Shown here one piece after another: positions 1 to 64,000 of a DNA stretch of 64,000 bases. Position 1 is the first letter of the stretch; every line of letters starts with the position of its first letter. The stretch is from positions 1,452,738 through 1,516,737 of the forward strand of contig CBDBHA010000002.1 in assembly GCA_965205495.1 (NCBI GenBank). Reading direction: 5' to 3'. The notes below the pieces were generated by a model. It had not been told where the DNA came from, searched no databases, and was given only the letters and a program-made list of their open reading frames with translations. Origin of the DNA: Dehalococcoidia bacterium. GTDB lineage: Bacteria > Chloroflexota > Dehalococcoidia > Lucifugimonadales > UBA3495. Position numbers and translations under genes: made by a program.

Positions 1-119
1 CGGAGCAGGTCGTACAAAAATCCTTGCCGGGAGTCGAACAACGCCCGGAGTTCCGCTTCCACCGCTTCCCGGTAAGTGTTGAATTCGGCTACCTGAGTAA
101 TTTTCTCACCCGGCTTCAG
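1..119 (-). CDS. Partial CDS (N-terminal fragment, continues past window start), function unknown
   Basis: The minus-strand frame downstream of the tsaC stop reads ...ITQVAEFNTYREAVEAELRALFDSRQGFLYDLL with no stop up to the window edge. There is no canonical ATG/GTG/TTG start (only CTG at 119 or ATT at 101), so the start is uncertain. Confidence 0.3.
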   Translation of the reverse strand, partial: MKPGEKITQVAEFNTYREAVEAELRALFDSRQGFLYDLL

Positions 120-147
120 TCGCTGTCTTTTGGGACACGGCCCTGGA

Positions 148-786
148 TTACCGTGGTGTTCCCGCTGCCCGCAAAATCTCTTGGAAGGGGATAGCACCCT
201 CCCGGATCAACCGGGGGCGATTCTCGATTATCTCCACCACAGTTGACGCGGTTCCCTGGGGTTCCGGTCCGGATTGTACGATGTAGTCAACCTCGCCGCC
301 CAGCAACTCCCAAACTGCCGTGACCGATTTCAAGTCGGGGCCTCCGCTGCGGTTGGCGCTGGTGCCTGTAATCGGGCTGCCCAACTGGCCGATTAGCTCC
401 TGGGGCACCCAATGATCTGGGCTTCGGAGTGCCACCGTGGTCCCTCCGCCAGTAACCAGGTCCGATAAGTTGGGGGCACTGGGCACAACCAGAGTCAACG
501 GCCCGGGCCAGAACAACTGCGTCAACCGTTGGGCGGCTGCGGAGACCTCCCCGGAGATCCGTTGGGCCATTTCCCAACCGTTAACCAGCACCGGTAAGGC
601 CATTCCAACCGGCCGGCCCTTGATGGCAAAAACCTTGCCCAACGCGACCTCGTCGAACACCGAAGCGCCCAAGCCATAGAGGGTGTCGGTTGGCAAAACG
701 ATAACGCCCCCGGACCGCAAAGCCAAAAGGGCCCGATTCAGGTCCTGGGACCTCTCTGGGGTGGTTATTTCTTGATGCTGTGCCAC
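148..786 (-). CDS. tsaC: L-threonylcarbamoyladenylate synthase, YrdC/TsaC/Sua5 family
   Basis: The 212-aa ORF carries YrdC-domain signatures (VIVLPTDTLYGLG, AIKGRP, SANRSG). GTG start. Family recalled, not searched. Confidence 0.85.
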   Translation of the reverse strand: MAQHQEITTPERSQDLNRALLALRSGGVIVLPTDTLYGLGASVFDEVALGKVFAIKGRPVGMALPVLVNGWEMAQRISGEVSAAAQRLTQLFWPGPLTLVVPSAPNLSDLVTGGGTTVALRSPDHWVPQELIGQLGSPITGTSANRSGGPDLKSVTAVWELLGGEVDYIVQSGPEPQGTASTVVEIIENRPRLIREGAIPFQEILRAAGTPR

Positions 787-917
787 GCTTGTGTTACCGG
801 TGAGAGTTTAGCACGGACGGGGGACCGGGTCGATATTGGCGGTTGACGGTGTTGGGGGCGGGACTTACACTCGCTGGAGTTTTCAGAATTGGCGTTGCCG
901 GAGCGTTGAGGCAAATC

Positions 918-1340
918 ATGGTTTCATCGATTGACCCGGAAAGGATGCGGTTGAGCAACTCTGGGACCGAGGGAGTATTGGTGGGGTTCCGGTGCGGGGA
1001 TTGCGGGGTACGGGTTTTTGGGCCGGCGACCTTTTGCCAGGCCTGTACCTCGGGAAATCTGACCCAGGTAGAGTTTGGAACAACCGGAAAGTTATTCAGT
1101 TTTACCGTGGTGCGGGTGCCGCCGGCGGGGTGGACCGGGCCGGTGCCTTACATGTTAGGGGAAGTGGAACTGGAGGAAGGGCCCCATGTTTTGGCCGAGG
1201 TCGTCGACGCTGGGGAGGCCGAGTTGGCGATGGGAATGAGCATGGAGCTAAGCTGGCAGGTGGTAACCTCCGGCGGAGAAGAAAAAGCCGTCTACAAATG
1301 GCGGCCTGCCGGGGATACGGCCGACGGGAAGGGGGAATAA
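918..1340 (+). CDS. DUF35-type OB-fold / zinc-ribbon acyl-CoA-associated protein
   Basis: CGDCG...CQAC zinc ribbon followed by an OB-fold-like segment. The ATG at 918 has a GAGG 6 nt upstream, whereas the track ORF starts at 843. Its TAA stop overlaps the ATG of the next gene (ATAATG). Confidence 0.75.
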   Translation: MVSSIDPERMRLSNSGTEGVLVGFRCGDCGVRVFGPATFCQACTSGNLTQVEFGTTGKLFSFTVVRVPPAGWTGPVPYMLGEVELEEGPHVLAEVVDAGEAELAMGMSMELSWQVVTSGGEEKAVYKWRPAGDTADGKGE

Positions 1341-2491
1341 TGCCGATGCGTCCGGGGCGGGAAGTCATGGTAGCGGGGGTGGGGTTGCACCCCTTTGGGC
1401 GGTTTCCCAGTGAGGACCTGGCGGGGATGGCCCGGGTGTCAGTACTGGAGGCATTGAAGGATGCGGGGGTCGCGTGGAAAGACATTCCGGTGGCATATTT
1501 TGGACACGTCTATTACCACGGCATGTCACTGGGGGAAACGGCCCTGAGCAAGCTGGGGCTGACCGGGATTCCGATTATCAACGTAGAGAATGCGTGTTCC
1601 AGCGGGTCGACCGCCTTTTGGCAGGCCTACTGGGGGATAACCTCGGGGATTTTCGACTTGGCGTTGGCCTTTGGGGCCGAAAAGGTACCCAGCGGACCGG
1701 TGACCGTGACCGGGGAGGACAGTCCGGAGCGGTACATTGGCGGGGACCACATGATGGCTGGATATGCGCTTCGGATGCGCCGCTACATGGAGGACACGGG
1801 GGCGCCGGCTACGGCTTTGGCGCAAGTGTCCGTGAAAGCGCGGCAAAACGCTTCGTTGAATCCTTACGCCCACCGCCCGCAGACCTACACGGTGGAAGAG
1901 GTGCTAAACTCGCGGCTGGTGGCGGACCCGCTGACGTTGTTTCAATGCTGTCCTACCAGCGAGGGAGCGGCGGCGGCGGTTTTGTGCGCCGAAGAAGCTT
2001 TGGACCGGTACGGCGTTGACCGGCGCCGGTCGGTGCGGATAGCGGCGGCTTGCCTGACGTCGGGGAACTACAACGGGCGGGGGAGCGACCATTCGGCGTT
2101 CAGCCCCTACCGGACCGAACCGGCGGCGTTGCAGGCCTACGAGATGAGCGGATTGGGGCCGGAGGACGTGGATCTGGTGCAGGTTCATGACGCGGCAACC
2201 ATTGGGGAATTGCAGCAACTGGAGGCTTTACATCTTGCGGCCTTCGGAGAGGGTTGGCGGGCGACGGTGGAAGGGCGGACGGCGTTGACCGGGGACATTC
2301 CCACCAACACCGACGGGGGGCTGCTGGCCATGGGCCACCCCTTTGGAGCAACGGGGATTCGGATGATTCACGAAACGGTGACCCAGCTACGGCAGGAAGC
2401 GGGGCCCCGGCAGGTGGCGCGTGCCCGGGTGGGCGTGGCGCAGTGCTCCGGAGCCGGGGACGTCACCACCGTCCACATTCTGACCAAGTAA
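1340..2491 (+). CDS. Thiolase-like protein (SCP-x / non-specific lipid-transfer-type thiolase), partner of the DUF35 protein
   Basis: Internal start MPMRPGREVMVAGVG within track ORF 992..2491. The NVENACSSGS active-site Cys region and C-terminal GHPFGATG are typical of thiolases. The N-terminal 116 aa of the track ORF are Arg/Gly-rich junk overlapping the DUF35 gene. Confidence 0.85.
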   Translation: MPMRPGREVMVAGVGLHPFGRFPSEDLAGMARVSVLEALKDAGVAWKDIPVAYFGHVYYHGMSLGETALSKLGLTGIPIINVENACSSGSTAFWQAYWGITSGIFDLALAFGAEKVPSGPVTVTGEDSPERYIGGDHMMAGYALRMRRYMEDTGAPATALAQVSVKARQNASLNPYAHRPQTYTVEEVLNSRLVADPLTLFQCCPTSEGAAAAVLCAEEALDRYGVDRRRSVRIAAACLTSGNYNGRGSDHSAFSPYRTEPAALQAYEMSGLGPEDVDLVQVHDAATIGELQQLEALHLAAFGEGWRATVEGRTALTGDIPTNTDGGLLAMGHPFGATGIRMIHETVTQLRQEAGPRQVARARVGVAQCSGAGDVTTVHILTK

Positions 2492-2515
2492 TCTCAAGCC
2501 GGGGACGGACGGCCG

Positions 2516-2788
2516 ATGGCAAATTACATTGTGCTCGCCGCCATGAAGGGCAGGTTTGTTTCCCAGCAGGGGAACTATTACGATAATTTCCAGATGATGG
2601 GGTATGTGGAGGCTGGAGACGCGCGGGACGCCGTGACCTATTTCTTTGACCAGTCGCCCTTTCCAATCCAGTGGGGGGATGTGGAGTACCTGTGGGCGGA
2701 GGAGCTGACGGCGAACCCGCAGAACGGGCACCACGGGGAGTACCAACGGGTGTACGTTGAGCACCTTCGGGAGCGGTGGGACCGGTAA
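2516..2788 (+). CDS. Hypothetical 90-aa protein
   Basis: Compact ORF directly after the thiolase, with protein-like composition. No family recognised. Confidence 0.5.
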   Translation: MANYIVLAAMKGRFVSQQGNYYDNFQMMGYVEAGDARDAVTYFFDQSPFPIQWGDVEYLWAEELTANPQNGHHGEYQRVYVEHLRERWDR

Positions 2789-2822
2789 AACCGGCCCCAC
2801 GCATCCGAAAAGAGGAGCCGGG

Positions 2823-3605
2823 TTAAAAGCCGGCTGCGTAGTCCCTGAGCTGGGAGAAGTCGGCGCGAAAGCCTTCAATGAAGGCCCGGCGGTCGGTGCC
2901 GTGGAGAACGAACCGGGCCCCCTGTTCAATCCAATATTTGGAGAGGTCGGGGGACTGGTGGTGTACCAGGACGGGTATGCCGTGGGCTTCCGAGGTGTCG
3001 ATGACCTTTTTGACGGTAGTCTGGTAAATTTCCTCGCCGTACATATCAGGGACACCCAGTTGGATGCTCATGTCGTTGGGACCGACGAAGATGCCGTCGA
3101 TGCCGGGGACCTGAAGAATGGCTTCCAGGTTGTTGACGGCGGCTACGCTTTCGATGCCGATGATGGCGATGTTATTCTTGTTGCGTTCTTCCAGGTATTT
3201 CTTGGTATCTGGGGAAATGTGTTCCCCGCCGTCCATTATGCGGACGACGGCATCACCCTTTAAGGGGCGCCACTTGGTGGCGGCGACAACACTTTTGACC
3301 TGTTCCACGGACTCGCAGTACGGGGCCAGAACCCCTTGGGCGCCAGCGTCGAGGGCCATGGTAACGTAGTGGGAATCAGGGATGGGGATGCGGACGATGG
3401 GCACGACGCCGGTGGTATTGAACATGGCGAGGAAGTCGCCCAACTCGCCTCGGCTCCGGGAGTTATGCTCGGTATCGATAACGGCGTAATCGAGACCGAC
3501 GCCGTCCATGAAGGGAATCCACTTGGGGTTTCGGCTGACACTAATCATCGTGCCGAAGACCCTGCCGCCTGACTGCAAGACCGCCTTTAGCTCCGCACCG
3601 TTCAT
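2823..3605 (-). CDS. HpcH/HpaI-family aldolase (2-keto-3-deoxy-acid aldolase-like)
   Basis: Start refined to MNGAELK (ATG 3605). VIDTEH, IVRIP and FVGPNDMS motifs fit the HpcH/HpaI class II aldolase fold. The upstream 104 aa of the track ORF are low-complexity. Confidence 0.8.
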   Translation of the reverse strand: MNGAELKAVLQSGGRVFGTMISVSRNPKWIPFMDGVGLDYAVIDTEHNSRSRGELGDFLAMFNTTGVVPIVRIPIPDSHYVTMALDAGAQGVLAPYCESVEQVKSVVAATKWRPLKGDAVVRIMDGGEHISPDTKKYLEERNKNNIAIIGIESVAAVNNLEAILQVPGIDGIFVGPNDMSIQLGVPDMYGEEIYQTTVKKVIDTSEAHGIPVLVHHQSPDLSKYWIEQGARFVLHGTDRRAFIEGFRADFSQLRDYAAGF

Positions 3606-3846
3606 TTTTGCTGCGCTCCTTGTGATTGGGGATGATTGGGGGTTGTTAATCAGGGTCAGTATAGCATCGGCTTTTGTTTGGTTTTGTTTGGGGAGAAGAA
3701 ACGGCGGGCGGTGGGCTTGGGGTGAGCGGGTGGCCCTGACTGCGGTCAACGAAGGGGCTTGGGCCAAAGGGAACGGAATAAACCGGCGGCGGGTTGTTAT
3801 ACTGGCCTGGAGATTGACGGAATACGATCCCGCGAAACGGAGGGCA

Positions 3847-5010
3847 ATGCCTAGCACATCGATCATCAGCAGCCAGGTTGCTTGGGACGCTGCGGCGGGC
3901 CGGTTGGCCACAGCCAAGGAACTTGCGGTGGATACGGAATCAAACAGTCTTTATGTCTACCGGGAACGGACTTGTTTGATCCAACTTGCGTCGGTTGACG
4001 AGGCGGTGGTGTTGGACCCGCTAGCAGTGGGGAACCTGGAGAGGTTGGGGGAGATGCTGGCAGATCCGGGGATGGTCAAGGTGCTGCACGGTTCGGACTA
4101 CGACCTGCGGTCCCTAGACCGTGATTATGGGTTCCAGATTAGTCCGCTGTTCGACACCCAGATAGGTGCACGGTTTTTGGGATGTGCCCGGCCCAATCTG
4201 GGGGAGGTGTTGGAGACGTACCTGGGGGTGGGGATACCCAAGAGCAGGCGGCTACAGCGATGCGACTGGGGGCGGAGGCCGTTGACCGACGAGGCGGTAG
4301 AGTACGCCCGGAACGACGTAGAGTTCCTGGTGGGTCTGGGGGTCGAGTTGAGAAGGCTGCTGGAAGAGGCGGGAAGATTGGAGTGGGTGGACGAGGAGTG
4401 CGGGCGGTTGGAACAGGTGCGGTACTCGGCCCCAGAACCGGCGGAGACGGCGTTCCTGGGAGTCAAGGGCAGCCGGGGGTTGGACTCCCGGGAGTTGGGG
4501 GTATTAAAGGAGTTGTACCTTTGGCGGGAAGACCGGGCGCGGCGGGAGAACGTACCCAGTTTCCGGGTGGCGGTCAACGACGACCTGATTGCAGCGAGCC
4601 GGGCCGCAGTGGAAATAGGGGCCGGAAGCCGGAGATTGGGCGCGGTATTGGGGGAGGAAGCCCCCGGGTTGGCGCGGCAGTTGCAAGGCGGGGGAAGCGA
4701 GGAGATTTCGGCCGCGGTGGAGCGGGGGCTGAGAGAAGGACCGGTGGAAAGGCCGGACCGGACGCCCCGGGGGAACCCGTGGGGTGCCGAGACCAGGAAA
4801 CGGTTGGCCGACCTGAAACGGGTGCGTACCCAAATAGGGACCGACTTGGGGTTGGATCCGGCTTTGATTTGGCCGGCGGCGAGTCTGGAACGGATGGCTT
4901 TAGCGCCGGAGGGCTTTCAAGAGGAGATAGATGGTTCGGCGGATGTCCGGGCCTGGCAACGCCGCAAGTTCAGCCACCGTTGGGCCGAAGCCCTGGGCTC
5001 CGGGTGGTAG
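3847..5010 (+). CDS. rnd: Ribonuclease D (DEDDy 3'-5' exonuclease + HRDC)
   Basis: Start refined to MPSTS (ATG 3847). Exo motifs are AVDTES, HGSDYDL and YARNDVEF, followed by an HRDC-like segment (LYLWREDRARRENVP). Confidence 0.85.
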   Translation: MPSTSIISSQVAWDAAAGRLATAKELAVDTESNSLYVYRERTCLIQLASVDEAVVLDPLAVGNLERLGEMLADPGMVKVLHGSDYDLRSLDRDYGFQISPLFDTQIGARFLGCARPNLGEVLETYLGVGIPKSRRLQRCDWGRRPLTDEAVEYARNDVEFLVGLGVELRRLLEEAGRLEWVDEECGRLEQVRYSAPEPAETAFLGVKGSRGLDSRELGVLKELYLWREDRARRENVPSFRVAVNDDLIAASRAAVEIGAGSRRLGAVLGEEAPGLARQLQGGGSEEISAAVERGLREGPVERPDRTPRGNPWGAETRKRLADLKRVRTQIGTDLGLDPALIWPAASLERMALAPEGFQEEIDGSADVRAWQRRKFSHRWAEALGSGW

Positions 5011-5062
5011 GAACCGGGGCGATGCGGCGGGGCCCAGGGCGGAAGCTTTATGAGTGGGGAGG

Positions 5063-6175
5063 CTAGGAGCCGAAGGTTACGACCTGCTGACAGAATCGGG
5101 CGGTATTGACCAAGTCGGGGATGACCACGTATTCGTCGACAGTGTGCATAGCGTTGGTGGACATGCCGACCACGACGTTGGCGATACCGTTGAGGCGGAA
5201 GACGTTGCCGTCGGTGCCGCCGCCGGAGGGTCGGATATCCGGGTTCATGCCCATTTCGGTCATTACCCGGGTGGCCAGCTTAACGATGGACTCTTCCGGG
5301 TCCAAGTTGTACATGCGGAACATGACTTCCAAGTCCTCGTCGATGGTGGCGCCCGAGTATTTTTGGCGGGTTTGTTCCAGGGTGTCCAGGAATTGAAGGC
5401 GGAGAAGGTCGAAGGTCTCGGAATTTCGGCTGCGGAACTCGCCGCCGAAGGTGGCCAGGGGCGGGACGGCGTTGCGGACCGTTCCACCGGAAATGAGGCC
5501 CACGTTGAAGGTGCTCTCTTCGTCCAGGCGTCCCTGGGGGAGCTGGTTGATGATGTCGGTGGCGATGCGGATGGCGGAAAGGCCTTTTTCGGGTTCGACA
5601 CCGGCGTGGGCAGCGCGGCCATGGACCGTGACGTCGAAGCGCATATAGGTTGGGCTGGAGCCGGTGATGGTATTGACCGGGCCGTTGCCATCGAAGACCA
5701 CGGCTTCGGTGGCTTTAATCATGGACCAGTCGAGATTGGAAGCACCGACCAAGCCGATTTCCTCGCCCCGGGTGAAGACCACCTGGACCGGGCGATGGGC
5801 CCGGCTGTCTTCCATGATGGAGGACAGGCCTTCCATGATGGCGGCCACGCCGGCCTTGCAGTCGCCGCCGAGGATGGTGGTGCCGTCTGAAACGATGCGG
5901 TCGCCCTGGATGGAGGGTTTGATGCCCCGGCCGGGTTCGACGGTATCCATGTGGGCGGACAGGAGGAGGGGGTTATCGCCGGACTCGGAAGCGATGACGT
6001 TGCCGTGGGCATCGCGGGCAACGGACAAGCCGAGGGCTTCCAATTGGGGGATGAGGTGTTGGGCGACTTCCTCTTCTTCGTCCGAAGGGCTGTCGATTTG
6101 AACCAAATCACAGAAGGAATTTATCAATCGGTCCTGGTCAATCACGGCACGCTCCTGGGAAGGTTTTGGGGGCAT
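5063..6175 (-). CDS. M20/M25/M40 metallopeptidase (peptidase T-like)
   Basis: Metal-ligand motifs are SAHMDTV, GGDCKAG and TRGEEIGLVG, with a C-terminal GGGTDGN. Confidence 0.85.
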   Translation of the reverse strand: MPPKPSQERAVIDQDRLINSFCDLVQIDSPSDEEEEVAQHLIPQLEALGLSVARDAHGNVIASESGDNPLLLSAHMDTVEPGRGIKPSIQGDRIVSDGTTILGGDCKAGVAAIMEGLSSIMEDSRAHRPVQVVFTRGEEIGLVGASNLDWSMIKATEAVVFDGNGPVNTITGSSPTYMRFDVTVHGRAAHAGVEPEKGLSAIRIATDIINQLPQGRLDEESTFNVGLISGGTVRNAVPPLATFGGEFRSRNSETFDLLRLQFLDTLEQTRQKYSGATIDEDLEVMFRMYNLDPEESIVKLATRVMTEMGMNPDIRPSGGGTDGNVFRLNGIANVVVGMSTNAMHTVDEYVVIPDLVNTARFCQQVVTFGS

Positions 6176-6248
6176 TATAGCGCACCGGTGGAAACGTGGT
6201 CCGATGATGAGGAGCCAAAAGAAAACCGGGTGGCGGGGTGGGAAGCTT

Positions 6249-6325
6249 TGGTAGCGCGTGCGGGATTCGAACCCGCGATCTCCGCCTTGAGAGGGCGGTG
6301 TCCTGGGCCGCTAGACGAACGCGCC
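6249..6325 (-). tRNA. tRNA-Glu (anticodon CUC), CCA encoded
   Basis: The reverse complement reads GGCGCGTTCGTCTAGCGGCCCAGGACACCGCCCTCTCAAGGCGGAGATCGCGGGTTCGAATCCCGCACGCGCTACCA. Cloverleaf folded by eye: T arm GCGGG/CCCGC with a TTCGAAT loop, and anticodon loop CTCTCAA. Confidence 0.9.
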
Positions 6326-6486
6326 ACCTAGAGAGGCCAGCCCACGGCCCAATTAACGGACTGGCCGAGCGAGTATACCAGCGGGGGGAAGAAGTTGTAA
6401 ATCCGGAAAGCGCCGGTGGTTGGGATACCATGGATGGGAGAAACCCTTCCAACTGATTGAACCGAGAAGGGCAGGAGACGTAAAGA

Positions 6487-7494
6487 TTGGACATCGGGAA
6501 ATTTCCAGCGGAGCTCTTGGGAAGGTTGTTGGGGAAAAATGCGGTGGTGGACCCGCGGGTGTTGGTGGGTCCAAAGATTGGGGAAGACGCCGCGGTCATG
6601 GACATGGGGGAGAAGTTATTGGTGGCCAAGAGCGATCCGGTGACCTTTGCCGCTGACGCCATTGGGTGGTACGCGGTGCAGGTCAATGCCAACGACGTGG
6701 CGTGTACCGGCGGCATACCCAAGTGGTTCCTGGCAACGCTGCTGGTACCAGAGCGGTTTTCGGAAGCAGAAGCTGAGGAAATCTTCGACCAGGTATTGGA
6801 GGCTTGCCGGGAGTTGGATGTTTCGTTGGTGGGGGGACACAGCGAGGTGACCTACGGGATTGACCGGCCGATGGTGCTGGGGACCATGTTGGGGGAAGTG
6901 GAACGGGACCGGCTGGTGCACACGGGAGGAGCGCAGGAAGGGGACAGCATTGTCTTGACCAAGGGGATTGCGATTGAGGGGGCTGCCTTGCTGGCCAGGG
7001 ATTTTTCGGGCGAGTTGCAAAGGGCGGGAGTCGCGGAGAGGGTAATCGGACAGGCCAGGGAATACCTGCGTACTCCCGGTATTAGTGTAATGAACGATGC
7101 CAGGTTGGCGTTGGAAACGGTAACGGTACACTCGTTACACGACCCGACGGAGGGCGGGTTGGTCACGGGGCTGGGAGAGGTCGCCCAAGCGTCGGGGTTG
7201 GGGCTGGCCATCGAGGAGGGAAGTGTACCGGTACTCCCTGAGTGTAAAACGATTTGCGACGGGTTGGGGTTGGACCCGCTGGGGTTGCTGGCGTCGGGAG
7301 CGTTGTTGATTACTCTGGCGGCCAACGAAGTACCGAAGTTGCTGTTGGCCCTGGAACGGGAGGGGTTAACCGGGTGGGAGATTGGGCAGATGCTGGCCCC
7401 GGAGGAAGGGTTGATAATGATCGGGTACGAGGGGGAAGTCCCATTGCCAACGTTCCCCCGGGACGAAATGGCGCGTTTCCTGGCGGGGCTTTAA
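6487..7494 (+). CDS. AIR-synthase-related (PurM-superfamily, HypE/ThiL-like) protein
   Basis: GEDAAV...SDP...NDVACTGG...GGHSE pattern of the PurM superfamily. TTG start. It lacks the N-terminal Cys/Sec-Lys loop of SelD. Confidence 0.75.
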   Translation: MDIGKFPAELLGRLLGKNAVVDPRVLVGPKIGEDAAVMDMGEKLLVAKSDPVTFAADAIGWYAVQVNANDVACTGGIPKWFLATLLVPERFSEAEAEEIFDQVLEACRELDVSLVGGHSEVTYGIDRPMVLGTMLGEVERDRLVHTGGAQEGDSIVLTKGIAIEGAALLARDFSGELQRAGVAERVIGQAREYLRTPGISVMNDARLALETVTVHSLHDPTEGGLVTGLGEVAQASGLGLAIEEGSVPVLPECKTICDGLGLDPLGLLASGALLITLAANEVPKLLLALEREGLTGWEIGQMLAPEEGLIMIGYEGEVPLPTFPRDEMARFLAGL

Positions 7495-7510
7495 CGACCG
7501 AAACCGAACG

Positions 7511-8482
7511 CTAGCCTGAAGCCTGGTACACAGATGCTGCGTCCTGCAACTGGGTGAGTGTAACGTTGGCGCCGCTGACCACAATCGCTACCTTTTTGCC
7601 TTTAATTTGGTCTTTTATCTTGATGGCTCCGGCGGTGGCACAGGCTCCGGCGCCTTCGGACAGGGTATGGGCCTTTTCGATTAACAGTGCCATGGCGCAA
7701 CGAATTTCATCGTCGCTGACCAGTATAAAGTCGTCCAAGCGGTGGCGGAGAATCTCCTGGGGAAGTTGGTACCCGCCGGCGGTAGCGATGCCTTCGGCGA
7801 TGGTATTCATGGGGGCTTGGACCAACTGGCCCTGGGCCCAGGAAAGGTAACCCGCCGGGGCGGCCTCGGACTGGACGGCTATGACCTGAATAGCAGGGTC
7901 GACGGCCTTGGCGACGATGCAGGCGCCGGCGGTCCCGCTGCCGCCACCCAAGGGGACGAAGATGGCGTCCACCTGGGGAAGGTCCTCGATGATTTCCAGG
8001 GTCCCGGTCGCGACACCGGCGATGAGCAGCGGCTCATTGGAAGGGTGGACGTATCGGTACCCTTCTTCGCCGGCGAGGCGTTCGGCGTGGGCGCGGGCTT
8101 CGTCGTACATGGCCCCGTGAAAGACCAACTCCGCGCCGAGGGCTTCCATGGCGGCGACTTTCAATGGGTTGGCGCCATGGGGAAGGGCGATGAAGGCGCG
8201 GGCACCAAAGATGCGGCACGCGCTGGCGATGGACTGCCCGTGATTGCCGGTGGAGGCGGTGATTACACCGCGGGCGCGTTCCTCCGGAGTCAGGTTGGCC
8301 AGAAAGTTGATCCCGCCGCGCTGCTTGAAGGCGCCCAAGGGGTGGTACTCCTCGTGTTTTAAGTACACTTCCGCCTCCAGAAGCCGGCTTAGACCCGCCG
8401 AGTAGTGGAGGGGAGTGCGGGGAAGGTATTGGGCAATCAACTTTTTGGCGGCGTAGACGTCGCGAAGAGTGGGTTCCTGCAT
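7511..8482 (-). CDS. PLP-dependent threonine/serine dehydratase family protein
   Basis: Motifs are the FKQRG PLP-lysine motif, STGNHGQ and the GGGSG loop. Confidence 0.85.
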   Translation of the reverse strand: MQEPTLRDVYAAKKLIAQYLPRTPLHYSAGLSRLLEAEVYLKHEEYHPLGAFKQRGGINFLANLTPEERARGVITASTGNHGQSIASACRIFGARAFIALPHGANPLKVAAMEALGAELVFHGAMYDEARAHAERLAGEEGYRYVHPSNEPLLIAGVATGTLEIIEDLPQVDAIFVPLGGGSGTAGACIVAKAVDPAIQVIAVQSEAAPAGYLSWAQGQLVQAPMNTIAEGIATAGGYQLPQEILRHRLDDFILVSDDEIRCAMALLIEKAHTLSEGAGACATAGAIKIKDQIKGKKVAIVVSGANVTLTQLQDAASVYQASG

Positions 8483-8596
8483 AGATTAGCCTGTCACCTG
8501 TCTGTAATTTCGAGGACTTGAGCGCTCGGGCGGCCCCGGGCAGGTTGTCCGCCTAAAGAATAAACGGGCGTATGGGGGTAGCCGGAATCGGTGGGA

Positions 8597-9247
8597 TTAG
8601 TCGGGTTTCGCGAGTTCGTCCTGGACTTTGGTTGAGGCGTCCTTGGTTGCGCGCTTATTCATTATAAAGAAAACGGCGACGGCGACAATTGTCAACAAAG
8701 CGGCTACACCTGCGGTTAGGACCTCAAAGTTAGTCCCCAAGTACCGCTCGACGTACCGCTCGACGGCACGGCCAAAGACGATGATCAACCCGGCGATGAA
8801 AAAGAACCGGACGCCGCGGCCGATGAGGGAAAAGAGCAGGAAGGGGCGGCGGTCCATTTCGAGGACTCCGGCGGTAATGGCGAAGACCTTATAGGGAACC
8901 GGAGTAATGGCGGCGACCAGAATGGCCCAAGGTCCGTAACGTTGGAACAGCGTTTCCACCCGGGCAATCTTTTCTGCGCTCAAGAACCTGAGCAATAGAG
9001 GATGGCCCAACCTTTGACCCATCCAATGGCCGAGGAGGGCTCCGGCGACAGAGGACAGGGTGGCAACTGCGGCGTACAAAAAGGCGAGTTCGGGCCGCAG
9101 GAAGGACATGGGAACGATTAGGGGATCAACGGGGATCGGATTGAAGATGGACTCGGTGAAGGAATGCAACGCCAAAACCAGGACGGCCCAGGGGGTACCG
9201 GCGAAGTCGGCAATCCAGTGAGAGAGGTTTGAAAGGACTTCAATCAT
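8597..9247 (-). CDS. DedA/YqaA-family (SNARE-associated) membrane protein
   Basis: Multi-pass hydrophobic protein with a YqaA-like N-terminus (ESIFNPIPVDP) and a RYGPWAILVAAITPVPYK segment. Confidence 0.75.
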   Translation of the reverse strand: MIEVLSNLSHWIADFAGTPWAVLVLALHSFTESIFNPIPVDPLIVPMSFLRPELAFLYAAVATLSSVAGALLGHWMGQRLGHPLLLRFLSAEKIARVETLFQRYGPWAILVAAITPVPYKVFAITAGVLEMDRRPFLLFSLIGRGVRFFFIAGLIIVFGRAVERYVERYLGTNFEVLTAGVAALLTIVAVAVFFIMNKRATKDASTKVQDELAKPD

Positions 9248-9973
9248 GCTTTGGGGGTCACGGGGGAAGAACGGAAGTAGGGGACTGGGGGAAGAGTAGA
9301 GCTGGCCAGGAGCAGCGGCAGTGCGCCAGTTTTAGATGAGAAAAGGGGTAGCGACGGGTAGTCGGTTACCTGGTACACCGCTACATTCCGTTTCGCGTTA
9401 GTCAATTGCATTACATTCCCTGAGTGTTGTGGGGTTGTCCGGTGGGATGGTAACTGCGACATATAAAGAAACTGTGAGGCTCCCGGTGGTTTTAGCCGCA
9501 GGAAATCCGGAAGAGGCCAGCGGAAATACGGGTTGCCAGGGACAGCAACTGGCCAGAAACGTTTTTTCGCGTAACCGATGGTCGGGCCGGTTTTGAAAAT
9601 GCCGGCGGACCGTATGGGACGGAACCATATTGAAGGAAATGTGCCGGAAAAACAATTCCACCCAGGATTAGCGTTGACGGGGATGGCTGGAGGAATCGGG
9701 CAAAACGCTCAATAGAAGGCTCCGTTCGCTGCGCCGACGGTTAGTTTACGGCAGTTCACACACGGACCGGTAGCAGTTTTTCCCAGAAAGGCCAGGACCA
9801 TCTACACCAGGAGCCGTTAAACCGGCCATTTCGCAGTTCCAAGGGAGCCAAGGAACCCTCCAACCTGGAAAACCGCTGTGCGGGCGATTGTGGGGCATTA
9901 GTTAGGTTTGTGCTTGCGTTCTCCATGTTCTAAACTTTTCTTAAACTTTTTTAAATACTTTTCGGACTATGTA

Positions 9974-10002
9974 TTGACAAAATCAAGAACCCGTGTTAAT
10001 GT
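9974..10002 (+). promoter_or_regulatory. Sigma70-type promoter TTGACA-17-TAATGT with an A/T-rich UP-like tract upstream
   Basis: TTGACA at 9974-9979, an exact 17-nt spacer, and TAATGT at 9997-10002. The preceding 50 nt are A/T-rich (cttttcttaaacttttttaaatactttt). It lies about 70 nt upstream of the HTH ORF. Confidence 0.6.
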
Positions 10003-10071
10003 ACTCGCCAACAAAGAAGTTGCCAACCCCAACTGGGTACACCATCAACCCATTGACTGGAGGAAAGAGAA

Positions 10072-10296
10072 ATGGCCAGGAAGACCAAACTAATGATGCG
10101 GGTAGAGAACGAACACCAGCGGCCTTTGGAGCGGCTATTGCCGGAAATGGTTAACGAGCGGGGACTTTCGGAAACTGCCGACGAACTAGGCGTCAGCAAG
10201 GCGACGCTGGGGTACTGGCTGTTGAAGCTGGGTATTAGTGTACGGCGGGTCGCATTGGCCCCCGGAGAGACCCTGGAGGTCAAGCGGGCCAGCTAA
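10072..10296 (+). CDS. Small helix-turn-helix DNA-binding protein (74 aa)
   Basis: GGAGG lies 8 nt before the ATG. The HTH-like segment is LSETADELGVSKATLGYWLLKLGI. It is flanked by a strong promoter and a terminator. Confidence 0.7.
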   Translation: MARKTKLMMRVENEHQRPLERLLPEMVNERGLSETADELGVSKATLGYWLLKLGISVRRVALAPGETLEVKRAS

Positions 10297-10412
10297 AGTA
10301 CACTTTTCCCGATGAAGGGCTTTGGGTTGATGGGGTAGGATGGTGCGGTCAGGGACCCGAGGGTTCCGGCCAAGTAAAGCGAAGCCAAGTCGGCGAATCA
10401 GAGGTGGACAAC

Positions 10413-10445
10413 AAAAAAGAAGGCGGACAAGCCGCCTTCTTTTTT
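10413..10445. terminator. Bidirectional intrinsic terminator
   Basis: A6-AGAAGGCGG-acaag-CCGCCTTCT-T6. A perfect 9-bp GC-rich stem is flanked by an A-run and a T-run, between the convergent genes 10072..10296(+) and 10505..11614(-). Confidence 0.85.
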
Positions 10446-10504
10446 GTGTCTCTAAAATTGGCGGAAAGAGGGGTGGGGAGGGGTTCGGGCCACTGGAGGA
10501 CCCT

Positions 10505-11614
10505 TTAGCCCTGAAAAATGTCCTCTGGCAAAAATGCGGACACGGTTACGTTGGGCAGGTCGACGGCGTTACTGATTCTCAGGTCGACGGCGACGCTACA
10601 AATGATGTAGGCCTGTTCCCGGGACCAACCCCGTTCTTGGAGCAAGTCAATCATGTTGAGGAGGGCATTGCGGGCGGCGAGGGTTAGGTCCTCGCCTTCC
10701 TGGGTCCCGTCGTCGCGGATAGGCATACCCATCGTGGCAATGAAATTGCGGGGGGCGGCCCATTCGGGCGGAAGGAAATAGCCCGGGTGGGAGTAGCGGG
10801 GGAATTTTATGCCCTTGGCCTGCGCCTCGCCCTTATGGACCTGGAAGCGGACCACGGCAGTGGCGCCCATCTCGATGGCGGTAATACAGCATTCGGAGTC
10901 TCCCTGAGCGAAGTGGCCGTCGCCGGCGGAATAGAGGGCTCCGTCGACGTTGACCGGAATGAAGAGGCGGGAACCCTTGGTTAACTGCTTGGCGTCGACG
11001 TTGCCGCAGTTTTCGCGGGGCGGGAGGGTGCGGAGGCCGGTCTGGGCGATGGCGCCGCCGGAGGGTATCGCGTCTTCGGGGTCGGGGGGGAATGCGGTCC
11101 CGCCGCGCCGGACCAGGTCGGCCTCGCGTTGGGTCCATTGTTCCAGTTGGGCATGGGAGGGGGCGATCCCGGCGGTGCCCATGAAAGAGCCGTCGATGAT
11201 GCGGACGCCGGGAATTTGCTGGGAGGTGGCCCAGCCGTCGTTTATATCCCAGTGGACCAGGTAGGGGTCGGGGAAATAATCGCGGAGGAAACCGGCGCCG
11301 GGGCGGTTGCGGGTCCAGCCTCGGGGCTGGGAAGTTATGTCAACGTACTCGATTTCCAAGAGGTCGCCGGGTTGGGCCCCTTTCACGTAAACCGGGCCGG
11401 TAAGGGGGTGGGCTACCTTGGAGTCAAGGCCGGGCAGGTCGGCGACAGTCATCTGGGGTTGAATCTGGCTGTCGGAGGCGTCGCGGGTTTCCAGGAGGAC
11501 CTCTTCGCCGGGATCGACCTCCAGGACGGGAGTGATGTCGGGGTGCCAGCGGTTGTGGCCGTTGACGGGTTCTTCCTTGAGGCGTTTGGTCCGGTCAATT
11601 TCGATGCTTTTCAT
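10505..11614 (-). CDS. Acetamidase/formamidase (FmdA/AmdA family)
   Basis: 369 aa. GPVYVKGAQPGDLLEIE, CGNVD and GDGHFAQGDSE segments are characteristic of the FmdA_AmdA family (recalled). Confidence 0.85.
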   Translation of the reverse strand: MKSIEIDRTKRLKEEPVNGHNRWHPDITPVLEVDPGEEVLLETRDASDSQIQPQMTVADLPGLDSKVAHPLTGPVYVKGAQPGDLLEIEYVDITSQPRGWTRNRPGAGFLRDYFPDPYLVHWDINDGWATSQQIPGVRIIDGSFMGTAGIAPSHAQLEQWTQREADLVRRGGTAFPPDPEDAIPSGGAIAQTGLRTLPPRENCGNVDAKQLTKGSRLFIPVNVDGALYSAGDGHFAQGDSECCITAIEMGATAVVRFQVHKGEAQAKGIKFPRYSHPGYFLPPEWAAPRNFIATMGMPIRDDGTQEGEDLTLAARNALLNMIDLLQERGWSREQAYIICSVAVDLRISNAVDLPNVTVSAFLPEDIFQG

Positions 11615-12240
11615 TATGGGGCTCCTTTAACTTAGGTTAGGGGCCGGAAGGACTGTCCTGGGATGGGGTCGTGGGCAGACGGCCGAGATCGGAGGAGCGG
11701 GTGAAACCCCGGCCGTCGAGGGCAGGGGACGGCCGATGGAAACGCCGGTTAGCCCATCTGAAGATTTAGGACTTGATTATCGTATTTATAAGGAAGGGAA
11801 GAAACCCAAGAACCCAGGATGCGCCTTGGGTTCGCGGTGACGTGAAATAGGGTCTTTGCCGTGAAATCTCAGAACCCTCCGAGTGAGGCAACCATACCGG
11901 TTGGAGAACTGGACAAATGCCGAGGAACGCGGGGGGCAGTTGCGCCGAGGCCGGATAGTCAATTGGTATTCCGGTTGAACTTGGCGTAGGTTTGTTTGGT
12001 CTTTTGGACTAGGGTGTTGCCGTAGGCGTCAGGCCCAACGTGGGTCGGTTCGAGGGGCGCTGGTTCCGCCCAGGCGTTCCTGGCGTAAACGACAATCAAG
12101 TCCACCTCTTCCCGTCTTTGAAATACCCGGTCCGAAGCTTGACTGGGAAGATTGGCGGACAAAAAGGGTACTGGGCGGGAGGAGGAATACCTTTATTAAG
12201 AGGGAGGCCCTGGGAGTGCCCAGGGCCCGTTGGGGCGGGG

Positions 12241-13926
12241 TTAGAGGGACCAATCGTCGGGGAGTTCGGGGGTACGCATGGGCTTAATCATGACCTCGAC
12301 CAGGGCGGCCTGGCCGTCCTGGGTGGCCTGGATGGCGCGTTGGAAGGTGGGGACCAGTTCCTGGGGTTCCGACACCCGCTCGGAGTAGGCGCCGAGGCCC
12401 TGGGCCACCTGGCTGAAGTTGCCGCCCAGTTGGGCGACGGTGGGGGGAGTGCCGCCGGGGCGGTCCATGCCCATCATGCCGCCTCCGATGCCGCCGTTGT
12501 TGATAACGACGGTAAGGGTGGGGAGGCCCATGCGGACGGCGGTTTCGATTTCCATGCCGGTCATGCCGAAAGAGGCGTCGCCAAGAAGGTGAACCACAAG
12601 CTTGTCGGGATTGGCCAGTTTGGCTCCGATGGCCGCGCCCAGAGACCAACCCATGGGGGCCATCCCGCCCATTGCGACGAAGCTGTGGGGTGTTTTGGAG
12701 AGCCAGAAGGGAGTTATGTAACCCCGGCTGCCGCCGGCATCATGGAGGGCGACGGTACGGTCGAGGTCCACGGTGCGCATGAGGTCGTAGACCACCCGGT
12801 AGCCGTTGATCGGCGTGGAGTCGTCGGTAAAGACGGGCATCCACTCACCCAGCCACTTGTCCTTGGCCCGGGCGATTTCGTCAACGATTTCCTCTTTAAT
12901 ACCGCCGGCGTTGGGGCCCAGTCGGTCGCGGACGGCGTCGATGAGGTCATGGAGAGCCAGCTTGGCATCGGCCAGGATAGGGACATCGGCCTGGTACTGC
13001 TTGTTGAGGTCTTTTTCGTCGGCGTTGACGTGGATGAGCTTAACGCCTTCAGGGATGGGGCGACCGTCGGTGCCGTTGGGGAGGCGGAAGGAATTGCCCA
13101 CGGCGAGGACGGCGTCGGCGTGGCGGTTGATTTGGATGGCCGGTCCCGAAGCATAGCGGCTCCGGGGGTAGACACCGCCACCGAGGGAGAGGGGATGGTC
13201 TTCGGGGAAGATGCTCTTGCCCAGGAGGGTGGTGGCCACCGGCATGGAGAGCAGCTCGGCCAGCTCTCGGACCTCGTCGGCGGCCCCGGCGGACATGGCG
13301 CCGCCGCCAACGTTGAGGATGGGATATTGGGCCTGGACCAGGATGTCGGCGGCGCGCTCGATGTCGCGGGGATCGGGAGCGGCTTTGCGGCCTTCCCCGA
13401 CGGGTTGGTAGTTAAACACGGCGTCATCGGCTTCGGCGTTGAGCACATCCTGGGGCATTTCAAGGACCACCGGGCCAGGGGAGCCGGAACGGAGGGCGGT
13501 GAAGGCGCGGCGGATGATGCCTGGGATTTCGTCGGGGCGGGTGAAGGTCCCCTTCCACTTAACGAGGGTATCGAAGATGCTGGAGGAGACCTCTTGCTGG
13601 TACTCCTTGCCCAGGTTTCGGAGGGGGTGTTGGCCCATTAGAAGGAGGACCGGAACGTTATCGGCGAAGCAACTAGCAATGCCGGTAAGGGTATTGGTAG
13701 CGCCGGGGCCGGTGCCGGTCATGGCCACACCGACTTGGCCGGTGGCGCGGGAATAGCCGTCGGCGACCTCGACGCCGAGCCTTTCGTGGCGGGTGGCGAA
13801 GGCCGTGATGGTGGGGGATTCCCGAAGGGCGGGCCAGAGGGGAGCGAGGCCTCCTCCGGAGAAACCGGTGATGTACCTTATCCCTTCTTGTTCCAGAGCC
13901 CGGATTACCGCATCGCCGCCACGCAT
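12241..13926 (-). CDS. ThDP-dependent enzyme, acetolactate synthase large-subunit-like (paralog 1)
   Basis: Start refined to MRGGDAV (ATG 13926, AAGGTG 5 nt upstream). Three-domain ALS/POX architecture, with the ThDP motif GDASFGMTGMEIETAV...NNGG. Confidence 0.85.
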   Translation of the reverse strand: MRGGDAVIRALEQEGIRYITGFSGGGLAPLWPALRESPTITAFATRHERLGVEVADGYSRATGQVGVAMTGTGPGATNTLTGIASCFADNVPVLLLMGQHPLRNLGKEYQQEVSSSIFDTLVKWKGTFTRPDEIPGIIRRAFTALRSGSPGPVVLEMPQDVLNAEADDAVFNYQPVGEGRKAAPDPRDIERAADILVQAQYPILNVGGGAMSAGAADEVRELAELLSMPVATTLLGKSIFPEDHPLSLGGGVYPRSRYASGPAIQINRHADAVLAVGNSFRLPNGTDGRPIPEGVKLIHVNADEKDLNKQYQADVPILADAKLALHDLIDAVRDRLGPNAGGIKEEIVDEIARAKDKWLGEWMPVFTDDSTPINGYRVVYDLMRTVDLDRTVALHDAGGSRGYITPFWLSKTPHSFVAMGGMAPMGWSLGAAIGAKLANPDKLVVHLLGDASFGMTGMEIETAVRMGLPTLTVVINNGGIGGGMMGMDRPGGTPPTVAQLGGNFSQVAQGLGAYSERVSEPQELVPTFQRAIQATQDGQAALVEVMIKPMRTPELPDDWSL

Positions 13927-14206
13927 AGCAACACCTTTATGGGCGGAAGAGGTTGAGACATTGGTCAGGAAACCCTCCGCCTGATTAGATTCCAGGGACG
14001 GGGAACTTGCTGCCAGATATGGGGAGATTCTAAAACAGGGGGCCCGGCGGGTCAATGCCGGGTTTTCCGGTTAGGCGGCTGATTGGGTTGGAAATGATGG
14101 CCCTGCTGGTCTGGTTTAGTTGAGACGGGCGTTTTTGATTGCCGGAGCCGTCTTGCGGAGAATCGGGACTTCGGGGCAGTGGAAAGGGCGCGGGTATGAA
14201 ATCTAG

Positions 14207-14265
14207 GAATTTTTAGCACTGGGACATTTTAGGACATCCTCGGACAATTGGGTTTGGGGACAAGG
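14207..14265 (+). repeat. Phased GGGAC/GGACA triplet element, copy A1
   Basis: The sequence is gaatttttagcactGGGACattttaGGACAtcctcGGACAattgg. The pentamer recurs at 10-11 bp spacing. Homologous copies are at 46825, 53064 and 53511. Confidence 0.6.
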
Positions 14266-14508
14266 GTAGGGATTTATGGCAGTGTGGAATTGAAGGGTTG
14301 CACTTCTCTAGCATGACCAACTGGCCTCGGAGTCGGCAAGAGGCGGTTGTCAGCAGGGCGGAACCTTTCGATTGTTCCTTTCGGAGTTCTTGGATTGGGC
14401 ATTGTTCTCAGGGCGGCGGGAACCGGAGGAAGCCGGGATTTTGCGACGGGGGTGGTTCGACGGGCTAACCATGAACTGGGGATTTCTGGGTTCGGGGGCA
14501 AGGGCAGG

Positions 14509-14550
14509 GATTTTTAGATTCCTCACTCCGTTCGGAATGAAATGACAGGT
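14509..14550 (+). repeat. Hairpin repeat family 2 (TTTAGA-ATTCC...GGAAT-TGACAGG)
   Basis: The sequence is gatttttagATTCCtcactccgttcGGAATgaaatgacagg. It matches copies at 15421, 47262, 18072 and 59083. Confidence 0.7.
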
Positions 14551-14579
14551 GGAAGGGCCGGAACGACGGGTGGGCGGGG

Positions 14580-14894
14580 TCAAAACGCGGGGTCCACTGG
14601 GGGGAAGGACAGGAGACTTCTCAAGAGGCGTTGGACGGCGGGGACTTCCATGTCCGCCAGGCAGCGGTTCAAGTAGCGGAAGACCGCGGTGAAGCTGGGC
14701 AAGGGGAAACCGGCCTTGACGACTTTTGGCATGAAGGCGGGGAGGGGTTTTTGTTTGATTTGAGCGCAGGTCCACTCGCCGCAAAAGGCGTGGGCCTGGC
14801 GGTCCAGGTTGACCTGGACGAGGGCCTGGGCCATTTTGCGCTCCAAGGAGCAGATTCGGGACTTTATGGAACGGATTTGGGAAGAAAGGTTCAT
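14580..14894 (-). CDS. Hypothetical 104-aa protein, paralog of 53126..53446
   Basis: It aligns by eye at about one-third identity with the 106-aa ORF at 53126..53446. The shared core is C-x-EW-x2-AQ-x3-KPLP ... F-x2-KV-x3-GF-x3-SFT-x2-F-x-YL-x2-C. Both sit in the same position relative to a conserved ~50-nt element. No family recognised. Confidence 0.55.
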   Translation of the reverse strand: MNLSSQIRSIKSRICSLERKMAQALVQVNLDRQAHAFCGEWTCAQIKQKPLPAFMPKVVKAGFPLPSFTAVFRYLNRCLADMEVPAVQRLLRSLLSFPPVDPAF

Positions 14895-14916
14895 GGTTTT
14901 GGTCCATCTCTTGGGG

Positions 14917-14975
14917 AGATTTTGTTCTGGGAAAAGGGGTGAGCCTCTTGGGGAGTGCTGGGATGCTGGGGATAG
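14917..14975 (+). repeat. Phased GGGA(C) element, degenerate copy A2
   Basis: The sequence is gagattttgttctGGGAAaaggGGTGAgcc...ctGGGATgctGGGGAtag. It lies between small ORF A and conserved element A, positionally equivalent to copy C2. Confidence 0.35.
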
Positions 14976-15030
14976 AAAATTTTTATTGGTCCAAATCGGC
15001 TCATTTTTGGGTTGGGCAGGGGTTGGGGGT

Positions 15031-15099
15031 ATGTCCAGTAATAGTTATGGTAGAGAGTCGTCACCGGAACTGGCAAGGGGGAAGTGTCAGTGATTTTTT
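15031..15099. repeat. Conserved ~50-nt element, copy A (core 15045..15093)
   Basis: The core is ttatggtagagagtcgtcaccggaactggcaagggggaagtgtcagtga. By eye it matches copy B at 47/49 and copy C at 45/49. On the minus strand it reads TTGCCA-18-TACCAT. Confidence 0.8.
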
Positions 15100-15120
15100 G
15101 TTGGGGGTTGGGAGTTCGGT

Positions 15121-15195
15121 GCGGCCGGCCTTTGGTCCTTCGACGGGGCGCAGGGCGATCCTTCGACGGAGCTGAGGACGAACGGGCTGGGTGTT
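15121..15195 (+). repeat. Hairpin repeat family 1 (CCTTCGACGGGGCTCAGGACGAACGG type), two partial units
   Basis: The sequence is ccttcgacggggcgcagggcgatccttcgacggagctgaggacgaacgggctgg. It belongs to the same family as the arrays at 52896-53052, 53704-53900 and 56913-56962. Confidence 0.7.
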
Positions 15196-15420
15196 TCGTT
15201 GGCTTGGGAGAGGTCCATTGACGGGGTTTAGGATGGCCCTTCGGGGGGCTTAGGGCGAGCGGGCGGGATGGTTTTCGGGGTTGGGTTGTCGGTGGCAAGG
15301 GTTTGGGATGGGGTTCGGGGCTTTTCGACTATTTCTTTGGGATTTTTGGAGCTCGCCGTTGTTCACGTCGCGGCGGGAACCCAAGAATGTCAGGATTTCG
15401 CAAAGGGGAGAAGGGCGAGG

Positions 15421-15455
15421 ATTTTTTGATTCCTCACCCCGTTCGGAATGACAGG
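15421..15455 (+). repeat. Hairpin repeat family 2
   Basis: The sequence is attttttgATTCCtcaccccgttcGGAATgacagg. Confidence 0.7.
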
Positions 15456-15695
15456 TTGAAGGGCCGGTATGACAAAGGAGCGACTAATACCGGGGAAACA
15501 TGTTGGGGTTCCTTTGTTTGGAAGGCGTTGGTTGGGGTGATCCAGGATAAGAGGCGGGCTATCGACGTAACTGTTCAGACTTGGGTGGATCTGCCGACTA
15601 TTCGGCCTATGGTGAAGGGGCAACCAAGCACGGAATTTCCACTGCAACCCGTTTCCATACCCGTAAACGTGAACAGTTACCTATTAACAAATTTG

Positions 15696-15724
15696 TTGCT
15701 GATACAGGGTTGATAGTGTATACT
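15696..15724 (+). promoter_or_regulatory. Candidate sigma70 promoter TTGCTG-17-TATACT
   Basis: Hexamers at 15696-15701 and 15719-15724 are separated by a 17-nt spacer. It lies about 180 nt upstream of the dppB-like GTG start. Confidence 0.45.
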
Positions 15725-15903
15725 CCCGCAAAATTCGCTACGGGCCGGATTGCGCCTTCCCGGGCGCTATCCGGGCTACGGTCAACAGCGACCATCACAC
15801 CGGCGGTTTGGGAACGATAGGAAAGACTTATTCAGGTTGCCAGCCGGTGAACTTCTTGAAATCCACGACGCATTCTTAAAAACATCCGTCTGAGGGGATT
15901 CCT

Positions 15904-16833
15904 GTGCGCAACTACATGATCCGCCGGGTGGGGCACTCCGTCTTCATCATTCTGGGATTGATGGCCCTGCTCTTCTTCGCTATCAACATCCTGGGCGACC
16001 CGGTCCAACTTCTGGTTGACGAAGACGCGTCGCAAGAGGCCATTGACGCCCTGCGGAAGAAGTTTGGCCTGGACCGGCCGTTATACGTTAGATTCGGCGA
16101 CTTTTACTGGGACCTAGCGCGGGGGGACTTTGGGAAGTCGATCCGGCACCGGATTGACGCGCGGGAGATGATTTGGGACCGGCTGCCTAACACGGCGATT
16201 TTGGCGGTGGTTGCCTGGATTTTAGGGTCCATTGGGATACCGTTAGGGATGCTGGCGGCAAGACGTCCACGGGGGATGATGGACCGGATAGTGAACGTAC
16301 TGTCCTTCGCCATCATCTCGGTACCGGAATTCTGGCTGGCATTGATGCTAATCCTGGTAGTTTCGGTTCAATTGGGCCTGCTGCCAACATCGGGGTTCAA
16401 CGGGTTAGGGCCCGCCGGGTGGAAGTTCATGATTCTGCCGGCCATTGCCCTGTGCCCCAGGGTGCTGGGCAGGAACGCTCAAATCACCCGGGCCACGATG
16501 ATTGAAGAAATCAACAAGCAGTATGTGGCGACGGCGCGAGCCAAGGGATTGGCGGAAACCACGGTGCTGTACAGTCATGTGCTGAAGAACGCGGCAATCT
16601 CCATTGTGACCCTGATGGGCGACGAGCTGGCCGGGTTCATGAACGGCTCCACGGTGGTGGAGATCATCTTCGGATGGCCGGGCATTGGGAAGCTGTTAAT
16701 TGACGCCATCAACGCGCGGGACCTGCCGGTGGTAACGGCGGCGGTGTTTGTTATCGCGTTAATGGTTATGGCAATCAACCTGACGGTCGACCTGGTGTAC
16801 ACCTGGCTGGACCCGAGGATTTCGTACAGTTAA
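15904..16833 (+). CDS. ABC peptide/nickel-type transporter permease (DppB/OppB-like)
   Basis: GTG start. It has the N-terminal IIRR-type motif (MIRRVGHSVFIILG), six hydrophobic segments, and the EAA-like region ATARAKGL. Confidence 0.85.
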   Translation: MRNYMIRRVGHSVFIILGLMALLFFAINILGDPVQLLVDEDASQEAIDALRKKFGLDRPLYVRFGDFYWDLARGDFGKSIRHRIDAREMIWDRLPNTAILAVVAWILGSIGIPLGMLAARRPRGMMDRIVNVLSFAIISVPEFWLALMLILVVSVQLGLLPTSGFNGLGPAGWKFMILPAIALCPRVLGRNAQITRATMIEEINKQYVATARAKGLAETTVLYSHVLKNAAISIVTLMGDELAGFMNGSTVVEIIFGWPGIGKLLIDAINARDLPVVTAAVFVIALMVMAINLTVDLVYTWLDPRISYS

Positions 16834-16912
16834 CGCAGCGGCCTAGACCCAGAGCGGCTTAGGAAAGAAGGCGGCGAAGAACGAGGAACGTGGGTTAAAA
16901 GGACTACCCCAA

Positions 16913-17902
16913 ATGATACAAGAAGAGACAACCACCTTAGAACAGCGACCGAATAAGGTTGTAGCCATATGGCGTCACGCGCTGGTGCAGGCGTTCTTTA
17001 GCGACACCATCACTTTGCTGTCGGCCGGCTTCCTGTTAATCATCATCCTGGCGGCGGCATTTGCGGAGGTGGTGGCCCCTTATAACCCGCAGGACCAGCA
17101 GCTTAGGCTGAGGCACTACGCTCCGCTGTCAACGGGTACGGCGGTGGACCGGACGGCGACGCCGCCGACGGAAGACAGTAGGTTCTTTCTACTGGGGACG
17201 GACCACCTGGGGCGGGATTACCTGAGCCGGTTAATCTTCGGCGGACGTATCTCCATCTCAGTGGGCGTAATGGGGGTGCTGATTTCCAGCGTCATCGGCG
17301 TTTTCCTCGGACTGATAGCAGGATACTACCGGGGTTTATTGGACGACGTAATAATGAGGACGGTGGACGTCTTCATGTCGGTGCCGACGTTATTATTAGC
17401 GTTGATGGTGTTGTTCATCCTGGGGCCCAGTTTCACCAACATCATCATCGTGTTCGCCGTAGCCAGGTGGATGCTGTATTGCCGGGTTACCCGGGGGGTA
17501 GTACTTTCGTTGAGGGAGCAAGCCTTTGTGGATGCGGCGCGGGCGATCGGGTGCAGCGACGGGCGGATCGTGGGGCGGCACATTTTGCCGAACCTGATTA
17601 CGCCATTGCTAACGCTGGCGGCGCTGGACGTTCCGCGGAACATCTTGACCGAGTCGACGTTGAGTTTCCTGGGATTTGGGATCCAGCCGCCGGAGTCTTC
17701 CTGGGGGCTGATGCTTTCGCAGGGGCGGCAATACATCGTAACGGCTTGGTGGGTGGTTGTAGTCCCCGGCATGGCAATTTTCATGACCGCGTTGTCCTTC
17801 AACCTGTTTGGGGTTTGGATGCGGGCGGTTAGCGACCCGTTGCAGCGGTGGCGTTGGTTGAAGGCAACCAAGGAATCCAAGGAAGCCGGCATCAAGATGT
17901 AA
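16913..17902 (+). CDS. ABC peptide/nickel-type transporter permease (DppC/OppC-like)
   Basis: LGTDHLGRD motif and the BPD-transporter EAA region AARAIGCS. Confidence 0.85.
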   Translation: MIQEETTTLEQRPNKVVAIWRHALVQAFFSDTITLLSAGFLLIIILAAAFAEVVAPYNPQDQQLRLRHYAPLSTGTAVDRTATPPTEDSRFFLLGTDHLGRDYLSRLIFGGRISISVGVMGVLISSVIGVFLGLIAGYYRGLLDDVIMRTVDVFMSVPTLLLALMVLFILGPSFTNIIIVFAVARWMLYCRVTRGVVLSLREQAFVDAARAIGCSDGRIVGRHILPNLITPLLTLAALDVPRNILTESTLSFLGFGIQPPESSWGLMLSQGRQYIVTAWWVVVVPGMAIFMTALSFNLFGVWMRAVSDPLQRWRWLKATKESKEAGIKM

Positions 17903-18071
17903 CGGGATTCCCACTGGACTTTAAGAGACCCCACTCCGGAAGGGTGGGGTTTTTCTTTTTGGGGGGAGGATTGTCCAGGTAGAGTCCGATTGGTGTTGGC
18001 GGGGAAGGTGGAATCCCGGTGGTAATTGTGGCGGAGGGTGGAATCCGAAGTTGGAGAATTGGTTTGGCAGG

Positions 18072-18109
18072 GAGTTTAGACCCCTCGCTACGCTCGGGCT
18101 GACAGGGGG
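18072..18109 (+). repeat. Hairpin repeat family 2, variant (ACCCC...GGGCT stem)
   Basis: The sequence is gagtttagACCCCtcgctacgctcGGGCTgacaggggg. It is near-identical to the copy at 59083..59124. Confidence 0.7.
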
Positions 18110-18249
18110 AGCTCGGATGGACAGGGGGGGCAATTAAAAGACCTTGGGGGAGAAGCGGGCCGCCTTGACCGGGTTTCCGGTCAAGGTTATCATCCGTTCC
18201 AGGCTGCCCGGGGAGGGCCGGCCAGAATGGCGCGATAGAGGAGGGGCCC

Positions 18250-19968
18250 ATGCCCAAGGCCAACGAGTTGATAGTGCAGGCGCTGGAAGAAGCCGGGGTT
18301 GAGTACGTCTTTGGCATTCCCGGGGGTGGGACCGGCCAGATCTACAACCTGCTTTACGGGAAAGAAGACCGGATCAAGGCCATCCTGTGCCGCCACGAGC
18401 AGACGGCGGCGATTATGGCCGACGCCTACGCGCGAGCCACGGGAAAACCGGCGGTGGTCATGGGGCAGGGGTTGTTCATTGGGTCCAACGCCGCCTTCGG
18501 CATTATGGAGTCGATGCTGAGCAGCTCGCCGATGCTGGTTTTAACGGACACTTCGGACGGCGGAGCGGCGCAGCACCCGGCCAACCAATCGGGGGCCGGA
18601 GAGTACGGAAGCATCGACCTGCAAAGCATCTTCAAGGCGATGACCAAGTACACGACGTTGGCGACCAGTCCCAAGGAAGCCGTGCTGGGGACGCAGTTGG
18701 CGTTGAAACACGCTACTAGCGGCCGGCCGGGACCCGCGGCGGTGGTGATGCGGAGCGCGTCCATTGGGGGAGAGGTGGACCTGGAGTCGCCGCCTTTCAT
18801 CCATCCCACGGGCGGGTACCTGAACACGGCCAAGCCGCAGAGCGCGCCGCAGGATATTGAGCGGGCGGTGGAGATATTGTCGCAGTCGCGGCGGCCGGTT
18901 TTGGTGGCGGGGAACGGAGTGCATGTGTCGGGGGCCCACTCGCAATTGCAGGAACTGGCGGAACAGTGGAATATGCCGGTGGCAACGAGTTACAAAGGAA
19001 AGAGCGCCATCGCCGAGACCCATCCGCTGTCGCTGGGGATGGTTGGAATTTACGGGCAGACGGCGGCCAACCAGGTGGTGGGTGAAGCGGACACCGTGGT
19101 GATTGTGGGGGCCAAGTTGAGCCCGCAGGACACGGTTCGGGAGAGCCCCAATGTGTTCAACCCGAGGCAGCAGCACATTATTCAGATTGACATTGACGAC
19201 CGGAACGCGGGGTGGACCTTCCCGATAGAACTGGGATTGACCGGGGACGCCGGCAGCATCATGTCGCAGTTGATTGAAGCTTCGGGGGGCGCGGCGACGG
19301 GGTCGGCGGCCAACCGGCAAGAATGGGCGGCGGGGCTGGAACAGAAAAAGACGGACCGGTCCTTCTACAGCGACCCGGCATTGAGCTTGGACACATCTCC
19401 GGTGACGCCGCAGCGGTTGGTTGCAACGTTGCAAGAAACGCTGCCGGCGGACACGATTTTCTCGTTGGACGCGGGAAACAACCGGACCTGGATGGCGCAT
19501 TTCTACCAGGCGCAGGCCGCCAAGACCTTTTTCGCGCCAGGAGGCACGGCGGGAATGGGCTGGGGGCTGCCGGCGGCAGTGGGGTTGAAATTGGCCTACC
19601 CCAACCAGACGGTGTGCTCGGTTACCGGGGACGGGGGTTACATGATGACGGTAAACGCCCTCTCGACTGCGGTGCAGTACGACTTGCCCATTTTGTGCGT
19701 GGTGTTCAACGACAACGCGCTGGGAATGGTATTGGACCACCAGGAGCCGGGGCGGGAAATCGCTTCGGAGTTTGTGCAGACCGATAACGGAGCGGTGGCG
19801 CGGGGAATGGGGGCGTTTGGGATTCAGGTGAATGATTCACGGGACCTGCCCGACGCCATCGGGCAGGCGTTAGCGTCGGGACTGCCGGCGGTGGTGGACG
19901 TGATAGTGGACCGGGGGCCAAGCCCGGACGACTGGAGGGCGGACCTGCGGACGGCGGGAGAGACCTAA
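18250..19968 (+). CDS. ThDP-dependent enzyme, acetolactate synthase-like (paralog 2)
   Basis: 572 aa. N-terminal GIPGG...RHEQ-AAIMADAYAR and the C-terminal ThDP motif GDGGYMMTVNALSTAV...NDNALG. Confidence 0.85.
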   Translation: MPKANELIVQALEEAGVEYVFGIPGGGTGQIYNLLYGKEDRIKAILCRHEQTAAIMADAYARATGKPAVVMGQGLFIGSNAAFGIMESMLSSSPMLVLTDTSDGGAAQHPANQSGAGEYGSIDLQSIFKAMTKYTTLATSPKEAVLGTQLALKHATSGRPGPAAVVMRSASIGGEVDLESPPFIHPTGGYLNTAKPQSAPQDIERAVEILSQSRRPVLVAGNGVHVSGAHSQLQELAEQWNMPVATSYKGKSAIAETHPLSLGMVGIYGQTAANQVVGEADTVVIVGAKLSPQDTVRESPNVFNPRQQHIIQIDIDDRNAGWTFPIELGLTGDAGSIMSQLIEASGGAATGSAANRQEWAAGLEQKKTDRSFYSDPALSLDTSPVTPQRLVATLQETLPADTIFSLDAGNNRTWMAHFYQAQAAKTFFAPGGTAGMGWGLPAAVGLKLAYPNQTVCSVTGDGGYMMTVNALSTAVQYDLPILCVVFNDNALGMVLDHQEPGREIASEFVQTDNGAVARGMGAFGIQVNDSRDLPDAIGQALASGLPAVVDVIVDRGPSPDDWRADLRTAGET

Positions 19969-20086
19969 GCCACTTAGACCACAGGGGAAGCAAGGCCCAG
20001 GCCGGTGGACCGGGCACCGGCGGGAGAAAGAACCCGCCGATGAAAACATTGGCCTCCTTTATTCGCAGCAAGGGGAGAAGACAGCT

Positions 20087-22207
20087 ATGGCATATTGGAG
20101 CGAGAGTCAACTGGCGTCGATACACAAAATGCTGAACCCGGAGTCGGTGGCCATAGTGGGGGCGACGCCGCGGATGCAGTACGGCGGGCGGATGCTAAAC
20201 GCCATGCTAAAAGCCAAGGACAGGCTGCGAATCTATCCGGTAAACCCGCGTTACGACGAGATTATGGAAACCAAGACCTATCCCAGCGTCAGAGACCTGC
20301 CGGAGGCACCGGACGTAGTTTGTATTGTGGTGCCATATAACCGGGTGCTGGACGTATTGAAGGATAGCCACGAAAAGGGCGCGAAGTCGGCGATTGTTAT
20401 CTCGGCGGGGTTTTCCGAGCGGGGAGAAGACGACCGGAGCGAGTTGCAGAGCGAACTGGGGCGGTTTGCCGAGGAATCGGGGTTGCGGTTCAGCGGGCCC
20501 AACTGCTTGGGACTGGCGAACGTGCGGGACGACATTTGGGCCAGCTCGTCATCACGGGGGTCGGACGGGTTGACCGGGCCGGTTGGGTTAATCTGCCAAA
20601 GTGGAGCGTCGGCCTTTGGACCGTTTTTGACGCGGGCGGTGGAGGAAGGCATTGGGTTGAGCCACATCATCTCGACGGGGAACGAGGCGGACTTGGACTT
20701 TTCCGATTTTGCCCGTTACCTGCTGGACGATGACGGCGTGAAGGTAATTGCCGGGTTTATTGAGGGGTTCAAGGACGCCCGGAAATTCACCGAGGTGGCG
20801 CGGTTGGCGGCGGAGCGGGGAAAGCCGATAGTGCTGATCAAGATTGGGCGGTCGGACCTAGGGTCCCGGGCAGCGCGTTCCCACACCGCCGCTTTGACCG
20901 GAGTGGACTCCCTTTACGACGAGGTGTTCGCGCAATACGGGGTTACCCGGGTGCAGGACTACGACGAGTTGTTGGAGGTGTCGCACCTTTTGGCAAACAT
21001 GCCAAAGCCCAGCAAGCGAGGCCTGGCGGTGGTGTCGCATTCGGGCGGAATCAGCTCGTTGACGGCGGACATGTGCGGGCAAGCGGGGTTGGACCTGCCG
21101 CTTCTGACGGACCGGGCCAAGGACGGAATCAACGGGATTTTGAAGGGGTTTGGCTGGGCGGCGAACCCGTCGGACGTGACCGGATTCGCCAATAGCGAAT
21201 CCTTCCCGGAGATAATGCAGTATTTGATTGAGGAGCCGGAGGTGGGCAACCTAGTGGTGGCCAGCGCCGGGGCCGACGCCCAAGCGGAACAAGTGATTGC
21301 CCAGCGAGACAAGAGCGAAAAGGGAGTGGCGTTTTTGTGGACGGGGACCCGGGGCGCGGACTCGGGGTTACCCAAATTGAAGGAGGCCCGGATACCGATA
21401 TTTTATGTGCCGGACAAACTGGCGTTGGGGTTGAAGACTCTGGTGGACTACCATGGTTTCCAGGAACGGCGGGGGGCCAACGGGTTTGGGTCGGCGCCGG
21501 AGGTTAGCACGGCGCAGCGGGGCAAGTTGGCGGAGTTGCGAGGTTTGGGAAGAGCAGCGTTGTCGGAATACGAAAGCAAGCAGCTAATAGGGGCTTGGGG
21601 AATTCCGGTTACCGAGGAAGCGGTGGCGGGGTCGGCGGAAGAAGCGGCGGAAACGGCGCAGAGGATCGGGTTTCCCGTGGCGTTAAAGGTGGACTCGCCG
21701 GACATTCTGCACAAGACGGAAGCGGGAGGAATCCGGCTGGAACTAAGCAACGCTGACCAGGTTAAGACGGCGTTTGAAGAGGTTATGTCCAGTTGCCGGC
21801 AGTATGCGCCCGAAGCCGCGATCAACGGGGTTTTGGTGCAGGAGATGGTCAGCGGCGGCGTTGAGGTGATAACCGGGGTGTCCTATGACCCACAATTGGG
21901 GCCGATTCTGTTGTTTGGGACCGGCGGGGTGATGGTGGAAGTCTACAACGACGTCGCACTGCGGCAATGTCCGGTAACAACGGCGGAAGCGTTGGAGATG
22001 GTGCACCAGGTCAAGGGAGTGCGGTTGCTGCAAGGGTTCCGGGGATCTCCTGAAGCCGATATTGCGGCGGTGGCGGATACGTTGGTTAAGGTATCCCACC
22101 TGGCCTGCAACCTGGAAGGGCAACTTTCGGAACTGGACATCAACCCACTGATGGCGCTACCCAAAGGCCAAGGAGTCAAGGCGGCGGACGCGCTGGCGGT
22201 TTTCTAA
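20087..22207 (+). CDS. ADP-forming acyl-CoA synthetase (fused alpha/beta; CoA-binding + ATP-grasp)
   Basis: 706 aa. N-terminal CoA-binding segment (SVAIVGAT...YPVNP), succinyl-CoA-ligase-like middle (SQSGA, SHTAALTG phosphohistidine loop), and C-terminal ATP-grasp (FPVALKVDSPDILHKTEAGG). Confidence 0.85.
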   Translation: MAYWSESQLASIHKMLNPESVAIVGATPRMQYGGRMLNAMLKAKDRLRIYPVNPRYDEIMETKTYPSVRDLPEAPDVVCIVVPYNRVLDVLKDSHEKGAKSAIVISAGFSERGEDDRSELQSELGRFAEESGLRFSGPNCLGLANVRDDIWASSSSRGSDGLTGPVGLICQSGASAFGPFLTRAVEEGIGLSHIISTGNEADLDFSDFARYLLDDDGVKVIAGFIEGFKDARKFTEVARLAAERGKPIVLIKIGRSDLGSRAARSHTAALTGVDSLYDEVFAQYGVTRVQDYDELLEVSHLLANMPKPSKRGLAVVSHSGGISSLTADMCGQAGLDLPLLTDRAKDGINGILKGFGWAANPSDVTGFANSESFPEIMQYLIEEPEVGNLVVASAGADAQAEQVIAQRDKSEKGVAFLWTGTRGADSGLPKLKEARIPIFYVPDKLALGLKTLVDYHGFQERRGANGFGSAPEVSTAQRGKLAELRGLGRAALSEYESKQLIGAWGIPVTEEAVAGSAEEAAETAQRIGFPVALKVDSPDILHKTEAGGIRLELSNADQVKTAFEEVMSSCRQYAPEAAINGVLVQEMVSGGVEVITGVSYDPQLGPILLFGTGGVMVEVYNDVALRQCPVTTAEALEMVHQVKGVRLLQGFRGSPEADIAAVADTLVKVSHLACNLEGQLSELDINPLMALPKGQGVKAADALAVF

Positions 22208-22275
22208 GAAAGGGCGTCAAGCCCAACGGGTGCGAGAACAAACGGCCCCCGGCGGGAAGTGATCCCGGCGGGGGG

Positions 22276-22695
22276 CTATTCTTTCTGCTGAAGGATATTG
22301 CCGTTCAACTCGGTGATGCGTTCCACGCGGACCAAAACCGCCGCGCCCTGTCGTTCCGGGTCGCGGTCCAACTCGGCCTGGATGGTTCGGGACATGACCT
22401 CGTCCCAGATGGGGCCATTATCGTAGACCTCGGCGACGCCGTGGAAACGCCAGGCGTGATGTTTTTCCGGGTTGCGGTAGTAGATGACAACCTTGGGATT
22501 GGCGGCGACGTTATCAAGGGCCGAGCGCCGGGCGCGTTCCCAGTAGGCCAGAGTTTCCGGGTCTAAGACCAGGACGCTGCCCTTGGGACTGATTTGGGGG
22601 TCGCCGTCAGCGGAGGCGGTGCCAACGAGACAGGTCAACCCATCGTCGTGGGCGGTATCGATAAGCTTTTGCATCTCGCCGTTTATGTTAATCAT
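22276..22695 (-). CDS. Pyridoxamine 5'-phosphate oxidase-family FMN-binding split-barrel protein
   Basis: Start refined to the ATG at 22695 (GAGGAG 6 nt upstream). It has a PNPOx-like split-barrel pattern (LVGTASADGDPQISPKGS). Confidence 0.65.
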   Translation of the reverse strand: MININGEMQKLIDTAHDDGLTCLVGTASADGDPQISPKGSVLVLDPETLAYWERARRSALDNVAANPKVVIYYRNPEKHHAWRFHGVAEVYDNGPIWDEVMSRTIQAELDRDPERQGAAVLVRVERITELNGNILQQKE

Positions 22696-22908
22696 TGCGT
22701 TCTCCTCGGAAACCAATGGGGATTAGACCGGGGCGAATATAGTATAATGCGTTGGCCTACGTTTTGACGGTAAACGAAGGCTTTGCATTGGGGATTTCGC
22801 CCATGAAACACCGGGCAAAGGATTTGGATTCAATCGCAACCGTTGTGGAACAAGCAGGGCGATGCGAACGGTCCGCCCCGCCAGCCCTGTAGACGTTAGG
22901 AGCAGCCA

Positions 22909-25900
22909 GTGACCCACACGTTAGAGATTCACGATCTGGCCGATTCGGGCCAGTTGCAACTTGTATACCGGGAAGGGGAAGAGGTTCGGAACGCGCCTCC
23001 GGTGGAATTCAGGAACCCCTTGGAAGCATCGGACCACCAGGAACTGGAGTGGTTCTTCAAGGAGTACTGGACCCATCCCTTCGACCAATCCAGGGCCCGG
23101 GCGGAAGCCATAGAAAACGCGCTGCGGAACCTGGGGCGTCTCTTTTTTGAAGCGGTTTTCAACAGCAACGACGAGGCCAAGGGAATTTTCACCGCAGCCC
23201 AGGAACACGGACTGGAAGAGATAGAGTTGGCCGTCATTTCCCAGCGCGGAGAGTTCTTGGGACTGCCCTGGGAATTGATGAACGAGACGGCAGCGGGGTA
23301 CCCAGCGGCGGGGATGGCTTCGGTGGTAAGGAACTACGCGGATGGTCCGCTAGCATCTTTTGATGGTACGTTACCGACGGACCAACTGAACGTGCTGTTG
23401 GTATCGCCGAATCCGGACGGGGGTTCCTACGGGACCGGCGGCGAGATGGCGGCGGACTCGGCGGAAATCCTGGAATCGCTGGACGTGCAAGTGGAGTTGG
23501 ACTGGGTAAATCCGGCCACCTGGCAAGGGTTGGTGGAGTTCTTGGAAGCAAGGCCGGGACGCTACCACCTGATCCACCTGGACGGGGTAACTACCGCCGG
23601 GGATGGGAGCCAATTGCTTTTGGAGGACTTGGAAGGAGGCAGCCGGGGAGTTGGCGGAACTGAGTTGGGAGCCCTTTTGTCGCAAGCGGGGATACCGATA
23701 GTTTTGCTGAACGGCACAGGAGGGACGTCCGGAGAAAACGGGAGCCGGTGGCCGGAATTGGCCGCAGGGTTGGCGCAGGGGGGAATGCCATTGGTGGTTT
23801 CCGTAGCGCATCCCCTGGGGGACCGGGCGGCGCGGGCGACCTTTTTGAGGCAGCTCCACCAAGCGTTGGTGCGGGGGAGCGACGTGGCGCAAGGGGTCGC
23901 ACAAGCGCGGAGGGCGTTAATGGATTCGCCCGTTCGGCTAACCCTGGCGGGGAAACAGGTGCAGTGGGACTGGGTGACGCCGCAGGTGTACCAATCGAAA
24001 GCCTATACACCGGCGGCCATCGGAGCGGAGCAAGCGGCGGACCCGTTGGCGTCCCCGATGATTCAACCGCAGCGGGAAGTGCAAGTTGAACTGCAACTGC
24101 CGGCAGCGGGAGGGTTTGGACTGGTAGGCCGCCAGGACGAATCGGACCGGCTGGTGAAGATGCTGCGGGAAACTCCCACGGTTCTGTTGACCGGCAACAC
24201 CGGTGCGGGAAAGACAGAACTGGCGCTGGGGATGGCGCGGTGGTTCCAGAGAATCGGCCGGGGGATACGGCCTGGAGGGGTTTATTACACCACCTTTGAA
24301 GCGTCGCATCCTTCGGGGATGGAACGGATTGTCCACGAGATTGGGACCAGCATAGCCGGGTTGCCGTTCGCAGACATGAGCATAGGCCAGCAGCGGCGGT
24401 GGGTCACGGAGTATTTGCAGGAACATCCTTCGCTGCTGATATGGGACAACGTGGAAAACGTGGCGGGGTTCCCGAGCGGTGCGCCGGGGTTGTTGGAGCC
24501 CGAGGAACAAGCCGAGTTGAACAGCTTCTTGTCGGACATCACGGTAGGCGGGCGGAGCTGGGCTTTGTTGGTAACGAGGAGGGCCGACGAGGAGTGGCTG
24601 TCGACACCCCACGGAGTCCAGCAGTTGGGAGGGTTGAAGGGGCAGGACCGGGTTGAACTTGCCGCGGCAATCCTGGACAATGCGGGGATTGAGTCCGGCC
24701 GGTTGAGCGGTGAAGTCGCCGAGTTTTTGGAGGCGGTCGAAGGGCACCCGCTGGCCATGCAGATTGGGCTGCCGCTTTTGAAAGACGTACCGGCCTCGGT
24801 GTTGACCACCGAACTGGGCAAGACCATCGAAGGTTTAGGAGAGGGTGTTAAAGAAGAAGGCCGCGACGACTTTTTGACGGCTGTAATGGAATATTCCTGG
24901 AGCAGAATGCCGAGACGGAGCAGGACGCACCTGCCTTTCCTGGCGTTGTTCCAGCGCCGTGTGATGATGGACATTTTGAACCACATCACCGGGGAGCCGA
25001 CCTACAAAGGAGTGATGGGGGAAGAACTGGGATGGGGAGCCACCCGCACGCTATTGCGGTCGGGGCTGGGTTCGGGGTTCTTGGAAGGCATATCGCCCAG
25101 CGTGTTCCAGATTCACCCGGCGCTGCCGTGGTTCTATGGGCGGAAGCTGGGACAGCAGGTGCGTGGGGCTGGGCTGGGCCAACTGGAGAGGGAGTTTGTC
25201 CGGGTCTACGCCGACACCGCCGACTATTTCCTGGAGTCGCTGTACGAAAACCAAGACTCTGGGGTGACAGCGATTTTGGCTGAAGAAGGCAACCTGACCC
25301 AGGCCTTGGGACTAGCGTTGGAGGAGAGGGACTGGGACAACTCGCAACTGTTGATTCAGCCTCTGGCCCAGGTCTACCGGATGCAAAAACGGTTTGCGGA
25401 ACTGCGCCGGCTGCGGCGGCAACTGCTGGAAATGGTGGGAGAAACAGCGGAGGAGGCAGAGGGCCGAGGAGCGGCGGAGCTGTGGTTGTACCTGGTGGGC
25501 ACGGAGGCGGGGGAGGCGCTGGACCTGGGAGAACTGGATTACGCGGAAGGTTTGAACCAGGCGCTTCACGCCTATCTGACGCAGCAGGAAGACGGAGGAA
25601 CGGACCCCCGCACCGGGGCGGTATGCCAACAGTTTGGGTTGATAGCAATGCGACGGGGAAGGTTGGACGAGGCGGCGGGGTGGTTGCAACAGTCGCTGGC
25701 GATAATTGAAGGGGGAGAGGACCCGGCTTCGGTGGCCGACGACTATTTTGCCCTGGGACAGGTGAAGCAATACCAACGTTATTACACGGAAGCCAAGGAA
25801 TGGTACCAGAAGGCGCTGGACATTCACCAACGGATGCCGGATGAGGAAGAGATGGTGAAGGACTACCGGGCGTTGGGCACGGTGTCGCAGTTGAAGTTCG

Positions 25901-26586
25901 AGTACCCGGAGGCGGAGAGTTGGTACCATCGGGCCCGGGCGATTGTGGAGGAGCAGCGGGACGAAGAGACGGCGGTGCTGGTGTTCCACGAGTTGGGGAC
26001 GGTATGCCATTCGCAGTACCTGTTTGACGACGCCATTAGCTGGTACGAGCAGGCGTTGAACCTCAGCGACCGTTTGGGGATGGAAGAGCAGATGGCGGTT
26101 GAGTTCCACCACCTGGGATTGCTGCAACAGAACCGGGGGATTATCTATGATGAGGCGGAGGAGTGGTTCAAGGCGGCGATGAACCAATATGAAACGCTGG
26201 GGAACCGGCGGGCGGTGGGGGACGAATGCCGGCAACTGGGGGTGCTGTTCCACGAGCAGAAACGGTACGATGAAGCGGCAACCTGGTACCACCAGGCCAG
26301 GGAGATCTTCGAGGAACTGGGAGACATTCAGCGCGCTTCGCGGACCTACGGGCAGTTAGGCATGATTGCGGAGGAGCAGGAAAACATACCAGGGGCGTTG
26401 GAGTGGGTGGCGCGGACTCACCAACTGGCCGTCGACTATGACTTGCCAGTGGGGGTTCAGGTAAAGGCGCACCTGGCCCGGCTGCGGGACAAGATCGGCC
26501 AGGAAGAGTTTGAAAGCTGGTGGAGAGGCTTCACCGGAGAAGAGGCCCCAGGGGACCTGGACGTTGACGTTTCAGGGATTATTTAA
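22909..26586 (+). CDS. STAND NTPase: N-terminal CHAT-like (caspase-fold) domain + NB-ARC ATPase + C-terminal TPR array
   Basis: GTG start with AGGAG 6 nt upstream. CHAT-like segment: LPWELM ... YHLIHLDG ... IVLLNGTGGT. NB-ARC motifs: Walker A LLTGNTGAGKTELA, Walker B SLLIWDNVEN, LLVTRR and GHPLAM (GLPL-like). At least 5 TPR-like repeats carry a recurring EA-x-xWY-x-xA motif. Confidence 0.85.
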   Translation: MTHTLEIHDLADSGQLQLVYREGEEVRNAPPVEFRNPLEASDHQELEWFFKEYWTHPFDQSRARAEAIENALRNLGRLFFEAVFNSNDEAKGIFTAAQEHGLEEIELAVISQRGEFLGLPWELMNETAAGYPAAGMASVVRNYADGPLASFDGTLPTDQLNVLLVSPNPDGGSYGTGGEMAADSAEILESLDVQVELDWVNPATWQGLVEFLEARPGRYHLIHLDGVTTAGDGSQLLLEDLEGGSRGVGGTELGALLSQAGIPIVLLNGTGGTSGENGSRWPELAAGLAQGGMPLVVSVAHPLGDRAARATFLRQLHQALVRGSDVAQGVAQARRALMDSPVRLTLAGKQVQWDWVTPQVYQSKAYTPAAIGAEQAADPLASPMIQPQREVQVELQLPAAGGFGLVGRQDESDRLVKMLRETPTVLLTGNTGAGKTELALGMARWFQRIGRGIRPGGVYYTTFEASHPSGMERIVHEIGTSIAGLPFADMSIGQQRRWVTEYLQEHPSLLIWDNVENVAGFPSGAPGLLEPEEQAELNSFLSDITVGGRSWALLVTRRADEEWLSTPHGVQQLGGLKGQDRVELAAAILDNAGIESGRLSGEVAEFLEAVEGHPLAMQIGLPLLKDVPASVLTTELGKTIEGLGEGVKEEGRDDFLTAVMEYSWSRMPRRSRTHLPFLALFQRRVMMDILNHITGEPTYKGVMGEELGWGATRTLLRSGLGSGFLEGISPSVFQIHPALPWFYGRKLGQQVRGAGLGQLEREFVRVYADTADYFLESLYENQDSGVTAILAEEGNLTQALGLALEERDWDNSQLLIQPLAQVYRMQKRFAELRRLRRQLLEMVGETAEEAEGRGAAELWLYLVGTEAGEALDLGELDYAEGLNQALHAYLTQQEDGGTDPRTGAVCQQFGLIAMRRGRLDEAAGWLQQSLAIIEGGEDPASVADDYFALGQVKQYQRYYTEAKEWYQKALDIHQRMPDEEEMVKDYRALGTVSQLKFEYPEAESWYHRARAIVEEQRDEETAVLVFHELGTVCHSQYLFDDAISWYEQALNLSDRLGMEEQMAVEFHHLGLLQQNRGIIYDEAEEWFKAAMNQYETLGNRRAVGDECRQLGVLFHEQKRYDEAATWYHQAREIFEELGDIQRASRTYGQLGMIAEEQENIPGALEWVARTHQLAVDYDLPVGVQVKAHLARLRDKIGQEEFESWWRGFTGEEAPGDLDVDVSGII

Positions 26587-26643
26587 ACCTGGGGCTGGCC
26601 GGACAGCGTTTGGATTTTGCGCTGAGAAAATAAGAGGTGTCAG

Positions 26644-28632
26644 ATGGCGGTAACGCGGCTGGAAATCGAGTCCCGTCAACCATATTCGGGGGGCAAGGCG
26701 TTTGGCGAGGTTGGCCCTTACGAGCAACTGGATGGCACCGTGTATTTCACGGTTGAGCCGGGGCATCCAGACAATAGCCTTATAGCGGATATTGAGCTGG
26801 CGCCGAAAAACGGGGAAGGGTTTGTAGAGTTCTCCGCCGATTTTCGGATCCTGCGTCCGGTATCAACGGAACGAAGCAGCAGGACCTTGTTCTTGGACGT
26901 TGTGAACCGGGGCAAGGACCGGGCTTCGAAACTGTTTAACGATGCGCCCGAAGCCGTTGACCCCAGCGCGCCGCAGGACCCCGGGAACGGGTTCCTGATG
27001 CGGCAGGGATACACACTGGCCTGGTGCGGGTGGCAGCACGACGTGCCGGAGGTACCGGGGCTTCTGCGGGTCCGGGCGCCGCAAGCGGTTACGGAGGAGG
27101 GGCCGGTTTCGGGGCGGATGGCGTTAACCTTCCAGCCAAATGAGGACGCGCCGGTGCAGATGCTTTCGGAGCGGGGACACCAGCCCTACCCAACCAACCA
27201 CCTGGAAGACTGGGACGCAACCTTGACGATGCGGGAGCACGAGGAAGCTGAACCGGCGGCAATCGCCAGGGAACGGTGGCATTTCGCCCGGCTGGAGGAT
27301 GGGCGGCGGGTTCCGGACGCGTCCCACGTTCACCTGGAAAGCGGGTTTGAAGCTGGGCGGATATATCAGGTCATTTTTTCCACCAGCAAGGCTCCGGTGG
27401 CCGGGTTGGGGCTATTGGGGACGCGGGACTTTGTATCGTTTTTGCGGTACGGCGGCGGGAATGAAGGGAACCCCTGCGCGGGAGAGATTGACTGCTCACT
27501 GGGGTTTGGGCAATCGCAGAGCGGGCGGTTTTTGCGTCACCTTTTGTACCTGGGGTTGAACCAGGATGAGGCTGGCAGGACGGTTTTTGATGGGGTAATC
27601 GCCCACGTAGCGGGGGCGCGGCGGGGGGAGTTTAACCAGCGGTTCGCTCAACCCTCCACAGCGACCAAGCAAAGTATGAGCAACTCGTTCCCCTTTACTG
27701 CGTTGGAACAGACGGATCCTGAGACCGGCCAGACCGACGGGCTCCTGATGCGGCAGCGGGGCAAGGGGAGTGTGCCGAAATTGTTTTTGATGAACTCCGG
27801 GGCGGAGTATTGGTGGGCGCATCTGTCGCTGGCGCAGACGGATATAGAAGGCCAGCGGGACATGAAGCAACCGGAGGAAGTGCGGCTGTACTACTACGCC
27901 GGGACACAACACGGGTCGGGCGTTTTCCCGCTGACGGACAGCGACGGGGGCAACGGACCCCGAGGGCAGCATTACTTCAACTGGGTGGACTACCGGCCGG
28001 TATTGCGGGCTTCGCTGGCTAACCTCGACGGGTGGGTGAAATACGGGGCAGCCCCGCCGGATAGTTGTCATCCCAGGTTGGAAGATGGGACTTTGACTCA
28101 ACGGGACAAAATCCGGGAGCGGTTCATCAGCATACCGGGGGGAGATTTCCCGGTGCATTACAAACGGATTTCGCGAATGGAGTTCGACGCGGCCAAGAGC
28201 GAAGCGGCCAATCTTCCCGCCTGGATGGGGAACCCCTATCCGATACTTGTGCCAGAGGTGGACGCCGACGGGAACGAGTTGGGGGGCATCAGGTTGCTGG
28301 ACATCACGGTACCGCTGGGGACCAACATGGGGTGGAACGTGCGGCATCCTGACAATGGGGGAGTGGGACAGGTTATCGGCACCACTGGGTCGACGATACC
28401 GTTCCCGTCGACTCGTGAAGAGAGGGAGAGGTTGGCAGACCCTCGAAGTTCTGTGGAGGAGCGGTACGGTTCCAAGGGGGAGTTCCTGGCCAAGATCGGG
28501 GACGCGGCGCGGGCCCTGGTGGAGGACCGCTTTTTGCTACCGGAGGACCTGGCGACGGTGGAACGGCACGGGTCGGAGCGTTATGACGCGGTGATGGGGG
28601 AGGTGCTTCAGCCTCAGCCGGCGGATAATTAG
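26644..28632 (+). CDS. Conserved hypothetical 662-aa protein (possibly alpha/beta-hydrolase-domain family)
   Basis: Clean ORF with an AGAGGTG RBS. The N-terminus MAVTRLEIESRQPYSGGKAFGEVGPYEQLDG resembles large actinobacterial/chloroflexal alpha/beta-hydrolase-domain proteins as I recall them. The function is not established. Confidence 0.6.
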   Translation: MAVTRLEIESRQPYSGGKAFGEVGPYEQLDGTVYFTVEPGHPDNSLIADIELAPKNGEGFVEFSADFRILRPVSTERSSRTLFLDVVNRGKDRASKLFNDAPEAVDPSAPQDPGNGFLMRQGYTLAWCGWQHDVPEVPGLLRVRAPQAVTEEGPVSGRMALTFQPNEDAPVQMLSERGHQPYPTNHLEDWDATLTMREHEEAEPAAIARERWHFARLEDGRRVPDASHVHLESGFEAGRIYQVIFSTSKAPVAGLGLLGTRDFVSFLRYGGGNEGNPCAGEIDCSLGFGQSQSGRFLRHLLYLGLNQDEAGRTVFDGVIAHVAGARRGEFNQRFAQPSTATKQSMSNSFPFTALEQTDPETGQTDGLLMRQRGKGSVPKLFLMNSGAEYWWAHLSLAQTDIEGQRDMKQPEEVRLYYYAGTQHGSGVFPLTDSDGGNGPRGQHYFNWVDYRPVLRASLANLDGWVKYGAAPPDSCHPRLEDGTLTQRDKIRERFISIPGGDFPVHYKRISRMEFDAAKSEAANLPAWMGNPYPILVPEVDADGNELGGIRLLDITVPLGTNMGWNVRHPDNGGVGQVIGTTGSTIPFPSTREERERLADPRSSVEERYGSKGEFLAKIGDAARALVEDRFLLPEDLATVERHGSERYDAVMGEVLQPQPADN

Positions 28633-28731
28633 GGAGAACGTTAGCCCAAGGTAACGCTGGGCTGGGACCACTTCCCCAATATTTGAGACCCGCGCGAGAA
28701 CGGAAAACCCGTTGAATTAGGAGAAAGAAAG

Positions 28732-29574
28732 ATGGACGTAGGAACTTCGGTACCGCTGCCTGCATACACAATAGACCCGGCGTTCATGGCCCGGAAAGCG
28801 GAGGAATTGGGGTTTGATTCCATTTGGTACGCGGAACACCCGGTGTTGCCGGTGTCGAGCGGGAGCCAATTTCCCAGCGGTGGGCCGATTCCCGAGTCCT
28901 ACGCTCATTTCGCAGACCCTTACATTGCCCTGGCGCGGGCGTCCAGCGTAACCAGCACCATCAAGCTGGGAACTGGGATTACGTTGGTGCCGGAACGGAA
29001 CCCGCTGGTTTTGGCCAAAGAGATTTCGACGTTGGACTACTTCAGCGGCGGGAGATTCTTGTTTGGGATTGGGGCGGGTTGGAACCGGGAAGAGACGGAG
29101 ATAATGGGCGGGGACTTCGATCACCGATGGACGCAGGTGAGGGAAGCGGTGGCGGTCTTGAAAGAGCTGTGGACCAAGGACGAAGCGGAGTATCACGGGC
29201 GGTATTTTGACTTTCCGCCGGTGAAGATGAACCCCAAACCGGCGCAGAAGCCCCATCCTCCGGTGATATTGGGCGGGATGGCGCGGAATGTTCTGCGGAG
29301 GGTGGCGGCCTGGGGGGACGGATGGATGCCCAACCGGATTTCGCCCGGGGACCTGGAGCGGAGCCGGGCGATGTTGGACACTTTGGCGGCGGAGATGGGC
29401 CGAGACCCGGCGTCTCTGACCATTACGGTTTACGGACAGGAGGCGAACCGCTCGGCGTTGGAGGACCTGTTCAACGCGGGGGCCAACCGGGTGGTGGTGC
29501 GTCCCGAGGCGGTGGCGACGGAAGAAGAAATGGGGGAACAACTGGAGCGGATGGCCGAGGCCGCGTTGCGCTAG
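28732..29574 (+). CDS. Luciferase-like monooxygenase (LLM) class, probably F420-dependent oxidoreductase
   Basis: 280 aa. GFDSIWYAEH, GTGITLVPERNP and FGIGAGW motifs of the LLM family. Confidence 0.8.
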   Translation: MDVGTSVPLPAYTIDPAFMARKAEELGFDSIWYAEHPVLPVSSGSQFPSGGPIPESYAHFADPYIALARASSVTSTIKLGTGITLVPERNPLVLAKEISTLDYFSGGRFLFGIGAGWNREETEIMGGDFDHRWTQVREAVAVLKELWTKDEAEYHGRYFDFPPVKMNPKPAQKPHPPVILGGMARNVLRRVAAWGDGWMPNRISPGDLERSRAMLDTLAAEMGRDPASLTITVYGQEANRSALEDLFNAGANRVVVRPEAVATEEEMGEQLERMAEAALR

Positions 29575-29617
29575 GCCTACCGGAGAATTGTCGAGGCGAC
29601 AATAGGGGGAGGACGAA

Positions 29618-30973
29618 ATGGACCAGACCACTGAATTCCTAAGCGCGTACTCTTGTGGATTGTCCTATGAGGACCTGGACCCGCCGACCATACACCAGAT
29701 AAAGAGGACGGTGGTAGACACGCTGGGATGCGCCATGGGGGGTTACCTATCGGAGCCGGCAAAAATCGCGCGGCGACTGGCCGGGACGGTGGAGAGCAGG
29801 TACTTGCCCTCACGGATTCTGGGTACGGAAGACCACAGCTCGATGGACCTGGCGGGTTTTGCCAACGGGGTGATGGTGCGTTACCTGGACTGCAACGACT
29901 CGTACTTTTCACCGGGGGGAGGGCACCCCAGCGACATGATTCCGGCGGCATTGGCGGCGGGGCAACCCCTGGGAGCCGATGGCCGGGACCTGATCACGGC
30001 CATTGCCCTGGCTTACGAGGTGTTCTGCCGGATTTCGGACCAAGTGCCGGAATCGGGGTGGGACCAGGGGATTTTCAGTGTCATTGGAGCGGCGTGCGCC
30101 GCCGGGAAAATCATGGGCTTGGACCAGGAACAGATGGCCCACGCCATTTCGCTGGCGGCAGTGCCCAACATTCCCCTGCGCGTTACCAGGATGGGCGAGT
30201 TGTCTATGTGGAAAGGTTGCGCGGCGGCGGCGGCCACAAGGTCGGGGATTTTTGCGGCCCAACTGGCCGAGCAAGGGATGAACGGACCCTTTGAACCTTT
30301 CGAGGGAAGGAAGGGGTTGTGGGAATCAGCGTTGGGACGGGAGATAAAACTGGACAGGTTTGGCGGGGGGGACGAACCGTTCCGGATAACGCAAAACACC
30401 TTCAAGTTTTTCCCGGCGCAGATTCACACCCAGAACCCCATTGGGCTGGCTGTGGAGCTGCACTCTAGGGTGAACGTTGCGGATATAAAGTCGATACATA
30501 TAAAGAGCTACCACAGCGCGGTAAGCAGCGCATCGACGGAACCGGAGAAGTGGGACCCCAAGACCCGGGAAACGGCGGACCACAGCATTCCATTCTTGGT
30601 GGCGGTGGCGCTACGGGACGGATCGGTAACACCGGCGACGTTTACCCACGAGAAAATAGCTGATCCGGCGGTGCGGCCCTTGCTGGCGAAGATGACCATT
30701 GAAGAAGACCCAGGGTTCACCGCCAAGTACCCCGCCGAGTACAATTGCCGAATTGAGGTAACGACGAACGCCGGGGAAAAGCTAGTGGCGGAGGGGCCGT
30801 ACCCCAAGGGTCACCGCAACAACCCGTTGGACGACGGCGAAGTAAGCGCCAAGTTCCGGGGATTGGCGGTCCCCACGGTTACCGAGCAGCAATGCGACGA
30901 AGCGCTGGGACTGGTCTGGTCTTTGGAAGAGTTGGCCGGCTTGGACGATGTTTTCGACGCGTTAGTGGTTTAA
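29618..30973 (+). CDS. MmgE/PrpD-family protein (2-methylcitrate dehydratase-like)
   Basis: 451 aa, with PrpD-family N-terminal pattern (LSYEDLDPPTIHQIKRTVVDTLGCAMGG) and length. Confidence 0.8.
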   Translation: MDQTTEFLSAYSCGLSYEDLDPPTIHQIKRTVVDTLGCAMGGYLSEPAKIARRLAGTVESRYLPSRILGTEDHSSMDLAGFANGVMVRYLDCNDSYFSPGGGHPSDMIPAALAAGQPLGADGRDLITAIALAYEVFCRISDQVPESGWDQGIFSVIGAACAAGKIMGLDQEQMAHAISLAAVPNIPLRVTRMGELSMWKGCAAAAATRSGIFAAQLAEQGMNGPFEPFEGRKGLWESALGREIKLDRFGGGDEPFRITQNTFKFFPAQIHTQNPIGLAVELHSRVNVADIKSIHIKSYHSAVSSASTEPEKWDPKTRETADHSIPFLVAVALRDGSVTPATFTHEKIADPAVRPLLAKMTIEEDPGFTAKYPAEYNCRIEVTTNAGEKLVAEGPYPKGHRNNPLDDGEVSAKFRGLAVPTVTEQQCDEALGLVWSLEELAGLDDVFDALVV

Positions 30974-30978
30974 GAAAT

Positions 30979-31155
30979 TCAGTATTCAAGGATGACCGGA
31001 CGAGGCTGGTAGGCGCCGCAATAGAAGTGGCATGAGCCGCAGCGGTCCCAGTCGAGAAATTGGTGGGAAAGAAGTGGGCCGTTCCGGCCGCGAATAGCAT
31101 CCTGGAATTGGGTCTCAGAATAGGAAAACAAGCAATCCGGAAGACGGCTCCCCAC
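30979..31155 (-). CDS. Candidate small Cys-rich protein (58 aa from GTG; 50 aa from TTG at 31131)
   Basis: Not in the ORF track (under 60 aa). The minus-strand frame reads VGSRLPDCLFSYSETQFQDAIRGRNGPLLSHQFLDWDRCGSCHFYCGAYQPRPVILEY*. Composition is protein-like, with the pattern C...CxxCxxxC. It is divergent from the ECF sigma gene. Confidence 0.35.
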   Translation of the reverse strand: MGSRLPDCLFSYSETQFQDAIRGRNGPLLSHQFLDWDRCGSCHFYCGAYQPRPVILEY

Positions 31156-31165
31156 GTAACAGAGA

Positions 31166-31786
31166 ATGAGGGAGGCAGCAATTCCGGGCGTAACGGGGTG
31201 CCCGGTGGTTGATTACCAGGAGTTGGATGACCGCCAACTCATTGAAGGGACTGCCTCGGGGGACAAGTCGGCGTTGGAGGAGCTTTACAACCGGCACTCC
31301 ACCGCGATTTTCTCTCTGGCCCGGTACATGCTGCGTCAAGAGGCGTTGGCGGAAGAGGCAACGCAAGAGGTTTTTCTGAACATCTGGCTGAGGGCGTCAA
31401 GCTACAACCCGGAGCGGGGAGCACCGCGGGCGTGGTTGATGAGCGTGGCGCACCACAAAGTCATCGACATCATCCGGGGGCAACGGAGGACGGTGGTTGC
31501 CAGCGACCCGAAGGACTATGAGACCCTGGAGGTATTGCCTTCGGCGGAACGCGGAACGGCTGAAGAAGCGGAGATGAACATCGAGCGGGCCCGGGTCAGG
31601 AAGGCGTTGGAGACGCTACCCGACGCCCAGCGGGAAGTAATAGTATTGGCGTATTTCCAGGGGTTGTCCCAATCGGAAATCGCCGCGCGGTTGAACCAGC
31701 CCCTTGGCACCGTCAAGACGCGAGTGAGATTGGCGATGCAAAAGTTACGGGCCGAATTGGAGGAGGATGTTACAAAGCTATTCTGA
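31166..31786 (+). CDS. ECF-type RNA polymerase sigma-70 factor
   Basis: Region 2 (ALEELYNRHSTAIFSLARYML...EATQEVFLNIW) and region 4 HTH (LSQSEIAARLNQPLGTVKTRVRLAMQKLR). The true start may be the downstream GTG at 31204. Confidence 0.85.
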   Translation: MREAAIPGVTGCPVVDYQELDDRQLIEGTASGDKSALEELYNRHSTAIFSLARYMLRQEALAEEATQEVFLNIWLRASSYNPERGAPRAWLMSVAHHKVIDIIRGQRRTVVASDPKDYETLEVLPSAERGTAEEAEMNIERARVRKALETLPDAQREVIVLAYFQGLSQSEIAARLNQPLGTVKTRVRLAMQKLRAELEEDVTKLF

Positions 31787-32693
31787 AGAACGGTCCCATC
31801 CGGAGGACCTTTTAGAAGCATACGCTTTGAATGCGTTGGACCCGGAAGAGGAAGCCCGGGTCGACTCCCATGTCGATCTGTGCGACAACTGCCAAACGGA
31901 GTTGAACCGTTGGCAGTTGACGGCGTCCATGCTAGGGGTGGCGGTTGAGCCGGAAGCGGCGCCGAGCAGTTTGCGGGCCCGCGTCCTCAATGGGATTCCA
32001 ACGCCTCCCCGGGTCCGTAGGAACGATTACCGCCGGCTCATACCCCAACTGCCCAAATTTAGCCTGGGGAATTGGGCCGTTCCGGCAACCGCAACGGTAG
32101 TCCTAGTTGTCCTGGGGTTTTCGATATTCCTAAATCTGCGCGTTATGTCCCAAGTTGAAGAAGTTACGGTACAGAGCGCGACGGTGACGGCCCAACTCAA
32201 CGAAGCCATAACCCAAAACCAGCAACTGAGATTGGTTAACGAAACGCTGGAAAACCGGTTGGAACAATCGGAGGTCCTGGGAATAGAACTAATCGACGGG
32301 ATGCGGAAGATGCACGCCCTCAGCTACATGAGCGCCCATCCGGACACGCTGCCGGTGGTATTGAGGCCGGCGGCGGGTGGTGAAGGTGAACAACAGGGGA
32401 TGTTGTTGGTGGGGTATGGGGGCCGGCAAGCCCTGTTGATGGTGGCGAATATGGTGCAATCGGCGGTCCCGACGCCCTATCAAGTTTGGTTGGAGAAGGA
32501 TGGAGTCCGGTTATCGGCCGGTAAACTGCACGTTGACTCATCCGGTTGGGGAACGCTGAACTTTACCCCGCCGGAGCCGATGTTCAAATATGATTCGGTG
32601 GACCTAACGATGCCCATGGCGGACAGCACGACACCGGAGCAGGAACAACTGGTGCTCACCTCCAGGTTGCCATCGGCAGGGCTGCTGAGGTAG
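31767..32693 (+). CDS. Zinc-binding (ZAS) anti-sigma factor with one TM helix and RskA-like extracytoplasmic domain
   Basis: It overlaps the sigma gene by 20 nt. H-x3-C-x2-C motif (HVDLCDNC), one TM segment (WAVPATATVVLVVLGFSIFLNL), and a C-terminal YQVWLEKDG... segment like the RskA domain. Confidence 0.8.
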   Translation: MLQSYSEERSHPEDLLEAYALNALDPEEEARVDSHVDLCDNCQTELNRWQLTASMLGVAVEPEAAPSSLRARVLNGIPTPPRVRRNDYRRLIPQLPKFSLGNWAVPATATVVLVVLGFSIFLNLRVMSQVEEVTVQSATVTAQLNEAITQNQQLRLVNETLENRLEQSEVLGIELIDGMRKMHALSYMSAHPDTLPVVLRPAAGGEGEQQGMLLVGYGGRQALLMVANMVQSAVPTPYQVWLEKDGVRLSAGKLHVDSSGWGTLNFTPPEPMFKYDSVDLTMPMADSTTPEQEQLVLTSRLPSAGLLR

Positions 32694-32779
32694 GAAGGGT
32701 CCACCGGAATTGGCCTCAGTAAGAAGGGGCTGGTATACTTCGGGTCGAATCCGACCCGGGTGGGTTATGTAAAGGCCCG

Positions 32780-32935
32780 ATGCAAAAGAAACCAAGCCCA
32801 ATTCCTGCTCCCCAAGACCCCAGGGGTAAGGTAGAGGAACAGGAGTGCGAGATTTGCGGAGGACGGACGCTGGCCCGCCGCTGCAAGATTCAATGCCTCA
32901 ACTGCGGATATACCAGGGACTGTTCGGACCCTTAG
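32780..32935 (+). CDS. Candidate 51-aa zinc-ribbon protein
   Basis: Not in the ORF track (under 60 aa). It reads MQKKPSPIPAPQDPRGKVEEQECEICGGRTLARRCKIQCLNCGYTRDCSDP*, with six Cys including two CxxC pairs. It lies 87 nt downstream of the anti-sigma gene on the same strand. Confidence 0.4.
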   Translation: MQKKPSPIPAPQDPRGKVEEQECEICGGRTLARRCKIQCLNCGYTRDCSDP

Positions 32936-32981
32936 CAGGTTAGTCGACCCGCATTGCGTGCAGGCCGATCAAGGCCAGTTC

Positions 32982-33356
32982 TTAGTCACGTTCCAACCAG
33001 CCTCCGACACCGATTCCACCCATTATCACGCCGTCGGAAGAACGAACGACCACACCGCCAACGCCGGGGGTTAAGTTGGGGTCTCCGTAGTCGCTGACTG
33101 TGCGTCCCCGTTCCTTGAGCTGTTCGCCGTGGGGGCCGGTATCCATGCCCATGATGGCGTCGGTATAGGCTTTGCGGAAAGCGTGGCGGCGGGCGTAGAG
33201 ACGGACGTTGTCCATTTGGGCGTAAGCCACGGCATTGCCAGCGTCGTCTACCACGGAAATAGCCACGGGCATACCGCCGGGCTTGGTGACTTCATCGACA
33301 ATTGCGGCCATAGCCGCTTGAGCTTGGTCGAAGCAAATAAAGGGTTTTACCGCCAT
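32982..33356 (-). CDS. GlcG/HbpS-like (DUF336) heme-binding family protein
   Basis: Start refined to MAVKPF (GGAGGTG 6 nt upstream). GGGIGVGG-type C-terminal motif (GGIGVGG). Confidence 0.75.
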   Translation of the reverse strand: MAVKPFICFDQAQAAMAAIVDEVTKPGGMPVAISVVDDAGNAVAYAQMDNVRLYARRHAFRKAYTDAIMGMDTGPHGEQLKERGRTVSDYGDPNLTPGVGGVVVRSSDGVIMGGIGVGGWLERD

Positions 33357-33480
33357 GGGAACCACCTCCAATAGTGCTGGGGACATGATACAACAGGTCC
33401 AGTCAGCTCAGCCGGGAGCAGGAACGGGAAAGCGAGGCTCGTGAGAGGGGGGTTGTTGAGGTCCGGGCCGGGAAGATGCG

Positions 33481-34932
33481 CTAAAAATGGGGGAAGGGCC
33501 ACCAATCCGGGTAATCCCGGAGGCGGAGATGCCGAAAGAACTGGGGATGGACGCCGATGGCGAGCTTCATGGCTTCCAGGACAGGTTCGCGAATTGAGAA
33601 GTGGGCCAACGGGGAGGAGCGGAGTTTAAAGAGATGGTAACACTCGCGGAGGTTGATTTTTGCCAAGACACGGCGGTAGTGGGCGTGGGTCACCAGGTAT
33701 TGGGATACCAAGGGAGAAACCTGGAAAACCCTCCGGAAGCAGGCTTCCGCGGTTTCGAGAGCGCCGGTGAACTCGCCGGAAAGACCGGCCTCGGCGATGA
33801 GTGGAGGAACGCGATAATCCTGGGCGACGGTTAGGGCTTGGGGGAGGTAGGTCAACATGCGGTGGCGCTTAAACTCGCGGTAGGCCCCGTAGTCCATGGT
33901 GAACTCGAAGGTGTAATTGACCAGCTCGAACTCCCGGCCTGGAGAGTCGTGGGGCCCCAGCTCGGCGATGCAGCTATTGATTACCTCCGCCTGCTTCTCG
34001 GCTCCGAGGACCTGGGTTTGACGGAGGACGTAGGCGTAATCGAGATGGGAGGCGCGGTAGAGGAGGGCAGCGGCCAGCTTCTCCTGGGCGCAGGGGTCCC
34101 AGTCCAAGAGGCGGGCAGCGACCCGAAAGGGCTGGTTGGAGAGGGGTTGTCCGTCGGAGACGTGCTCGGCCGCTAGCTGGGTTTGCTGGTCGGCGGCGGA
34201 TTTGAAGAAAGGGTTTTCGTCGGCGTACTTGATGAGGGTTGGAGTAATTGTACGGCCCTGCGACCGCAGGTCGTTTCCCAGGTCCCGCTCCTCGGCTAAA
34301 GAGGAAGAGAGGAGCTTGGAAATTGCGTTTTCGAGCACGCGGGCGTTGGCTGTGACCCCGACGTTGGTTAGAGTTGCGGCGGGGAGGACGGCCCGGCAGT
34401 GATCGGTGACGATACGGCGGAGTCTCATTTGATAGACGGTGCCCCGCTCGTTGGGGCGTTGTTGGTGAACCGAGCGGAGATGGGACATAGAGCCGTCGAT
34501 GAGGCGTTGGTAGGTGTGGAACAGGGACTGGACGGCTTGATGGAACTCCTGGCCCAGGTAGCGGTGAGAGTCCAATTCTTGGGGGAAGTGGTAGTGGCCA
34601 CGGTCTATGATCTGGTAACGGGAAGATTTTTCGGTATAAGAGGCGAGGCGGTTATCCTCCAGAGCGTCGCAAGCCAGCCGGGAGACGTTTTCTACCGCCA
34701 GATGGACCACCGCATGTTCGGCGACCGAGGCGTGGCCGTAGCCGAGGACCCAGCGTTCATGGAAATCAGCGGCTTTTTCCTGGCTAACCTGTTCGGCGAT
34801 TTCATCGAAGGGTTTGGACCGCCGGGAGGTCATGGCGAAGGCGACGGCAATTTGCTCCTCGGTTAGCTTATGGGCATCGAGGGGATAGACCCGGCGTTGG
34901 GGCGGTGGGGAAAGGGTATCAAGACCGGTCAA
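33481..34932 (-). CDS. ThyX-like (FAD-dependent thymidylate synthase family) protein, double-length
   Basis: 483 aa. ThyX-type motifs are TEKSSRY and FKRHR. The size suggests tandem ThyX-fold domains. TTG start is uncertain. Confidence 0.6.
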   Translation of the reverse strand: MTGLDTLSPPPQRRVYPLDAHKLTEEQIAVAFAMTSRRSKPFDEIAEQVSQEKAADFHERWVLGYGHASVAEHAVVHLAVENVSRLACDALEDNRLASYTEKSSRYQIIDRGHYHFPQELDSHRYLGQEFHQAVQSLFHTYQRLIDGSMSHLRSVHQQRPNERGTVYQMRLRRIVTDHCRAVLPAATLTNVGVTANARVLENAISKLLSSSLAEERDLGNDLRSQGRTITPTLIKYADENPFFKSAADQQTQLAAEHVSDGQPLSNQPFRVAARLLDWDPCAQEKLAAALLYRASHLDYAYVLRQTQVLGAEKQAEVINSCIAELGPHDSPGREFELVNYTFEFTMDYGAYREFKRHRMLTYLPQALTVAQDYRVPPLIAEAGLSGEFTGALETAEACFRRVFQVSPLVSQYLVTHAHYRRVLAKINLRECYHLFKLRSSPLAHFSIREPVLEAMKLAIGVHPQFFRHLRLRDYPDWWPFPHF

Positions 34933-34962
34933 GCGGCGGCTCCCGGGACGGGATCGGCGGAA

Positions 34963-35751
34963 TCATGCAGGTTTCTTGGCGACCAGCATCAGCCATAGGT
35001 GGCGGAACATGAGGCGGTCGTTTTCCTGGAAGGGGTGCATTCCGGTGGGAGGGCCGCCGTCGAGTTCCTCTTGCAATTCTTCAGCGATCGCGACGCGGGC
35101 TTCGGCCGCGGTAGAAGTGAGGTCCATCCAGTCGTTGAGGGGGCGATGGGCGGCAAAGCGGTCGGAAAGGGAGATTTCGAGTCCGGCGGCTTGAACTAGG
35201 GCGAGCAACCCATCAGCGGTGAAGGCCGTGGTGTGGGACGGGTCACGGAGGCGTTCAAGGCGGTTGTGGGTTTCGGCGGCGGCGGGGTCGTCCGAGGTGG
35301 TTATGTCGATGAGGACGACGGAGCCGCCGGGCCGGCAAACCCGGACCATTTCCGACAGGTGCTGCGTGGGGTTCTCGAAATGGTGCATTCCCAGGCGGCA
35401 GGCGACCAGGTGGAAACTGTTGTCGGGATAGGGCAAATTGGCCGCGTCGCCGTGGTCGAAAGTCACGTTGGCATTGCCTTCAGCCTCAGACTGTTGGCGG
35501 CCCTGGGCCAGCATTTCAGGGGTGGCGTCGAGGGCGACAGCGTCGGCCACGCGGGGGGCCATTTGGCGCGCCACCAAGCCGGTACCGGCGGCGGCGTCCA
35601 GGACTCGGAAATGCGGCTGGAGGTCCAGATTCCCCATAATCCAGGCCTTGACCTCTTCGTTGCCGCCGGCGGTTAGATAGGACTCCCATTGGGGCGCCTG
35701 GCGGGAAAACTGCTCCTGGACCAATTCGTCGTGCGTTCTTTCAGATGCCAT
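34963..35751 (-). CDS. Class I SAM-dependent methyltransferase
   Basis: Motif I is VLDAAAGTGL, with a post-I acidic residue and PGGSVVLID. ATG 35751 chosen; the alternative is TTG 35781. Confidence 0.8.
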   Translation of the reverse strand: MASERTHDELVQEQFSRQAPQWESYLTAGGNEEVKAWIMGNLDLQPHFRVLDAAAGTGLVARQMAPRVADAVALDATPEMLAQGRQQSEAEGNANVTFDHGDAANLPYPDNSFHLVACRLGMHHFENPTQHLSEMVRVCRPGGSVVLIDITTSDDPAAAETHNRLERLRDPSHTTAFTADGLLALVQAAGLEISLSDRFAAHRPLNDWMDLTSTAAEARVAIAEELQEELDGGPPTGMHPFQENDRLMFRHLWLMLVAKKPA

Positions 35752-35789
35752 TTCGGTTACATTCCCGATGGGATACCCCAAGACTTGGG

Positions 35790-37427
35790 TTAGACCAGCG
35801 CGCCGAAGCCGTTGGGGATTTGAACTTCAATTAGCTGGACCCGGTCGGCGGCCACCGCTTGTTCCAGGGCGTTGGAGAGTTGGGCGACGCTGCTAACACG
35901 GGTGCCTTCAACGCCGTAAGAATCGAAGAGTTTTATGAAGTCGGGGTTGACCAAGTCGGTACCCATATGACGCTCGTTAAACCGGGCGCTTTGATAACCC
36001 TTCAGGACACCCCAGGCGTTGTCATTGAACATGAGGACGATGGGGTTGATGCCGTATTGGACGGCGGTGCCCAATTCCTGGGCATTATACTGGAACCCGC
36101 CGTCGCCGGTAATGCAGACGACCGGGTTTTTGGGTTTCCCAACCTTGGCTCCCAAGGCGGAAGGAAAGCCGAAGCCCAAGCCGGCCCAACCCCAGGGGTA
36201 CATGAAGCGGCGGGGGCCGTCGATGTTGAGGCAACGGGCGGCGCGGCTGGCTGGGACGGTGGCATCGAGGGTGAAAATGGTCTCATCCGGAGTAGCGGCG
36301 CGGATGGCTTCGAAGGCACGTAGTTCATTGCCCCAGGTGTCTTGGAGGACTTGATAAGTCTGTTGTTTAAGGGCAGAAACTTCCTGCCGGTAGGCCGGGC
36401 CTTTGTCGACATCCCGGTTGCCGATGGCGTCGAGAAGTTGGGATACCACGGCCCGGGAGTTAGCGACGATGGGAACATCGGCGGGGTAGTTCTTGCCGAT
36501 GTAGTCCTGGTCAAGGATGACGTGAATGACCTTTTCCGGGAGCTTCAAATCGACGCCGACCGTGGAACGGTAGGCCAGAGCGGAACCGAGGACGAGAGCG
36601 GCGTCGCAGGTGCCAACCCAGTCCTGGACCGGGTTTTCTCCCCAGATGCGGCGTCCCAAAGCCGGGCCCAGTGACAGGGGGTGGCTTTCGGGGAAGGCGC
36701 CCTTAGCGCCGTCGGTGGTGACCACCGGGGCTCCCAAGCGTTCGGCCAGTTCCACCACCTGCTGTGAACCGCCTTGGGACTGGACTTCTTCGCCGACGAT
36801 GATGATGGGGCGTTTGGCCTGGAGCAGGGTTTCCAGGGCCCGTTGGACCATGACCGGGTCTCCCTGGGGAATTGTTGGGTCCCGAGGGCGGAGGACCTCG
36901 ACATCGGCTTGCTCGCCCAAGAGATCGGTAGCTAACTCCAGCTCGATGGGGCGGGGACGGCGTTCCTGAAACCTCTGGAAAGCTTCGACGAAGTGGTCGG
37001 GAATGGACTCAACTTGGTCGATGCGGGCGTTCCAGTCAGTGACGGCCTGGAACATACCCAACTGGTCTTTGGTCTCGTGGGTCGCCAGGCGGCCCGAGCC
37101 GATGAACTCCTGCTCGACGTTGGTGGTTACCTGGAGGATGGACGAGCTGGAGAAGTAGGCTTCGCCCATAGCGCCCATGGAATCGGCGGCGCCGGGGCCG
37201 GTGCTGGTCAAAAGGATTCCGGGCTTGCCAGTTGCGCGAGAGTACCCGTCGGCCATGAAACCGCAGCCCAACTCGAGGCGGCCGCCGATGAAGCGGACCT
37301 GGTCCTGTTGGTCGAAAAGGGCATCGAAGAGGTCCAGGGTGTGGACGGAAATGATACCGAAGACAGTATCGACGTCCTGGGCTTTCAGGGACTCGACGAT
37401 GGCTTGGCCGCCGGTCATTCGGGGCAT
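35790..37427 (-). CDS. ThDP-dependent enzyme, acetolactate synthase/benzoylformate decarboxylase-like (paralog 3)
   Basis: AGGAGGT lies 5 nt before the ATG. 545 aa, with three-domain architecture and the ThDP motif GDGGFQYNAQELGTAV...NDNAWG. Confidence 0.85.
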   Translation of the reverse strand: MPRMTGGQAIVESLKAQDVDTVFGIISVHTLDLFDALFDQQDQVRFIGGRLELGCGFMADGYSRATGKPGILLTSTGPGAADSMGAMGEAYFSSSSILQVTTNVEQEFIGSGRLATHETKDQLGMFQAVTDWNARIDQVESIPDHFVEAFQRFQERRPRPIELELATDLLGEQADVEVLRPRDPTIPQGDPVMVQRALETLLQAKRPIIIVGEEVQSQGGSQQVVELAERLGAPVVTTDGAKGAFPESHPLSLGPALGRRIWGENPVQDWVGTCDAALVLGSALAYRSTVGVDLKLPEKVIHVILDQDYIGKNYPADVPIVANSRAVVSQLLDAIGNRDVDKGPAYRQEVSALKQQTYQVLQDTWGNELRAFEAIRAATPDETIFTLDATVPASRAARCLNIDGPRRFMYPWGWAGLGFGFPSALGAKVGKPKNPVVCITGDGGFQYNAQELGTAVQYGINPIVLMFNDNAWGVLKGYQSARFNERHMGTDLVNPDFIKLFDSYGVEGTRVSSVAQLSNALEQAVAADRVQLIEVQIPNGFGALV

Positions 37428-37482
37428 GGGTTACCTCCTGGTTAGATGGGATTGACGGAGCCGGACTTCACGTTCCGGCCGG

Positions 37483-38859
37483 TTAGAGCAACAGGGTTAA
37501 GGGGTTTTCCAGGATATGTTTGACCTCGACGAGGAAGCGGGCGGCTTCCGCGCCGTCGGCTACCCGGTGGTCGGTGGAAAGGGTGGCCTTCATCATTTGA
37601 GCGACGGCTAGTTGCCCTTCCCGGACGACAGCCTGTTCCTGAACTGCGCCGACAGCCAAAACCGCGGCATGGGGCGGATAAATGATGGCGGCGAAACTTT
37701 CGATTTCAAACATGCCCAGGTTGCTTACGCTAAAGGTGGTGCCTCCGTATTCGTCGTTGCGGAGGTGGCCGGCGTTGGCGCGTTCGATGAGGTCCTTGGA
37801 AGCAGCGGCGATTTGGAGGAGGGACTTGTCCTGGCAATCGCTGATGCCGGGTACCATGAGGCCGGCTTCCAGGGCGATGGCGACGCCAATGTTGACGGCG
37901 GAGTGGAAGTGGAGAGAATCGGCCTGGAAAGAGGCGTTGAACTTGGGATGTTTAGCGAGGGCCAGGGCGGCGGATTTAACCACGAGGTCGTTGACGGTGA
38001 CCCGGGTCCCTTCGGGAGCGGCTTCGTTGATTTCGCGGCGGAGGGTCATGGCGCGGGTCATATCTATAGCGGCGGTGACGTAGAAGTGGGGGGCTTCGCG
38101 TTTACTGTCAGAGGTGACGCGGGCAATGGCCTGACGCATCCGGGACAGTTCGACGGCTTCGGCACCGAGTTGGGCAAGCGGTTCCGGGGTGGGTTCGGGT
38201 TCGGGAGCGGGCGGGGTGTATTCCAGGATGTCTTTTTCGACGATGCGGCCGCCGGGGCCAGAGCCGGTTACGGCGGCGAGGTTGATGCCACGTTCCCGGG
38301 CGAGACGGCGGGCGATGGGGGAGGCGAGAATCCGGCCATCTTGGAGTTCAGGAGCCGCCACCGGGGGAGCGGGGGTGTATTCCAAGACGTCTTTTTCGAC
38401 GATGCGGCCGCCGGGGCCAGAGCCGGTGAGGTCGGCCAAATTTACGCCGCGTTCCCGGGCCAGGCGGCGGGCAATTGGGGAAACGCGGAGGCGTCCGTCT
38501 TCGGACCCATCCGCAACCGGGGCGGGCGTCTCCGGGGCAGCGGTTGGAGCAACACCAGGGGCGGGAGGTTCGGCGGCGGTTGGGGTGGCGGCGTCTAGGA
38601 GGTTGTCCGGGAGGGGTTCGCCGGGCGCGGTGATAACGGCGATAAGCTCGCCAACGGGAACAACCACTCCGGCGTCGGCGACGATTTTACCCAAGACCCC
38701 GCCGGTGTAGGCTTCGAACTCCACCGTGGCTTTGTCGGTTTCAATGTCGGCGAGGACCTCGCCCCGGGCGATGGTGTCACCTTCTTGCTTGTGCCAGCGG
38801 ACGACTGTGCCTTCGCGCATGTCGTATCCCATCTGGGGCATTACGATGTTGGTCGCCAT
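37483..38859 (-). CDS. Dihydrolipoamide acyltransferase (E2) with one lipoyl domain and two tandem peripheral-subunit-binding domains
   Basis: Lipoyl motif IETDKATVEF. Two PSBD copies (SPIARRLARERG-NLA...GSGPGGRIVEKD-LEY). Catalytic C-terminus with the DHRVADG motif. Confidence 0.9.
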   Translation of the reverse strand: MATNIVMPQMGYDMREGTVVRWHKQEGDTIARGEVLADIETDKATVEFEAYTGGVLGKIVADAGVVVPVGELIAVITAPGEPLPDNLLDAATPTAAEPPAPGVAPTAAPETPAPVADGSEDGRLRVSPIARRLARERGVNLADLTGSGPGGRIVEKDVLEYTPAPPVAAPELQDGRILASPIARRLARERGINLAAVTGSGPGGRIVEKDILEYTPPAPEPEPTPEPLAQLGAEAVELSRMRQAIARVTSDSKREAPHFYVTAAIDMTRAMTLRREINEAAPEGTRVTVNDLVVKSAALALAKHPKFNASFQADSLHFHSAVNIGVAIALEAGLMVPGISDCQDKSLLQIAAASKDLIERANAGHLRNDEYGGTTFSVSNLGMFEIESFAAIIYPPHAAVLAVGAVQEQAVVREGQLAVAQMMKATLSTDHRVADGAEAARFLVEVKHILENPLTLLL

Positions 38860-38942
38860 GGTGGCCTCCCCGAAGGATTTGTCGAACGGAGGAAGGGGTT
38901 AACTGGGGTCCCGATGGTTGATGATAAGAACTAACGCCATTG

Positions 38943-40340
38943 CTAACCGTGGATAGCCCGGCCCTGGGCGCCCAGGGCTGCTTCTTTCAACATTTCGGAG
39001 ATGGTGGGGTGGGCGTGGACGGCCCAACCCAGCTCCAGGGAGGTGCCTTCCAGAAGGCGGGTCAACGAAAGCTCACCCAGGAGTTCGGTAACTTCCGGGC
39101 CGATGAGGTGGCCGCCGAGGAGTTCACCGTAGCGGGCATCGAGGACGAGTTTAACCATGCCTTCGGTCTCGCCCATCGCCATGGCCTTGCCGTTGGCCAA
39201 GACATTGAATCGGCCCACCTGGACCTGGTAGCCCTGATCTATGGCCTGGGCCTCGGTGAGTCCGAAGCTGGCGACCTGGGGCTGGCAGTAGGTGGCCTTG
39301 GGCATATAGGTGTAGTCGAGGGGTTGGGTCTCGTTGCCCGCGATATGCTCGGCGGCGGTCACGGCCTGGGCCGAGGCGGCATGGGCCAGGGCGAGTTTGC
39401 CGGTGACGTCGCCGACGGCGTATAGACCTGGAATGTTGGCAGCCATGGCGTCGTTGACCTGGATGTAGCCGCCCTGAGTTTGAACTCCCAGCGATTCCAA
39501 CCCGAGGTCCTCGGCATTGGGTTGGACGCCGATGGCTACCAGCACCTGGGCGCAGTCGATAGTCTTGGCGGCGCCATCCTGGTCGATGTTGACGGTGACG
39601 CCGCTGGGGGACTGCTGGACACCGGTAACGGCCGCGCCGGTGACCACGTTGATGCCGTGTTTTGAAAAGGACCGTTCCAATTGTTGGCTGATTTCCTCGT
39701 CCTCATTGGGTACCAGGCGAGGCAGAAGCTCCACCACGCTAACTTCGACGCCGTACATGCGGTAGATGTAGGCGAACTCGACGCCGATGGCCCCACCGCC
39801 AACAATGACAATAGACTGGGGCAGTTCTTTGCCGACGATGGCCTGGCGGCTGGTGATGATTTGGGCACCGTCCACAGGAAGGGGGGGAATGGTGCGGGGG
39901 CGCGCGCCGGTGGCTATGATGATGTTCTTGGCGGTAATGACCTGGCCATCGGGAGCGATTTCCACCTGACCGTTACCGCGGAGAGTAGCGGTGCCGGTGA
40001 GATGGGTAACGTTGTTTTTGCGAAGGAGGTAGGCGACGCCGCGAATGTTGCGGTCGACGACCCGGCGGCTGCGGTCGATGGCTACGGAGTAATCGGCGTG
40101 GAAATTATCGAAATGGAAACCGAACTCTTGAGAACGGTGGATATAGGAAAGGATTTCAGCGTTTTTGAGGAGGGCCTTACTGGGGATGCAGCCCCAATTG
40201 AGGCAGACACCACCCAGGCTTTCCCGCTCGACGATGGCGGTGTTCAGTCCCAACTGAGCGGAGCGGATGGCGGCGACGTAACCGCCGGGGCCGGCGCCGA
40301 TGACGGCTACATCGTATGTGGAGTTGGTTGTCATTATCAA
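38943..40340 (-). CDS. lpdA: Dihydrolipoyl dehydrogenase (E3)
   Basis: FAD motif GAGPGGY, redox disulfide GGVCLNWGCIPSK, and a C-terminal HAHPT interface motif. Confidence 0.9.
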   Translation of the reverse strand: MIMTTNSTYDVAVIGAGPGGYVAAIRSAQLGLNTAIVERESLGGVCLNWGCIPSKALLKNAEILSYIHRSQEFGFHFDNFHADYSVAIDRSRRVVDRNIRGVAYLLRKNNVTHLTGTATLRGNGQVEIAPDGQVITAKNIIIATGARPRTIPPLPVDGAQIITSRQAIVGKELPQSIVIVGGGAIGVEFAYIYRMYGVEVSVVELLPRLVPNEDEEISQQLERSFSKHGINVVTGAAVTGVQQSPSGVTVNIDQDGAAKTIDCAQVLVAIGVQPNAEDLGLESLGVQTQGGYIQVNDAMAANIPGLYAVGDVTGKLALAHAASAQAVTAAEHIAGNETQPLDYTYMPKATYCQPQVASFGLTEAQAIDQGYQVQVGRFNVLANGKAMAMGETEGMVKLVLDARYGELLGGHLIGPEVTELLGELSLTRLLEGTSLELGWAVHAHPTISEMLKEAALGAQGRAIHG

Positions 40341-40565
40341 AGATTACAGAGCGTGGGTCGGTTAAGGCTTGGTACGCGGTGGCAATTATACAAGGGGGGT
40401 TGTGTGTCCACAATGTTGGAGGAACGGCGTAATGGTCCGGTTGGTTCGGGGTGGTCCGGGCTGGGGCCTCGGCGGAATGGCGGTTGCCGGTAGGGGGTGC
40501 GGTTTGTTGGCGAATGGGGATTTTGGTATGATTGCGGCTGGCGAACTCGACTAAATGAGGTTGTT

Positions 40566-40784
40566 ATGAGATTCGGGCCGTTGGGAATCACCGAGGTTCT
40601 CATCATCTTGGCGGTGTTGTTGCTCATCTTTGGGGCGCGGCGGTTGCCGGAAATTGGGTCGTCCTTGGGGCGGGGAATCCGTTCCTTCAAGACTTCGGTG
40701 ACCGGGGAAGACGAGGTTGAGACCAAGTCCGAGGAAGAGCAGCGGCCGGTGAACGCGGGGCGAAACAACGATGACCTAGTCTAA
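40566..40784 (+). CDS. tatA: Twin-arginine translocase protein TatA/E
   Basis: Start refined to ATG 40566 (TGAGG 5 nt upstream). It reads MRFGPLGITEVLIILAVLLLIFGARRLPE followed by an amphipathic helix. Confidence 0.85.
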   Translation: MRFGPLGITEVLIILAVLLLIFGARRLPEIGSSLGRGIRSFKTSVTGEDEVETKSEEEQRPVNAGRNNDDLV

Positions 40785-40836
40785 AGACGGACTTATAACG
40801 GGCTTTTGGCCCCGGGCACAATAGGCTTGGAATGAT

Positions 40837-40870
40837 GAAAAGGCCGGCGCAGGTACGCCGGCCTTTTTCT
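40837..40870. terminator. Bidirectional intrinsic terminator
   Basis: AAAAGGCCGGCG-caggta-CGCCGGCCTTTTT, between the convergent tatA(+) and tatC(-). Confidence 0.85.
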
Positions 40871-40885
40871 TTGCCAATGAGGGGG

Positions 40886-41653
40886 TCATTCGGAGTTGGG
40901 GGCCGGGGAGGGGGAGTCGGAAGGAGTTGGGCCGCGCCGTCCGGCGAGGCGGGCCAAGAGAATGCCTAATTCGTAGAGGACCAAGAGGGGCAGGGCCACC
41001 AGCACCTGGTTGACCGGGTCGAAGGTGGGGGTGATGACGGCGGCGATGATAAAAGCGATGACCAGCCAAAAGCGCCGGAAGCGGGAGAAGGCCCGCGCGG
41101 GAACAATGCCAAGGCGGGCCAGCAGCACCATGACCAGAGGGGTTTCGAACACGACGCCCATCCAAAAAAGGAACCGGAGCATCACATCGACGTAACTGCT
41201 AATGCGAATCAAGGGTTCCGCAACGTTGTCGCTGAAGGATATGAGGAAAGGGAGGGCCTGGGGGGTGAGGATGTAATAACCGAAGGCGATGCCGCCGGCG
41301 AAGGCGAGCACAGCGCCTGGGATGAAGAGGAGCAAGTAGCGCTTTTCCTGGCCGGTAAGGCCGGGGGCGACGAACCGGACCACCTGGTAGAGAATCACCG
41401 GAAAGGCGAGGATGAGGCCGCCGAAGAGGGAGACTTTGAAGCTGGTGGTGAGGGACTCGGTGACCTGGGTGGCGATTAGGGTGACCCCTTGGCCGTCGTT
41501 AAGCTCCTGGGCCGGGCGTTTGAGGAGCTCGACGGCGTCCTCCCAGAAGGCGAACGCCACGCAGGTACCGAGGACGAGGGCGATGACGCAAATAAGGAGG
41601 CGGCGCCTGAGCTCCTGCAGGTGCTCTCTAAGGGAAAGCTGGTGGTCATTCAT
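40886..41653 (-). CDS. tatC: Twin-arginine translocase subunit TatC
   Basis: 255 aa. LREHLQELRRRL N-terminus and six TM segments, typical of TatC. Confidence 0.9.
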   Translation of the reverse strand: MNDHQLSLREHLQELRRRLLICVIALVLGTCVAFAFWEDAVELLKRPAQELNDGQGVTLIATQVTESLTTSFKVSLFGGLILAFPVILYQVVRFVAPGLTGQEKRYLLLFIPGAVLAFAGGIAFGYYILTPQALPFLISFSDNVAEPLIRISSYVDVMLRFLFWMGVVFETPLVMVLLARLGIVPARAFSRFRRFWLVIAFIIAAVITPTFDPVNQVLVALPLLVLYELGILLARLAGRRGPTPSDSPSPAPNSE

Positions 41654-41655
41654 GG

Positions 41656-41898
41656 TTAGCTTTGGGGAGGGGGCCCTTCTCGGGGAGGTGGGGAGCCGGA
41701 GGCGGGCGGGCGGGGTTGAGGCGGCCGGTCGTCGTCCAAGTTAACGGCGGAAGTAATTTCGTTAATGGCACGGCGGATGTCGCGGACCATCCGCCCGGTG
41801 GTGCGGGCCATGTCGATGGAGCGGTTGGGGCCCAGAGCGAGGAAAGCCACGACCATGATGACCGCAATTTCGGGGAGGCCGATGCCGAAAAGGTTCAC
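41656..41898 (-). CDS. TatA/TatB-family translocase component
   Basis: The GTG start at 41898 overlaps the TGA stop of the upstream rlmD-maf ORF (GTGA). It reads (M)NLFGIGLPEIAVIMVVAFLALGP followed by an amphipathic, Pro-rich tail. An alternative ATG is at 41925. Confidence 0.75.
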   Translation of the reverse strand: MNLFGIGLPEIAVIMVVAFLALGPNRSIDMARTTGRMVRDIRRAINEITSAVNLDDDRPPQPRPPASGSPPPREGPPPQS

Positions 41899-43733
41899 CG
41901 GCGGGGCTTCCCTTGAAAGGGACATTCGGTCTGGCATTGGGGTTGGTTGGGGACGACCCAGTCCGGGAGAAGGGCGCAGCCCAACTCGGCGAGCATTTCG
42001 CGGACGCGGCACACCGGGAGGCCCACCACGTTGGTGAAGCAGCCATCGGTCAGCTTGCCGGGTTTGAGATCGGGGTCCTGGATGGCATAGGCGCCTGCCT
42101 TGTCCAAGGGAGTACCGGCATTGACGGAGGCCTGGATTTCCTCGTCGCTCAAGTCCCGCAACTCGATGTCTCCGGTCAGGCAATCGGTAAGGCTGCGGCC
42201 GGTGGCGGCGTCGATGACGGTAACACCGGTGCTCACCTGGTGTTGGGTTCCGCGCAGGGTCTGGAGCATTTTTACGGCGTCCGCGGAGTCAACGGGTTTG
42301 CCGACGGGCCGGTCTTGAAAGACCACGGTGCTGTCGGCGCCGATGACGTATCCTTCAGTCAGAGTAGAAGCGATGGCCTGGGCCTTGGCCTGGGAGAGAC
42401 GCCGGACCATATCCTGGGCGGGCTCGCCGGGGATGACGGACTCATCCACGTTGGCCGGGATTACCTGGAACTGGAAGCCCGCCTGGGCCAGAAGGTCGTT
42501 CCGGCGGGGGGATGCCGAGGCCAGGACGACCTGGGGCGGCGGCTGAGTTCGTTCGAGGACCGCGACGGACTCGACGTGGTGAGTCTGGGGGAACATATCC
42601 AGGGGGTGCACGGCGGTCAACCGGTAAGGGCCCTGGCAGAGGAGCTTCAAATCGCGCCCCAGGGTTTCCGGGTCGCACGACACGTAGACCACGCGGGGCG
42701 GGGCGAGGCGCAGGAGGCTGGCGAGAGCGGAGGGCTGGCAGCCGGCACGGGGCGGGTCCAGGAGAACAATGTCGGGTTTTTCTGCGACGGAACCAAGAAC
42801 ATCTTCGGTCTTGCCCAAGAGGAATTCAACGTTGTCGAGGCCGGCGGCGTTTTTCCGGGCGTCGGCGACGGCGGCGGCGGACTCCTCGATAGCGATTACC
42901 CGGCGGACGTAGGGAGCGAGGAGGATAGCGAAGGTACCAACTCCGGTGTAGGCGTCGAGCAGGAGGTCGGTGGATTGGATGGCCAACTCGCGGCGGACCG
43001 TCTCGATAAGGTTGGAGGTCTGTTGGATATTGACTTGAAAGAAAGAAGGGGAGGCGACCCGAAAGGTGCGGCGGTTGACGGATTCCACGTAGTGTTTTTG
43101 GCCGGTGGGAACGGTGACCGCAGGGGACTTCAGGGTTGGCTGCACCAAGAAATCGCCAGTTTCTTCGCCGGCGCGGATGGACAACTGGGTGGTCTCGGCG
43201 CAGTTGTCCTGCAACTGGGCCAAGAGATTGTTGACCCCTGGGTGCATCAACATGCAGTCATCGACCTGAACAAAGCGGCGGGTCTCGCGGTTGACGAAAC
43301 CGAGAGCGCCCTGAGGGCCGATGGTCATCCGGGCGTGGTTACGGTAGCGAAACTGGCGGGGCGAGGGTTGGACGGGAGACACTGCCGGGTCTGGGAAACC
43401 GCCGACGCGCCGGAGGGCGTCGACGACCTTCTCCCGTTTTACGTCAAGTTGGTAATCGTAGGCGACATGCTGCCATTGGCAACCGGTGCATTCGCCGTAG
43501 TAAGGACAGGGGGGTTGGATACGGTGGGGAGAAGGTTCGAGGACTTCGACCACGCGGGCGGAGAGGTGGTTGCGGTAGACGCGAAGGACTTCGGCGACGA
43601 CCTTTTCGCCGGGGATACCGCCAAAGACAAAGACGTCCCAATCTTGGTATTGGGCCCAGGCCTCGCCCAAGCGACCCCAGGACATCAAAGAGAGGGATAG
43701 TAGCTGGCCTTTCAGGATGCGCTGGTCTAACAA
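41895..43733 (-). CDS. Fusion protein: 23S rRNA (uracil-5)-methyltransferase RlmD/RumA-like + Maf nucleoside-triphosphate pyrophosphatase
   Basis: One uninterrupted frame. The RumA part has TRAM-like VFVFGGIPGEKV, the Fe-S Cys set C-x6-C-x2-C plus DDC, SAM motif DAYTGVG and catalytic VYVSCDP, ending HVESVAVLER. A TQPPPQ linker precedes Maf (VVLASASPRR ... GAYAIQ). Start set to TTG 43733 after AGGAGG; the track ORF extends to 43865. Confidence 0.8.
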   Translation of the reverse strand: MLDQRILKGQLLSLSLMSWGRLGEAWAQYQDWDVFVFGGIPGEKVVAEVLRVYRNHLSARVVEVLEPSPHRIQPPCPYYGECTGCQWQHVAYDYQLDVKREKVVDALRRVGGFPDPAVSPVQPSPRQFRYRNHARMTIGPQGALGFVNRETRRFVQVDDCMLMHPGVNNLLAQLQDNCAETTQLSIRAGEETGDFLVQPTLKSPAVTVPTGQKHYVESVNRRTFRVASPSFFQVNIQQTSNLIETVRRELAIQSTDLLLDAYTGVGTFAILLAPYVRRVIAIEESAAAVADARKNAAGLDNVEFLLGKTEDVLGSVAEKPDIVLLDPPRAGCQPSALASLLRLAPPRVVYVSCDPETLGRDLKLLCQGPYRLTAVHPLDMFPQTHHVESVAVLERTQPPPQVVLASASPRRNDLLAQAGFQFQVIPANVDESVIPGEPAQDMVRRLSQAKAQAIASTLTEGYVIGADSTVVFQDRPVGKPVDSADAVKMLQTLRGTQHQVSTGVTVIDAATGRSLTDCLTGDIELRDLSDEEIQASVNAGTPLDKAGAYAIQDPDLKPGKLTDGCFTNVVGLPVCRVREMLAELGCALLPDWVVPNQPQCQTECPFQGKPRR

Positions 43734-43931
43734 AGGTCCTCCTGGAGATACTATAGACCAAGGCAGGGGCGAATCCAAGGGAGGTCCAAGGGAGGATGGA
43801 AGGGGACGGGGGCGGGTGGTTAGGGTTAGTGTTGACCTGTTGGTAGCGCCGGTATAATATGGCAACAGAACCCCTCTGAACGGCGGGGCGCGGGCAAAAC
43901 GGCGTCCTGCACTAATGACCTTGGAGGCAAA

Positions 43932-44261
43932 ATGGCAGAGCCCATCGAAGTTAGCGAAACCAGTTGGGATGAGCAGGTAATCAACTCGGAGCTACCCGTT
44001 CTAGTGGACTTTTGGGCAGAATGGTGCGGCCCTTGCAAGATGATTGCGCCGGCGGTACACGACCTGGCCGTCGAGTATACCGGCAAGTTGAACGTAGCCA
44101 AAGTAGACGTGGACGACAGCCCGAACATTGCGATGAAGTACGGCGTGCGGAGCATACCGGCGTTAATCTTCTTCAAAGACGGGCAACCGGTGGACCAGAT
44201 AGTCGGCGCGGTGCCCAAGGGAGCATTGAAGCGGAAAATCGATGCGGTATTGGGCAGTTAG
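43932..44261 (+). CDS. trxA: Thioredoxin
   Basis: 109 aa, with the WCGPC active site and the canonical thioredoxin fold pattern. Confidence 0.95.
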   Translation: MAEPIEVSETSWDEQVINSELPVLVDFWAEWCGPCKMIAPAVHDLAVEYTGKLNVAKVDVDDSPNIAMKYGVRSIPALIFFKDGQPVDQIVGAVPKGALKRKIDAVLGS

Positions 44262-44281
44262 TCCCCGCGGCCCCCGGACGG

Positions 44282-44378
44282 GGGAGTGGATGGGGCCCGG
44301 TGGCTCTTGCGGACTTCAAATCCGTTATGCCTCGTGACGAGCGGGGTAGGTGGGTTCGACTCCCTCGCACTCCCGCCA
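44282..44378 (+). tRNA. selC: tRNA-Sec-like (anticodon UCA), 97 nt, CCA encoded
   Basis: The sequence is GGGAGTGGATGGGGCCCGGTGGCTCTTGCGGACTTCAAATCCGTTATGCCTCGTGACGAGCGGGGTAGGTGGGTTCGACTCCCTCGCACTCCCGCCA. It has a 6-bp D stem with a CGGT loop, anticodon loop CTTCAAA, a long variable arm, a GGTTCGACTCC T loop, and discriminator G + CCA. The layout parallels E. coli selC as I recall it. By eye, the 8th acceptor pair and one T-stem pair are mismatched. Confidence 0.75.
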
Positions 44379-44391
44379 GAAAAGAGTAACG

Positions 44392-44428
44392 ACAAGCCCT
44401 CGGTAAGCGAAACCGGGGGCTTGTTCTT
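44392..44428 (+). terminator. Intrinsic terminator after the tRNA-Sec-like gene
   Basis: ACAAGCCCTCGGT-aagcgaa-ACCGGGGGCTTGT forms a 13-bp stem with one G-U pair, followed by TCTT. Confidence 0.7.
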
Positions 44429-44492
44429 GGGGGTCTGGCACGCAGGAAGAGGGTTTGACCAACGAGTATTGTAAAGACAAGGAGTGGGCGAT

Positions 44493-44678
44493 ATGCCACC
44501 ACGGTACCGGGGCAAACTGGGGGAATACCTATGGGAGAAGGAACTGGAGCGGTTGAACCGTTACAAGGACCGGCCGTGGGAGTTGCAGAGCAAGCAGCAA
44601 CCCGGGGATGAGCTGATTGCCCTAGCGATTGTCGTGACGGTGGGACTTGGGGGGTTGATGCTCTTTTCGCTGTTCTAG
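44493..44678 (+). CDS. Hypothetical small membrane protein (61 aa)
   Basis: AAGGAG lies 8 nt before the ATG. There is a C-terminal TM segment (LIALAIVVTVGLGGLMLFSLF), and a terminator follows. Confidence 0.45.
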   Translation: MPPRYRGKLGEYLWEKELERLNRYKDRPWELQSKQQPGDELIALAIVVTVGLGGLMLFSLF

Positions 44679-44717
44679 GGGTGGGGCACGTCCAGCCCGG
44701 GGTTTCGAAGAAAGGAA

Positions 44718-44750
44718 AGCCGGTCACCCATTGGTGACCGGCTAATTTTG
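44718..44750. terminator. Bidirectional intrinsic terminator
   Basis: AGCCGGTCAC-ccattg-GTGACCGGCT has T-rich tracts on both strands, between 44493..44678(+) and 44775..46412(-). Confidence 0.8.
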
Positions 44751-44774
44751 TGCCTTCCGAGGGGGTTGTGGGGA

Positions 44775-46412
44775 TTAGAACTGGGAGCGGCGGGCTTCCA
44801 GGTTGGAGTGGATGTCCAACAGGACGGTGCGGCCTTCCGAGTTGAGTTGGCGAGCGCGTTCCAAAGCCGGAGCGATTTCGCCGGGCTGTGTGACGGTAAT
44901 GCCCACCGCGCCCATACCCTCGGCGATCTTGGCGTAGTCGCCGGTCATGCGGGTGGCGCCGTAAAGCTCGTTGGCTACGGGGTAGCCGCCGGGGTAGGTG
45001 GCCATGCCGCCGTTGTTGAGTACGATGGTGGTGATGGGGGCGCCGGCCCGCACCGAGGTCTCAATGTCCAGGCCGGACATTCCGAACGCGCCGTCGCCCA
45101 TGAAGTTGAGGCAGAACTTGTCCGGTTGGGCCAATTTGGCGCCGATCATCAGGGGGATGCCGTAGCCAAGGTGGGTGGTCTTGCCCCAGCCGATGTAGCT
45201 GTGGGGAATGGTGGCGCGGAAGAAGGGCATGATGGTGTCGCGGGGAGCGCCGGCATCGTGGGTGACGATGGAGTTTTCCTTGTCGATGTTGCGTTCCATC
45301 TCGCCAATGACCCGGTAGGTATTGATGGGAACGTCTTCGGAGTGGAGGATGTCGTGCCACTCGCCCATCCAGGCATCGCGCATGTTGGCAATTTCCTGGG
45401 CGACGGCGGTCTGACCCTTCCGGCCTTTTCCGCCGATTTGAGCCTTGACCTCATCGACCAAGGCGGCGAGGGTGAGTTTAGCGTCACCCGGAAGCCCGAC
45501 GTCCACCGAGAAATCCTTGTTTATGTCCTCGATGGTCTCGACGTTGTGGATGATGACCTTACCGCCTGGGATGGGTTGGCCGTAGCCGGTGCGGGTCATG
45601 CTGGAACCGACGGCAAAGAGAACGTCAGACTCCTGGAGCCAGGTCCGGGCGGGTAAGGAGGTCGAGGCGCTGCCGGAACCGAGGGCCAAGGGGTGGCGTT
45701 CGTCAAAGGAGGACTTGCCGGGCATGGTGCAGTAGACCGGAATCTCGGTCAGTTCGGCCAACTCGGTAAGTTCCGGGGAGGCTTCGGCGAAAAGGACACC
45801 CATACCGGACCAGATTACGGGTTTTTTGGCGTTGAGAAGGAGCGCGGCGGCGTCCTTAACGTCGCTGGGGGCGGGGCCTTGGGGGGCACGCTTGGGGGGC
45901 TGGTAGTTGAGGTCGGCTTCGTTGACCTCCATGGTTCCGACGTCGGCCGGGATTTCAACGATGACCGGGCCTGGGCGGCCGTTGCGGAGGGCGTGGAAGG
46001 CCCGGCGCATGACGGCGGAGACCTGTTGCGGCTGAGTGATGACCTCGCCGCACTTGGAAACGGTGGCGTAGGTGCGGGTGGGGGAGAAGTTGGGTTTCAC
46101 GGCGTATTGGCTGAGGGCGGGGCCGCCGGGGAGGTAGAGGATGGGGATGTTGTCACTGTAAGCCTGGGCCAAGCCGCCCATGGAGTTTTCAGAACCGGGG
46201 CCGCCCTGGGTGATGGTTACGCCAAACTTCTTGCGGTTATGGAGGCGGGAGTAGCCATCGGCGGCCATGAGGGCACCGCGTTCCTGCCGGAACATGATGG
46301 TGCGGATGCCTTCCTTGGCGGCGGCTTCGATGAGTTGATTAGAGGGGAAACAGGAGACCCATTCCACGCCTTCAGTCTTCAAGATTCGGGCGACGGCTTC
46401 CATTACATTCAT
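44775..46412 (-). CDS. ThDP-dependent enzyme, acetolactate synthase-like (paralog 4)
   Basis: Start set to MNVMEAVARIL (ATG 46412). The upstream part of track ORF 44775..46526 is not family-like. The ThDP motif is GDGAFGMSGLDIETSV...NNGG. The start is uncertain (weak RBS). Confidence 0.8.
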   Translation of the reverse strand: MNVMEAVARILKTEGVEWVSCFPSNQLIEAAAKEGIRTIMFRQERGALMAADGYSRLHNRKKFGVTITQGGPGSENSMGGLAQAYSDNIPILYLPGGPALSQYAVKPNFSPTRTYATVSKCGEVITQPQQVSAVMRRAFHALRNGRPGPVIVEIPADVGTMEVNEADLNYQPPKRAPQGPAPSDVKDAAALLLNAKKPVIWSGMGVLFAEASPELTELAELTEIPVYCTMPGKSSFDERHPLALGSGSASTSLPARTWLQESDVLFAVGSSMTRTGYGQPIPGGKVIIHNVETIEDINKDFSVDVGLPGDAKLTLAALVDEVKAQIGGKGRKGQTAVAQEIANMRDAWMGEWHDILHSEDVPINTYRVIGEMERNIDKENSIVTHDAGAPRDTIMPFFRATIPHSYIGWGKTTHLGYGIPLMIGAKLAQPDKFCLNFMGDGAFGMSGLDIETSVRAGAPITTIVLNNGGMATYPGGYPVANELYGATRMTGDYAKIAEGMGAVGITVTQPGEIAPALERARQLNSEGRTVLLDIHSNLEARRSQF

Positions 46413-46674
46413 GGCAAACACCAGCTTTTTTTGGGATTGGGCCGAGGAATTTCCGGGCCTTTCCAAGGAAGGAAGGCGGGGTTCCTCGAACAACGGCATA
46501 CTAACGCCGGAGGCAGGAAAAGGCAAGGTTTAAGAACCTTTGGGGCAGGGCAAACGCGTCTTAAATTTCAACCCGCCATACAAGCCGAAATCGCCGGAAA
46601 ACCCCGATGATTCCCGCGAAAGGAGCAATGCACACTGTCTTGCATCGGCAAATTCGTCCTTGTCCGCGACTTCT

Positions 46675-46730
46675 GGATTCCCGCCTGCGCGGGAAAGACG
46701 GGTGTGCGCGGGAATTGCGGGTGAATGAAC
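46675..46730 (+). repeat. Hairpin repeat family 2, variant (TTCCCGC...GCGGGAA)
   Basis: The sequence is ggaTTCCCGCctgcGCGGGAAagacgggtgtgcgcgggaattgcgggtgaatga. Confidence 0.55.
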
Positions 46731-46824
46731 TTCGGGGCTATATGACGCGATTGCCCTGCTCTCCTGGGGTGGCATTGCTGGATTTGGGCGGGCGTCTGCC
46801 GGCGGTTCGGCGGGCCCGGGTTCG

Positions 46825-46880
46825 GAAATTTTTGAATGCTGGGGCTTTCCGGGACATTGTGGGACGTTTGCTTCTTCGGG
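46825..46880 (+). repeat. Phased GGGAC triplet element, copy B1
   Basis: The sequence is gaaatttttgaatgctGGGGCtttccGGGACattgtGGGACgtttg, with 10-bp phasing. Confidence 0.6.
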
Positions 46881-46950
46881 AGGGTCTTGGTTTTGGATTT
46901 TGTGTTGGTTGAGCCGCGTGGGTCTGGGGGAAAATTGGGGGAATGTCTCA

Positions 46951-47005
46951 AGATTTTTGCCTTTTTATGGAGTTTTGGGGCATTTCGGTTTGGGAAGGTC
47001 CCGTG
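46951..47005 (+). repeat. Phased GGG(G/A)C element, degenerate copy B2
   Basis: The sequence is agatttttgcctttttatggagttttGGGGCatttcggtttGGGAAggtc. Confidence 0.35.
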
Positions 47006-47039
47006 GCTGGATTCTTGGGCCGCAATCGGGCGTTGGGTT

Positions 47040-47108
47040 ATGTCCGGTAGATATTATGGTAGAGAGTCGTCACCGGAACTGGCAAGGGGGAAATGTCAGT
47101 GGTTTTCT
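47040..47108. repeat. Conserved ~50-nt element, copy B (core 47054..47102)
   Basis: The core is ttatggtagagagtcgtcaccggaactggcaagggggaaatgtcagtgg, matching copy A at 47/49 by eye. No intact small ORF accompanies this copy. Confidence 0.8.
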
Positions 47109-47261
47109 TTGGCGGGGCGGTTGGTTTTGAGAGCCGGTGGGCTTGGGATGGCCGCATCGGGGGACCTTAGAAGTAGCTTGACATGAAGGGGATGGGCGGT
47201 CTGGGCCTTTTATATGGGGAGCTGGCGGCGACTAGTCCGGGGCAAACGGGCTGGCGGCGGT

Positions 47262-47340
47262 GGATTTTAGATTCCTCCCTACGGTTCGGAATGACAGGTG
47301 GGGGGGTTCGGAATGACAGGTGGGGGGGTTCGGGATAACC
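47262..47340 (+). repeat. Hairpin repeat family 2 with internal tandem duplication
   Basis: The sequence is ggattttagATTCCtccctacggttcGGAATgacaggtgggggg, followed by a second gttcggaatgacaggtgggggg unit. Confidence 0.7.
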
Positions 47341-47437
47341 CCTTGCCTCTGAACAGTTACGGGCGGCGGAGTTTGGTTGTAAGTAGGTGGGGTGTCTGCT
47401 ACGCTAAGGTCCACTTACCGGCGTCCGCGAGGTCCTT

Positions 47438-48181
47438 TTGGCGCAGTCCCAAGGCCTTAAAGCATCCCTATTTGTCACCTGCATCATCGACCAGCTTTAC
47501 CCTGAAGTTGGGGTTAGCGTGGTGCGGGTATTACGGCGGTTGGGGGTGGAGGTGGACTTTCCCAGGGAGCAGGCCTGCTGCGGCCAACCGCTGTTCAACT
47601 CGGGGTTTGCTTCCCTGGCGAAACCCCTGGCGAAGAACGTAGTCAAGACTTTTCGAGATAGTCCTTTCATTGTGGTGCCCTCGGGGTCGTGCGCGGCCAT
47701 GATACGGGTGTTTTACCAGGAACTTTTGGACGATGACCCTGGGTTGTTAACGGAGGTCCAGAAGTTGGGCAAGCGGGTCTATGAGTTCTCGGAGTTTCTG
47801 ACCCAAGTCCTGGAGGTGGACGATCTTGGAGCGGGTGCTCGGGGGAAAGCTACGTACCATCCAAGTTGCCACTTGTTGCGGGAGTTGGGGGTTAAAGAGG
47901 GGCCGGTGGAGCTGCTGGCCGAGGTGAAGGGGTTGGAATTGGTGGACCTGCCGGAGCGGGAGACGTGCTGCGGGTTTGGGGGGGCGTTTTCGGTGAAGTA
48001 CCCCCACATATCGGAGGCGATGCTGGCGGAGAAGGTGCAGAATGTGGCCGCCACCGGGGCCGACACTTTGATTTCCTGCGACATGGGTTGCCTGATGCAC
48101 ATAGGCGGTGGGTTGAGCCGTCAGCAGCAGCCGGTGGCGGTTAAACACCTGGCGCAGGTATTGGACCGGGAGGGGGAGTAG
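47438..48181 (+). CDS. lutA: Lactate utilization protein A (Fe-S oxidoreductase, two CCG domains)
   Basis: TTG start. LFVTCIIDQ, CCGQP, PSGSCA and CCGFGG motifs. It precedes lutB and lutC. Confidence 0.85.
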   Translation: MAQSQGLKASLFVTCIIDQLYPEVGVSVVRVLRRLGVEVDFPREQACCGQPLFNSGFASLAKPLAKNVVKTFRDSPFIVVPSGSCAAMIRVFYQELLDDDPGLLTEVQKLGKRVYEFSEFLTQVLEVDDLGAGARGKATYHPSCHLLRELGVKEGPVELLAEVKGLELVDLPERETCCGFGGAFSVKYPHISEAMLAEKVQNVAATGADTLISCDMGCLMHIGGGLSRQQQPVAVKHLAQVLDREGE

Positions 48182-49641
48182 TGCCGAGAATCCAGACCCG
48201 GCGGTTCGTTCCGGCGTCGGAAGTTTCGATTCGGGACCCGCAACTGCGGCAGGCATTGCGGAGGGTGGGGAGCGGGTTTGACGGCGCGCGGCGGGAGGCC
48301 ATTGAAGAGGTAACGCCGGAAGCGTGGGAGGAGTGGCGGGAGCAGGCGCGGCAAATCAAAGACCACACCCTGGCCAACCTGGACCACTATCTGGACCTGC
48401 TGCACGATAAAGTCACCGAGAACGGGGGGCAGGTGCACTTTGCCCGGGACGCGGAGCAGGCCAACGCCATTGTGGCGGACCTGGTGGAGAGCCGGGGGGT
48501 CAAGGTGGTTACCAAGGGCAAGTCCATGGTGTCGGAAGAGTTGGACCTGAACCACGTATTGGAAGGAGCCGGGGTCGAGGTCTACGAAACGGACCTGGGG
48601 GAATACATCATCCAACTGGCTGGGGAAACTCCTTCGCACCTGGTAGCGCCCGCACTGCACAAAACCAAGGAGCAGGTGGGGCAGCTATTCGCCGAAAAGC
48701 TAGGGGTTCCGATAACCGACGATATTGAGGAGATGGCGCGGGTGGCGCGGACGGCGCTGCGGCAGAAGTTCTTGCAGGCGGACCTGGGAGTCAGCGGGGC
48801 CAACTTCTTGGTTGCGGAGACGGGGACGCTGGTGATCATCACCAACGAGGGGAACGGGCGGCTGTGCACTTCGGCGCCGCGGATTCACGTGGGAATCGCG
48901 GGGATGGAGAAGTTGATTCCCTCCTTGCAAGACTTGGCGTTGTTTTTGCGTTTGCTGCCCCGGTCGGCCACCGGACAGCGATTTACCAGCTACGTCAGCA
49001 TGGTCAGCGGGCCGAGGGGGGAGGATGACGAGGACGGGCCGGAGGAGTTCCACCTGGTCATCGTCGATAACGGACGGTCGAAGATCTTGGCCGACCCGAA
49101 ACTGCGGGAGGCGTTGAACTGCATCCGTTGCGGCGCTTGTTTGAACATTTGCCCGGTGTACCAGAAGGTTGGGGGGCACGCCTACGGGTGGGTGTACCCG
49201 GGGCCGATTGGGGCCATCGTCACGCCGAGCTTGGTGGGACTGAAGGAGGCCAAGGACCTGCCATTTGCTTCCAGCCTGTGCGGGGCCTGCCGGGACGTCT
49301 GCCCGGTGAAGATAAACATTCCCCGGATGCTGCTGCACCTGCGGGGGAAGCTGGCGGAGAGTCCCGACCCGGAGGTTAGGGCTGTGCCGGTTCAGGAACG
49401 GGTGATGGCGCAGGGGTTGGCCAAGGCGTTGGGGAACCCGGGTTGGTTGTCGGTGGCGGGTAAGGCGCTGCGGACGCTGCAAAGGGCCTTCGGCCGAAGC
49501 GGAGGACTGGGGGCGTTGCCGCTGGGCCCGCTGTCGGGTTGGACTCGTTCCCGAGACTTGCCCGAGGCACCGAAACGGACCTTTAGGGATGTCTGGGACG
49601 CGGAGTTATCCGGGGCAGAGGGGAAGGATGACGGGGAATAG
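48181..49641 (+). CDS. lutB: Lactate utilization protein B (4Fe-4S, LUD domain)
   Basis: CIRCGACLNICPVY and CGACRDVCPV ferredoxin-type motifs. 486 aa. The start overlaps the lutA stop. Confidence 0.9.
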   Translation: MPRIQTRRFVPASEVSIRDPQLRQALRRVGSGFDGARREAIEEVTPEAWEEWREQARQIKDHTLANLDHYLDLLHDKVTENGGQVHFARDAEQANAIVADLVESRGVKVVTKGKSMVSEELDLNHVLEGAGVEVYETDLGEYIIQLAGETPSHLVAPALHKTKEQVGQLFAEKLGVPITDDIEEMARVARTALRQKFLQADLGVSGANFLVAETGTLVIITNEGNGRLCTSAPRIHVGIAGMEKLIPSLQDLALFLRLLPRSATGQRFTSYVSMVSGPRGEDDEDGPEEFHLVIVDNGRSKILADPKLREALNCIRCGACLNICPVYQKVGGHAYGWVYPGPIGAIVTPSLVGLKEAKDLPFASSLCGACRDVCPVKINIPRMLLHLRGKLAESPDPEVRAVPVQERVMAQGLAKALGNPGWLSVAGKALRTLQRAFGRSGGLGALPLGPLSGWTRSRDLPEAPKRTFRDVWDAELSGAEGKDDGE

Positions 49642-50383
49642 GGCCGGCCTGGGGGTTGCCAAGGAAGAGTTCCTGGCGCAAGTACGGAACGCACTGGGGA
49701 AGCGCGCGGCGGAGAGTCCGTCGCGGCCTTACCCGCGGTTGGAAGAAGACGCCGACCAATTAGGGCAGCAGGCACTGGAAGTGTGGCGGCGAATTGAGGA
49801 GAACCGGGCGGGCCTGTTGGACCGGCTGGCGGATACAGCGGCGTTGCGGGGTTGGAACGTCCACCGGGTTGGGAACGGGGAAGAAGCGGTGGGACGCATC
49901 GTTGCGATAGTTACCGAGGCCGGGGTACGGAGGGTGGCAAGGTCGGCGCAGGAAGTGTTTGAGGACGTACCGGTACATCGAGCGTTGGCGGAAGCCGGGG
50001 TCAACGTGGCGACGGCGGCAAAAGGGGAAAGCCGGGGCCGGGAAGAGGTACGAGAGGAGATAATCGCGGCCGGGTTGGGGATTACCGGCGCCGACTACGC
50101 GGTGGCGGAAACCGGGTCGGTGGTGGTGGTACCGCGGGCGGGACTGAGCCGCTTGGTATCGTTGGTGCCGCCGGTGCATGTGGCGGTGGTGCGGCCCGGA
50201 GACGTGGTGGAAAGCCTGGACGACGTTTTTCTGCTGCGGCGGCTGGAGTACCACCGGAACGGAGGGGACATGGGGAGCTACCTAAACTTCATAACCGGTC
50301 CCAGCCGGACGGCGGACATTGAGCAGACGCTGGTGGTGGGGGTACACGGCCCCCGGGAAGTCCACATGGTGTTGCTTGGATAA
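49628..50383 (+). CDS. lutC: Lactate utilization protein C (LUD/DUF162 domain)
   Basis: Start set to ATG 49628, overlapping the lutB end by 14 nt. C-terminal SRTADIE motif of the LUD domain. Confidence 0.8.
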   Translation: MTGNRAGLGVAKEEFLAQVRNALGKRAAESPSRPYPRLEEDADQLGQQALEVWRRIEENRAGLLDRLADTAALRGWNVHRVGNGEEAVGRIVAIVTEAGVRRVARSAQEVFEDVPVHRALAEAGVNVATAAKGESRGREEVREEIIAAGLGITGADYAVAETGSVVVVPRAGLSRLVSLVPPVHVAVVRPGDVVESLDDVFLLRRLEYHRNGGDMGSYLNFITGPSRTADIEQTLVVGVHGPREVHMVLLG

Positions 50384-50392
50384 GGGAGCGAG

Positions 50393-50746
50393 ATGCCAGT
50401 AAGAATCGGGTTTACCCAGTTCCGGCGGCAGATGCTGGAGAAGGAACTGGAGGCCATTGAAGGGTTGCTGCCGACGTTGGGAGTGGAGAAGGTGATCCTG
50501 ACGGGGGACATGATAACGGGCGACTACACGCCGGAAAGCCGGATCGACCTGATAGTAGTCCACGACACCGACCGGCCGTTTGGGCGGCGGGCGGACTTTT
50601 TCTCGTTTCACCTGGGCAGTTCGGTGGACGTGGATACGTTGGTATACACTCCAGAGGAGTTTGAACGGCTGCGGGAAGAACTGCCCGCGCTGCGGAATGC
50701 CTGTAAGAAAGGACGCGTAATATACGATGCAGGACCGAATAACTGA
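50393..50746 (+). CDS. Minimal nucleotidyltransferase (MNT) domain protein, HEPN partner
   Basis: AAGGGAG RBS. NTase-fold pattern [23 protein letters not shown] ... [13 protein letters not shown]. It overlaps the HEPN ORF by 20 nt. Confidence 0.75.
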
Positions 50747-51128
50747 AGGAGCCCGCTGGCTGCGGCAAGCGGTGCAAGACCTGGAGGACGCCGAGTTCAT
50801 CCGGGAGGGAGGCCGGTACAATATCGCCTGTTTCATGGGACAACAGGCGGCCGAGAAAGCGTTAAAAGCGTTCCTGTACCACCGGGGATCGGAGGACGTT
50901 TGGGGGCACTCGTTGATTGACCTGTGCGAAGACGCCAAGATATTTGAGATGTTCTTCGACACGGTGAAGAGCGAGGCGCGGCAGTTGGACAAGTACCTTT
51001 ACATCACGCGATACCCGGAGTATTTGCCGGGGGGGATACCTTCGGAAGCCTTTGACCGGGTGGACGCGGACCGAGCGATTGAGTTGTCGCAGACGGTGGT
51101 GGAGTTTGTGAGGGAGCGGCTGGGGTAG
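50727..51128 (+). CDS. HEPN domain protein
   Basis: 133 aa. HEPN (PF05168-like) pattern A-x-DL-x-A ... AEKALKA ... H-x-L ... YITRYP. Confidence 0.75.
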
Positions 51129-51152
51129 GGTGGCTGGGAAGGCGCTCTCGAT

Positions 51153-51187
51153 GATCCTTTGACAAGCTAAGGACGAACGGGTTTGGT
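51153..51187 (+). repeat. Hairpin repeat family 1, single unit
   Basis: The sequence is gatcctttgacaagctaaggacgaacgggtttgg. Confidence 0.6.
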
Positions 51188-51188
51188 T

Positions 51189-51218
51189 GGGGCGGGCCGA
51201 TGGGTCCGCCCCTTTTTG
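51189..51218 (+). terminator. Intrinsic terminator after the HEPN gene
   Basis: GGGGCGG-gccgatgggt-CCGCCCC-TTTTTG. Confidence 0.75.
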
Positions 51219-51229
51219 TTGGGGCGGGG

Positions 51230-51685
51230 TTAGAGCATTCCTTCCATGGCGAGACGGCGAATTTCCTGGTGGCGGTAGGCGAAGATTTTCTTGAGGTCGG
51301 GTTCCACCAGGAATTTCTTGACAAATGGGCCGCCGTGGACGGCGTATTCGATGTAGTCTTCAACCAGGGTGCCACCGTTGCGTTCGTGGAAGGTATGGCG
51401 GTGGCGCCAGAGGCGGTAGGGACCGCGGAGCTGTTCATCGACGAACAAGGTTGGGGGCTGCCAGAGGGTTATTTGGCTGCGCCAGCGGACCGGGATGCAG
51501 TGGAGTTTCAGTTTGTAGTCGATGGTTGTTCCCTGGCGCATGTCGAGGGGTGGGGGAGTCACCACGCGGAAGTTAAGGAAGGGCGGAGTTACGCGTTCCA
51601 GGTTAAAGGGGTCGGCGAAAAAGGGAAAGACCTGGTCCGGGGGGACGGGGAACCATTGTTCGTCTTCGAAAAGCCAGGTCTTCAA
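51230..51685 (-). CDS. SRPBCC-superfamily (cyclase/dehydrase-like) protein
   Basis: 151 aa. The pattern FPFFADPFNLERVTPP ... LWRHRHTF matches the SRPBCC family I recall as COG4276-type. Confidence 0.7.
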   Translation of the reverse strand: MKTWLFEDEQWFPVPPDQVFPFFADPFNLERVTPPFLNFRVVTPPPLDMRQGTTIDYKLKLHCIPVRWRSQITLWQPPTLFVDEQLRGPYRLWRHRHTFHERNGGTLVEDYIEYAVHGGPFVKKFLVEPDLKKIFAYRHQEIRRLAMEGML

Positions 51686-51700
51686 GGGCGGGGCTCCAAG

Positions 51701-52852
51701 TTACGGGTGGCCGGTCAGGTTGACGGGGGAGTTGAGGAGGCGAACGGTGCGCTCGGCGGCGCTTTCCAGCAGATCAGCGGTACGGGCGAGGCTGCGTTCG
51801 AAGCTCATGGGACGGTCGGCGATACAGACCAGGCCAGCGATGTCGTGGTCGTAGAGTTTTCCGGAACCGGGACCGATACTGCCGGCGAGGATGATGGTGG
51901 GGACTCCCTGAGCCCGAGCGCGGCGGGCGACACCCACCGGGGCTTTGTCGTAGATGGTGGACTCGTCGGCGCGGCCTTCGCCGGTGATGACCAGGTCAGC
52001 GCCCTGGAGATGGCGGTCGAATTCGAGGACCTGGCAGACCATATCGATACCGGAGCGGAGGTCGGCGCCGGTGAAGGCGATGAGGCCAGCGCCGAGGCCG
52101 CCGGCGGCTCCGGCGCCCTGGCGGTCGAGGACGTCGACGCCCAAGTCTTGTTTAACGACGCGGGCGAAGTTGGCGAGGGCTGCATCGAGTTCGGCGACGA
52201 CGCGGGGGGAGGCGCCTTTTTGGGGGCCGAAGACGGCGGATGCGCCGGTGGGGCCGCAGAGGGGGTTGGTGACGTCGGTGGCGCCGATGATGGTGGCCGT
52301 AGCCAGGTTGGGGTCGATGGTGGAGCGGTCGATGGCCGCGAGGCGGGAGAGGGCCGCGCCGCCGGGGGGGAGGGGTTGGCTGGCCTGGTCGAGGAAACGG
52401 ACACCGAGGGCGGCGGCCATGCCGGAGCCGGCGTCGTTGGTGGCGCTGCCGCCGAGGCCGACAATGATGCGGGTGTAGCCGAGGTCGAGGGCTTCCTTGA
52501 TGATTTCGCCGGTGCCGCGGGTGGTGGCGGCGCGGGGATTGCGGCGTTTGGGAGGGACGAGGGCGAGGCCGGAGGCGCGGGCCATTTCGACCACGGCGGT
52601 TATGCCGTCGCCCATGATGCCCCAGAAGGCTTCGACGGCCTGACCCAGGGGGCCGGTAACGATGCTGCGGCGCATTTCGCCGCCGGTGGTGTTGACCAAG
52701 GCTTCCAGGGTGCCGTCGCCGCCGTCGGCCACTGGAACGAGGACGGTTTCAGCGTTGGGGGCAGCGCAGAGGACGCCGCGTTGGATGGCCTCGGCGGCTT
52801 GCAGGGCGTGGAGGCTGCCTTTGAAACTCTGGGGGGCGATTACGATTTTCAT
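51701..52852 (-). CDS. Glycerate kinase
   Basis: MKIVIAPQSFKGSL N-terminus, PVADGGDGT, and a C-terminal ITGEGR motif. Confidence 0.9.
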   Translation of the reverse strand: MKIVIAPQSFKGSLHALQAAEAIQRGVLCAAPNAETVLVPVADGGDGTLEALVNTTGGEMRRSIVTGPLGQAVEAFWGIMGDGITAVVEMARASGLALVPPKRRNPRAATTRGTGEIIKEALDLGYTRIIVGLGGSATNDAGSGMAAALGVRFLDQASQPLPPGGAALSRLAAIDRSTIDPNLATATIIGATDVTNPLCGPTGASAVFGPQKGASPRVVAELDAALANFARVVKQDLGVDVLDRQGAGAAGGLGAGLIAFTGADLRSGIDMVCQVLEFDRHLQGADLVITGEGRADESTIYDKAPVGVARRARAQGVPTIILAGSIGPGSGKLYDHDIAGLVCIADRPMSFERSLARTADLLESAAERTVRLLNSPVNLTGHP

Positions 52853-52895
52853 GGCTCCAGAAGGTGATTATACACCGGAGGATTGGGTGGGGGTT

Positions 52896-53052
52896 TATGC
52901 GACCGTCCGTTGGCCTTTCAACGGAGTTCAGGATGATCCTTCAACAGGCTCAGGACGAGCGGACCTGGGTGTTTAGTGCGGGGGACCGTCCGTTGGCCCT
53001 TCGACAAGCTCAGGACGATCCTTCGACGGGGCTCAGGACGAGCGGACTGAGG
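52896..53052 (+). repeat. Hairpin repeat family 1, array of about 3 units
   Basis: Repeated gaccGTCCGTTggcc(c/t)ttc(g/a)ac(g/a)...gctcaggacga(a/g)cGGAC units. Each unit contains a GTCCGTT...AACGGAC-type inverted repeat. Confidence 0.75.
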
Positions 53053-53063
53053 GTAGGGTGCGG

Positions 53064-53125
53064 GAGATTTTTAAGGTGTTGGGACTTTTGGGGACATCCT
53101 GGGACATTGTTCGGGTTGGGTGGGG
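53064..53125 (+). repeat. Phased GGGAC triplet element, copy C1
   Basis: The sequence is gagatttttaaggtgttGGGACttttgGGGACatcctGGGACattgttcgg, with exact 10-bp phasing. It abuts the stop of small ORF C. Confidence 0.65.
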
Positions 53126-53446
53126 TTAGGAGAAACAGGGGGATTGACGCCAGGGCAGTAGGGCGTCTAGGAGCAACTTGTGGTCGGGCTCCTTTTTGCG
53201 GCGGCGGCAGTAGTCCAGGTAGCCGAAGGCGCCGGTGAAGGAGAGGTAGTGGAAGCCGGAGTCGGCCACCTTTCGGATGAAGTTGTGGGGGTCGGGGAGG
53301 GGCTTGTTCTGAGATTGGGCGTCGGCCCATTCCTCGCAGAGTTGGTTTGCCTCACGGCCGACGAAATACTCGGTGTAGGGGCGGTGGAGTTTGCGTTTCA
53401 GGGCGCGGACTCGGTTGGCTAGGCTGGAGAGACTGGTTGATCCCAT
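53126..53446 (-). CDS. Hypothetical 106-aa protein, paralog of 14580..14894
   Basis: GGAGGAA lies about 12 nt before the ATG. It is about one-third identical by eye to the 104-aa ORF at 14580..14894 and has the same position and orientation relative to the conserved ~50-nt element. Confidence 0.6.
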   Translation of the reverse strand: MGSTSLSSLANRVRALKRKLHRPYTEYFVGREANQLCEEWADAQSQNKPLPDPHNFIRKVADSGFHYLSFTGAFGYLDYCRRRKKEPDHKLLLDALLPWRQSPCFS

Positions 53447-53510
53447 GATTTTGGAAGTTCCTCCGGGTTTTGGATTAAGGTTTTATAGGGGTTTGGATGG
53501 ATGGGACAGG

Positions 53511-53575
53511 TGATATTTGTTTGATGCTGGGACATTTTGGGGCTTTTTAGGACATGGGGTTGGTTGTCTGGGCCA
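53511..53575 (+). repeat. Phased GGGAC element, copy C2
   Basis: The sequence is tgatatttgtttgatgctGGGACattttGGGGCtttttaGGACAtgggg. It lies between small ORF C and conserved element C. Confidence 0.55.
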
Positions 53576-53610
53576 GTGGGTTCGGGGGTTGGAATTTTGG
53601 GGGCTGGGGT

Positions 53611-53687
53611 AAGGTCTATCTACAGTTATGTTAGAGAGTTGTCACCGGAAGTGGCAAGGGGTAAGTGTCAGTGATTTGGGGGGTGGT
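53611..53687. repeat. Conserved ~50-nt element, copy C (core 53626..53674)
   Basis: The core is ttatgttagagagttgtcaccggaagtggcaaggggtaagtgtcagtga, matching copy A at 45/49 by eye. On the minus strand it reads TTGCCA-18-TAACAT. Confidence 0.8.
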
Positions 53688-53703
53688 TCAGCGGGCTCAA
53701 CAC

Positions 53704-53900
53704 GAGCAGGGGGTGTTTTGTGCGACCGTCCGTTGGCCCTTCGACGGGGCTCAGGACGAACGGACTGGGTGTAGCCGGGGTTGGGGGTGGTTCGGCGGGG
53801 CTCAACACGATACTTCGACATGCTCAGGACGAGCAGGGGGTGTTTTATGCGACCGTCCGTTGGCCCTTCGACGGGGCTCAGGACGAACGGACTGGGTGTT
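53704..53900 (+). repeat. Hairpin repeat family 1, array of about 3 units
   Basis: Two near-identical units (gcgaccgtccgttggcccttcgacggggctcaggacgaacggactgggtgt) flank a diverged unit. Confidence 0.8.
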
Positions 53901-54105
53901 AGGACTGGTTCGACGGGCTTATCGTGAATCGGGGTGGGACTCACCACGAACGGGGGGTTAGACCGCGGATCAGGTTTTCATGCCCAAGAATACGATAATC
54001 GAAAGGGCCTGAGCGCGTTGGGGGTTATGTGTCCATTTTGGTTGGGCTCTGATAAAATCGGGCCCAGTTTAGGCTGGTAGTCCGGAGCCGCAGGGAGGAA
54101 TCACC

Positions 54106-55437
54106 GTGCCGTCCAAAGAAGAGTTGAAACGCCGCGTATTCCAGGAAATTGATGCCAGGGCCGACGAGATTATCAACTTGTCGAAAGAGATTTTGGGGCA
54201 TCCGGAGCCGGGGTTTCGGGAGGTCAGGACGGCCCATTTGGTGGCGGGCAAGTTTGCCGAGTGGGGGGTACCCTTCCGTTCCGGGCTGGCGTTGACGGGA
54301 GTGCGGGGGGAATTGGTGGGGGGCAGCGCGGGACCGACCATGGCCCTTTTGGGCGAGTTGGACTCGTTGATTGTGAACGAGCATCCCTTCGCGGACCCCA
54401 ACACCGGGGCGGCCCACGCCTGCGGGCACCACTGCCAGATTGGGATGCTGATGGGGGCGACGCTGGGGTTGATGCAGCCGGAAGTGTTGTCGGAGTTGAG
54501 CGGACGATTGGCGTTGGTGGCGGTGCCGGCGGAGGAATACATTGAGATTGAGTACCGGGACGGGCTGCGGCGGGACGGGAAGATTGAGTTTTTAGGGGGC
54601 AAGCCGGAGCTGATACGGTTGGGGGAATTTGACGACGTTGACTTGTCGATGATGGTGCATACCACCAGCAATCCGGAGGAGGGGCAGCTCTGTCTCAGCG
54701 GGACCAACAATGGGACGCTGGCGAAGAAAATCCAGTTTGTCGGGAAGGGTTCCCACGCCGGAGGAGCGCCGCACCTGGGGATCAACGCATTGAACGCGGC
54801 GTCGCTGGCGTTGGCCGCGATTCATTACAACCGGGAGACGTTCAAGGACGAAGATACGGTGCGGGTGCATCCCATCATCACCAAGGGAGGCGAGGCGGTG
54901 AGCGCGGTGCCGGCGGATGTGCGGATGGAGACGTTTGTGCGGGGTAAGACGATAGAAGCGATAATGGACGCCAACGTTAAGGTGGACCGGGCGCTGCGGG
55001 CGGGAGCGATGGCGGTGGGGGCGAAGGTTAACATCCAGACCATTCCAGGGTACCTGCCGCTTAAGCAGGACGAGCAGATGAACGGGGTCTTCCGGCCCAA
55101 CGCCGCGGCGCTGGTGGGAGAGGACAACGTGGGGCGGGTGAACCACCGGACCGGATCGACGGACATGGGTGACATCAGCCACCTGATGCCGGCCATCCAC
55201 CCCTACGTGGGGGGGGCGACCGGGTTGGGGCACGGAGCCAACTACGTCGTTGAGGACTATAACCTGGCGGTGGTGGTGGCGGCGAAGGCCATGGCGGCGA
55301 CGGTGGTGGACCTGTTGGCGGACGGAGCGGCGGTGGCGGGGAAGATCGTGGCGGACCACCGGCCGGAAATGACGAGCCCAGAATATCTCAAGTTCATGCG
55401 GGACTTGGCCAAGGAAGAAACGTTTGACGCAGCGTAA
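54106..55437 (+). CDS. M20-family amidohydrolase (paralog A)
   Basis: GTG start, 443 aa. HPEPGFRE, AHACGHH and GSHAGGAPHLGINA motifs. Confidence 0.85.
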   Translation: MPSKEELKRRVFQEIDARADEIINLSKEILGHPEPGFREVRTAHLVAGKFAEWGVPFRSGLALTGVRGELVGGSAGPTMALLGELDSLIVNEHPFADPNTGAAHACGHHCQIGMLMGATLGLMQPEVLSELSGRLALVAVPAEEYIEIEYRDGLRRDGKIEFLGGKPELIRLGEFDDVDLSMMVHTTSNPEEGQLCLSGTNNGTLAKKIQFVGKGSHAGGAPHLGINALNAASLALAAIHYNRETFKDEDTVRVHPIITKGGEAVSAVPADVRMETFVRGKTIEAIMDANVKVDRALRAGAMAVGAKVNIQTIPGYLPLKQDEQMNGVFRPNAAALVGEDNVGRVNHRTGSTDMGDISHLMPAIHPYVGGATGLGHGANYVVEDYNLAVVVAAKAMAATVVDLLADGAAVAGKIVADHRPEMTSPEYLKFMRDLAKEETFDAA

Positions 55438-56785
55438 CAGGTTTTCCAAAGAGGAACTGAAGCAAAAGGCCTGCGCGGCCATTGAAAGGCGCAAGAAGGA
55501 ATTCATTGGGCTGGCGCAGGAGGTGCTATCCCACCCGGAGCCGGGGTTCAGCGAGGTTAGGACGGCGGCTTTGGTGGCGCGGAAGTTTGACGAGATGGGG
55601 GTAACCCACCGGGACCAACTGGCGTTGACCGGGATCAAGGGGAGAGTCGCGGGCGGCGGGGGAGAGGGACCCAGGGTGGCCATCATTGGGGAATTGGACT
55701 CGTTGATCGTGAACCAGCACCCCTTTGCAGACCCGGACACGGGAGCGGCGCACGCCTGCGGTCACCATTGCCAGATTGGGATGATGGTGGGGGCGTTGTC
55801 GGGGCTGATGGAGCCGGAGGTATTGAGCCAGCTATGCGGGGAGATTGTGCCTTTTGCGGTGCCGGCGGAGGAGTTCATACAGGTTGGGAAGCGGTTGGAG
55901 CTTCGGGAGGACAACAAGATCGAATTCATGGGCGGGAAGCAGGAGCTAATCCGCCTGGGGGAATTTGACGACGTAGACATGGCGATGATGTGCCACACGG
56001 CCAGCGACATGGGGGACCGGCAGTTTGCGGTGGGAGGCACCAGCAATGGGCACATCGTCAAGTACGTGCAGTTCCTGGGGCGAGGGTCTCACGCGGGCAG
56101 CGCGCCGCATTTGGGAATCAATGCGTTGAACGCCGCTTCGTTCGCGCTACAGGCGATCAACGCCAACCGGGAGGTCTTCAAGGACGAAGACACGGTGCGG
56201 ATTCACGGGATAATGACCAAGGGCGGGGAGGCGGTGAACGCGGTGCCGGCGGACGTGCGGCTGGAATGGCGGGTGCGGTCGGGGAGTCCGCAAGCGGTGG
56301 TGGAGAACAGCGGCATCGTGGACCGGTGTTTCAAAGCTGGGGCGTTGGCGGTGGGGGCACAGGTGAAGATTACCAACATTCCGGGCTATTTGCCGATGCG
56401 CCACAACAGCGGGATCCAAGAGCTGTTCCAGATGAACGCCAACAGCCTGGTAGGAGAGTCGCGGGTGATGGTGATGCCGGCGCGGCGGAACCGGGGCGGG
56501 TCGACGGACATGGGGGACCTGAGCCAGTTGATGCCGGCCTGCCACCCGTACACCTCCGGGGCGGTGGGACCGGGGCACAGCGACGAGTACGTCATCACCG
56601 ACTACGAGTCGGCGGTGGTGAATCCGGCGAAGATAATGGCGATGGTGGCGATCGACCTACTGGCCGGAGGAGGGGACCGGGCCAAGGAATTGGTGCGGAA
56701 CCACCGTCCGGCGATGAGGAAAGAGGCGTACCTGCAGTTCCAGCGGGAGCGGGCGCAGGTGGTGGAGTTTGACGGCAGGGGTTAG
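55424..56785 (+). CDS. M20-family amidohydrolase (paralog B, tandem duplicate)
   Basis: It carries the same motifs (HPEPGFSE, AHACGHH, GSHAGSAPHLGINA) and is collinear with paralog A. The TTG start overlaps A by 14 nt and is uncertain. Confidence 0.8.
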   Translation: MTQRNRFSKEELKQKACAAIERRKKEFIGLAQEVLSHPEPGFSEVRTAALVARKFDEMGVTHRDQLALTGIKGRVAGGGGEGPRVAIIGELDSLIVNQHPFADPDTGAAHACGHHCQIGMMVGALSGLMEPEVLSQLCGEIVPFAVPAEEFIQVGKRLELREDNKIEFMGGKQELIRLGEFDDVDMAMMCHTASDMGDRQFAVGGTSNGHIVKYVQFLGRGSHAGSAPHLGINALNAASFALQAINANREVFKDEDTVRIHGIMTKGGEAVNAVPADVRLEWRVRSGSPQAVVENSGIVDRCFKAGALAVGAQVKITNIPGYLPMRHNSGIQELFQMNANSLVGESRVMVMPARRNRGGSTDMGDLSQLMPACHPYTSGAVGPGHSDEYVITDYESAVVNPAKIMAMVAIDLLAGGGDRAKELVRNHRPAMRKEAYLQFQRERAQVVEFDGRG

Positions 56786-56912
56786 ACCGCGGGATTAACG
56801 GTTGAAGCAAAGAGAAAGGGCCGACCGTAGGGTCCGCTTTTTTGTTGGGGGTGGTTTGGGGGAGTTAGCGGGGCAGGGGGATGGGGTTGGGGTTGGCACT
56901 GGGGGACGGAGT

Positions 56913-56962
56913 GGCGGCCGTCCGTGCATCCTTCGACGGGGCTCAGGACGAACGGACTGGAG
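56913..56962 (+). repeat. Hairpin repeat family 1, single unit
   Basis: The sequence is gcggccgtccgtgcatccttcgacggggctcaggacgaacggactgg. Confidence 0.7.
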
Positions 56963-57052
56963 GGTGGTCGGGGGTTAACAGGTTTCGGACTGGAGGGTGG
57001 TGGTTCGGGTTGCCCCGCAACGGACTGGTGGGGTTGGGGTGACCGTTAGGGG

Positions 57053-57622
57053 TTAGAAGTCGATGCTCAGGGAGTCGCCGGCGCGCCAACGCAGCTCGCG
57101 GAACTCGGTGTCCACGGGGGCTTCAAAGACCATCCAGCCGTCTACACCGAAGCCGTTGCGTAGTTGGAAGGCTTCGGTGCGACCGTCGGCCAGGGTGCGG
57201 TTCCAGAGGAAAACGATGTTGCGCTCGGCGCCGGGGTTTTCGGGGGCGCTGACCTTTTCGACCCGTTGGTTGACGTCGAGGGGGAAGTATTTGCCTCGGA
57301 AGAAATCGCGCAGTTCCGCCGCCTTTTCATCGACGTTGACGATGGCGCTGGTAGCGGTGTGGTTTTCGACTTTTATCCTGACCAAGACGAGTTCCAACTC
57401 GGCGGAGGAGGGGAGGATACGGTAGTGGTGGACCGCGCCGGTGGTATCGACGGTGCGGTAGAGGAGTTCGGGAGTGCGCTCCAGCGTCATGAGGTTGAGG
57501 TCCAGAGTCTTGCCCCGGTAATACTTCCCGAAAGACGGGGAGGTCTCGGAACAGGCGGAGAGGAGCAAGGGAACAAGGAAGAGAAGGGGGACGAATACGA
57601 GTAGAAACCTGTGCTTAAACAA
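57053..57622 (-). CDS. Lipoprotein, DUF4352-like beta-sandwich (function unknown)
   Basis: Start refined to TTG 57622 (GGAG 8 nt upstream). This gives (M)FKHRFLLVFVPLLFLVPLLLSAC, a canonical lipoprotein signal with an LSAC lipobox. The track ORF extends to 57703. Confidence 0.7.
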   Translation of the reverse strand: MFKHRFLLVFVPLLFLVPLLLSACSETSPSFGKYYRGKTLDLNLMTLERTPELLYRTVDTTGAVHHYRILPSSAELELVLVRIKVENHTATSAIVNVDEKAAELRDFFRGKYFPLDVNQRVEKVSAPENPGAERNIVFLWNRTLADGRTEAFQLRNGFGVDGWMVFEAPVDTEFRELRWRAGDSLSIDF

Positions 57623-57703
57623 CCGTAATTCTCCGAACAAAGAAATATTGCTTGTTGTGGTTTGGGGAAGGGGAGATTGGTAAGGAAGGCATGGGATGGG
57701 CAA

Positions 57704-58894
57704 TTAGTCCGCGGTGGAAAGGGTTGGCATTTGGCGGAGTTGGTGTACCAGGTCGGCGAGGACTTGGAGCAGGTAATCGACTTCTTCGCTGGTGTTGTCC
57801 TTGCCCAGGGTAATGCGGAGGCTGCTCCGGGCCAGTTCGGCGGTCTGCCCCAAGGCCAATAGGACGTGGGATGGTTCGAGGGAGCCGGAGCTACAGGCGC
57901 TGCCGCTGGAGGCGGCGATGCCGGCGGTGTCCAGTCCCAGAAGGATGGACTCGCCCTCGACGCCTTCAAAGGAGAAATTGACGTTGTTGGGGAGGCGTTG
58001 GTCAGGGTGTCCGTTCAGTCTGGTGTTGGGGATTTCGGCGAGGACCTGTTGAATAATGCGGTCGCGCAGGGCGGCGCAATGAGCGCCGTGGTCCGCGCGG
58101 GAGGCGTCGGCAAGCTGGAGGGCCAGGGAGAGGCCGACGATGGCGGCGATGTTCTCGGTGCCGGAGCGCCGTTCCCGTTCCTGCCCTCCGCCGAGGAGGA
58201 GGGGAAGGTAGGGAGTGCCACGGCGGACGAAGAGGACACCGGAGCCCTTGGGGCCGTAGAACTTATGGCCGGACAAGCTAAGCATATCGACGCCCAACTG
58301 CCGGACGTTGAGGTCGAGAAAACCGGCGGCCTGGACGGCGTCGGTGTGCATGACAATGGAACGGTGCAGTTCCTGGGCGCGCTGTTTGACGGCGGCGGAG
58401 ATTTCGGGGATGGGGTTAATGGTGCCGATTTCATTATTGCCGTACATTATGGTGACCAGGGTGGTACGGCCGGTGATGGCGTTGTAGACGGCCTGGGGGT
58501 CGATGGAGCCGTAGTCGTCGACGGGGAGGTAGGTTACCTCGAAACCGAGGCCTTCCAGGTATTGACAGGAGTGGAGGACGGCGTGGTGCTCGACGCTGGA
58601 GGTGATGATGTGGTTGCCGGCCTCCTGGAGGGCGACGGCGGAGCCGTGGATGGCGGCGTTATCGGACTCGGTGCCGCCGCTGGTGAAAACGACTTCGTTG
58701 GTGCGGCAATGGAGGACGTGGGCGACCCGTTCCCGGGCGAGGTCGAGGGCGTGGCGGGCTTCCTGGCCGACGGTATGCACGCTGGAGGGGTTGCCGTATA
58801 GCTGGGTGAAGTAGGGCAGCATGGCTTCCAGGACCCGAGGGTCGGTCGGGGTGGTGCCAGCGTGGTCAAAATAGATGACGGGCGGGGATGCCAT
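57704..58894 (-). CDS. Cysteine desulfurase (class V aminotransferase, NifS/IscS-like)
   Basis: TSGGTESDN, the [13 protein letters not shown]-lysine motif, and the SSGSACSS active-site Cys loop. Confidence 0.9.
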
Positions 58895-58929
58895 AGATAA
58901 CCTCGCAATATTGCTAGAGACATTTTAGC

Positions 58930-58969
58930 ATAGGCGAGGGGGAGGCAACGCTTAGAATCCGGCCTTGGA
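58930..58969 (+). repeat. 40-nt direct repeat, copy 1
   Basis: ATAGGCGAGGGGGAGGCAACGCTTAGAATCCGGCCTTGGA matches the copy at 59133..59172 at 38/40. Confidence 0.8.
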
Positions 58970-59082
58970 CAGGGTCTTTCAATTTCCAGGTAGTGGCCGG
59001 TTCGTGTTGAGGGGCAAGCTGGCAGCCCCGGGATAATCGTAGCCAAGGCTGGAATCCGGGGTTGGGGTTAGTGTTTGGCAGG

Positions 59083-59124
59083 GAGTTTTAGACCCCTCGC
59101 TACGCTCGGGGTGACAGAGGGGGG
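59083..59124 (+). repeat. Hairpin repeat family 2, variant (ACCCC...GGGGT stem)
   Basis: The sequence is gagttttagACCCCtcgctacgctcGGGGTgacagagggggg. It lies between the two 40-nt direct repeats. Confidence 0.7.
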
Positions 59125-59132
59125 TCGGGGAA

Positions 59133-59172
59133 ATAGGCGAGGGGGAGGCGACGCTTAGAGTCCGGCCTTGGA
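59133..59172 (+). repeat. 40-nt direct repeat, copy 2 (overlaps the 3' end of the M50 protease gene)
   Basis: The sequence is ATAGGCGAGGGGGAGGCGACGCTTAGAGTCCGGCCTTGGA. It contains the stop codon and last 5 codons of 59155..60255(-). Confidence 0.8.
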
Positions 59173-60255
59173 AGAGCTAAAAGCGCGGACGAAGCGGCGG
59201 GCGTGGCCCCGGTCAATGAACCCCAACAATATGCCGTTCTTGACCACGGTGGAGCGTTCGACGCGCTCGGCGTCCATGTGTTCCACGACGTCGAAGATGG
59301 CCTCGTTGGGAGCGACGCTGCCCAAGTCGGACAGGGGGCGCATGACCTGGGCCAGGGTGGTGTAGGACCAGGAGCCGCGGGCGGCCTGGGCGATTTGGCG
59401 GCGGGTGACGATGCCCTTGACCCGGTTGTCGACGAGGACGCCGACGAAGTCTTCGCCGCCGCTGAGGCCCTGGGCGACCAAGGGGGAAGTTAGCGGTGTT
59501 TCGCCGGGGAGGGCGCACCATTCGGTGGTCATGACGTCGGCGACCTGGTAGGGACGGAGGGACTCGCGGGAGCGTTCCTGGCGGTAGCTGATGGTGGCAG
59601 TCAAGAAGAGGAAGCCGCCGATGAAGGAGAACCAGATGCCGCCCCACTGACCTTGGACGGCCAAGGCCAAGCCGCCGATGATGAGGAGGGAGCCGATGGC
59701 CTGGCCGGTCCGAGAGGCGATTTGGGTGGCGCGCCAATAGCTGCCGGTGACGGCCCAGATGATGGAGCGGAGGACGCGGCCGCCGTCGAGGGGGAATCCG
59801 GGGAGGAGGTTGAAGACACCGAGGACCATGTTGACCAGGAAAAGGCTGGAAAGAAGGGTATCCAGGGAGTGGTTCCAACCCCGCAGGGAGAGCCAGGCGG
59901 CCAAGAGGATGAGTCCCAGGAGGATGCTGGTGAGGGGGCCGACGATGGCGATGAGGAACTCGATAAAGGGGCGGCGGGCTTCGTGGGCCAACTGGGAGAC
60001 GCCGCCGAAGATAAAGAGGGTAATTCCCTTGACCGGGATACCTTCATGGACGGCGACGACGCTGTGGGCCAACTCGTGGGCGAGGACGGAAAGGAAGAAG
60101 AGAGCGGTGGCGGCGACGGCCATGACCCACTGCCAGCCGGGGGAAATGTCGCCGAACTGCCGGGACATTAGGAAGATATAGAGAAGGCAGACCAAGGCCC
60201 AACTGTAGTTGACCTCGATGGGGATACCGAAGATTTTACCCAAGCGTATAGACAT
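59155..60255 (-). CDS. Site-2 (M50) metalloprotease with tandem CBS domains
   Basis: Start refined to MSIRLGKIFGIPI (ATG 60255). HELAHS zinc motif and an LPGFPLDGGR second motif, with C-terminal CBS-like repeats. Confidence 0.85.
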   Translation of the reverse strand: MSIRLGKIFGIPIEVNYSWALVCLLYIFLMSRQFGDISPGWQWVMAVAATALFFLSVLAHELAHSVVAVHEGIPVKGITLFIFGGVSQLAHEARRPFIEFLIAIVGPLTSILLGLILLAAWLSLRGWNHSLDTLLSSLFLVNMVLGVFNLLPGFPLDGGRVLRSIIWAVTGSYWRATQIASRTGQAIGSLLIIGGLALAVQGQWGGIWFSFIGGFLFLTATISYRQERSRESLRPYQVADVMTTEWCALPGETPLTSPLVAQGLSGGEDFVGVLVDNRVKGIVTRRQIAQAARGSWSYTTLAQVMRPLSDLGSVAPNEAIFDVVEHMDAERVERSTVVKNGILLGFIDRGHARRFVRAFSSSKAGL

Positions 60256-60259
60256 GGCT

Positions 60260-61150
60260 TCAGCCAGGGGACCCGGCGGCGTAGCCGATGAGTTTGTAGA
60301 CCAGCTTGGCGGCGACGTAGGAGCAGGAAGGGGGGCCCTCGTTGGGGGCCAATTCGCTGACGTCGAATCCGACGACTTGGCGGACCTGAGCAAGGGCTTG
60401 AAGGAGGGCGGTTATTTCTCGCCAGGACATGCCGCCTGGTTCGGGAGTGCCGACGGCGGGCATTAGGGACGGGTCGAGGACGTCGAGGTCGATGCTTATG
60501 TAAACTTGGGGAGCCAGGTTACCGATGATGGACTGTAGGTAGGAGGGGTCGTCCTGGGGCCAGCAGTAGGCGGGTATGGAGCGTTGTTGGAGGTAGTCGC
60601 GCTCTTCGGGGCACATGCTTCTGACGCCGGCGAGGACCAGGGGGACGGACTCGTGGATGCGGCGGGCGCCGGAAGCATGGCCGTAACGGGTACCCATATA
60701 GCTGTCGCGGAGGTCGGCGTGGGCGTCGAGATAGAGAACGGAAAGATCGGGGTGGGATTGGAGGCAGGCCTGAGCGGAGCCGATGGTTAGGGAGTGTTCG
60801 CCGCCGAGGACGCCGGTAATCTTACCCAATTGCTGGTAGTAGGCGACGGCTTGTTGGACGTTTTGGGCCATCTGTTGAGGGTCGCCGACGTGGGGTTCAA
60901 GGGCGGGGGTGGTATGGATACCGATTTGGGAGATGTCCTGGTCCAGTTCCCAGTCGTAGTCTTCCAAGCCGTAGGAGGCTGCGATGATGGCCTGGGGGCC
61001 GAAACGGGCGCCGGAGCGGAAGGAGGTGGTGCTGTCGTAGGGGACGGGAATCAAGACGACCCGAGCGGAATCCAAGTTGGACTGTTGGGCGTCGAGGGCC
61101 AGGAAATTGGAAGGAATCCAGGCCAAGTTATTGGGTTGGGGCTCAACCAC
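60260..61150 (-). CDS. speB: Agmatinase (ureohydrolase family)
   Basis: Start refined to GTG 61150, overlapping the upstream stop (GTGGTTGA). Mn-ligand motifs are GGEHS, DAHADL and SIDLDVLDP. Confidence 0.85.
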
Positions 61151-61574
61151 TGGACCGTCCCGCTCCCCGGGACTCCAGCACGGCGCGTTGGCCCTGGGTT
61201 TCGGCCATTCCCTGGCGGAGGTTGAGCCATTCCAAGCCACGGTCCAGGAGCCAAGTTTTCACGTCGGTGAGGTCGAAGAGGGACTTGGCGTCGTCAAGGG
61301 CTTGGTCATTATCGAAGGACTTGCACGAGAAGATGTCGATGTTGACGTAGTTCCGGGAGGGGAAGGTGTGGATACTGATATGGCTTTCGGCGATGATGAC
61401 GAACCCGGAGACTCCGGCGTCCTCGGGGTGGGGGCCGTTGTATTCGAGGACTTTGGGTTCGGTGATGCGGGTCATGCCGAGGGCGGAGGGGTAATCAATG
61501 AGGAAGTTGTGGACCAAGTCCTGGTCCCACATTTTATCCACGTTACCGCCAAATCCATCGATAATCAGGTGCAT
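61143..61574 (-). CDS. Pyruvoyl-dependent decarboxylase of the AdoMetDC (SpeH/class 1) family
   Basis: 143 aa. Self-cleavage/pyruvoyl motif [13 protein letters not shown]. The substrate (SAM versus arginine) cannot be decided from the sequence alone. Confidence 0.8.
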
Positions 61575-61640
61575 TCGACCTCCTGAGTAAATATGCCAGG
61601 GAAACGACGGGGCGACCGAAGCTGGACGACCGGGGATACC

Positions 61641-61669
61641 TTGGCAAAATCAGGCGTTTAGAATATCAT
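61641..61669 (+). promoter_or_regulatory. Candidate sigma70 promoter TTGGCA-17-TATCAT
   Basis: Hexamers at 61641-61646 and 61664-61669 with a 17-nt spacer, about 220 nt upstream of the ABC ATPase gene. Confidence 0.4.
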
Positions 61670-61892
61670 CACTGACAGCCTAAAACAATTGGCCCCTAGT
61701 GGTTTGCCCAGCGCAGCATGAACCGTCGACGGGTTTACCGCGGCTCCTACGAGACTCCTAGAAGGATTGAGGGGAGTGGGGCGAGTATTAGCCGACAAAC
61801 AATCACATCCTGTTCATGACTTCGTTGGCCTGCCGTGAACGGGATGAAGTATGATTAACGGGTAGCCCAAAAAATTAAACGGGCGGTCAGCG

Positions 61893-62855
61893 ATGACGAC
61901 AGAGACCAGCAACGACATAATGATCCAGGCCAGCGGCCTGACCCACTATTACGGGCCGCAGCCGGCCATTGAAGACGTGAACTTTGGAGTGAAGCGGGGG
62001 GAGATCCTGGGGTTCTTGGGCCCCAACGGGGCGGGGAAGACGACCACCATGCGGATTCTGACCGGGTTCATGCCGCCGACGCAGGGGAAGGTGACCCTGG
62101 GGGGGTTTGACGTGGTGGAGCAGTCGTTGGAGGTGCGGCGGCGGATTGGCTACCTGCCGGAGACGGTGCCGCTGTATACCGAGATGCCGGTTAACGGGTA
62201 TCTGAAGTACATGGGGACGCTGCGGGGGATGCCGTCGCGGCGCATCCGGCAGCGGATTTCCGAGGTAATCGACGTCTGCCGGTTGCAGGACTACCACAAG
62301 ACCATCATTGGGAAACTGTCGAAGGGTTACCGGCAAAGGGTGGGGATAGCGCAAGCAATTCTGCACGAGCCGGAAGTGCTGGTGATGGACGAGCCGACCA
62401 TCGGGATCGACCCGATCCAGGTGGTGGAGACGCGGCGGTTGATCCAGGACCTGGGGAAACAGCAGACAGTGGTATTGAGCAGCCACATATTGCCCGAAGT
62501 AAGCATGATCTGCGAACGGGTGCTGATCATCCACCAGGGCAGGATCGTGGCGGAAGACACGCCGGAGAACCTGGCGCAGGGATTGCAGGGAGTGGACCGG
62601 CTGCAAGTGGAAGTGGGCGGGCCTTACGAAGAGGTAATGCCGGTGTTGCGGCAGATGCCGGGGGTGACGCAAGTTAGCCACCGGCGGCAGCAGGACCGGG
62701 ACGTATACACGATACACGCGCAAGAGGACCGTGACCTGCGGGAGGAGATTTCGCGGGTGGTGGTCGGGAAAGGTTGGAGCCTGTTGAGTATGCAGTTGGT
62801 GGGAATGAGCCTGGAGGATATTTTCTTGAGATTGACCACGGAAGAGGAGATTTAG
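61893..62855 (+). CDS. ABC transporter ATP-binding protein (ABC-2 / GldA-like)
   Basis: Walker A GPNGAGKTT, signature LSKGYRQR and Walker B LVMDEP. Confidence 0.9.
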   Translation: MTTETSNDIMIQASGLTHYYGPQPAIEDVNFGVKRGEILGFLGPNGAGKTTTMRILTGFMPPTQGKVTLGGFDVVEQSLEVRRRIGYLPETVPLYTEMPVNGYLKYMGTLRGMPSRRIRQRISEVIDVCRLQDYHKTIIGKLSKGYRQRVGIAQAILHEPEVLVMDEPTIGIDPIQVVETRRLIQDLGKQQTVVLSSHILPEVSMICERVLIIHQGRIVAEDTPENLAQGLQGVDRLQVEVGGPYEEVMPVLRQMPGVTQVSHRRQQDRDVYTIHAQEDRDLREEISRVVVGKGWSLLSMQLVGMSLEDIFLRLTTEEEI

Positions 62856-62857
62856 CG

Positions 62858-63571
62858 ATGCGAACCGTCCAGGCTGTGTCCTGGAAGGAGATTCAGGTCT
62901 ACTTCGGGAACCCCATGGCCTATATAGTTGGGCTTATTTTTTTGGCAGTAACCGGATTCTTCTTCGTTTTAGACTTGGGCGATCCTTTTCCAGAGGCTTC
63001 TCTCATCAACTTCTTCCAAGGGGCGACGATCATCCTGGTGCTATTGGCGCCGGCGTTGACCATGCGTTTGCTTTCGGAAGAGCAAAAGTTGGGGACAATT
63101 GAACTGCTGTTGACCTCGCCGGTTCGGGACTGGGAGATAATAATCGGGAAATACCTGGCGAGCCTGGTATTCCTGCTGTCGCTGATTGCGCTGACCCTTT
63201 ACTACCCATTGCTGCTGTTCCTGTTTGCGCAGCCGGACCCGGGGCCGATCTATTCGGGGTACCTGGGGTTTGTGCTGTACGGGTCAGCGGCGTTGTCGAT
63301 AGGGATATTGACGTCGACGTTGACCAGCAACCAGATAGTGGCGTTCATAGTTTCGGCGGGGATACTGCTGCTGCTGTTCTTCGCCAACACGGGAGCGGAC
63401 GTGGTGGGGGGCATCTGGTCGACCCTGGTTAACGAAATTGGGATGCGGAGCCACTTCACCGACTTTGAGCGGGGAGTGATTGACACCAAGCACATAGTCT
63501 ACTTCATAAGCGTCACGGCCTTCTTCCTGTTCCTTTCGATCCGGGCGCTGGAATCGAGAAGGTGGAGGTAA
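62858..63571 (+). CDS. ABC-2 type transporter permease (GldF-like)
   Basis: Start refined to ATG 62858, 2 nt after the ATPase stop. Six hydrophobic segments, with an N-terminal KEIQVYFGNPMAY motif. Confidence 0.8.
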   Translation: MRTVQAVSWKEIQVYFGNPMAYIVGLIFLAVTGFFFVLDLGDPFPEASLINFFQGATIILVLLAPALTMRLLSEEQKLGTIELLLTSPVRDWEIIIGKYLASLVFLLSLIALTLYYPLLLFLFAQPDPGPIYSGYLGFVLYGSAALSIGILTSTLTSNQIVAFIVSAGILLLLFFANTGADVVGGIWSTLVNEIGMRSHFTDFERGVIDTKHIVYFISVTAFFLFLSIRALESRRWR

Positions 63572-63572
63572 G

Positions 63573-64000
63573 ATGACCAACCGCCCAGATGACACCTCCG
63601 CCGACTGGAGGCGGAGACAGCGGGGACGAAGAGGCCGGGGGGCAGAGCCACCGGCGGTTGAAGCAGGGGAGGGCCTGGAGCCGGAGGAAGAACCCGGGGG
63701 CTCGCGGACCATATTCAGCTTTCTTGAACCGGGACTGAACGTCATCGGCTCCTTTGGGGCGCCGGTGGTAATTGCGGGCATCTTTGCCCTGGTACTTGGG
63801 GTGGCGCTGGCGGCCTTCGTCAGTTCGCTGCGGCTTTATGGATTCATAATCATTGGGGTTGGGGTAGTCTTCCTGGTCACCATTGGGTTGATCTACCTGA
63901 GCAGCGTGTTCGCGGCGTTCATCAGCCGGACGGGCAGATACGGGGTGAACTCGCTGGTGATGCTGGCGGCCTTTATCGGGATATTGGTGGTGGTGAACTT
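63573..64000 (+). CDS. Partial CDS: ABC-transporter auxiliary (GldG-like) membrane protein, continues beyond the window
   Basis: ATG 63573 follows GGTGGAGG. The frame stays open to the window end, with a charged N-terminus and then TM segments (VVIAGIFALVLGVALAAF, FIIIGVGVVFLVTIGLIYL). It is not in the ORF track because no stop falls inside the window. Confidence 0.6.
   Translation, partial: MTNRPDDTSADWRRRQRGRRGRGAEPPAVEAGEGLEPEEEPGGSRTIFSFLEPGLNVIGSFGAPVVIAGIFALVLGVALAAFVSSLRLYGFIIIGVGVVFLVTIGLIYLSSVFAAFISRTGRYGVNSLVMLAAFIGILVVVN

Follow-up and report, generated by a model that had tools for sequence, protein, structure and literature searches.

Two small open reading frames (ORFs) carried by a 64-kb stretch of DNA, analysed here at its full length and hereafter called the window, are genuine genes of an uncharacterised protein family. 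We propose, with moderate confidence, that they belong to a mobile, promoter-carrying regulatory cassette that encodes a small-terminase-like HTH protein and a novel helical partner, and that is accompanied in the genome by its own deletion derivatives. The small ORF is the second cistron of this compact cassette, which active mobility would have multiplied across the genome. We infer that the HTH protein would bind phased repeats and thereby control the cassette both in cis and in trans, that the small protein would be its putative partner or effector, and that transcripts starting at the cassette promoter would run on into the co-oriented host gene located downstream. The main new result is this bias in orientation, as nearly all units read in the same direction as the host gene that follows them.

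The proteins encoded by the 14580 and 53126 ORFs (Table 1) are identical at 34 of 95 aligned residues, with one 3-residue gap and a BLASTP E value of 2e-19. The initial annotation had aligned them by eye as two paralogues about one-third identical and separated by a 2-aa gap; the statistical alignment confirms their homology and its extent, while the gap length was incorrect and the copy number understated. A tblastn search of the source genome (3.82 Mb in 2 contigs, 60.6% G+C) retrieved 26 copies, which fall into three subfamilies. Subfamily A contains 2 copies, the 14580 ORF and an internally deleted 71-aa copy found elsewhere in the genome, subfamily B contains 4, and subfamily C, the 53126 type, contains 20, all with intact frames. 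Overall, 25 of the 26 copies are full-length and intact, the exception being the deleted A-type copy. The C-type copies share 78-90% identity at the DNA level, and their mean dN (0.103) and dS (0.326) give a dN/dS ratio of 0.32 rather than about 1, which indicates constraint but does not amount to a formal test because the 20 copies do not form independent pairs. The small ORFs are under purifying selection. This ratio, together with the 303 homologous clusters and the confident structural model described below, substantiates the earlier view that both ORFs are real coding sequences. They also are the only coding candidates of the two islands in which they lie (island 1 for the 14580 ORF, island 2 for the 53126 ORF), as a codon-usage scorer called no other gene there. 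Standard gene callers may miss or miscall such small ORFs; beside one unit, our crude codon scorer preferred a spurious antisense frame to the glycerate kinase gene.

Searching 1.84 billion cluster representatives with a profile yielded 303 clusters at E<=1e-3 (134 at E<=1e-10), and a word-indexed search of 5.8 billion sequences matched 41 proteins, none of which bears a name or a Pfam domain. The failure to recognise the family in the initial annotation is consistent with these 303 clusters having neither a name nor a Pfam model. Relatives of the A-type ORF occur at 63-70% identity in other assemblies, and the titled records of relatives read "MAG: Dehalococcoidia bacterium". Within the same order, the family was detected in 16 of 41 sampled genomes; all seven congeners contain it (1-7 matches per genome), and 14 matches came from one further genus of this order. 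None of 400 genomes drawn evenly from the rest of the phylum gave a match at E<=1e-5. In these searches the small-protein family proved restricted to a single order of Dehalococcoidia-type Chloroflexota. The host organisms are uncultured, symbiont-type Chloroflexota, and the definition of this unnamed 303-cluster family makes its genomic behaviour testable.

The AF2 model of the C-type small protein (pLDDT 92.7, pTM 0.77, built from a 61-sequence alignment) predicts an all-helical fold in which a 40-residue N-terminal helix (residues 6-45) is followed by three short helices. The protein, of about 105 aa, is basic, and its N-terminal helix is rich in Arg and Lys. A Leu, a Trp, an Ala, three Pro, a Gly, a Tyr-Leu pair and one Cys are near-invariant in the family. 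HEPN-type and zinc-type motifs were sought and rejected, as the 61 aligned sequences contain no conserved R-x4-6-H and no Cys/His cluster, with only one Cys being nearly invariant. Searches against Pfam, PHROGs, NCBIfam and PADLOC gave no match for the small protein, and Pfam and PADLOC revealed neither a toxin family nor a catalytic motif. Its model retrieved nothing at E<=1e-3 from PDB and BFVD with Foldseek, and the best result of an exhaustive VIA search was a designed helical bundle (Z 6.6), which is uninformative since the protein is itself helical. The ESM Atlas search returned no usable match, and longer homologues of 177-285 aa contain no Pfam domain. The family and structure searches suggested by the initial annotation delivered homologues and a confident AF2 model but no informative Foldseek match. 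Our preferred explanation is weakened by the failure of Pfam, PHROGs, NCBIfam, PADLOC, Foldseek and VIA to suggest any biochemical function for the small protein.

Both ORFs were reported to lie on the minus strand downstream of a conserved element reading TTGCCA-18-TA(A/C)CAT, and each indeed starts 150-185 nt 3' of it. This 50-nt element is nearly identical in the two islands and is the sole sigma-70-like match in each of them; it shares 9 of 12 positions with the sigma-70 consensus and is a candidate sigma-70-like promoter reading outward. From its 5' end, the C-type unit consists of a short C-run and A-run, the 50-nt element, a C/A-rich leader, a degenerate triplet, an SD, the ORF, a clean triplet and an A-rich terminal motif. 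Compared with the HTH-bearing units described below, the 5' degenerate triplet is the remnant of the start region of a lost HTH gene.

Table 1. Features of the window discussed in the text.
Feature	Coordinates	Strand	Description
Small ORF, subfamily A	14580..14894	-	104 aa, open frame; 36% identical to the 53126 ORF
Small ORF, subfamily C	53126..53446	-	106 aa, open frame; one of 20 C-type copies
Promoter-like element (50 nt), A-type unit	15044..15093	-	TTGCCA-18-TACCAT at 15076-15047; 3 mismatches to the commonest form
Promoter-like element (50 nt), C-type unit	53625..53674	-	TTGCCA-18-TAACAT at 53657-53628
Promoter-like element, third copy of the window	47053..47102	-	Unit without ORF; degenerate triplets only
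Phased triplet 3' of the A-type ORF	14222..14245	-	Three GTCC(C), i.e., GGAC on the + strand
3' phased triplet, C-type unit	53082..53105	-	Three GTCCC, 10-11 nt period, A-tracts between
5' degenerate triplet, C-type unit	53527..53556	-	Between promoter and ORF; compared with HTH-bearing units
Whole C-type unit	53065..53683	-	About 620 bp; sharp ends in the 20-copy alignment
Host gene 3' of the A-type unit	12241..14055	-	TPP-dependent enzyme; co-oriented
Host gene 3' of the C-type unit	51701..52852	-	Glycerate kinase (Pfam Gly_kinase, E 4e-144); co-oriented; syntenic in 7/7 congeners

Strict phased triplets (GGAC x3) occur at only two sites of the window, 14222 and 53082, against a mean of 0.32 in shuffled sequences. 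Both are located 3' of an ORF. The initial description of the ORFs as bracketed by phased GGGAC triplets holds only in part: the clean triplet of island 1 is 335 nt past the stop codon, and upstream, the triplet is degenerate in island 2 and barely recognisable in island 1. Likewise, the proposed repeat-plus-protein module does exist as a repeated unit tied to the element and the triplets, but its description omitted the HTH gene and included island hairpins that belong elsewhere. These hairpin repeats, which make up the remainder of the islands, form a separate family of more than 100 copies and are found on both sides of the unit. Within the C-type unit, we detected one pair of direct repeats, 428 nt apart, the second triplet being located after the small ORF in direct orientation. 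An RNA element was considered and rejected: the leader folds no better than its shuffled versions (z 0.30), Rfam at gathering score finds nothing in the window besides two tRNAs, and units of loci L001, L007 and L059 give no Rfam match at E<=0.1.

The complete cassette comprises, in order, the promoter element, an SD-like motif with three repeats phased by 10 bp, the HTH gene and the small ORF. In the B-type, the C-type and some of the foreign two-gene units that were read, the ATG of the small ORF overlaps the stop codon of the HTH gene (ATGA). Thirty-eight elements of the genome are within 10 mismatches of the commonest form: 20 are followed by the small ORF only, including both ORF copies of the window, 3 by the HTH ORF and the small ORF, 1 by the HTH ORF only, and 14 by neither gene, these last units being about 190 bp long. 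Three additional B-type units possess a diverged element, bringing the total to at least 41. Complete units span 0.6-1 kb and gene-less ones approximately 0.19 kb. In 11 other genomes, each represented by its best locus, the small ORF was consistently preceded by an HTH gene or by what is left of one (11/11), with an intact recognition helix in 10 of these 11 loci, from which we conclude that the two-gene form is ancestral. Both ORF copies of the window are, on these sequence grounds, deletion derivatives devoid of the HTH gene, and the gene-less units seem to have arisen by recombination between the two triplets of a unit. A 149-aa ORF adjacent to three B-type loci was considered as a third cassette gene and rejected, as it is confined to these loci and to one distant paralogue located 2 kb from another locus; its sharing by three B-type units suggests a segmental duplication of that subfamily.

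Every HTH-bearing unit contains, after an SD-like GAGG, three repeats with a 10-nt period that follow the pattern ATG-nnn-CA-nA and are separated by A-tracts. The second ATG is the start of the HTH gene, whose beginning these repeats overlap. Their core of 4-6 nt is constant within a unit, whereas from one lineage to another it changes in step with the residues that immediately precede the conserved TLxRW in the recognition helix. Helix RST is found with core GGGACA in 3 genomes, RRT with GGCnCA in 7 units, RAT with GCGACA, RNT with AGCA, and PKT with GTCC(C)A in the C-type of this genome. Since the repeat core varies with the recognition helix, the "GGGAC triplets" are probably binding sites of the HTH protein, which is more likely than the small protein to be their binder. 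Part of this covariation reflects shared descent of related units, and the binding-site reading accordingly stays conditional. The triplets are moreover located over the HTH start codon, some 80-110 nt past the putative start site, which is unusual for an operator. If binding were confirmed, these specificity-switching pairs of repeat and helix would provide a natural set of orthogonal DNA-binding modules.

The units show a strong bias in orientation relative to the genes that surround them. Based on a crude codon-usage gene caller, 35 of the 38 units are co-oriented with the next host gene, and 36 of 38 once the glycerate kinase miscall is corrected; a Pfam domain is found on the called strand in 34 of the 36 downstream genes. 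The downstream gene is also co-oriented at 18 of 19 loci in three other MAGs. Upstream genes, on the other hand, are co-oriented in only 12 of 38 cases, meaning that most units are flanked by divergent genes and no unit is usefully placed in a convergent gap. Terminator-like sites are scarce between unit and host gene (0.23 per kb, none in 28 of 35 regions) compared to convergent intergenic regions (0.91 per kb). With almost no terminator behind the candidate promoter, its transcripts probably run into the host gene. Downstream genes include leuS, ksgA, selA, serA, gcvT, thiE and a proB-like gene as well as many CoA-transferase, hydratase, monooxygenase and TPP enzymes. A common functional theme was sought among these varied genes and none emerged, which counts against the regulatory-cassette reading. 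Two readings fit the orientation bias: the units could supply promoters to host genes, or only the insertions that avoid antisense transcription could have survived. The latter, mere selection against antisense transcription, also weighs against a regulatory role. If the former is true, dozens of host genes (leuS, ksgA, selA, serA and gcvT among them, with many catabolic enzymes) would stand behind one shared, possibly co-regulated inserted promoter.

Public runs that contain the locus include one labelled as a sponge metagenome and one metatranscriptome. Contigs of the metatranscriptome provide the only expression evidence, which counts against our reading: they include short pieces on 53110-53206 and 53264-53332, each with 3 differences, for which a paralogue or a DNA origin is possible. 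Joints that skip the ORF (e.g., 53044 to 53525) have sides of 20-29 nt; we considered excision as their source and rejected it, as they most likely derive from the genome's own ORF-less units.

The units of both islands are absent from the orthologous sites of congeners. The glycerate kinase gene of island 2 adjoins an M20 peptidase gene in all seven congeners, where the intergenic gap is 282-482 bp and contains no unit, against 1253 bp here. At island 1, the TPP-enzyme gene is within 1.5 kb of a permease gene in 6 of 7 congeners, and neither the ORF nor the element is present at this site in any of the seven. Consequently, the units were either gained in this lineage or lost in all others. 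The number of copies ranges from 1 to 26 within one genus, and HTH-less forms have apparently expanded independently in another MAG. As the copies are only 78-90% identical, their spread is not recent. No recombinase was found near the units. Together with the failure to find a transposase, a terminal inverted repeat or a target duplication, this counts against the mobile side of our reading.

A bolder proposal, which we hold as possible yet doubtful, is that the cassette represents a new class of mobile elements without any known transposase or recombinase. The small-terminase-like protein and the 105-aa protein would mobilise it through the phased subterminal repeats, two-gene copies would drive the non-autonomous ones, and each insertion would place an element-controlled promoter upstream of a host gene, creating a portable regulon. 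Alternatively, and in our opinion unlikely, the element could be a transposon of a new kind, mobilised by the HTH protein, alone or jointly with the small protein; the HTH protein would bind the subterminal triplets and recruit host recombination or replication, HTH-less units would be moved in trans, and the small ORF would be retained for its action in cis. Such a transposon would account for the presence of 7 HTH genes for at least 41 units, many of which are HTH-less or empty, for the sharp unit ends and the C-type triplets at both of them, for the empty orthologous sites in congeners, and for the apparent independent expansion of HTH-less forms. The HTH protein also exhibits weak NCBIfam similarity to IS481 (E 2e-3) and IS66 TnpA (E 3.6e-3). 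Yet no catalytic domain is present in either cassette protein, the two triplets form direct rather than inverted repeats, and neither terminal inverted repeats nor target duplications were seen. A dS of about 0.33 between copies argues against recent transposition, and the B-type copies partly spread with their 149-aa neighbour gene in a manner resembling segmental duplication.

The HTH protein, 135-145 aa long and encoded by 7 gene copies in this genome, resembles small terminases without being assignable to them. It matches Pfam PF13022 with 23.5 bits (E 6e-5), under the cut-off of 27.9, and PHROG 2538, annotated "terminase small subunit", at E 1.6e-5; a precomputed PF13022 match exists on some of its public homologues. 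The AF2 model of the monomer (pLDDT 79, pTM 0.48) predicts a three-helix HTH at residues 21-54 followed by long helices at 57-93 and 98-140. Structurally, the model is closest to 2AO9 (Foldseek E 7e-3, probability 1.00, 23-24% identity; VIA Z 7.0, rmsd 2.0 over 58 residues), which one report refers to as a putative nonameric TerS (PMC7672466). The small terminases of PaP3, Sf6 and NV1 are weaker Foldseek matches (E 0.5-1.2). All these matches are weak or sub-threshold. With no large terminase or virion gene near the units, no PF03354 or PF03237 match in the genome and no relative in the phage records and viral contigs searched (see below), we consider them a small-terminase-like resemblance rather than membership.

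If the HTH protein were nonetheless a true relative of small terminases, the units could hitch a ride on phage packaging: the triplets would form a pac- or cos-like site, the small protein would modulate the terminase of a helper phage, and the units would seed packaging or transduction of the adjacent chromosome. Precedents exist, as Ppi or Rpp of phage satellites modulate the terminase of the helper phage, and lambda cosB contains three repeats (R1-R3) beside Nu1, of which the three phased repeats located beside the gene of the HTH protein are reminiscent. The 2AO9 match, the weaker PaP3, Sf6 and NV1 matches and the PHROG and PF13022 scores speak for such a packaging role, to which we give a low probability: these matches are weak or under curated cut-offs, no large terminase or virion gene was found within 4 kb of the units examined (flanks of L050, L053, L058 and L059), and PF03354 and PF03237 were not found in the genome. 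Neither cassette protein had a match in 50,697 phage records (tblastn), and a scan of viral contigs with narrow patterns revealed no relative. Packaging would also leave the approximately 40 sites, and their orientation towards the starts of host genes, unexplained.

It is very unlikely that the copies simply are ordinary host paralogues, i.e., a regulator family expanded by duplication whose promoter and repeats would be its own regulatory region, with no mobility involved. Purifying selection on diverged copies, the restriction of the family to one lineage and the presence of single copies in congeners would be in line with this explanation, which is opposed by the absence of units from orthologous congener sites, by copy numbers of 1 to 26 within one genus, by the existence of gene-less "empty" units and by the location of units, always intergenic and upstream of unrelated genes. 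Most improbable of all is an addiction module of the toxin-antitoxin kind, with the HTH protein as autoregulating antitoxin and the small ORF as toxin, or the reverse: two small ATGA-overlapping genes with their own promoter and 5' repeats in a multi-copy module, and weak matches of the HTH protein to an Xre-type antitoxin (E 0.045) and AbiEi (E 0.009), are set against 20 units in which the putative toxin would stand alone behind a consensus-like promoter versus 7 HTH genes, a small protein that is a plain helical bundle without toxin family or catalytic motif, and an orientation bias that such a module does not predict.

A keyword search of open-access papers yielded no published description of a cassette of this type, which nevertheless shares traits with several known systems. 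Like type II toxin-antitoxin systems, the cassette consists of two small overlapping genes, the first of which encodes a putative DNA-binding protein, with repeats near the promoter; unlike them, most of its units keep the second gene only, and no toxin fold or motif is recognisable. Membership in these systems was rejected, as no Pfam or PADLOC toxin model matches and 20 of the 38 units have the small ORF without the HTH gene.

In IS66-type elements, tnpA encodes an HTH protein (about 140 aa) and overlaps by ATGA with tnpB, whose product has about 115 aa. Similar gene sizes, this gene order and this overlap are all found in the cassette, along with the weak match of its HTH protein to TnpA. 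In contrast, the small ORF does not match PF05717 (TnpB_IS66) at E<=10, and no TnpC-like DDE gene lies beside the units. An IS66 element was rejected on these grounds, neither ORF matching PF05717, which was not found in the genome either, and the downstream genes being host metabolic or housekeeping genes. A MITE or another DDE-type non-autonomous transposon was likewise rejected: the C-type unit contains no inverted repeat pair (0 pairs with a seed of 7 and a minimum of 10 nt), and no target duplication is visible at the aligned unit ends.

Small terminases combine an N-terminal HTH with a helical oligomerisation core that forms a ring, usually a nonamer, and are encoded beside a large terminase and head genes. 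With small terminases and their pac or cos sites (2AO9, PaP3 and Sf6; lambda Nu1 and cosB), the cassette shares a predicted N-terminal three-helix HTH followed by long helices, and repeats located beside the protein's own gene. It differs from them by the lack of neighbouring large terminase or virion genes, by its approximately 40 chromosomal copies and by matches that remain sub-threshold. If our preferred reading is true, a small-terminase-like fold would have gained a chromosomal role outside virus packaging.

Another parallel is with promoter-carrying intergenic repeats such as the Correia elements of Neisseria. Like them, the cassette is short, multi-copy and equipped with a consensus-like promoter, and it is located upstream of unrelated genes, towards which it reads. 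One account of such repeats speaks of "mobile" or reused promoters (PMC3575422), and the element fits this notion, with 38 copies differing by at most 10 mismatches, 9 of 12 sigma-70 positions and co-orientation with diverse genes in 36 of 38 cases, the promoter itself being putative. The cassette differs from these repeats in lacking terminal inverted repeats and in its size, complete units reaching 0.6-1 kb and gene-less ones about 0.19 kb. Furthermore, unlike them, it carries one or two protein genes under selection together with a candidate cognate DNA-binding protein. If mobile promoter-carrying regulatory cassette is the correct description, these units would exemplify how a repeat that carries genes can rewire regulation.

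Decay of the HTH gene, the first gene of the cassette, extends beyond the window's own genome. Many of the public homologues of its small-terminase-like product (P0204-P0230) are forms of 99-107 amino acids that share the same internal deletions and are devoid of the middle helices, so that HTH gene decay is a common occurrence among related genomes. Where the HTH gene begins, an SD-like GAGG precedes the first of three phased ATGs in several loci (L037, L031, L052 and others), and at least in L037 this first ATG opens a frame of 7 codons that overlaps the true HTH start, located 10 nt downstream. Such an arrangement may represent either a short upstream ORF or a device for start-site choice.

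Repeats also occur around the second gene of the cassette, the small ORF. In another Dehalococcoidia MAG (L040:3700-3990), three tandem copies of a block of ~95 nt, which contains the degenerate triplet, precede the small ORF. The remaining island DNA in the window (52880-53060 and 53680-53930) consists of hairpin repeats with a genomic copy number above 100, and one reading frame of these repeats yields recurrent peptide-like strings found in spurious ORFs.

An ORF of 149 amino acids lies 30 nt upstream of the B-type promoter element and is divergently transcribed. This ORF has been duplicated along with three of the four B-type units (93-96% identity), one copy carrying an in-frame TAA, and a search against Pfam returned no match. 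Other features near the units or within the window are listed in the table; selA, located elsewhere in the genome, was also observed downstream of one unit (L097).

Coordinates of features in the window, in its own genome (G000, contigs C1 and C2) and in loci containing a unit (L-numbers)
Feature	Location	Strand	Remark
149-aa ORF	L059:1522-1971 = G000 C2:587075-587521	-	beside B-type unit
Cobalamin riboswitch	L059:7719-7896	+	98.6 bits; few kb from a B-type unit
DDE_Tnp_1_4 transposase, 153-aa N-terminal fragment	L081 = G000 C1:136647-137108		gene downstream of one unit
tRNA-Glu	window 6249-6325	-	
tRNA-Sec	window 44282-44378	+	anticodon TCA
555-aa open frame	window 51200-52867	+	antisense to glycerate kinase gene

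The 555-aa frame was scored by the codon scorer above the true glycerate kinase gene that it opposes. It was rejected as a real gene since both Pfam and synteny favour the glycerate kinase encoded on the minus strand. Antisense frames of this high-G+C kind can misdirect gene callers.

Follow-up and report, generated by a model that had tools for sequence, protein, structure and literature searches.

What keeps a stretch of about 50 nt nearly unchanged in three otherwise divergent intergenic islands of one bacterial genome? The window analyzed here, a 64,000-nt stretch of a Dehalococcoidia contig, contains a 49-nt core at positions 15045-15093 (copy A) that recurs at 47054-47102 with 2 mismatches (copy B) and, by direct reading, at 53626-53674 with 4 mismatches (copy C), in agreement with the 47/49 and 45/49 matches counted by eye in an earlier note on this DNA. 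All three copies share one orientation, that of the + strand as written. A core 21-mer matched all three sites and nothing else in the window, no match to the core appeared in 100 dinucleotide-preserving shuffles (0 expected), and a repeat search of the window grouped the three copies as one family (D4). For the 51-nt block that extends from -55 to -5 relative to a predicted minus-strand transcription start, the identities were 49/51 between A and B, 47/51 between A and C and 45/51 between B and C, with z-scores of 25-37 relative to shuffles. In the 145 nt after the block, corresponding to the predicted leaders, comparison of the three copies gave no alignment above shuffled sequence (z <= 1.3), as expected from the rapidly diverging flanks described earlier. 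Further downstream, the ORF zone aligned solely between A and C (132/198), and that of copy B gave z = 1-2 against the others. We concluded that the repeat is real and strongly constrained, and that the element is of an ordinary kind.

That kind is, in our judgment, probably a sigma-70-type promoter on the minus strand, combined with a probable operator, of a multi-copy family of small proteins of ~105 aa. The sigma-70-type core would fire on the minus strand from putative starts near 15040, 47049 and 53621, and the element would drive lineage-specific multi-copy genes for ~105-aa helical proteins. On this strand the element is laid out as AAAT-CACTGACAY-TTn-CCCC-TTGCCA-(18 nt: sTTCCGGTGACrACTCTC)-TAnCAT-AA, with the A-tract at about -57 to -53, CACTGACAY at -52 to -44, TTGCCA at -36 to -31 and TAnCAT at -12 to -7. 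At each of the three sites, a promoter consensus scan returned, on the minus strand, TTGCCA-18-TACCAT or TTGCCA-18-TAACAT, that is, the same hexamers that had been read by eye (TACCAT in A and B, TAACAT in C), and TTGCCA-18-TAnCAT was the sole promoter-like site in islands B and C. For the composite pattern CCTTGCCA-N16-19-TANCAT, 3 occurrences were counted against 0.01 expected.

The promoter block of copy A (-55 to -5), placed by repeat comparison, promoter scan and alignment, occupies 15045-15095 on the minus strand, with the -10 box TACCAT at 15047-15052, the -35 box TTGCCA at 15071-15076 and TGACA at 15085-15089; it also spans the 18-nt spacer, the CCCC and the start of the A-tract. The blocks of copy B (47054-47104; -10 TACCAT 47056-47061, -35 TTGCCA 47080-47085, TGACA 47094-47098) and copy C (53626-53676; -10 TAACAT 53628-53633, -35 TTGCCA 53652-53657, TGACA 53666-53670) lie on the same strand. 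Assuming a start 7 nt after the -10 box, the predicted minus-strand 5' leaders would be 146 nt long for A (14895-15040, with the putative start at ~15040; C/A-rich, 12% G) and 175 nt long for C (53447-53621; 9% G), and these lengths fall within the 140-180 nt previously given as the distance to the small ORFs at 14894 and 53446. Leader C carries an ATGTCC-type repeat motif and a GGAGG Shine-Dalgarno sequence at 53460-53464, 13 nt before the ATG.

The small ORFs behind copies A and C are both on the minus strand: ORF A (14580-14894) encodes 104 aa of an uncharacterised helical protein family, and ORF C (53126-53446) encodes 106 aa that were modeled by AF2 as four helices (pLDDT 87). Proteins A and C are 36-37% identical over 95 aa, close to the one-third identity estimated before, and their elements are 92% identical; for A and the distant locus L006, the proteins are 47-51% and the elements 62% identical. 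A profile search of 1.84 billion representatives yielded 291 clusters (50% identity) at E <= 1e-3 with a core of ~100 aa, where longer members were read-through products without extra domains. The small protein had no match in Pfam, PHROG, NCBIfam or PADLOC, a sequence profile search of the PDB found nothing, and its AF2 model had no fold match in the PDB and BFVD despite being confident. The small-protein family is therefore one that is real and without annotation. In the orthologues of copy A at L003, L004 and L005, the ATG of the window's ORF A is replaced by ATC and gene callers start at Met21, and the protein P0005 has an insertion and an altered C-terminus. Judging from these sequences, decay of the A-type gene may be under way in certain lineages, with its promoter remaining 90-92% identical.

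Relatives of the element were sought in genome and metagenome collections. Among 185,579 species-representative genomes, the exact 21-mer had 0 matches and a pattern scan for the small protein found no relatives, so the clade is absent from this collection. The single metagenome match to the 21-mer (L001) was rejected as chance, being inside an unrelated low-GC coding region. A scan of viral contigs for the element gave 4 matches, which were also attributed to chance because they lacked both a -10 box and a family ORF, and the corresponding scan for the small protein found none. Relatives were obtained instead by protein searches with ORFs A and C against ENA metagenome assemblies, from which the contigs were fetched and searched with an nhmmer profile of the element. 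Such a profile search for further copies had been proposed in the earlier note, and it showed the element to recur before the small ORF, or before an operon containing it, in the metagenome relatives. The element was present in 12/12 loci of the window's clade with upstream DNA: L002 (twice), L003-L005, L007-L010 and L012-L014. One 537-nt contig was the sole exception among all relatives with upstream DNA. At the clade loci the element is on the strand of the ORF, 66-196 nt upstream of the small-ORF start codon. The genes on its far side vary by locus and include Dpp permeases, AXE1 esterases with a luciferase-like oxygenase, DUF1800/DUF1501 proteins, a PIN protein and transposases, so that what accompanies the element at each locus is the small ORF rather than the + strand operon.

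Three of these loci document rearrangement around a unit. The identical 107-aa protein P0016 is encoded between different flanking genes in L007, L008 and L009, and L009 corresponds to L008 on the left (98.5% identity) and to L007 on the right (99.9%), with a junction ~27 nt upstream of the start codon. This junction identifies the units as substrates of homologous recombination that reshuffles neighbouring operons. At L008:4925-4965, and also in L009 and L010, ATAGATAGACGTAACCCCAAA is tandemly duplicated right after the -10 box; the leader of these three loci is shortened to 66 nt.

More distant members of the family, and one locus in a genome of the window's own clade (L018), showed a second gene arrangement. 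At four loci (L006, L016, L015 and L018) the small gene is the second in a bicistronic operon whose first gene encodes a helix-turn-helix (HTH) protein of 134-145 aa, truncated in L015. The two genes are joined by a stop-start overlap in L006, L015 and L018 and separated by a 28-nt gap in L016. In these operons the element precedes the HTH gene, 55-100 nt upstream. L016 retains 22 nt (CACTGACACTTCCCCCTTGCCA) identical to copy A with TACCAT exactly 18 nt further on, L006 and L015 retain CTGACAC, CCCTTsCCA and TAnnnT at equal spacing, and L018, which shares its 1.27-Mb contig with the clade locus L013, retains nearly the entire clade sequence with a 1-nt insertion. By eye, 9/18 spacer bases match in L016, 9/18 in L015 and 8/18 in L006. 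The operons span L018:5001-5749, L006:5604-6297 and L016:2568-3333, and that of L018 is ~2.5 kb upstream of dnaA. As an evolutionary sequence of events, we propose that in the ancestral state the promoter drove a bicistron with the gene of a small-terminase-like HTH protein in first and that of the small protein in second position, and that in the clade of the window solo units of promoter, G-poor leader and small gene would have spread into divergent intergenic regions beside catabolic operons.

In a 15-sequence alignment, TGACA (-49 to -45), CCC.T.CCA in the -35 region, two spacer positions, A-11 and T-7 were invariant and T-12 was nearly so. Constraint in the -10 hexamer of sigma-70-type promoters is expected to be strongest at A-11 and T-7. 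Judged as a sigma-70 promoter, the element has a -35 hexamer TTGCCA that matches at 5/6 positions, a -10 hexamer that reads TACCAT, TAACAT or TATCAT with A-11 and T-7 unchanged, and a spacer whose length is constant within the 16-19 bp range (18 bp in 15/15 sequences), and it lies co-oriented upstream of its gene at every locus having upstream DNA. We counted against this reading the moderate hexamer match (9/12), the 18-nt spacer that exceeds the 17-nt optimum, and the retention of the element at copy B where the ORF is missing. On the whole, the minus-strand promoter with an operator-like upstream block, which the earlier note had put forward as one of two readings, was supported: the element was upstream of and co-oriented with a small ORF or HTH operon in 15 sequences, and the invariant -35 region, A-11, T-7, 18-nt spacing and upstream TGACA are all as that reading predicts.

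Within the clade, the conserved stretch reaches from -55 to -5, and conservation is lost abruptly at -4 and beyond as well as on the upstream side of -57. The entire 51 nt are conserved, spacer included; RNA polymerase alone would need less, so that either a second function or concerted evolution must contribute. Only ~5 sites vary in the clade (-44, -41, -30, -19 and -10), each between 2-3 states and independently of the type of protein encoded. This toggling suggests saturation of the free sites and selection on the other ~45. That the spacer and upstream block are fixed throughout the clade points to a common trans-acting factor or, again, to concerted evolution. Element identity does not follow protein identity, a pattern for which co-evolution across the lineage or gene conversion would account just as simple purifying selection would.

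Concerted evolution could by itself account for the near-identity of the copies if the block were a tract homogenised by gene conversion or recombination between paralogous units, in which case promoter function would need the hexamers only. The decoupling of element from protein identity within the clade would be expected under such homogenisation, as would the sequence of L002a, a mosaic of A-type and C-type states, and the L009 junction demonstrates that recombination between units occurs. However, similarity peaks inside a wider, graded homology without sharp bounds, few sites toggle and ~45 never change in 12 clade sequences from several genomes, the 22-nt upstream and -35 block is identical in the distant L016, for which conversion with the window copies is impossible, and copy B is 49/51 identical with nothing alignable around it. 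We thus regard homogenisation as quite unlikely to be the main cause of the conservation. The earlier note had itself cautioned that the copies might be conversion tracts inside a longer repeat. A and C do belong to a longer, diverged gene unit, which the note had not recognised; the element is the conservation peak of that unit and has no sharp tract edges.

Under the promoter-operator reading, the TGACA block and the clade spacer TCCGGTGACGAC would form the operator for one common trans-acting factor. The operon's own HTH protein would be the obvious candidate for this factor, and all copies would then be co-regulated.

Copy B bears on this possibility. No small-family ORF was detectable at copy B by tblastn and local alignment, and only a trace of the ORF 5' end is visible downstream, with its ATG changed to AAG; the region downstream of promoter B (46527-47049, minus strand) is annotated here as containing a decayed small ORF. 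The earlier remark that the element can exist alone thus holds for this copy. The next minus-strand gene encodes a TPP-dependent enzyme (44775-46526), a paralogue of which is also encoded downstream of ORF A. Copy B may have been kept after the loss of its ORF either by serving the downstream TPP-enzyme gene or by remaining a factor-binding site. Together with the clade-wide fixation of the spacer, this orphan copy suggests a site bound by something besides RNA polymerase.

The HTH protein itself offers a different account, in which the element is primarily a recognition site for a small-terminase-like HTH oligomer (pac-like, for recombination or for antiterminator loading) and the likeness to promoter hexamers is secondary. 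The AF2 model of the protein (pLDDT 75) consists of a three-helix HTH at the N-terminus and two long helices behind it. Foldseek matched it weakly to 2ao9, a B. cereus phage protein (E 0.02), and to the small terminases of Sf6 and NV1; small terminases were also its weak PHROG matches (E 2e-4), and an HTH-domain relative is encoded directly upstream of a terminase large subunit on the viral contig L019. The position of the element directly upstream of the HTH gene in L006, L016 and L018 and the clade-specific conservation of the spacer fit a protein site within a promoter, and a weak sequence match to the AlpA antiterminator (E 0.16-0.39, not significant) points in the same direction. Against this account, none of the similarity scores reaches significance, neither a terminase large subunit gene nor other phage genes were found beside the chromosomal operons L006, L016 and L018, and RNA polymerase, unlike a pac site, accounts for the invariant A-11 and T-7 and for the fixed 18-nt spacing. 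We therefore hold this account to be decidedly unlikely. No homologue of the HTH protein was found within the 64-kb window, and a literature search for HTH_Tnp_1_2 found no papers.

We also considered readings in which the element acts as RNA. A minus-strand transcribed 5'-UTR element, for example a protein-binding leader with the true promoter further upstream, would be compatible with the long leader that always follows the element and with the ~50 contiguous nt conserved in the clade. Yet folding of the C-rich minus-strand RNA revealed practically no structure (-7 to -11 kcal/mol, z about -0.4 to -0.9), its consensus fold reaches -0.8 kcal/mol with no covariation, the DNA upstream of -57 is unconserved and made up of REP-like repeats, and the distant copies keep exactly the hexamers and no contiguous RNA motif, all of which makes such an element highly improbable.

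The second reading of the earlier note, a plus-strand RNA or leader in front of dppBC, lutABC and the M20 pair, was not supported. Its naming of the + strand operons was sound: they encode Dpp/Opp-type ABC permeases, LutABC-like CCG and LUD proteins and two M20 peptidases. A plus-strand small RNA, leader or terminator for these operons could draw on a 5-7 bp stem (CTGGCA/TGTCAG) that is followed by a T-run in copy A. The 5-bp stem, however, is invariant and hence uninformative, with a consensus fold of -1.8 kcal/mol, and C, L016, L015 and L006 have no T-run. Terminator scans found none at any of the three copies, no -35 partner accompanies the plus-strand -10-like box, no + strand gene ends upstream of the element, and the + strand neighbours are unrelated between loci. 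Searches of Rfam found nothing in 14400-15900 at E <= 1 and, at gathering thresholds over the whole window, tRNA and tRNA-Sec only: a selenocysteine tRNA gene at 44282-44374 (+; RF01852, 66 bits) and an ordinary tRNA at 6252-6325 (-). For both strands, single-sequence folds were no better than those of shuffles (z -0.9 to +0.4), and RNAalifold gave the two consensus energies above with 0 compensatory pairs. A plus-strand function is accordingly extremely improbable.

Several further candidates were rejected. The end of a MITE or IS would carry a terminal inverted repeat or an inverted partner, neither of which was found; the copies have a single orientation relative to the ORF, and transposases are present at some loci only and in varying positions. 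The earlier statement that no known RNA family or mobile-element end is recognizable in the element is in line with these searches. Coding sequence was excluded by a 1-nt deletion in L002a, a 1-nt insertion in L018 and the diverging flanks. By eye on the plus strand, a sigma-54 promoter (TGGCA..N..TGC) was dismissed for its absent -12 GC, and an ECF promoter (GGAAC-N16-GTC) for a GGAAC that is not conserved in L006, L015 and L016.

We then compared the element with described systems. It resembles a sigma-70 promoter with an UP-like A-tract and an operator in its TTGCCA (5/6), 18-nt spacer, TAnCAT and A-tract at about -55, in a footprint of -55 to -5 that ends at the predicted start, and in being always co-oriented upstream of a gene; it differs in that CACTGACAY and, clade-wide, the spacer are also fixed, and in that copy B has no family gene behind it. 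The closest described situation, by analogy only, is the 'upstream homology box' of the Borrelia burgdorferi erp genes, in which divergent paralogues with a conserved promoter/operator are co-expressed under the control of common DNA-binding regulators and recombination acts on the conserved 5' region (PMC10016077). Near-identical promoter/operator regions with strongly diverged coding sequences and a recombinant junction (L009) are found here too, whereas the organism and proteins are unrelated and the units are chromosomal and beside catabolic operons rather than on prophage plasmids.

A type II toxin-antitoxin operon would similarly have an HTH gene first and a small gene second (as in L006, L015, L016 and L018), a close or overlapping stop-start and a conserved promoter. 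In contrast, the solo small genes without an HTH partner are unexpected for a toxin; neither the HTH nor the small protein matched a toxin, antitoxin or defence family in Pfam, NCBIfam, PHROG or PADLOC, where weak HTH matches were the only ones. The REP/BIME, ERIC and Neisseria Correia elements are also short intergenic repeats, and the element lies among genuine REP-like palindromes in the window, but it has no palindrome, terminal inverted repeat or structure of its own, and it keeps a fixed orientation and is tied to one gene family. The element does not belong to any Rfam family, to the REP/MITE class or to a recognised toxin-antitoxin system.

Q- and AlpA-type antiterminators have binding elements embedded in the promoter. 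The present element is comparable in its protein-site-like sequence in or next to the promoter spacer, in the long leader and in an HTH protein that is faintly AlpA-like, but the resemblance is not significant (E 0.16-0.39), and no pause-inducing element or terminator was identified. The boldest reading would make the element the chromosomal loading site of a domesticated small-terminase-like HTH oligomer, whose gene and the founding copy of the small gene lie together ~2.5 kb from dnaA in L018. At many loci this oligomer would coordinate either transcription, in the manner of Q/AlpA, or DNA transactions such as pac-like packaging or recombination, which we consider unlikely. If it were true, the dispersed solo copies on the C-rich, putatively lagging strand beside catabolic operons, one of them kept without its ORF, would be more than promoters of small genes.

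As a promoter-operator, the element provides an uncultured lineage with a 51-nt cis-element with informative positions, the gene family that it drives and a candidate trans-factor that makes the predicted regulon directly testable. This amounts to a useful annotation that leaves the understanding of promoters unchanged and adds no new mechanism.

The window around the units has several features of its own. Its + strand contains 37% G and 24% C, with a GC skew of +0.15 to +0.28 per 4-kb bin whichever the gene direction. The three small-ORF units are on the C-rich strand, as are all clade loci from other contigs, where the skew is -0.15 to -0.19 when the ORF is on the + strand. From this base composition, a lagging-strand orientation bias of the small-gene family is possible.

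The intergenic islands are filled by a REP-like palindromic family (CCTTCGACGGGGCTCAGGACGAACGG and variants) at 15110-15260, 51135-51178, 52872-53064, 53695-53909 and 56887-56974; at A and C its repeats directly adjoin the upstream side of the element. A second REP-like family (GATTCCTCACnCCGTTCGGAATGA) was found at 14494-14540, 15405-15451, 47256-47330, where 47283-47330 is a tandem duplication, and 59068-59114. The sequences of both families are distinct from the element. A GGGACAT-type motif (on the minus strand ATGTCC..N..ATGTCCCAG) occurs at 14219-14246, 46839-46866, 53079-53106 and 53527-53554, being present in C-type leaders and again downstream of ORFs A and C. With 1 mismatch allowed, AATGTCCCAG had 10 occurrences against 4 expected, and its three exact copies all adjoin units. 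The GGGACAT-type motif may be a second protein-binding motif. The two M20 peptidase genes at 54106-55437 and 55424-56785 are tandem paralogues with 69-78% DNA identity over several segments at an offset of 1336 nt.

Follow-up and report, generated by a model that had tools for sequence, protein, structure and literature searches.

The closest described counterpart of the genes studied here is the pyruvate dehydrogenase (PDH) of alphaproteobacteria and mitochondria with a heterotetrameric E1 (models TIGR03182 and PRK09212, TIGR01349 and TIGR01350), whose E2 is composed of a lipoyl domain, a peripheral-subunit-binding domain (PSBD) and a catalytic domain bearing DHRxxDG. A second system is the mixed PDH/ODH supercomplex of Corynebacterium glutamicum, in which AceF, one lipoylated E2, is common to AceE and OdhA (PMC10415282). 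The third is represented by IlvB/AHAS and BbmA, enzymes of the three-domain ThDP fold family with a cofactor-activating Glu and a GDG-X24-ND Mg-ThDP motif.

Here we analyzed a window of 64,000 nucleotides (C2:1452738-1516737) from an uncultured marine bacterium, a SAR202-type Dehalococcoidia, in which genes for an E3 (lpd) and an E2 are followed by a gene for an ALS/POX-superfamily ThDP enzyme. A sequence-only reading of this DNA had proposed that either E1 is encoded elsewhere or the ThDP enzyme itself loads the lipoyl arm of E2. Our comparison with the rest of the genome and with related genomes makes it quite probable that lpd-E2 is the remnant of a PDH operon that lost its E1 and is served by an orphan E1, the ThDP gene being a separate neighbour. 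Overall, this is an ordinary arrangement of modest evolutionary interest.

Results

Organization of the locus

The following features were found, given as positions in the window.

33481..34932, minus strand: ThyX-like protein with two Thy1 domains (PF02511, 2 stretches)
34963..35781, minus strand: class I SAM methyltransferase, UbiE/MenG-like (Pfam Methyltransf_11/25)
35790..37427, minus strand: ALS/POX-superfamily ThDP enzyme, 545 aa (TPP_enzyme_N, M, C)
37428..37482, minus strand: spacer between E2 and the ThDP gene (sequence reading)
37483..38859, minus strand: E2, probable PDH-type dihydrolipoyllysine acetyltransferase (Biotin_lipoyl, E3_binding twice, 2-oxoacid_dh)
38209..38499, minus strand: two tandem PSBDs within E2 (translation and a purpose-built PSBD HMM)
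38943..40340, minus strand: lpd, dihydrolipoyl dehydrogenase, E3 (TIGR01350)
40886..43865, minus strand: TatC and RlmD-Maf fusion, the upstream portion of a conserved collinear block (Pfam)

The minus-strand string from lpd through E2, the ThDP gene and the methyltransferase to ThyX agreed exactly with the ORFs and gaps described in the sequence-only reading (83 nt between lpd and E2, 55 nt between E2 and ThDP, 30 nt between methyltransferase and ThyX, judged from ORFs and intergenic sequence; from the ThDP stop to the methyltransferase, 8 nt when its TTG start is taken and 38 nt with the ATG at 35751). Its statement that E1 is missing from the window also held, since all E1_dh and Transket_pyr matches of the genome (C2:506-509 kb, 1295-1297 kb, 2981-2984 kb and 2172 kb) fall outside. 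The ThDP gene has an AGGAGG ribosome-binding site 6 nt ahead of its ATG, within the E2-ThDP spacer, and the hairpin folded from this spacer was no stabler than those of shuffled sequences (z = -0.5). No terminator was predicted on the minus strand from lpd through ThyX, no Rfam family matched in 32800-41000, and promoter-like matches at the locus were at chance level only. With most gaps short and no such terminator predicted, co-transcription of E2 with the ThDP gene is possible, as is some functional coupling, a point against the explanation of the two as separate neighbours.

The product of lpd scored 548.7 bits on TIGR01350 (cut-off 408.8) and has the redox disulfide and His-Glu dyad of the alphaproteobacterial/mitochondrial PDH, with CxxxxC present as CLNWGC at residue 46 and the C-terminal HPxxSE as HPTISE at 444. 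This is the only intact lpd of the genome and the sole match over the TIGR01350 cut-off genome-wide; a second lpd-like locus contains three in-frame TAG codons. E2 likewise follows that PDH type in having a lipoyl domain (PF00364, 1.6e-16; lipoyl-lysine motif ETDKA at residues 40-44), PSBD and a catalytic domain (PF00198, 5.7e-78; DHRxxDG present as DHRVADG), and it is likely, rather than certified, to be a PDH-type acetyltransferase, since TIGR01349 was the best-scoring NCBIfam model at 416.3 bits, under the equivalog cut-off of 445. Besides this lower score, the locus differs from the reference PDH in that PF02817 matches two stretches of E2, the two PSBD copies being near-identical, in that lpd comes first in the operon, and in that E1 is missing in cis and would come from an orphan pair.

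The ThDP enzyme

The ThDP enzyme is one of 17 ALS-superfamily paralogs in the genome. It consists of the TPP_enzyme N, M and C domains, with no extra docking module in its 545 residues, and is absent from the PF00676 and PF02779 matches of the genome, i.e. it carries neither of these E1 domains. All NCBIfam models scored below their cut-offs, the best being PRK08266 (421 vs 571). An identity as IlvB was rejected, as its TIGR00118 score of 339.8 bits is below the cut-off of 538.35 and ranks 8th among the paralogs of the genome, no small subunit adjoins it, and the genuine ilvB-ilvN pair lies at C2:850336-852509 (ilvB, 743.7 bits on TIGR00118). As in IlvB/AHAS and BbmA, the activating Glu (Glu52) and the cofactor motif (GDG441...N468-D469, GDG-X24-ND) are present, and both are invariant across 12 orthologs. 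Its closest solved relatives are carboligases: BbmA (PDB 8x3x/8xod, 1e-63 to 1e-78, about 30% identity) and AHAS (about 1e-54 to 1e-68). With orthologs at 62-89% identity, it is better conserved than any other gene in the block and, by its motifs, a catalytically intact ALS-superfamily paralog. The AlphaFold2 single-chain model made from a 12-sequence alignment was of low confidence (pLDDT 64, pTM 0.61). A large protein search returned SAR202 orthologs only, either unnamed or automatically named, and literature searches on BbmA, and on SAR202 in connection with acetolactate synthase or PDH, yielded no usable information.

E1 genes elsewhere in the genome

A genome-wide census of E1, E2 and E3, which the sequence-only reading had proposed as a check, gave three E1alpha, three E1beta, two E2 and one intact lpd, whereas an AceE-type E1 (aceE) was not found across the genome. 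Two of the three alpha/beta pairs that could be cognate to E2 are orphans:

C2:506337-508930: E1 pair A, orphan, about 980 kb from the lpd-E2 locus
C2:1294718-1296781: E1 pair C, orphan

Both are of the "y" type, as is the window E2. Pair A, whose neighbours are gatB and genes for a SAM hydroxide adenosyltransferase and a DNA methylase, scored best with the PDH "y" model (361 bits on TIGR03182) and reached 342 bits on PRK09212 (cut-off 321); its substrate assignment is tentative because 361 bits is below the TIGR03182 equivalog cut-off of 394. It was found in 23/24 family genomes at 77-94% identity, a conservation exceeding that of E2. Around pair C lies a catabolic cluster that includes genes for a luciferase-like monooxygenase and an acyl-CoA-dehydrogenase-like protein.

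The slot between lpd and E2 in relatives

For comparison we used 80 fetched loci with orthologs at 70% identity or more, 24 genomes of the family and further families (f14, f16, f19, f24, f33, f36, f41, f42, f51, f59 and f61), related genomes being non-independent observations. The conserved block reads RlmD-Maf, TatC, lpd, a slot, E2, ThDP, methyltransferase and ThyX, of which the slot, the ThDP gene and the methyltransferase vary. Canonical E1 genes in relatives occupy the slot between lpd and E2 (lpd-pdhA-pdhB-E2-ThDP), not the place of the ThDP gene; elsewhere the slot holds a 2-oxoacid:ferredoxin oxidoreductase or is empty. The oxidoreductase is of the two-subunit type. E1alpha and E1beta were found in the slot at 38/80 loci and also in G008, G011, G023, G039 and G029, so that about half of the 80 loci have a canonical E1 and the ThDP gene together. 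Such relatives carry the full set lpd-pdhA-pdhB-E2 of the reference PDH with an E1alpha above the equivalog cut-off; in G008, for instance, it is a true member of TIGR03182, with 414 bits vs a cut-off of 394.

At least one E1 alpha/beta pair is kept in every genome examined. Three genomes of family f24 (G100, G233 and G279; 95-96% complete, 1-2 contigs) carry lpd-E2-ThDP with an empty slot and have exactly one E1_dh and one 2-oxoacid_dh match apiece. Their sole E1 is orthologous to pair A (62% for alpha and 71% for beta, other pairs at most 47%), located about 130-145 kb from E2. The first alternative of the sequence-only reading, an E1 encoded elsewhere, is thus supported by two orphan pairs, one of them conserved in the family, and by an f24 lineage whose sole E1 is of that very type and whose sole E2 is of the same type as the window E2.

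Conservation and interruption of the E2-ThDP adjacency

E2 and the ThDP gene were adjacent in 80/80 loci and also in f14, f16, f24, f36 and f42, with identities as low as 42%, which is far wider than a chance neighbour predicts and counts against the explanation as separate neighbours. The adjacency thus extends widely through the order, but it belongs to a longer collinear block of unrelated housekeeping genes: most related loci, within and beyond the family, have TatC and RlmD-Maf ahead of lpd, and in nearly all ThyX follows E2 or ThDP, ThDP-less ones included. Orphan E1 pairs are present, as the sequence-only reading had envisaged for its own refutation, but the loss of synteny that it also named was not seen. 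The methyltransferase between ThDP and ThyX occurs in only 18/80 related loci and is an accessory insertion on this comparison.

The gap between E2 and ThDP ranged from 23 to 1442 nt (median 89 nt), and the two genes are parted by a DNA-methylase (restriction-modification-like) cassette in about 10 loci and by an aldo/keto reductase (AKR) gene in G039. The ThDP ortholog is away from E2 in f51, f41, f61 and f59 (amid unrelated genes in the examined f51, f41 and f61 loci), and it adjoins ThyX with no E2 in f33 and f19. Five genomes of the family (G012, G018, G019, G020 and G023) lack a ThDP ortholog and keep lpd-slot-E2-ThyX, the slot being empty in 3/5; their E2s retain DHRxxDG in 5/5 and the lipoyl-lysine pattern in 4/5 (no match in G023). 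Judged from these sequences, E2 can do without the ThDP gene.

Number of PSBDs

Within the family, E2 has one PSBD in 41/41 cases with E1 in cis and two in 37/42 without. The 38/80 loci with both E1 in cis and the ThDP gene have one PSBD, and two are retained where the slot is empty and the ThDP gene missing. Outside the family, f24 E2s, with empty slot and ThDP gene, have one, and an f14 E2 with E1 in cis has two. We considered PSBD number as tied to the state of the slot and rejected it; because the family offers only 1-3 independent contrasts and the pattern fails outside, no such correlation is claimed. The suggestion that tandem binding domains serve to dock an unusual partner was not upheld, as the copy number varies by lineage independently of the ThDP gene.

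Discussion

Gene content, orthology, synteny and intact motifs at this locus can be put together as follows. lpd and E2 would be the E3 and E2 of a conventional PDH-like complex of the mitochondrial/alphaproteobacterial ("y") type, derived from an ancestral operon lpd-pdhA-pdhB-E2, from which this genome's lineage would have lost the E1 pair standing between lpd and E2. We infer that pair A physically pairs with the window E2 and most likely supplies E1 in trans to its core, which pair C possibly serves as well. As only a single intact lpd exists, it would necessarily be common to the window E2 and the second E2 of the genome. Gene relocation and loss together with an orphan E1 suffice to explain the E1-less operon, so new chemistry is not required. 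The ThDP gene product is predicted to be a free-standing ThDP-dependent 2-oxoacid decarboxylase/carboligase rather than a component of the complex, and its gene a long-standing neighbour in the collinear block, probably transcribed co-directionally and perhaps with E2.

A possible though rather doubtful extension is that several E1s use the E2 core as a common platform (in this genome pairs A and C, in relatives pair A and the slot E1), with the duplicated PSBD adding docking capacity. The three E1 pairs outnumber the two E2 genes, the orphan pairs match E2 in type, and slot E1 and pair A stand alongside a single y-type E2 in G008, G011 and G039. C. glutamicum provides a precedent of two E1 activities on one lipoylated E2 (PMC10415282), and here too one E2 core and one lpd apparently serve more E1s than there are E2 genes; however, the E1s of this genome are all ordinary alpha/beta heterotetramers, no OdhA-like fusion is present, and the sharing is read from gene counts. 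The few independent PSBD contrasts, broken outside the family, argue against the docking part, and pair C in its catabolic cluster could partner the other E2.

It is improbable that the adjacency is functional in an indirect manner, where the ThDP enzyme would be co-expressed at the pyruvate/2-oxoacid node, e.g. as an overflow carboligase/decarboxylase, outside the complex. The deeply conserved co-orientation with mostly short gaps, the lack of a predicted minus-strand terminator, the invariant catalytic and cofactor residues and the kinship with BbmA and AHAS are consistent with it. However, TatC, RlmD-Maf and ThyX are held in the same block with no metabolic connection, so that collinearity suffices to account for the E2-ThDP adjacency, and the intervening cassettes and AKR gene, the orthologs distant from E2 and the ThDP-ThyX pairs lacking E2 point the same way.

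The second alternative of the sequence-only reading, in which the ThDP enzyme stands in for E1, decarboxylating a 2-oxoacid, docking on one PSBD of the adjacent E2 and reductively acylating its lipoyl arm, is very unlikely. An E1-free window, a ThDP gene directly 3' of E2 with its own ribosome-binding site, adjacency in all close orthologs and five other families, and two PSBDs are what it has in its favor. Against it, the place of E1 in relatives is another one and is often filled beside the ThDP gene, intact E2s occur in ThDP-less genomes, cassettes split the two genes, PSBD number does not follow the ThDP gene, no genome examined is devoid of E1, the three standard domains come with no extra docking module, and the ThDP orthologs are not more divergent in empty-slot lineages. 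To our knowledge, no ALS/POX-family enzyme uses a lipoyl domain as acceptor. A hybrid complex, in which the conserved adjacency would mark a physical or kinetic partnership and the ALS-like enzyme would employ the E2 lipoyl arm or E3 as acceptor beside a canonical E1, is just as hard to credit; if true, SAR202 would have two unrelated ThDP entry enzymes.

Returning to the reading as a PDH remnant served by an orphan E1, it accounts for a PDH operon that seems to lack E1, in an ocean lineage both abundant and uncultured, and gives a rule for SAR202 annotation, namely that an orphan pdhAB be matched to the lpd-E2 locus. The position between lpd and E2, alternating among E1 alpha/beta, 2-oxoacid:ferredoxin oxidoreductase and nothing, is an evolutionary curiosity, and the strongly conserved ALS-family paralog next to it is a sensible target for biochemical characterisation.

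Gene string in the window

The lpd, E2 and ThDP genes and their neighbours lie in one string on the minus strand:

41895–43865, minus: RlmD/RumA-type m5U methyltransferase and Maf domain, fused in one 656-residue ORF
38943–40340, minus: lpd (TIGR01350, 548.7 bits, above cut-off; CLNWGC and HPTISE)
37483–38859, minus: E2 (lipoyl domain; E3_binding in two stretches; 2-oxoacid_dh as catalytic domain)
35790–37427, minus: three-domain ThDP enzyme of the ALS/POX superfamily
34963–35781, minus: class I methyltransferase, between the ThDP gene and the ThyX-like gene
33481–34932, minus: ThyX-like protein, 483 residues, two Thy1 domains

The intergenic sequences gave the gene order and gaps (83, 55, 8 or 38, and 30 nt) described in the sequence-only reading, and domain searches of the genome bore out the absence of E1 from the window, so that this observation on the gene string is confirmed in full. 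The two tandem binding domains (PSBDs) reported for E2 are present in the translation as near-identical copies along with ETDKA and DHRVADG, and the top NCBIfam model of E2 was TIGR01349 (mitochondrial/alphaproteobacterial PDH E2; 416 bits versus a cut-off of 445). On the minus strand from lpd to the HbpS-like gene no terminator-like site was found, promoter-like matches did not exceed chance level, the hairpin in the E2-ThDP spacer was not significant and Rfam gave zero family matches in the region; co-transcription of the string is possible as judged from these signals.

The ThyX-like protein scored narrowly under the thyX equivalog cut-off (81.2 versus 87.9) and is retained 3' of E2 or the ThDP gene order-wide, and most relatives keep the RlmD-Maf fusion 5' of TatC and lpd. 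GC skew on the plus strand is strongly positive (+0.12 to +0.30) over positions 1–64000, the studied string being on the minus strand.

E1 genes outside the window

A search of the window's own genome (3.82 Mb, two contigs) revealed three E1alpha/E1beta pairs, all outside the window:

C2:506337–508930: pair A
C2:2981343–2984076: pair B
C2:1294718–1296781: pair C

The same genome holds only two E2 genes, the window E2 and a SucB-like E2 adjoining pair B, and one intact lpd, the window copy; an AceE-type E1 was not found in it. Pairs A and C scored highest on the PDH "y" model, a class shared with the window E2, and pair B on the "x" model. Pair A is an orphan among gatB, SAM hydroxide adenosyltransferase and DNA methylase genes, and pair C adjoins genes for a luciferase-like monooxygenase and an acyl-CoA-dehydrogenase-like protein. 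A DUF2283 ORF of 97 residues separates E1alpha and E1beta of pair A (L006:9382–9675 = G000:C2:507381–507674). A second lpd-like pyridine-nucleotide-disulfide oxidoreductase locus, also outside the window (G000:C2:1167016–1168354; L014:1501–2839, minus), has three in-frame stops, all TAG, is free of frameshifts over the 286 residues that were read and is otherwise well conserved; it is either a pseudogene or a TAG oddity.

Pair A is shared, at 77–94% identity, by 23 of the 24 genomes in the window genome's family and is recognisable order-wide. The cleanest case for its pairing with the window-type E2 came from three genomes of family f24 (G100, G233 and G279; 95–96% complete, one or two contigs), which carry lpd-E2-ThDP with nothing between lpd and E2, like the window, and in which E1_dh and 2-oxoacid_dh each gave exactly one match per genome. 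Their sole E1, about 130–145 kb from E2, is the pair A ortholog (62% and 71% identity versus at most 47% to the other pairs), so by elimination the A-type E1 and the window E2 type would form one set. Of the two explanations offered earlier, an E1 encoded elsewhere is the one supported. One E2 serving several E1 activities has a precedent in the corynebacterial PDH/ODH supercomplex (PMC10415282).

Synteny and the slot between lpd and E2

The other explanation was that the ALS/POX-type enzyme loads the lipoyl arm in a non-canonical complex. The adjacency behind it is indeed kept in relatives: ThDP orthologs (62–89% identity) occur in 19 of the 24 family genomes with E2 directly upstream in 19/19, as in 80/80 fetched loci (species-representative genomes, at least 70% identity). 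Loci with close orthologs belong to MAGs labelled as uncultured Dehalococcoidia, as Chloroflexota or as "SAR202 cluster"; seawater and sponges are the source of many of these. The collinear block comprises RlmD-Maf, TatC, lpd, the slot, E2, ThDP, a methyltransferase (18/80) and ThyX, and extends beyond a PDH operon.

The slot held E1alpha and E1beta in 38 loci and a two-subunit 2-oxoacid:ferredoxin oxidoreductase (OFOR) in 30, was empty in the window and 7 further loci, a set that takes in the window's genus, and was unreadable in 5. The slot E1alpha of G008 scored 414 bits on TIGR03182 (cut-off 394), which by this model makes it a certified PDH E1alpha. Since lpd-E1alpha-E1beta-E2 is found there and also outside the family (in G039 and G029 and at f14 and f36 loci), this canonical operon is likely the ancestral state, and the E1 place is before E2, not after, where the ThDP gene lies. 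In the window lineage the slot would have been emptied; a close ortholog of the slot E1 is absent from the own genome, whose pairs A, B and C are 36–43% identical to it, and the OFOR ortholog (75% identity) lies away from the slot at C2:1717477. In many SAR202 genomes the slot OFOR (for example L060:4044–6788 of G016, and about 30 other loci such as L077–L090) is placed exactly where other relatives carry pdhA-pdhB; its alpha subunit scored 593 bits on TIGR03710 and its beta subunit 331 bits on TIGR02177.

E2 does not need the ThDP gene. Five family genomes without the ortholog retain lpd-[slot]-E2-ThyX, three of them (G012, G018 and G019) with the slot empty too; DHRxxDG was found in 5/5 and the lipoyl-lysine pattern in 4/5 (not G023). 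E2 and the ThDP gene lie 23 to 1442 nt apart, with a DNA methylase (N6_N4_Mtase) and a 214-residue ORF inserted between them in about ten loci (e.g. L091:8615–9987) and an aldo/keto reductase in G039. Order-wide, the ThDP orthogroup is present in 48/301 genomes; it follows E2 in families f14, f16, f24, f36 and f42, is not near E2 in f51, f41, f61 and f59 (unrelated neighbours in the examined f51, f41 and f61 loci), and in f33 and f19 keeps ThyX as its sole block neighbour. With the E1 place before E2 and E2 kept where the ThDP gene is missing, a non-canonical E2-ThDP complex is not supported by this gene-content evidence.

PSBD number in E2

The two binding domains had been thought to fit docking of such an unusual partner. 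Within the family, one PSBD was found in 41/41 E2s with a cis E1 in the slot, and two in 28/31 with OFOR and in 9/11 with an empty slot, including three without any ThDP gene, a comparison comprising only 1–3 independent contrasts. Because ThDP-less E2s also have two PSBDs, PSBD number does not track the ThDP gene. Outside the family the PSBD-slot pattern breaks (empty slot and one PSBD in f24; cis E1 and two PSBDs in an f14 genome), and we treat the duplication as lineage-specific variation.

The ThDP enzyme as a neighbour

The own genome encodes 17 full-length ALS-family paralogs, four of them within the window, where the others are:

12283–13926, minus: full-length ALS-family ThDP enzyme
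18259–19914, plus: full-length ALS-family ThDP enzyme
44805–46403, minus: full-length ALS-family ThDP enzyme

Relatives have 13–32 ALS-family matches per genome, an expansion not described in the SAR202 papers of the literature searched. The enzyme at 35790–37427 fell below the cut-off of every NCBIfam model (top scores PRK08266, PRK07064 and PRK07524), and its top solved relatives were BbmA and AHAS (about 30% identity). Biosynthetic AHAS was rejected as its identity, the true AHAS and its small subunit being at C2:850336–852509. It carries the cofactor-activating Glu52 and GDG441-X24-N468-D469. Its gene is the best conserved in the block and its catalytic residues are invariant, so that the enzyme is predicted to be active and strongly constrained; the likeliest role is that of a free-standing 2-oxoacid decarboxylase/carboligase. 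Overall, lpd and E2 in the window make up an ordinary PDH E2/E3 locus whose E1 is probably supplied in trans and which has an ALS-family gene as its neighbour.
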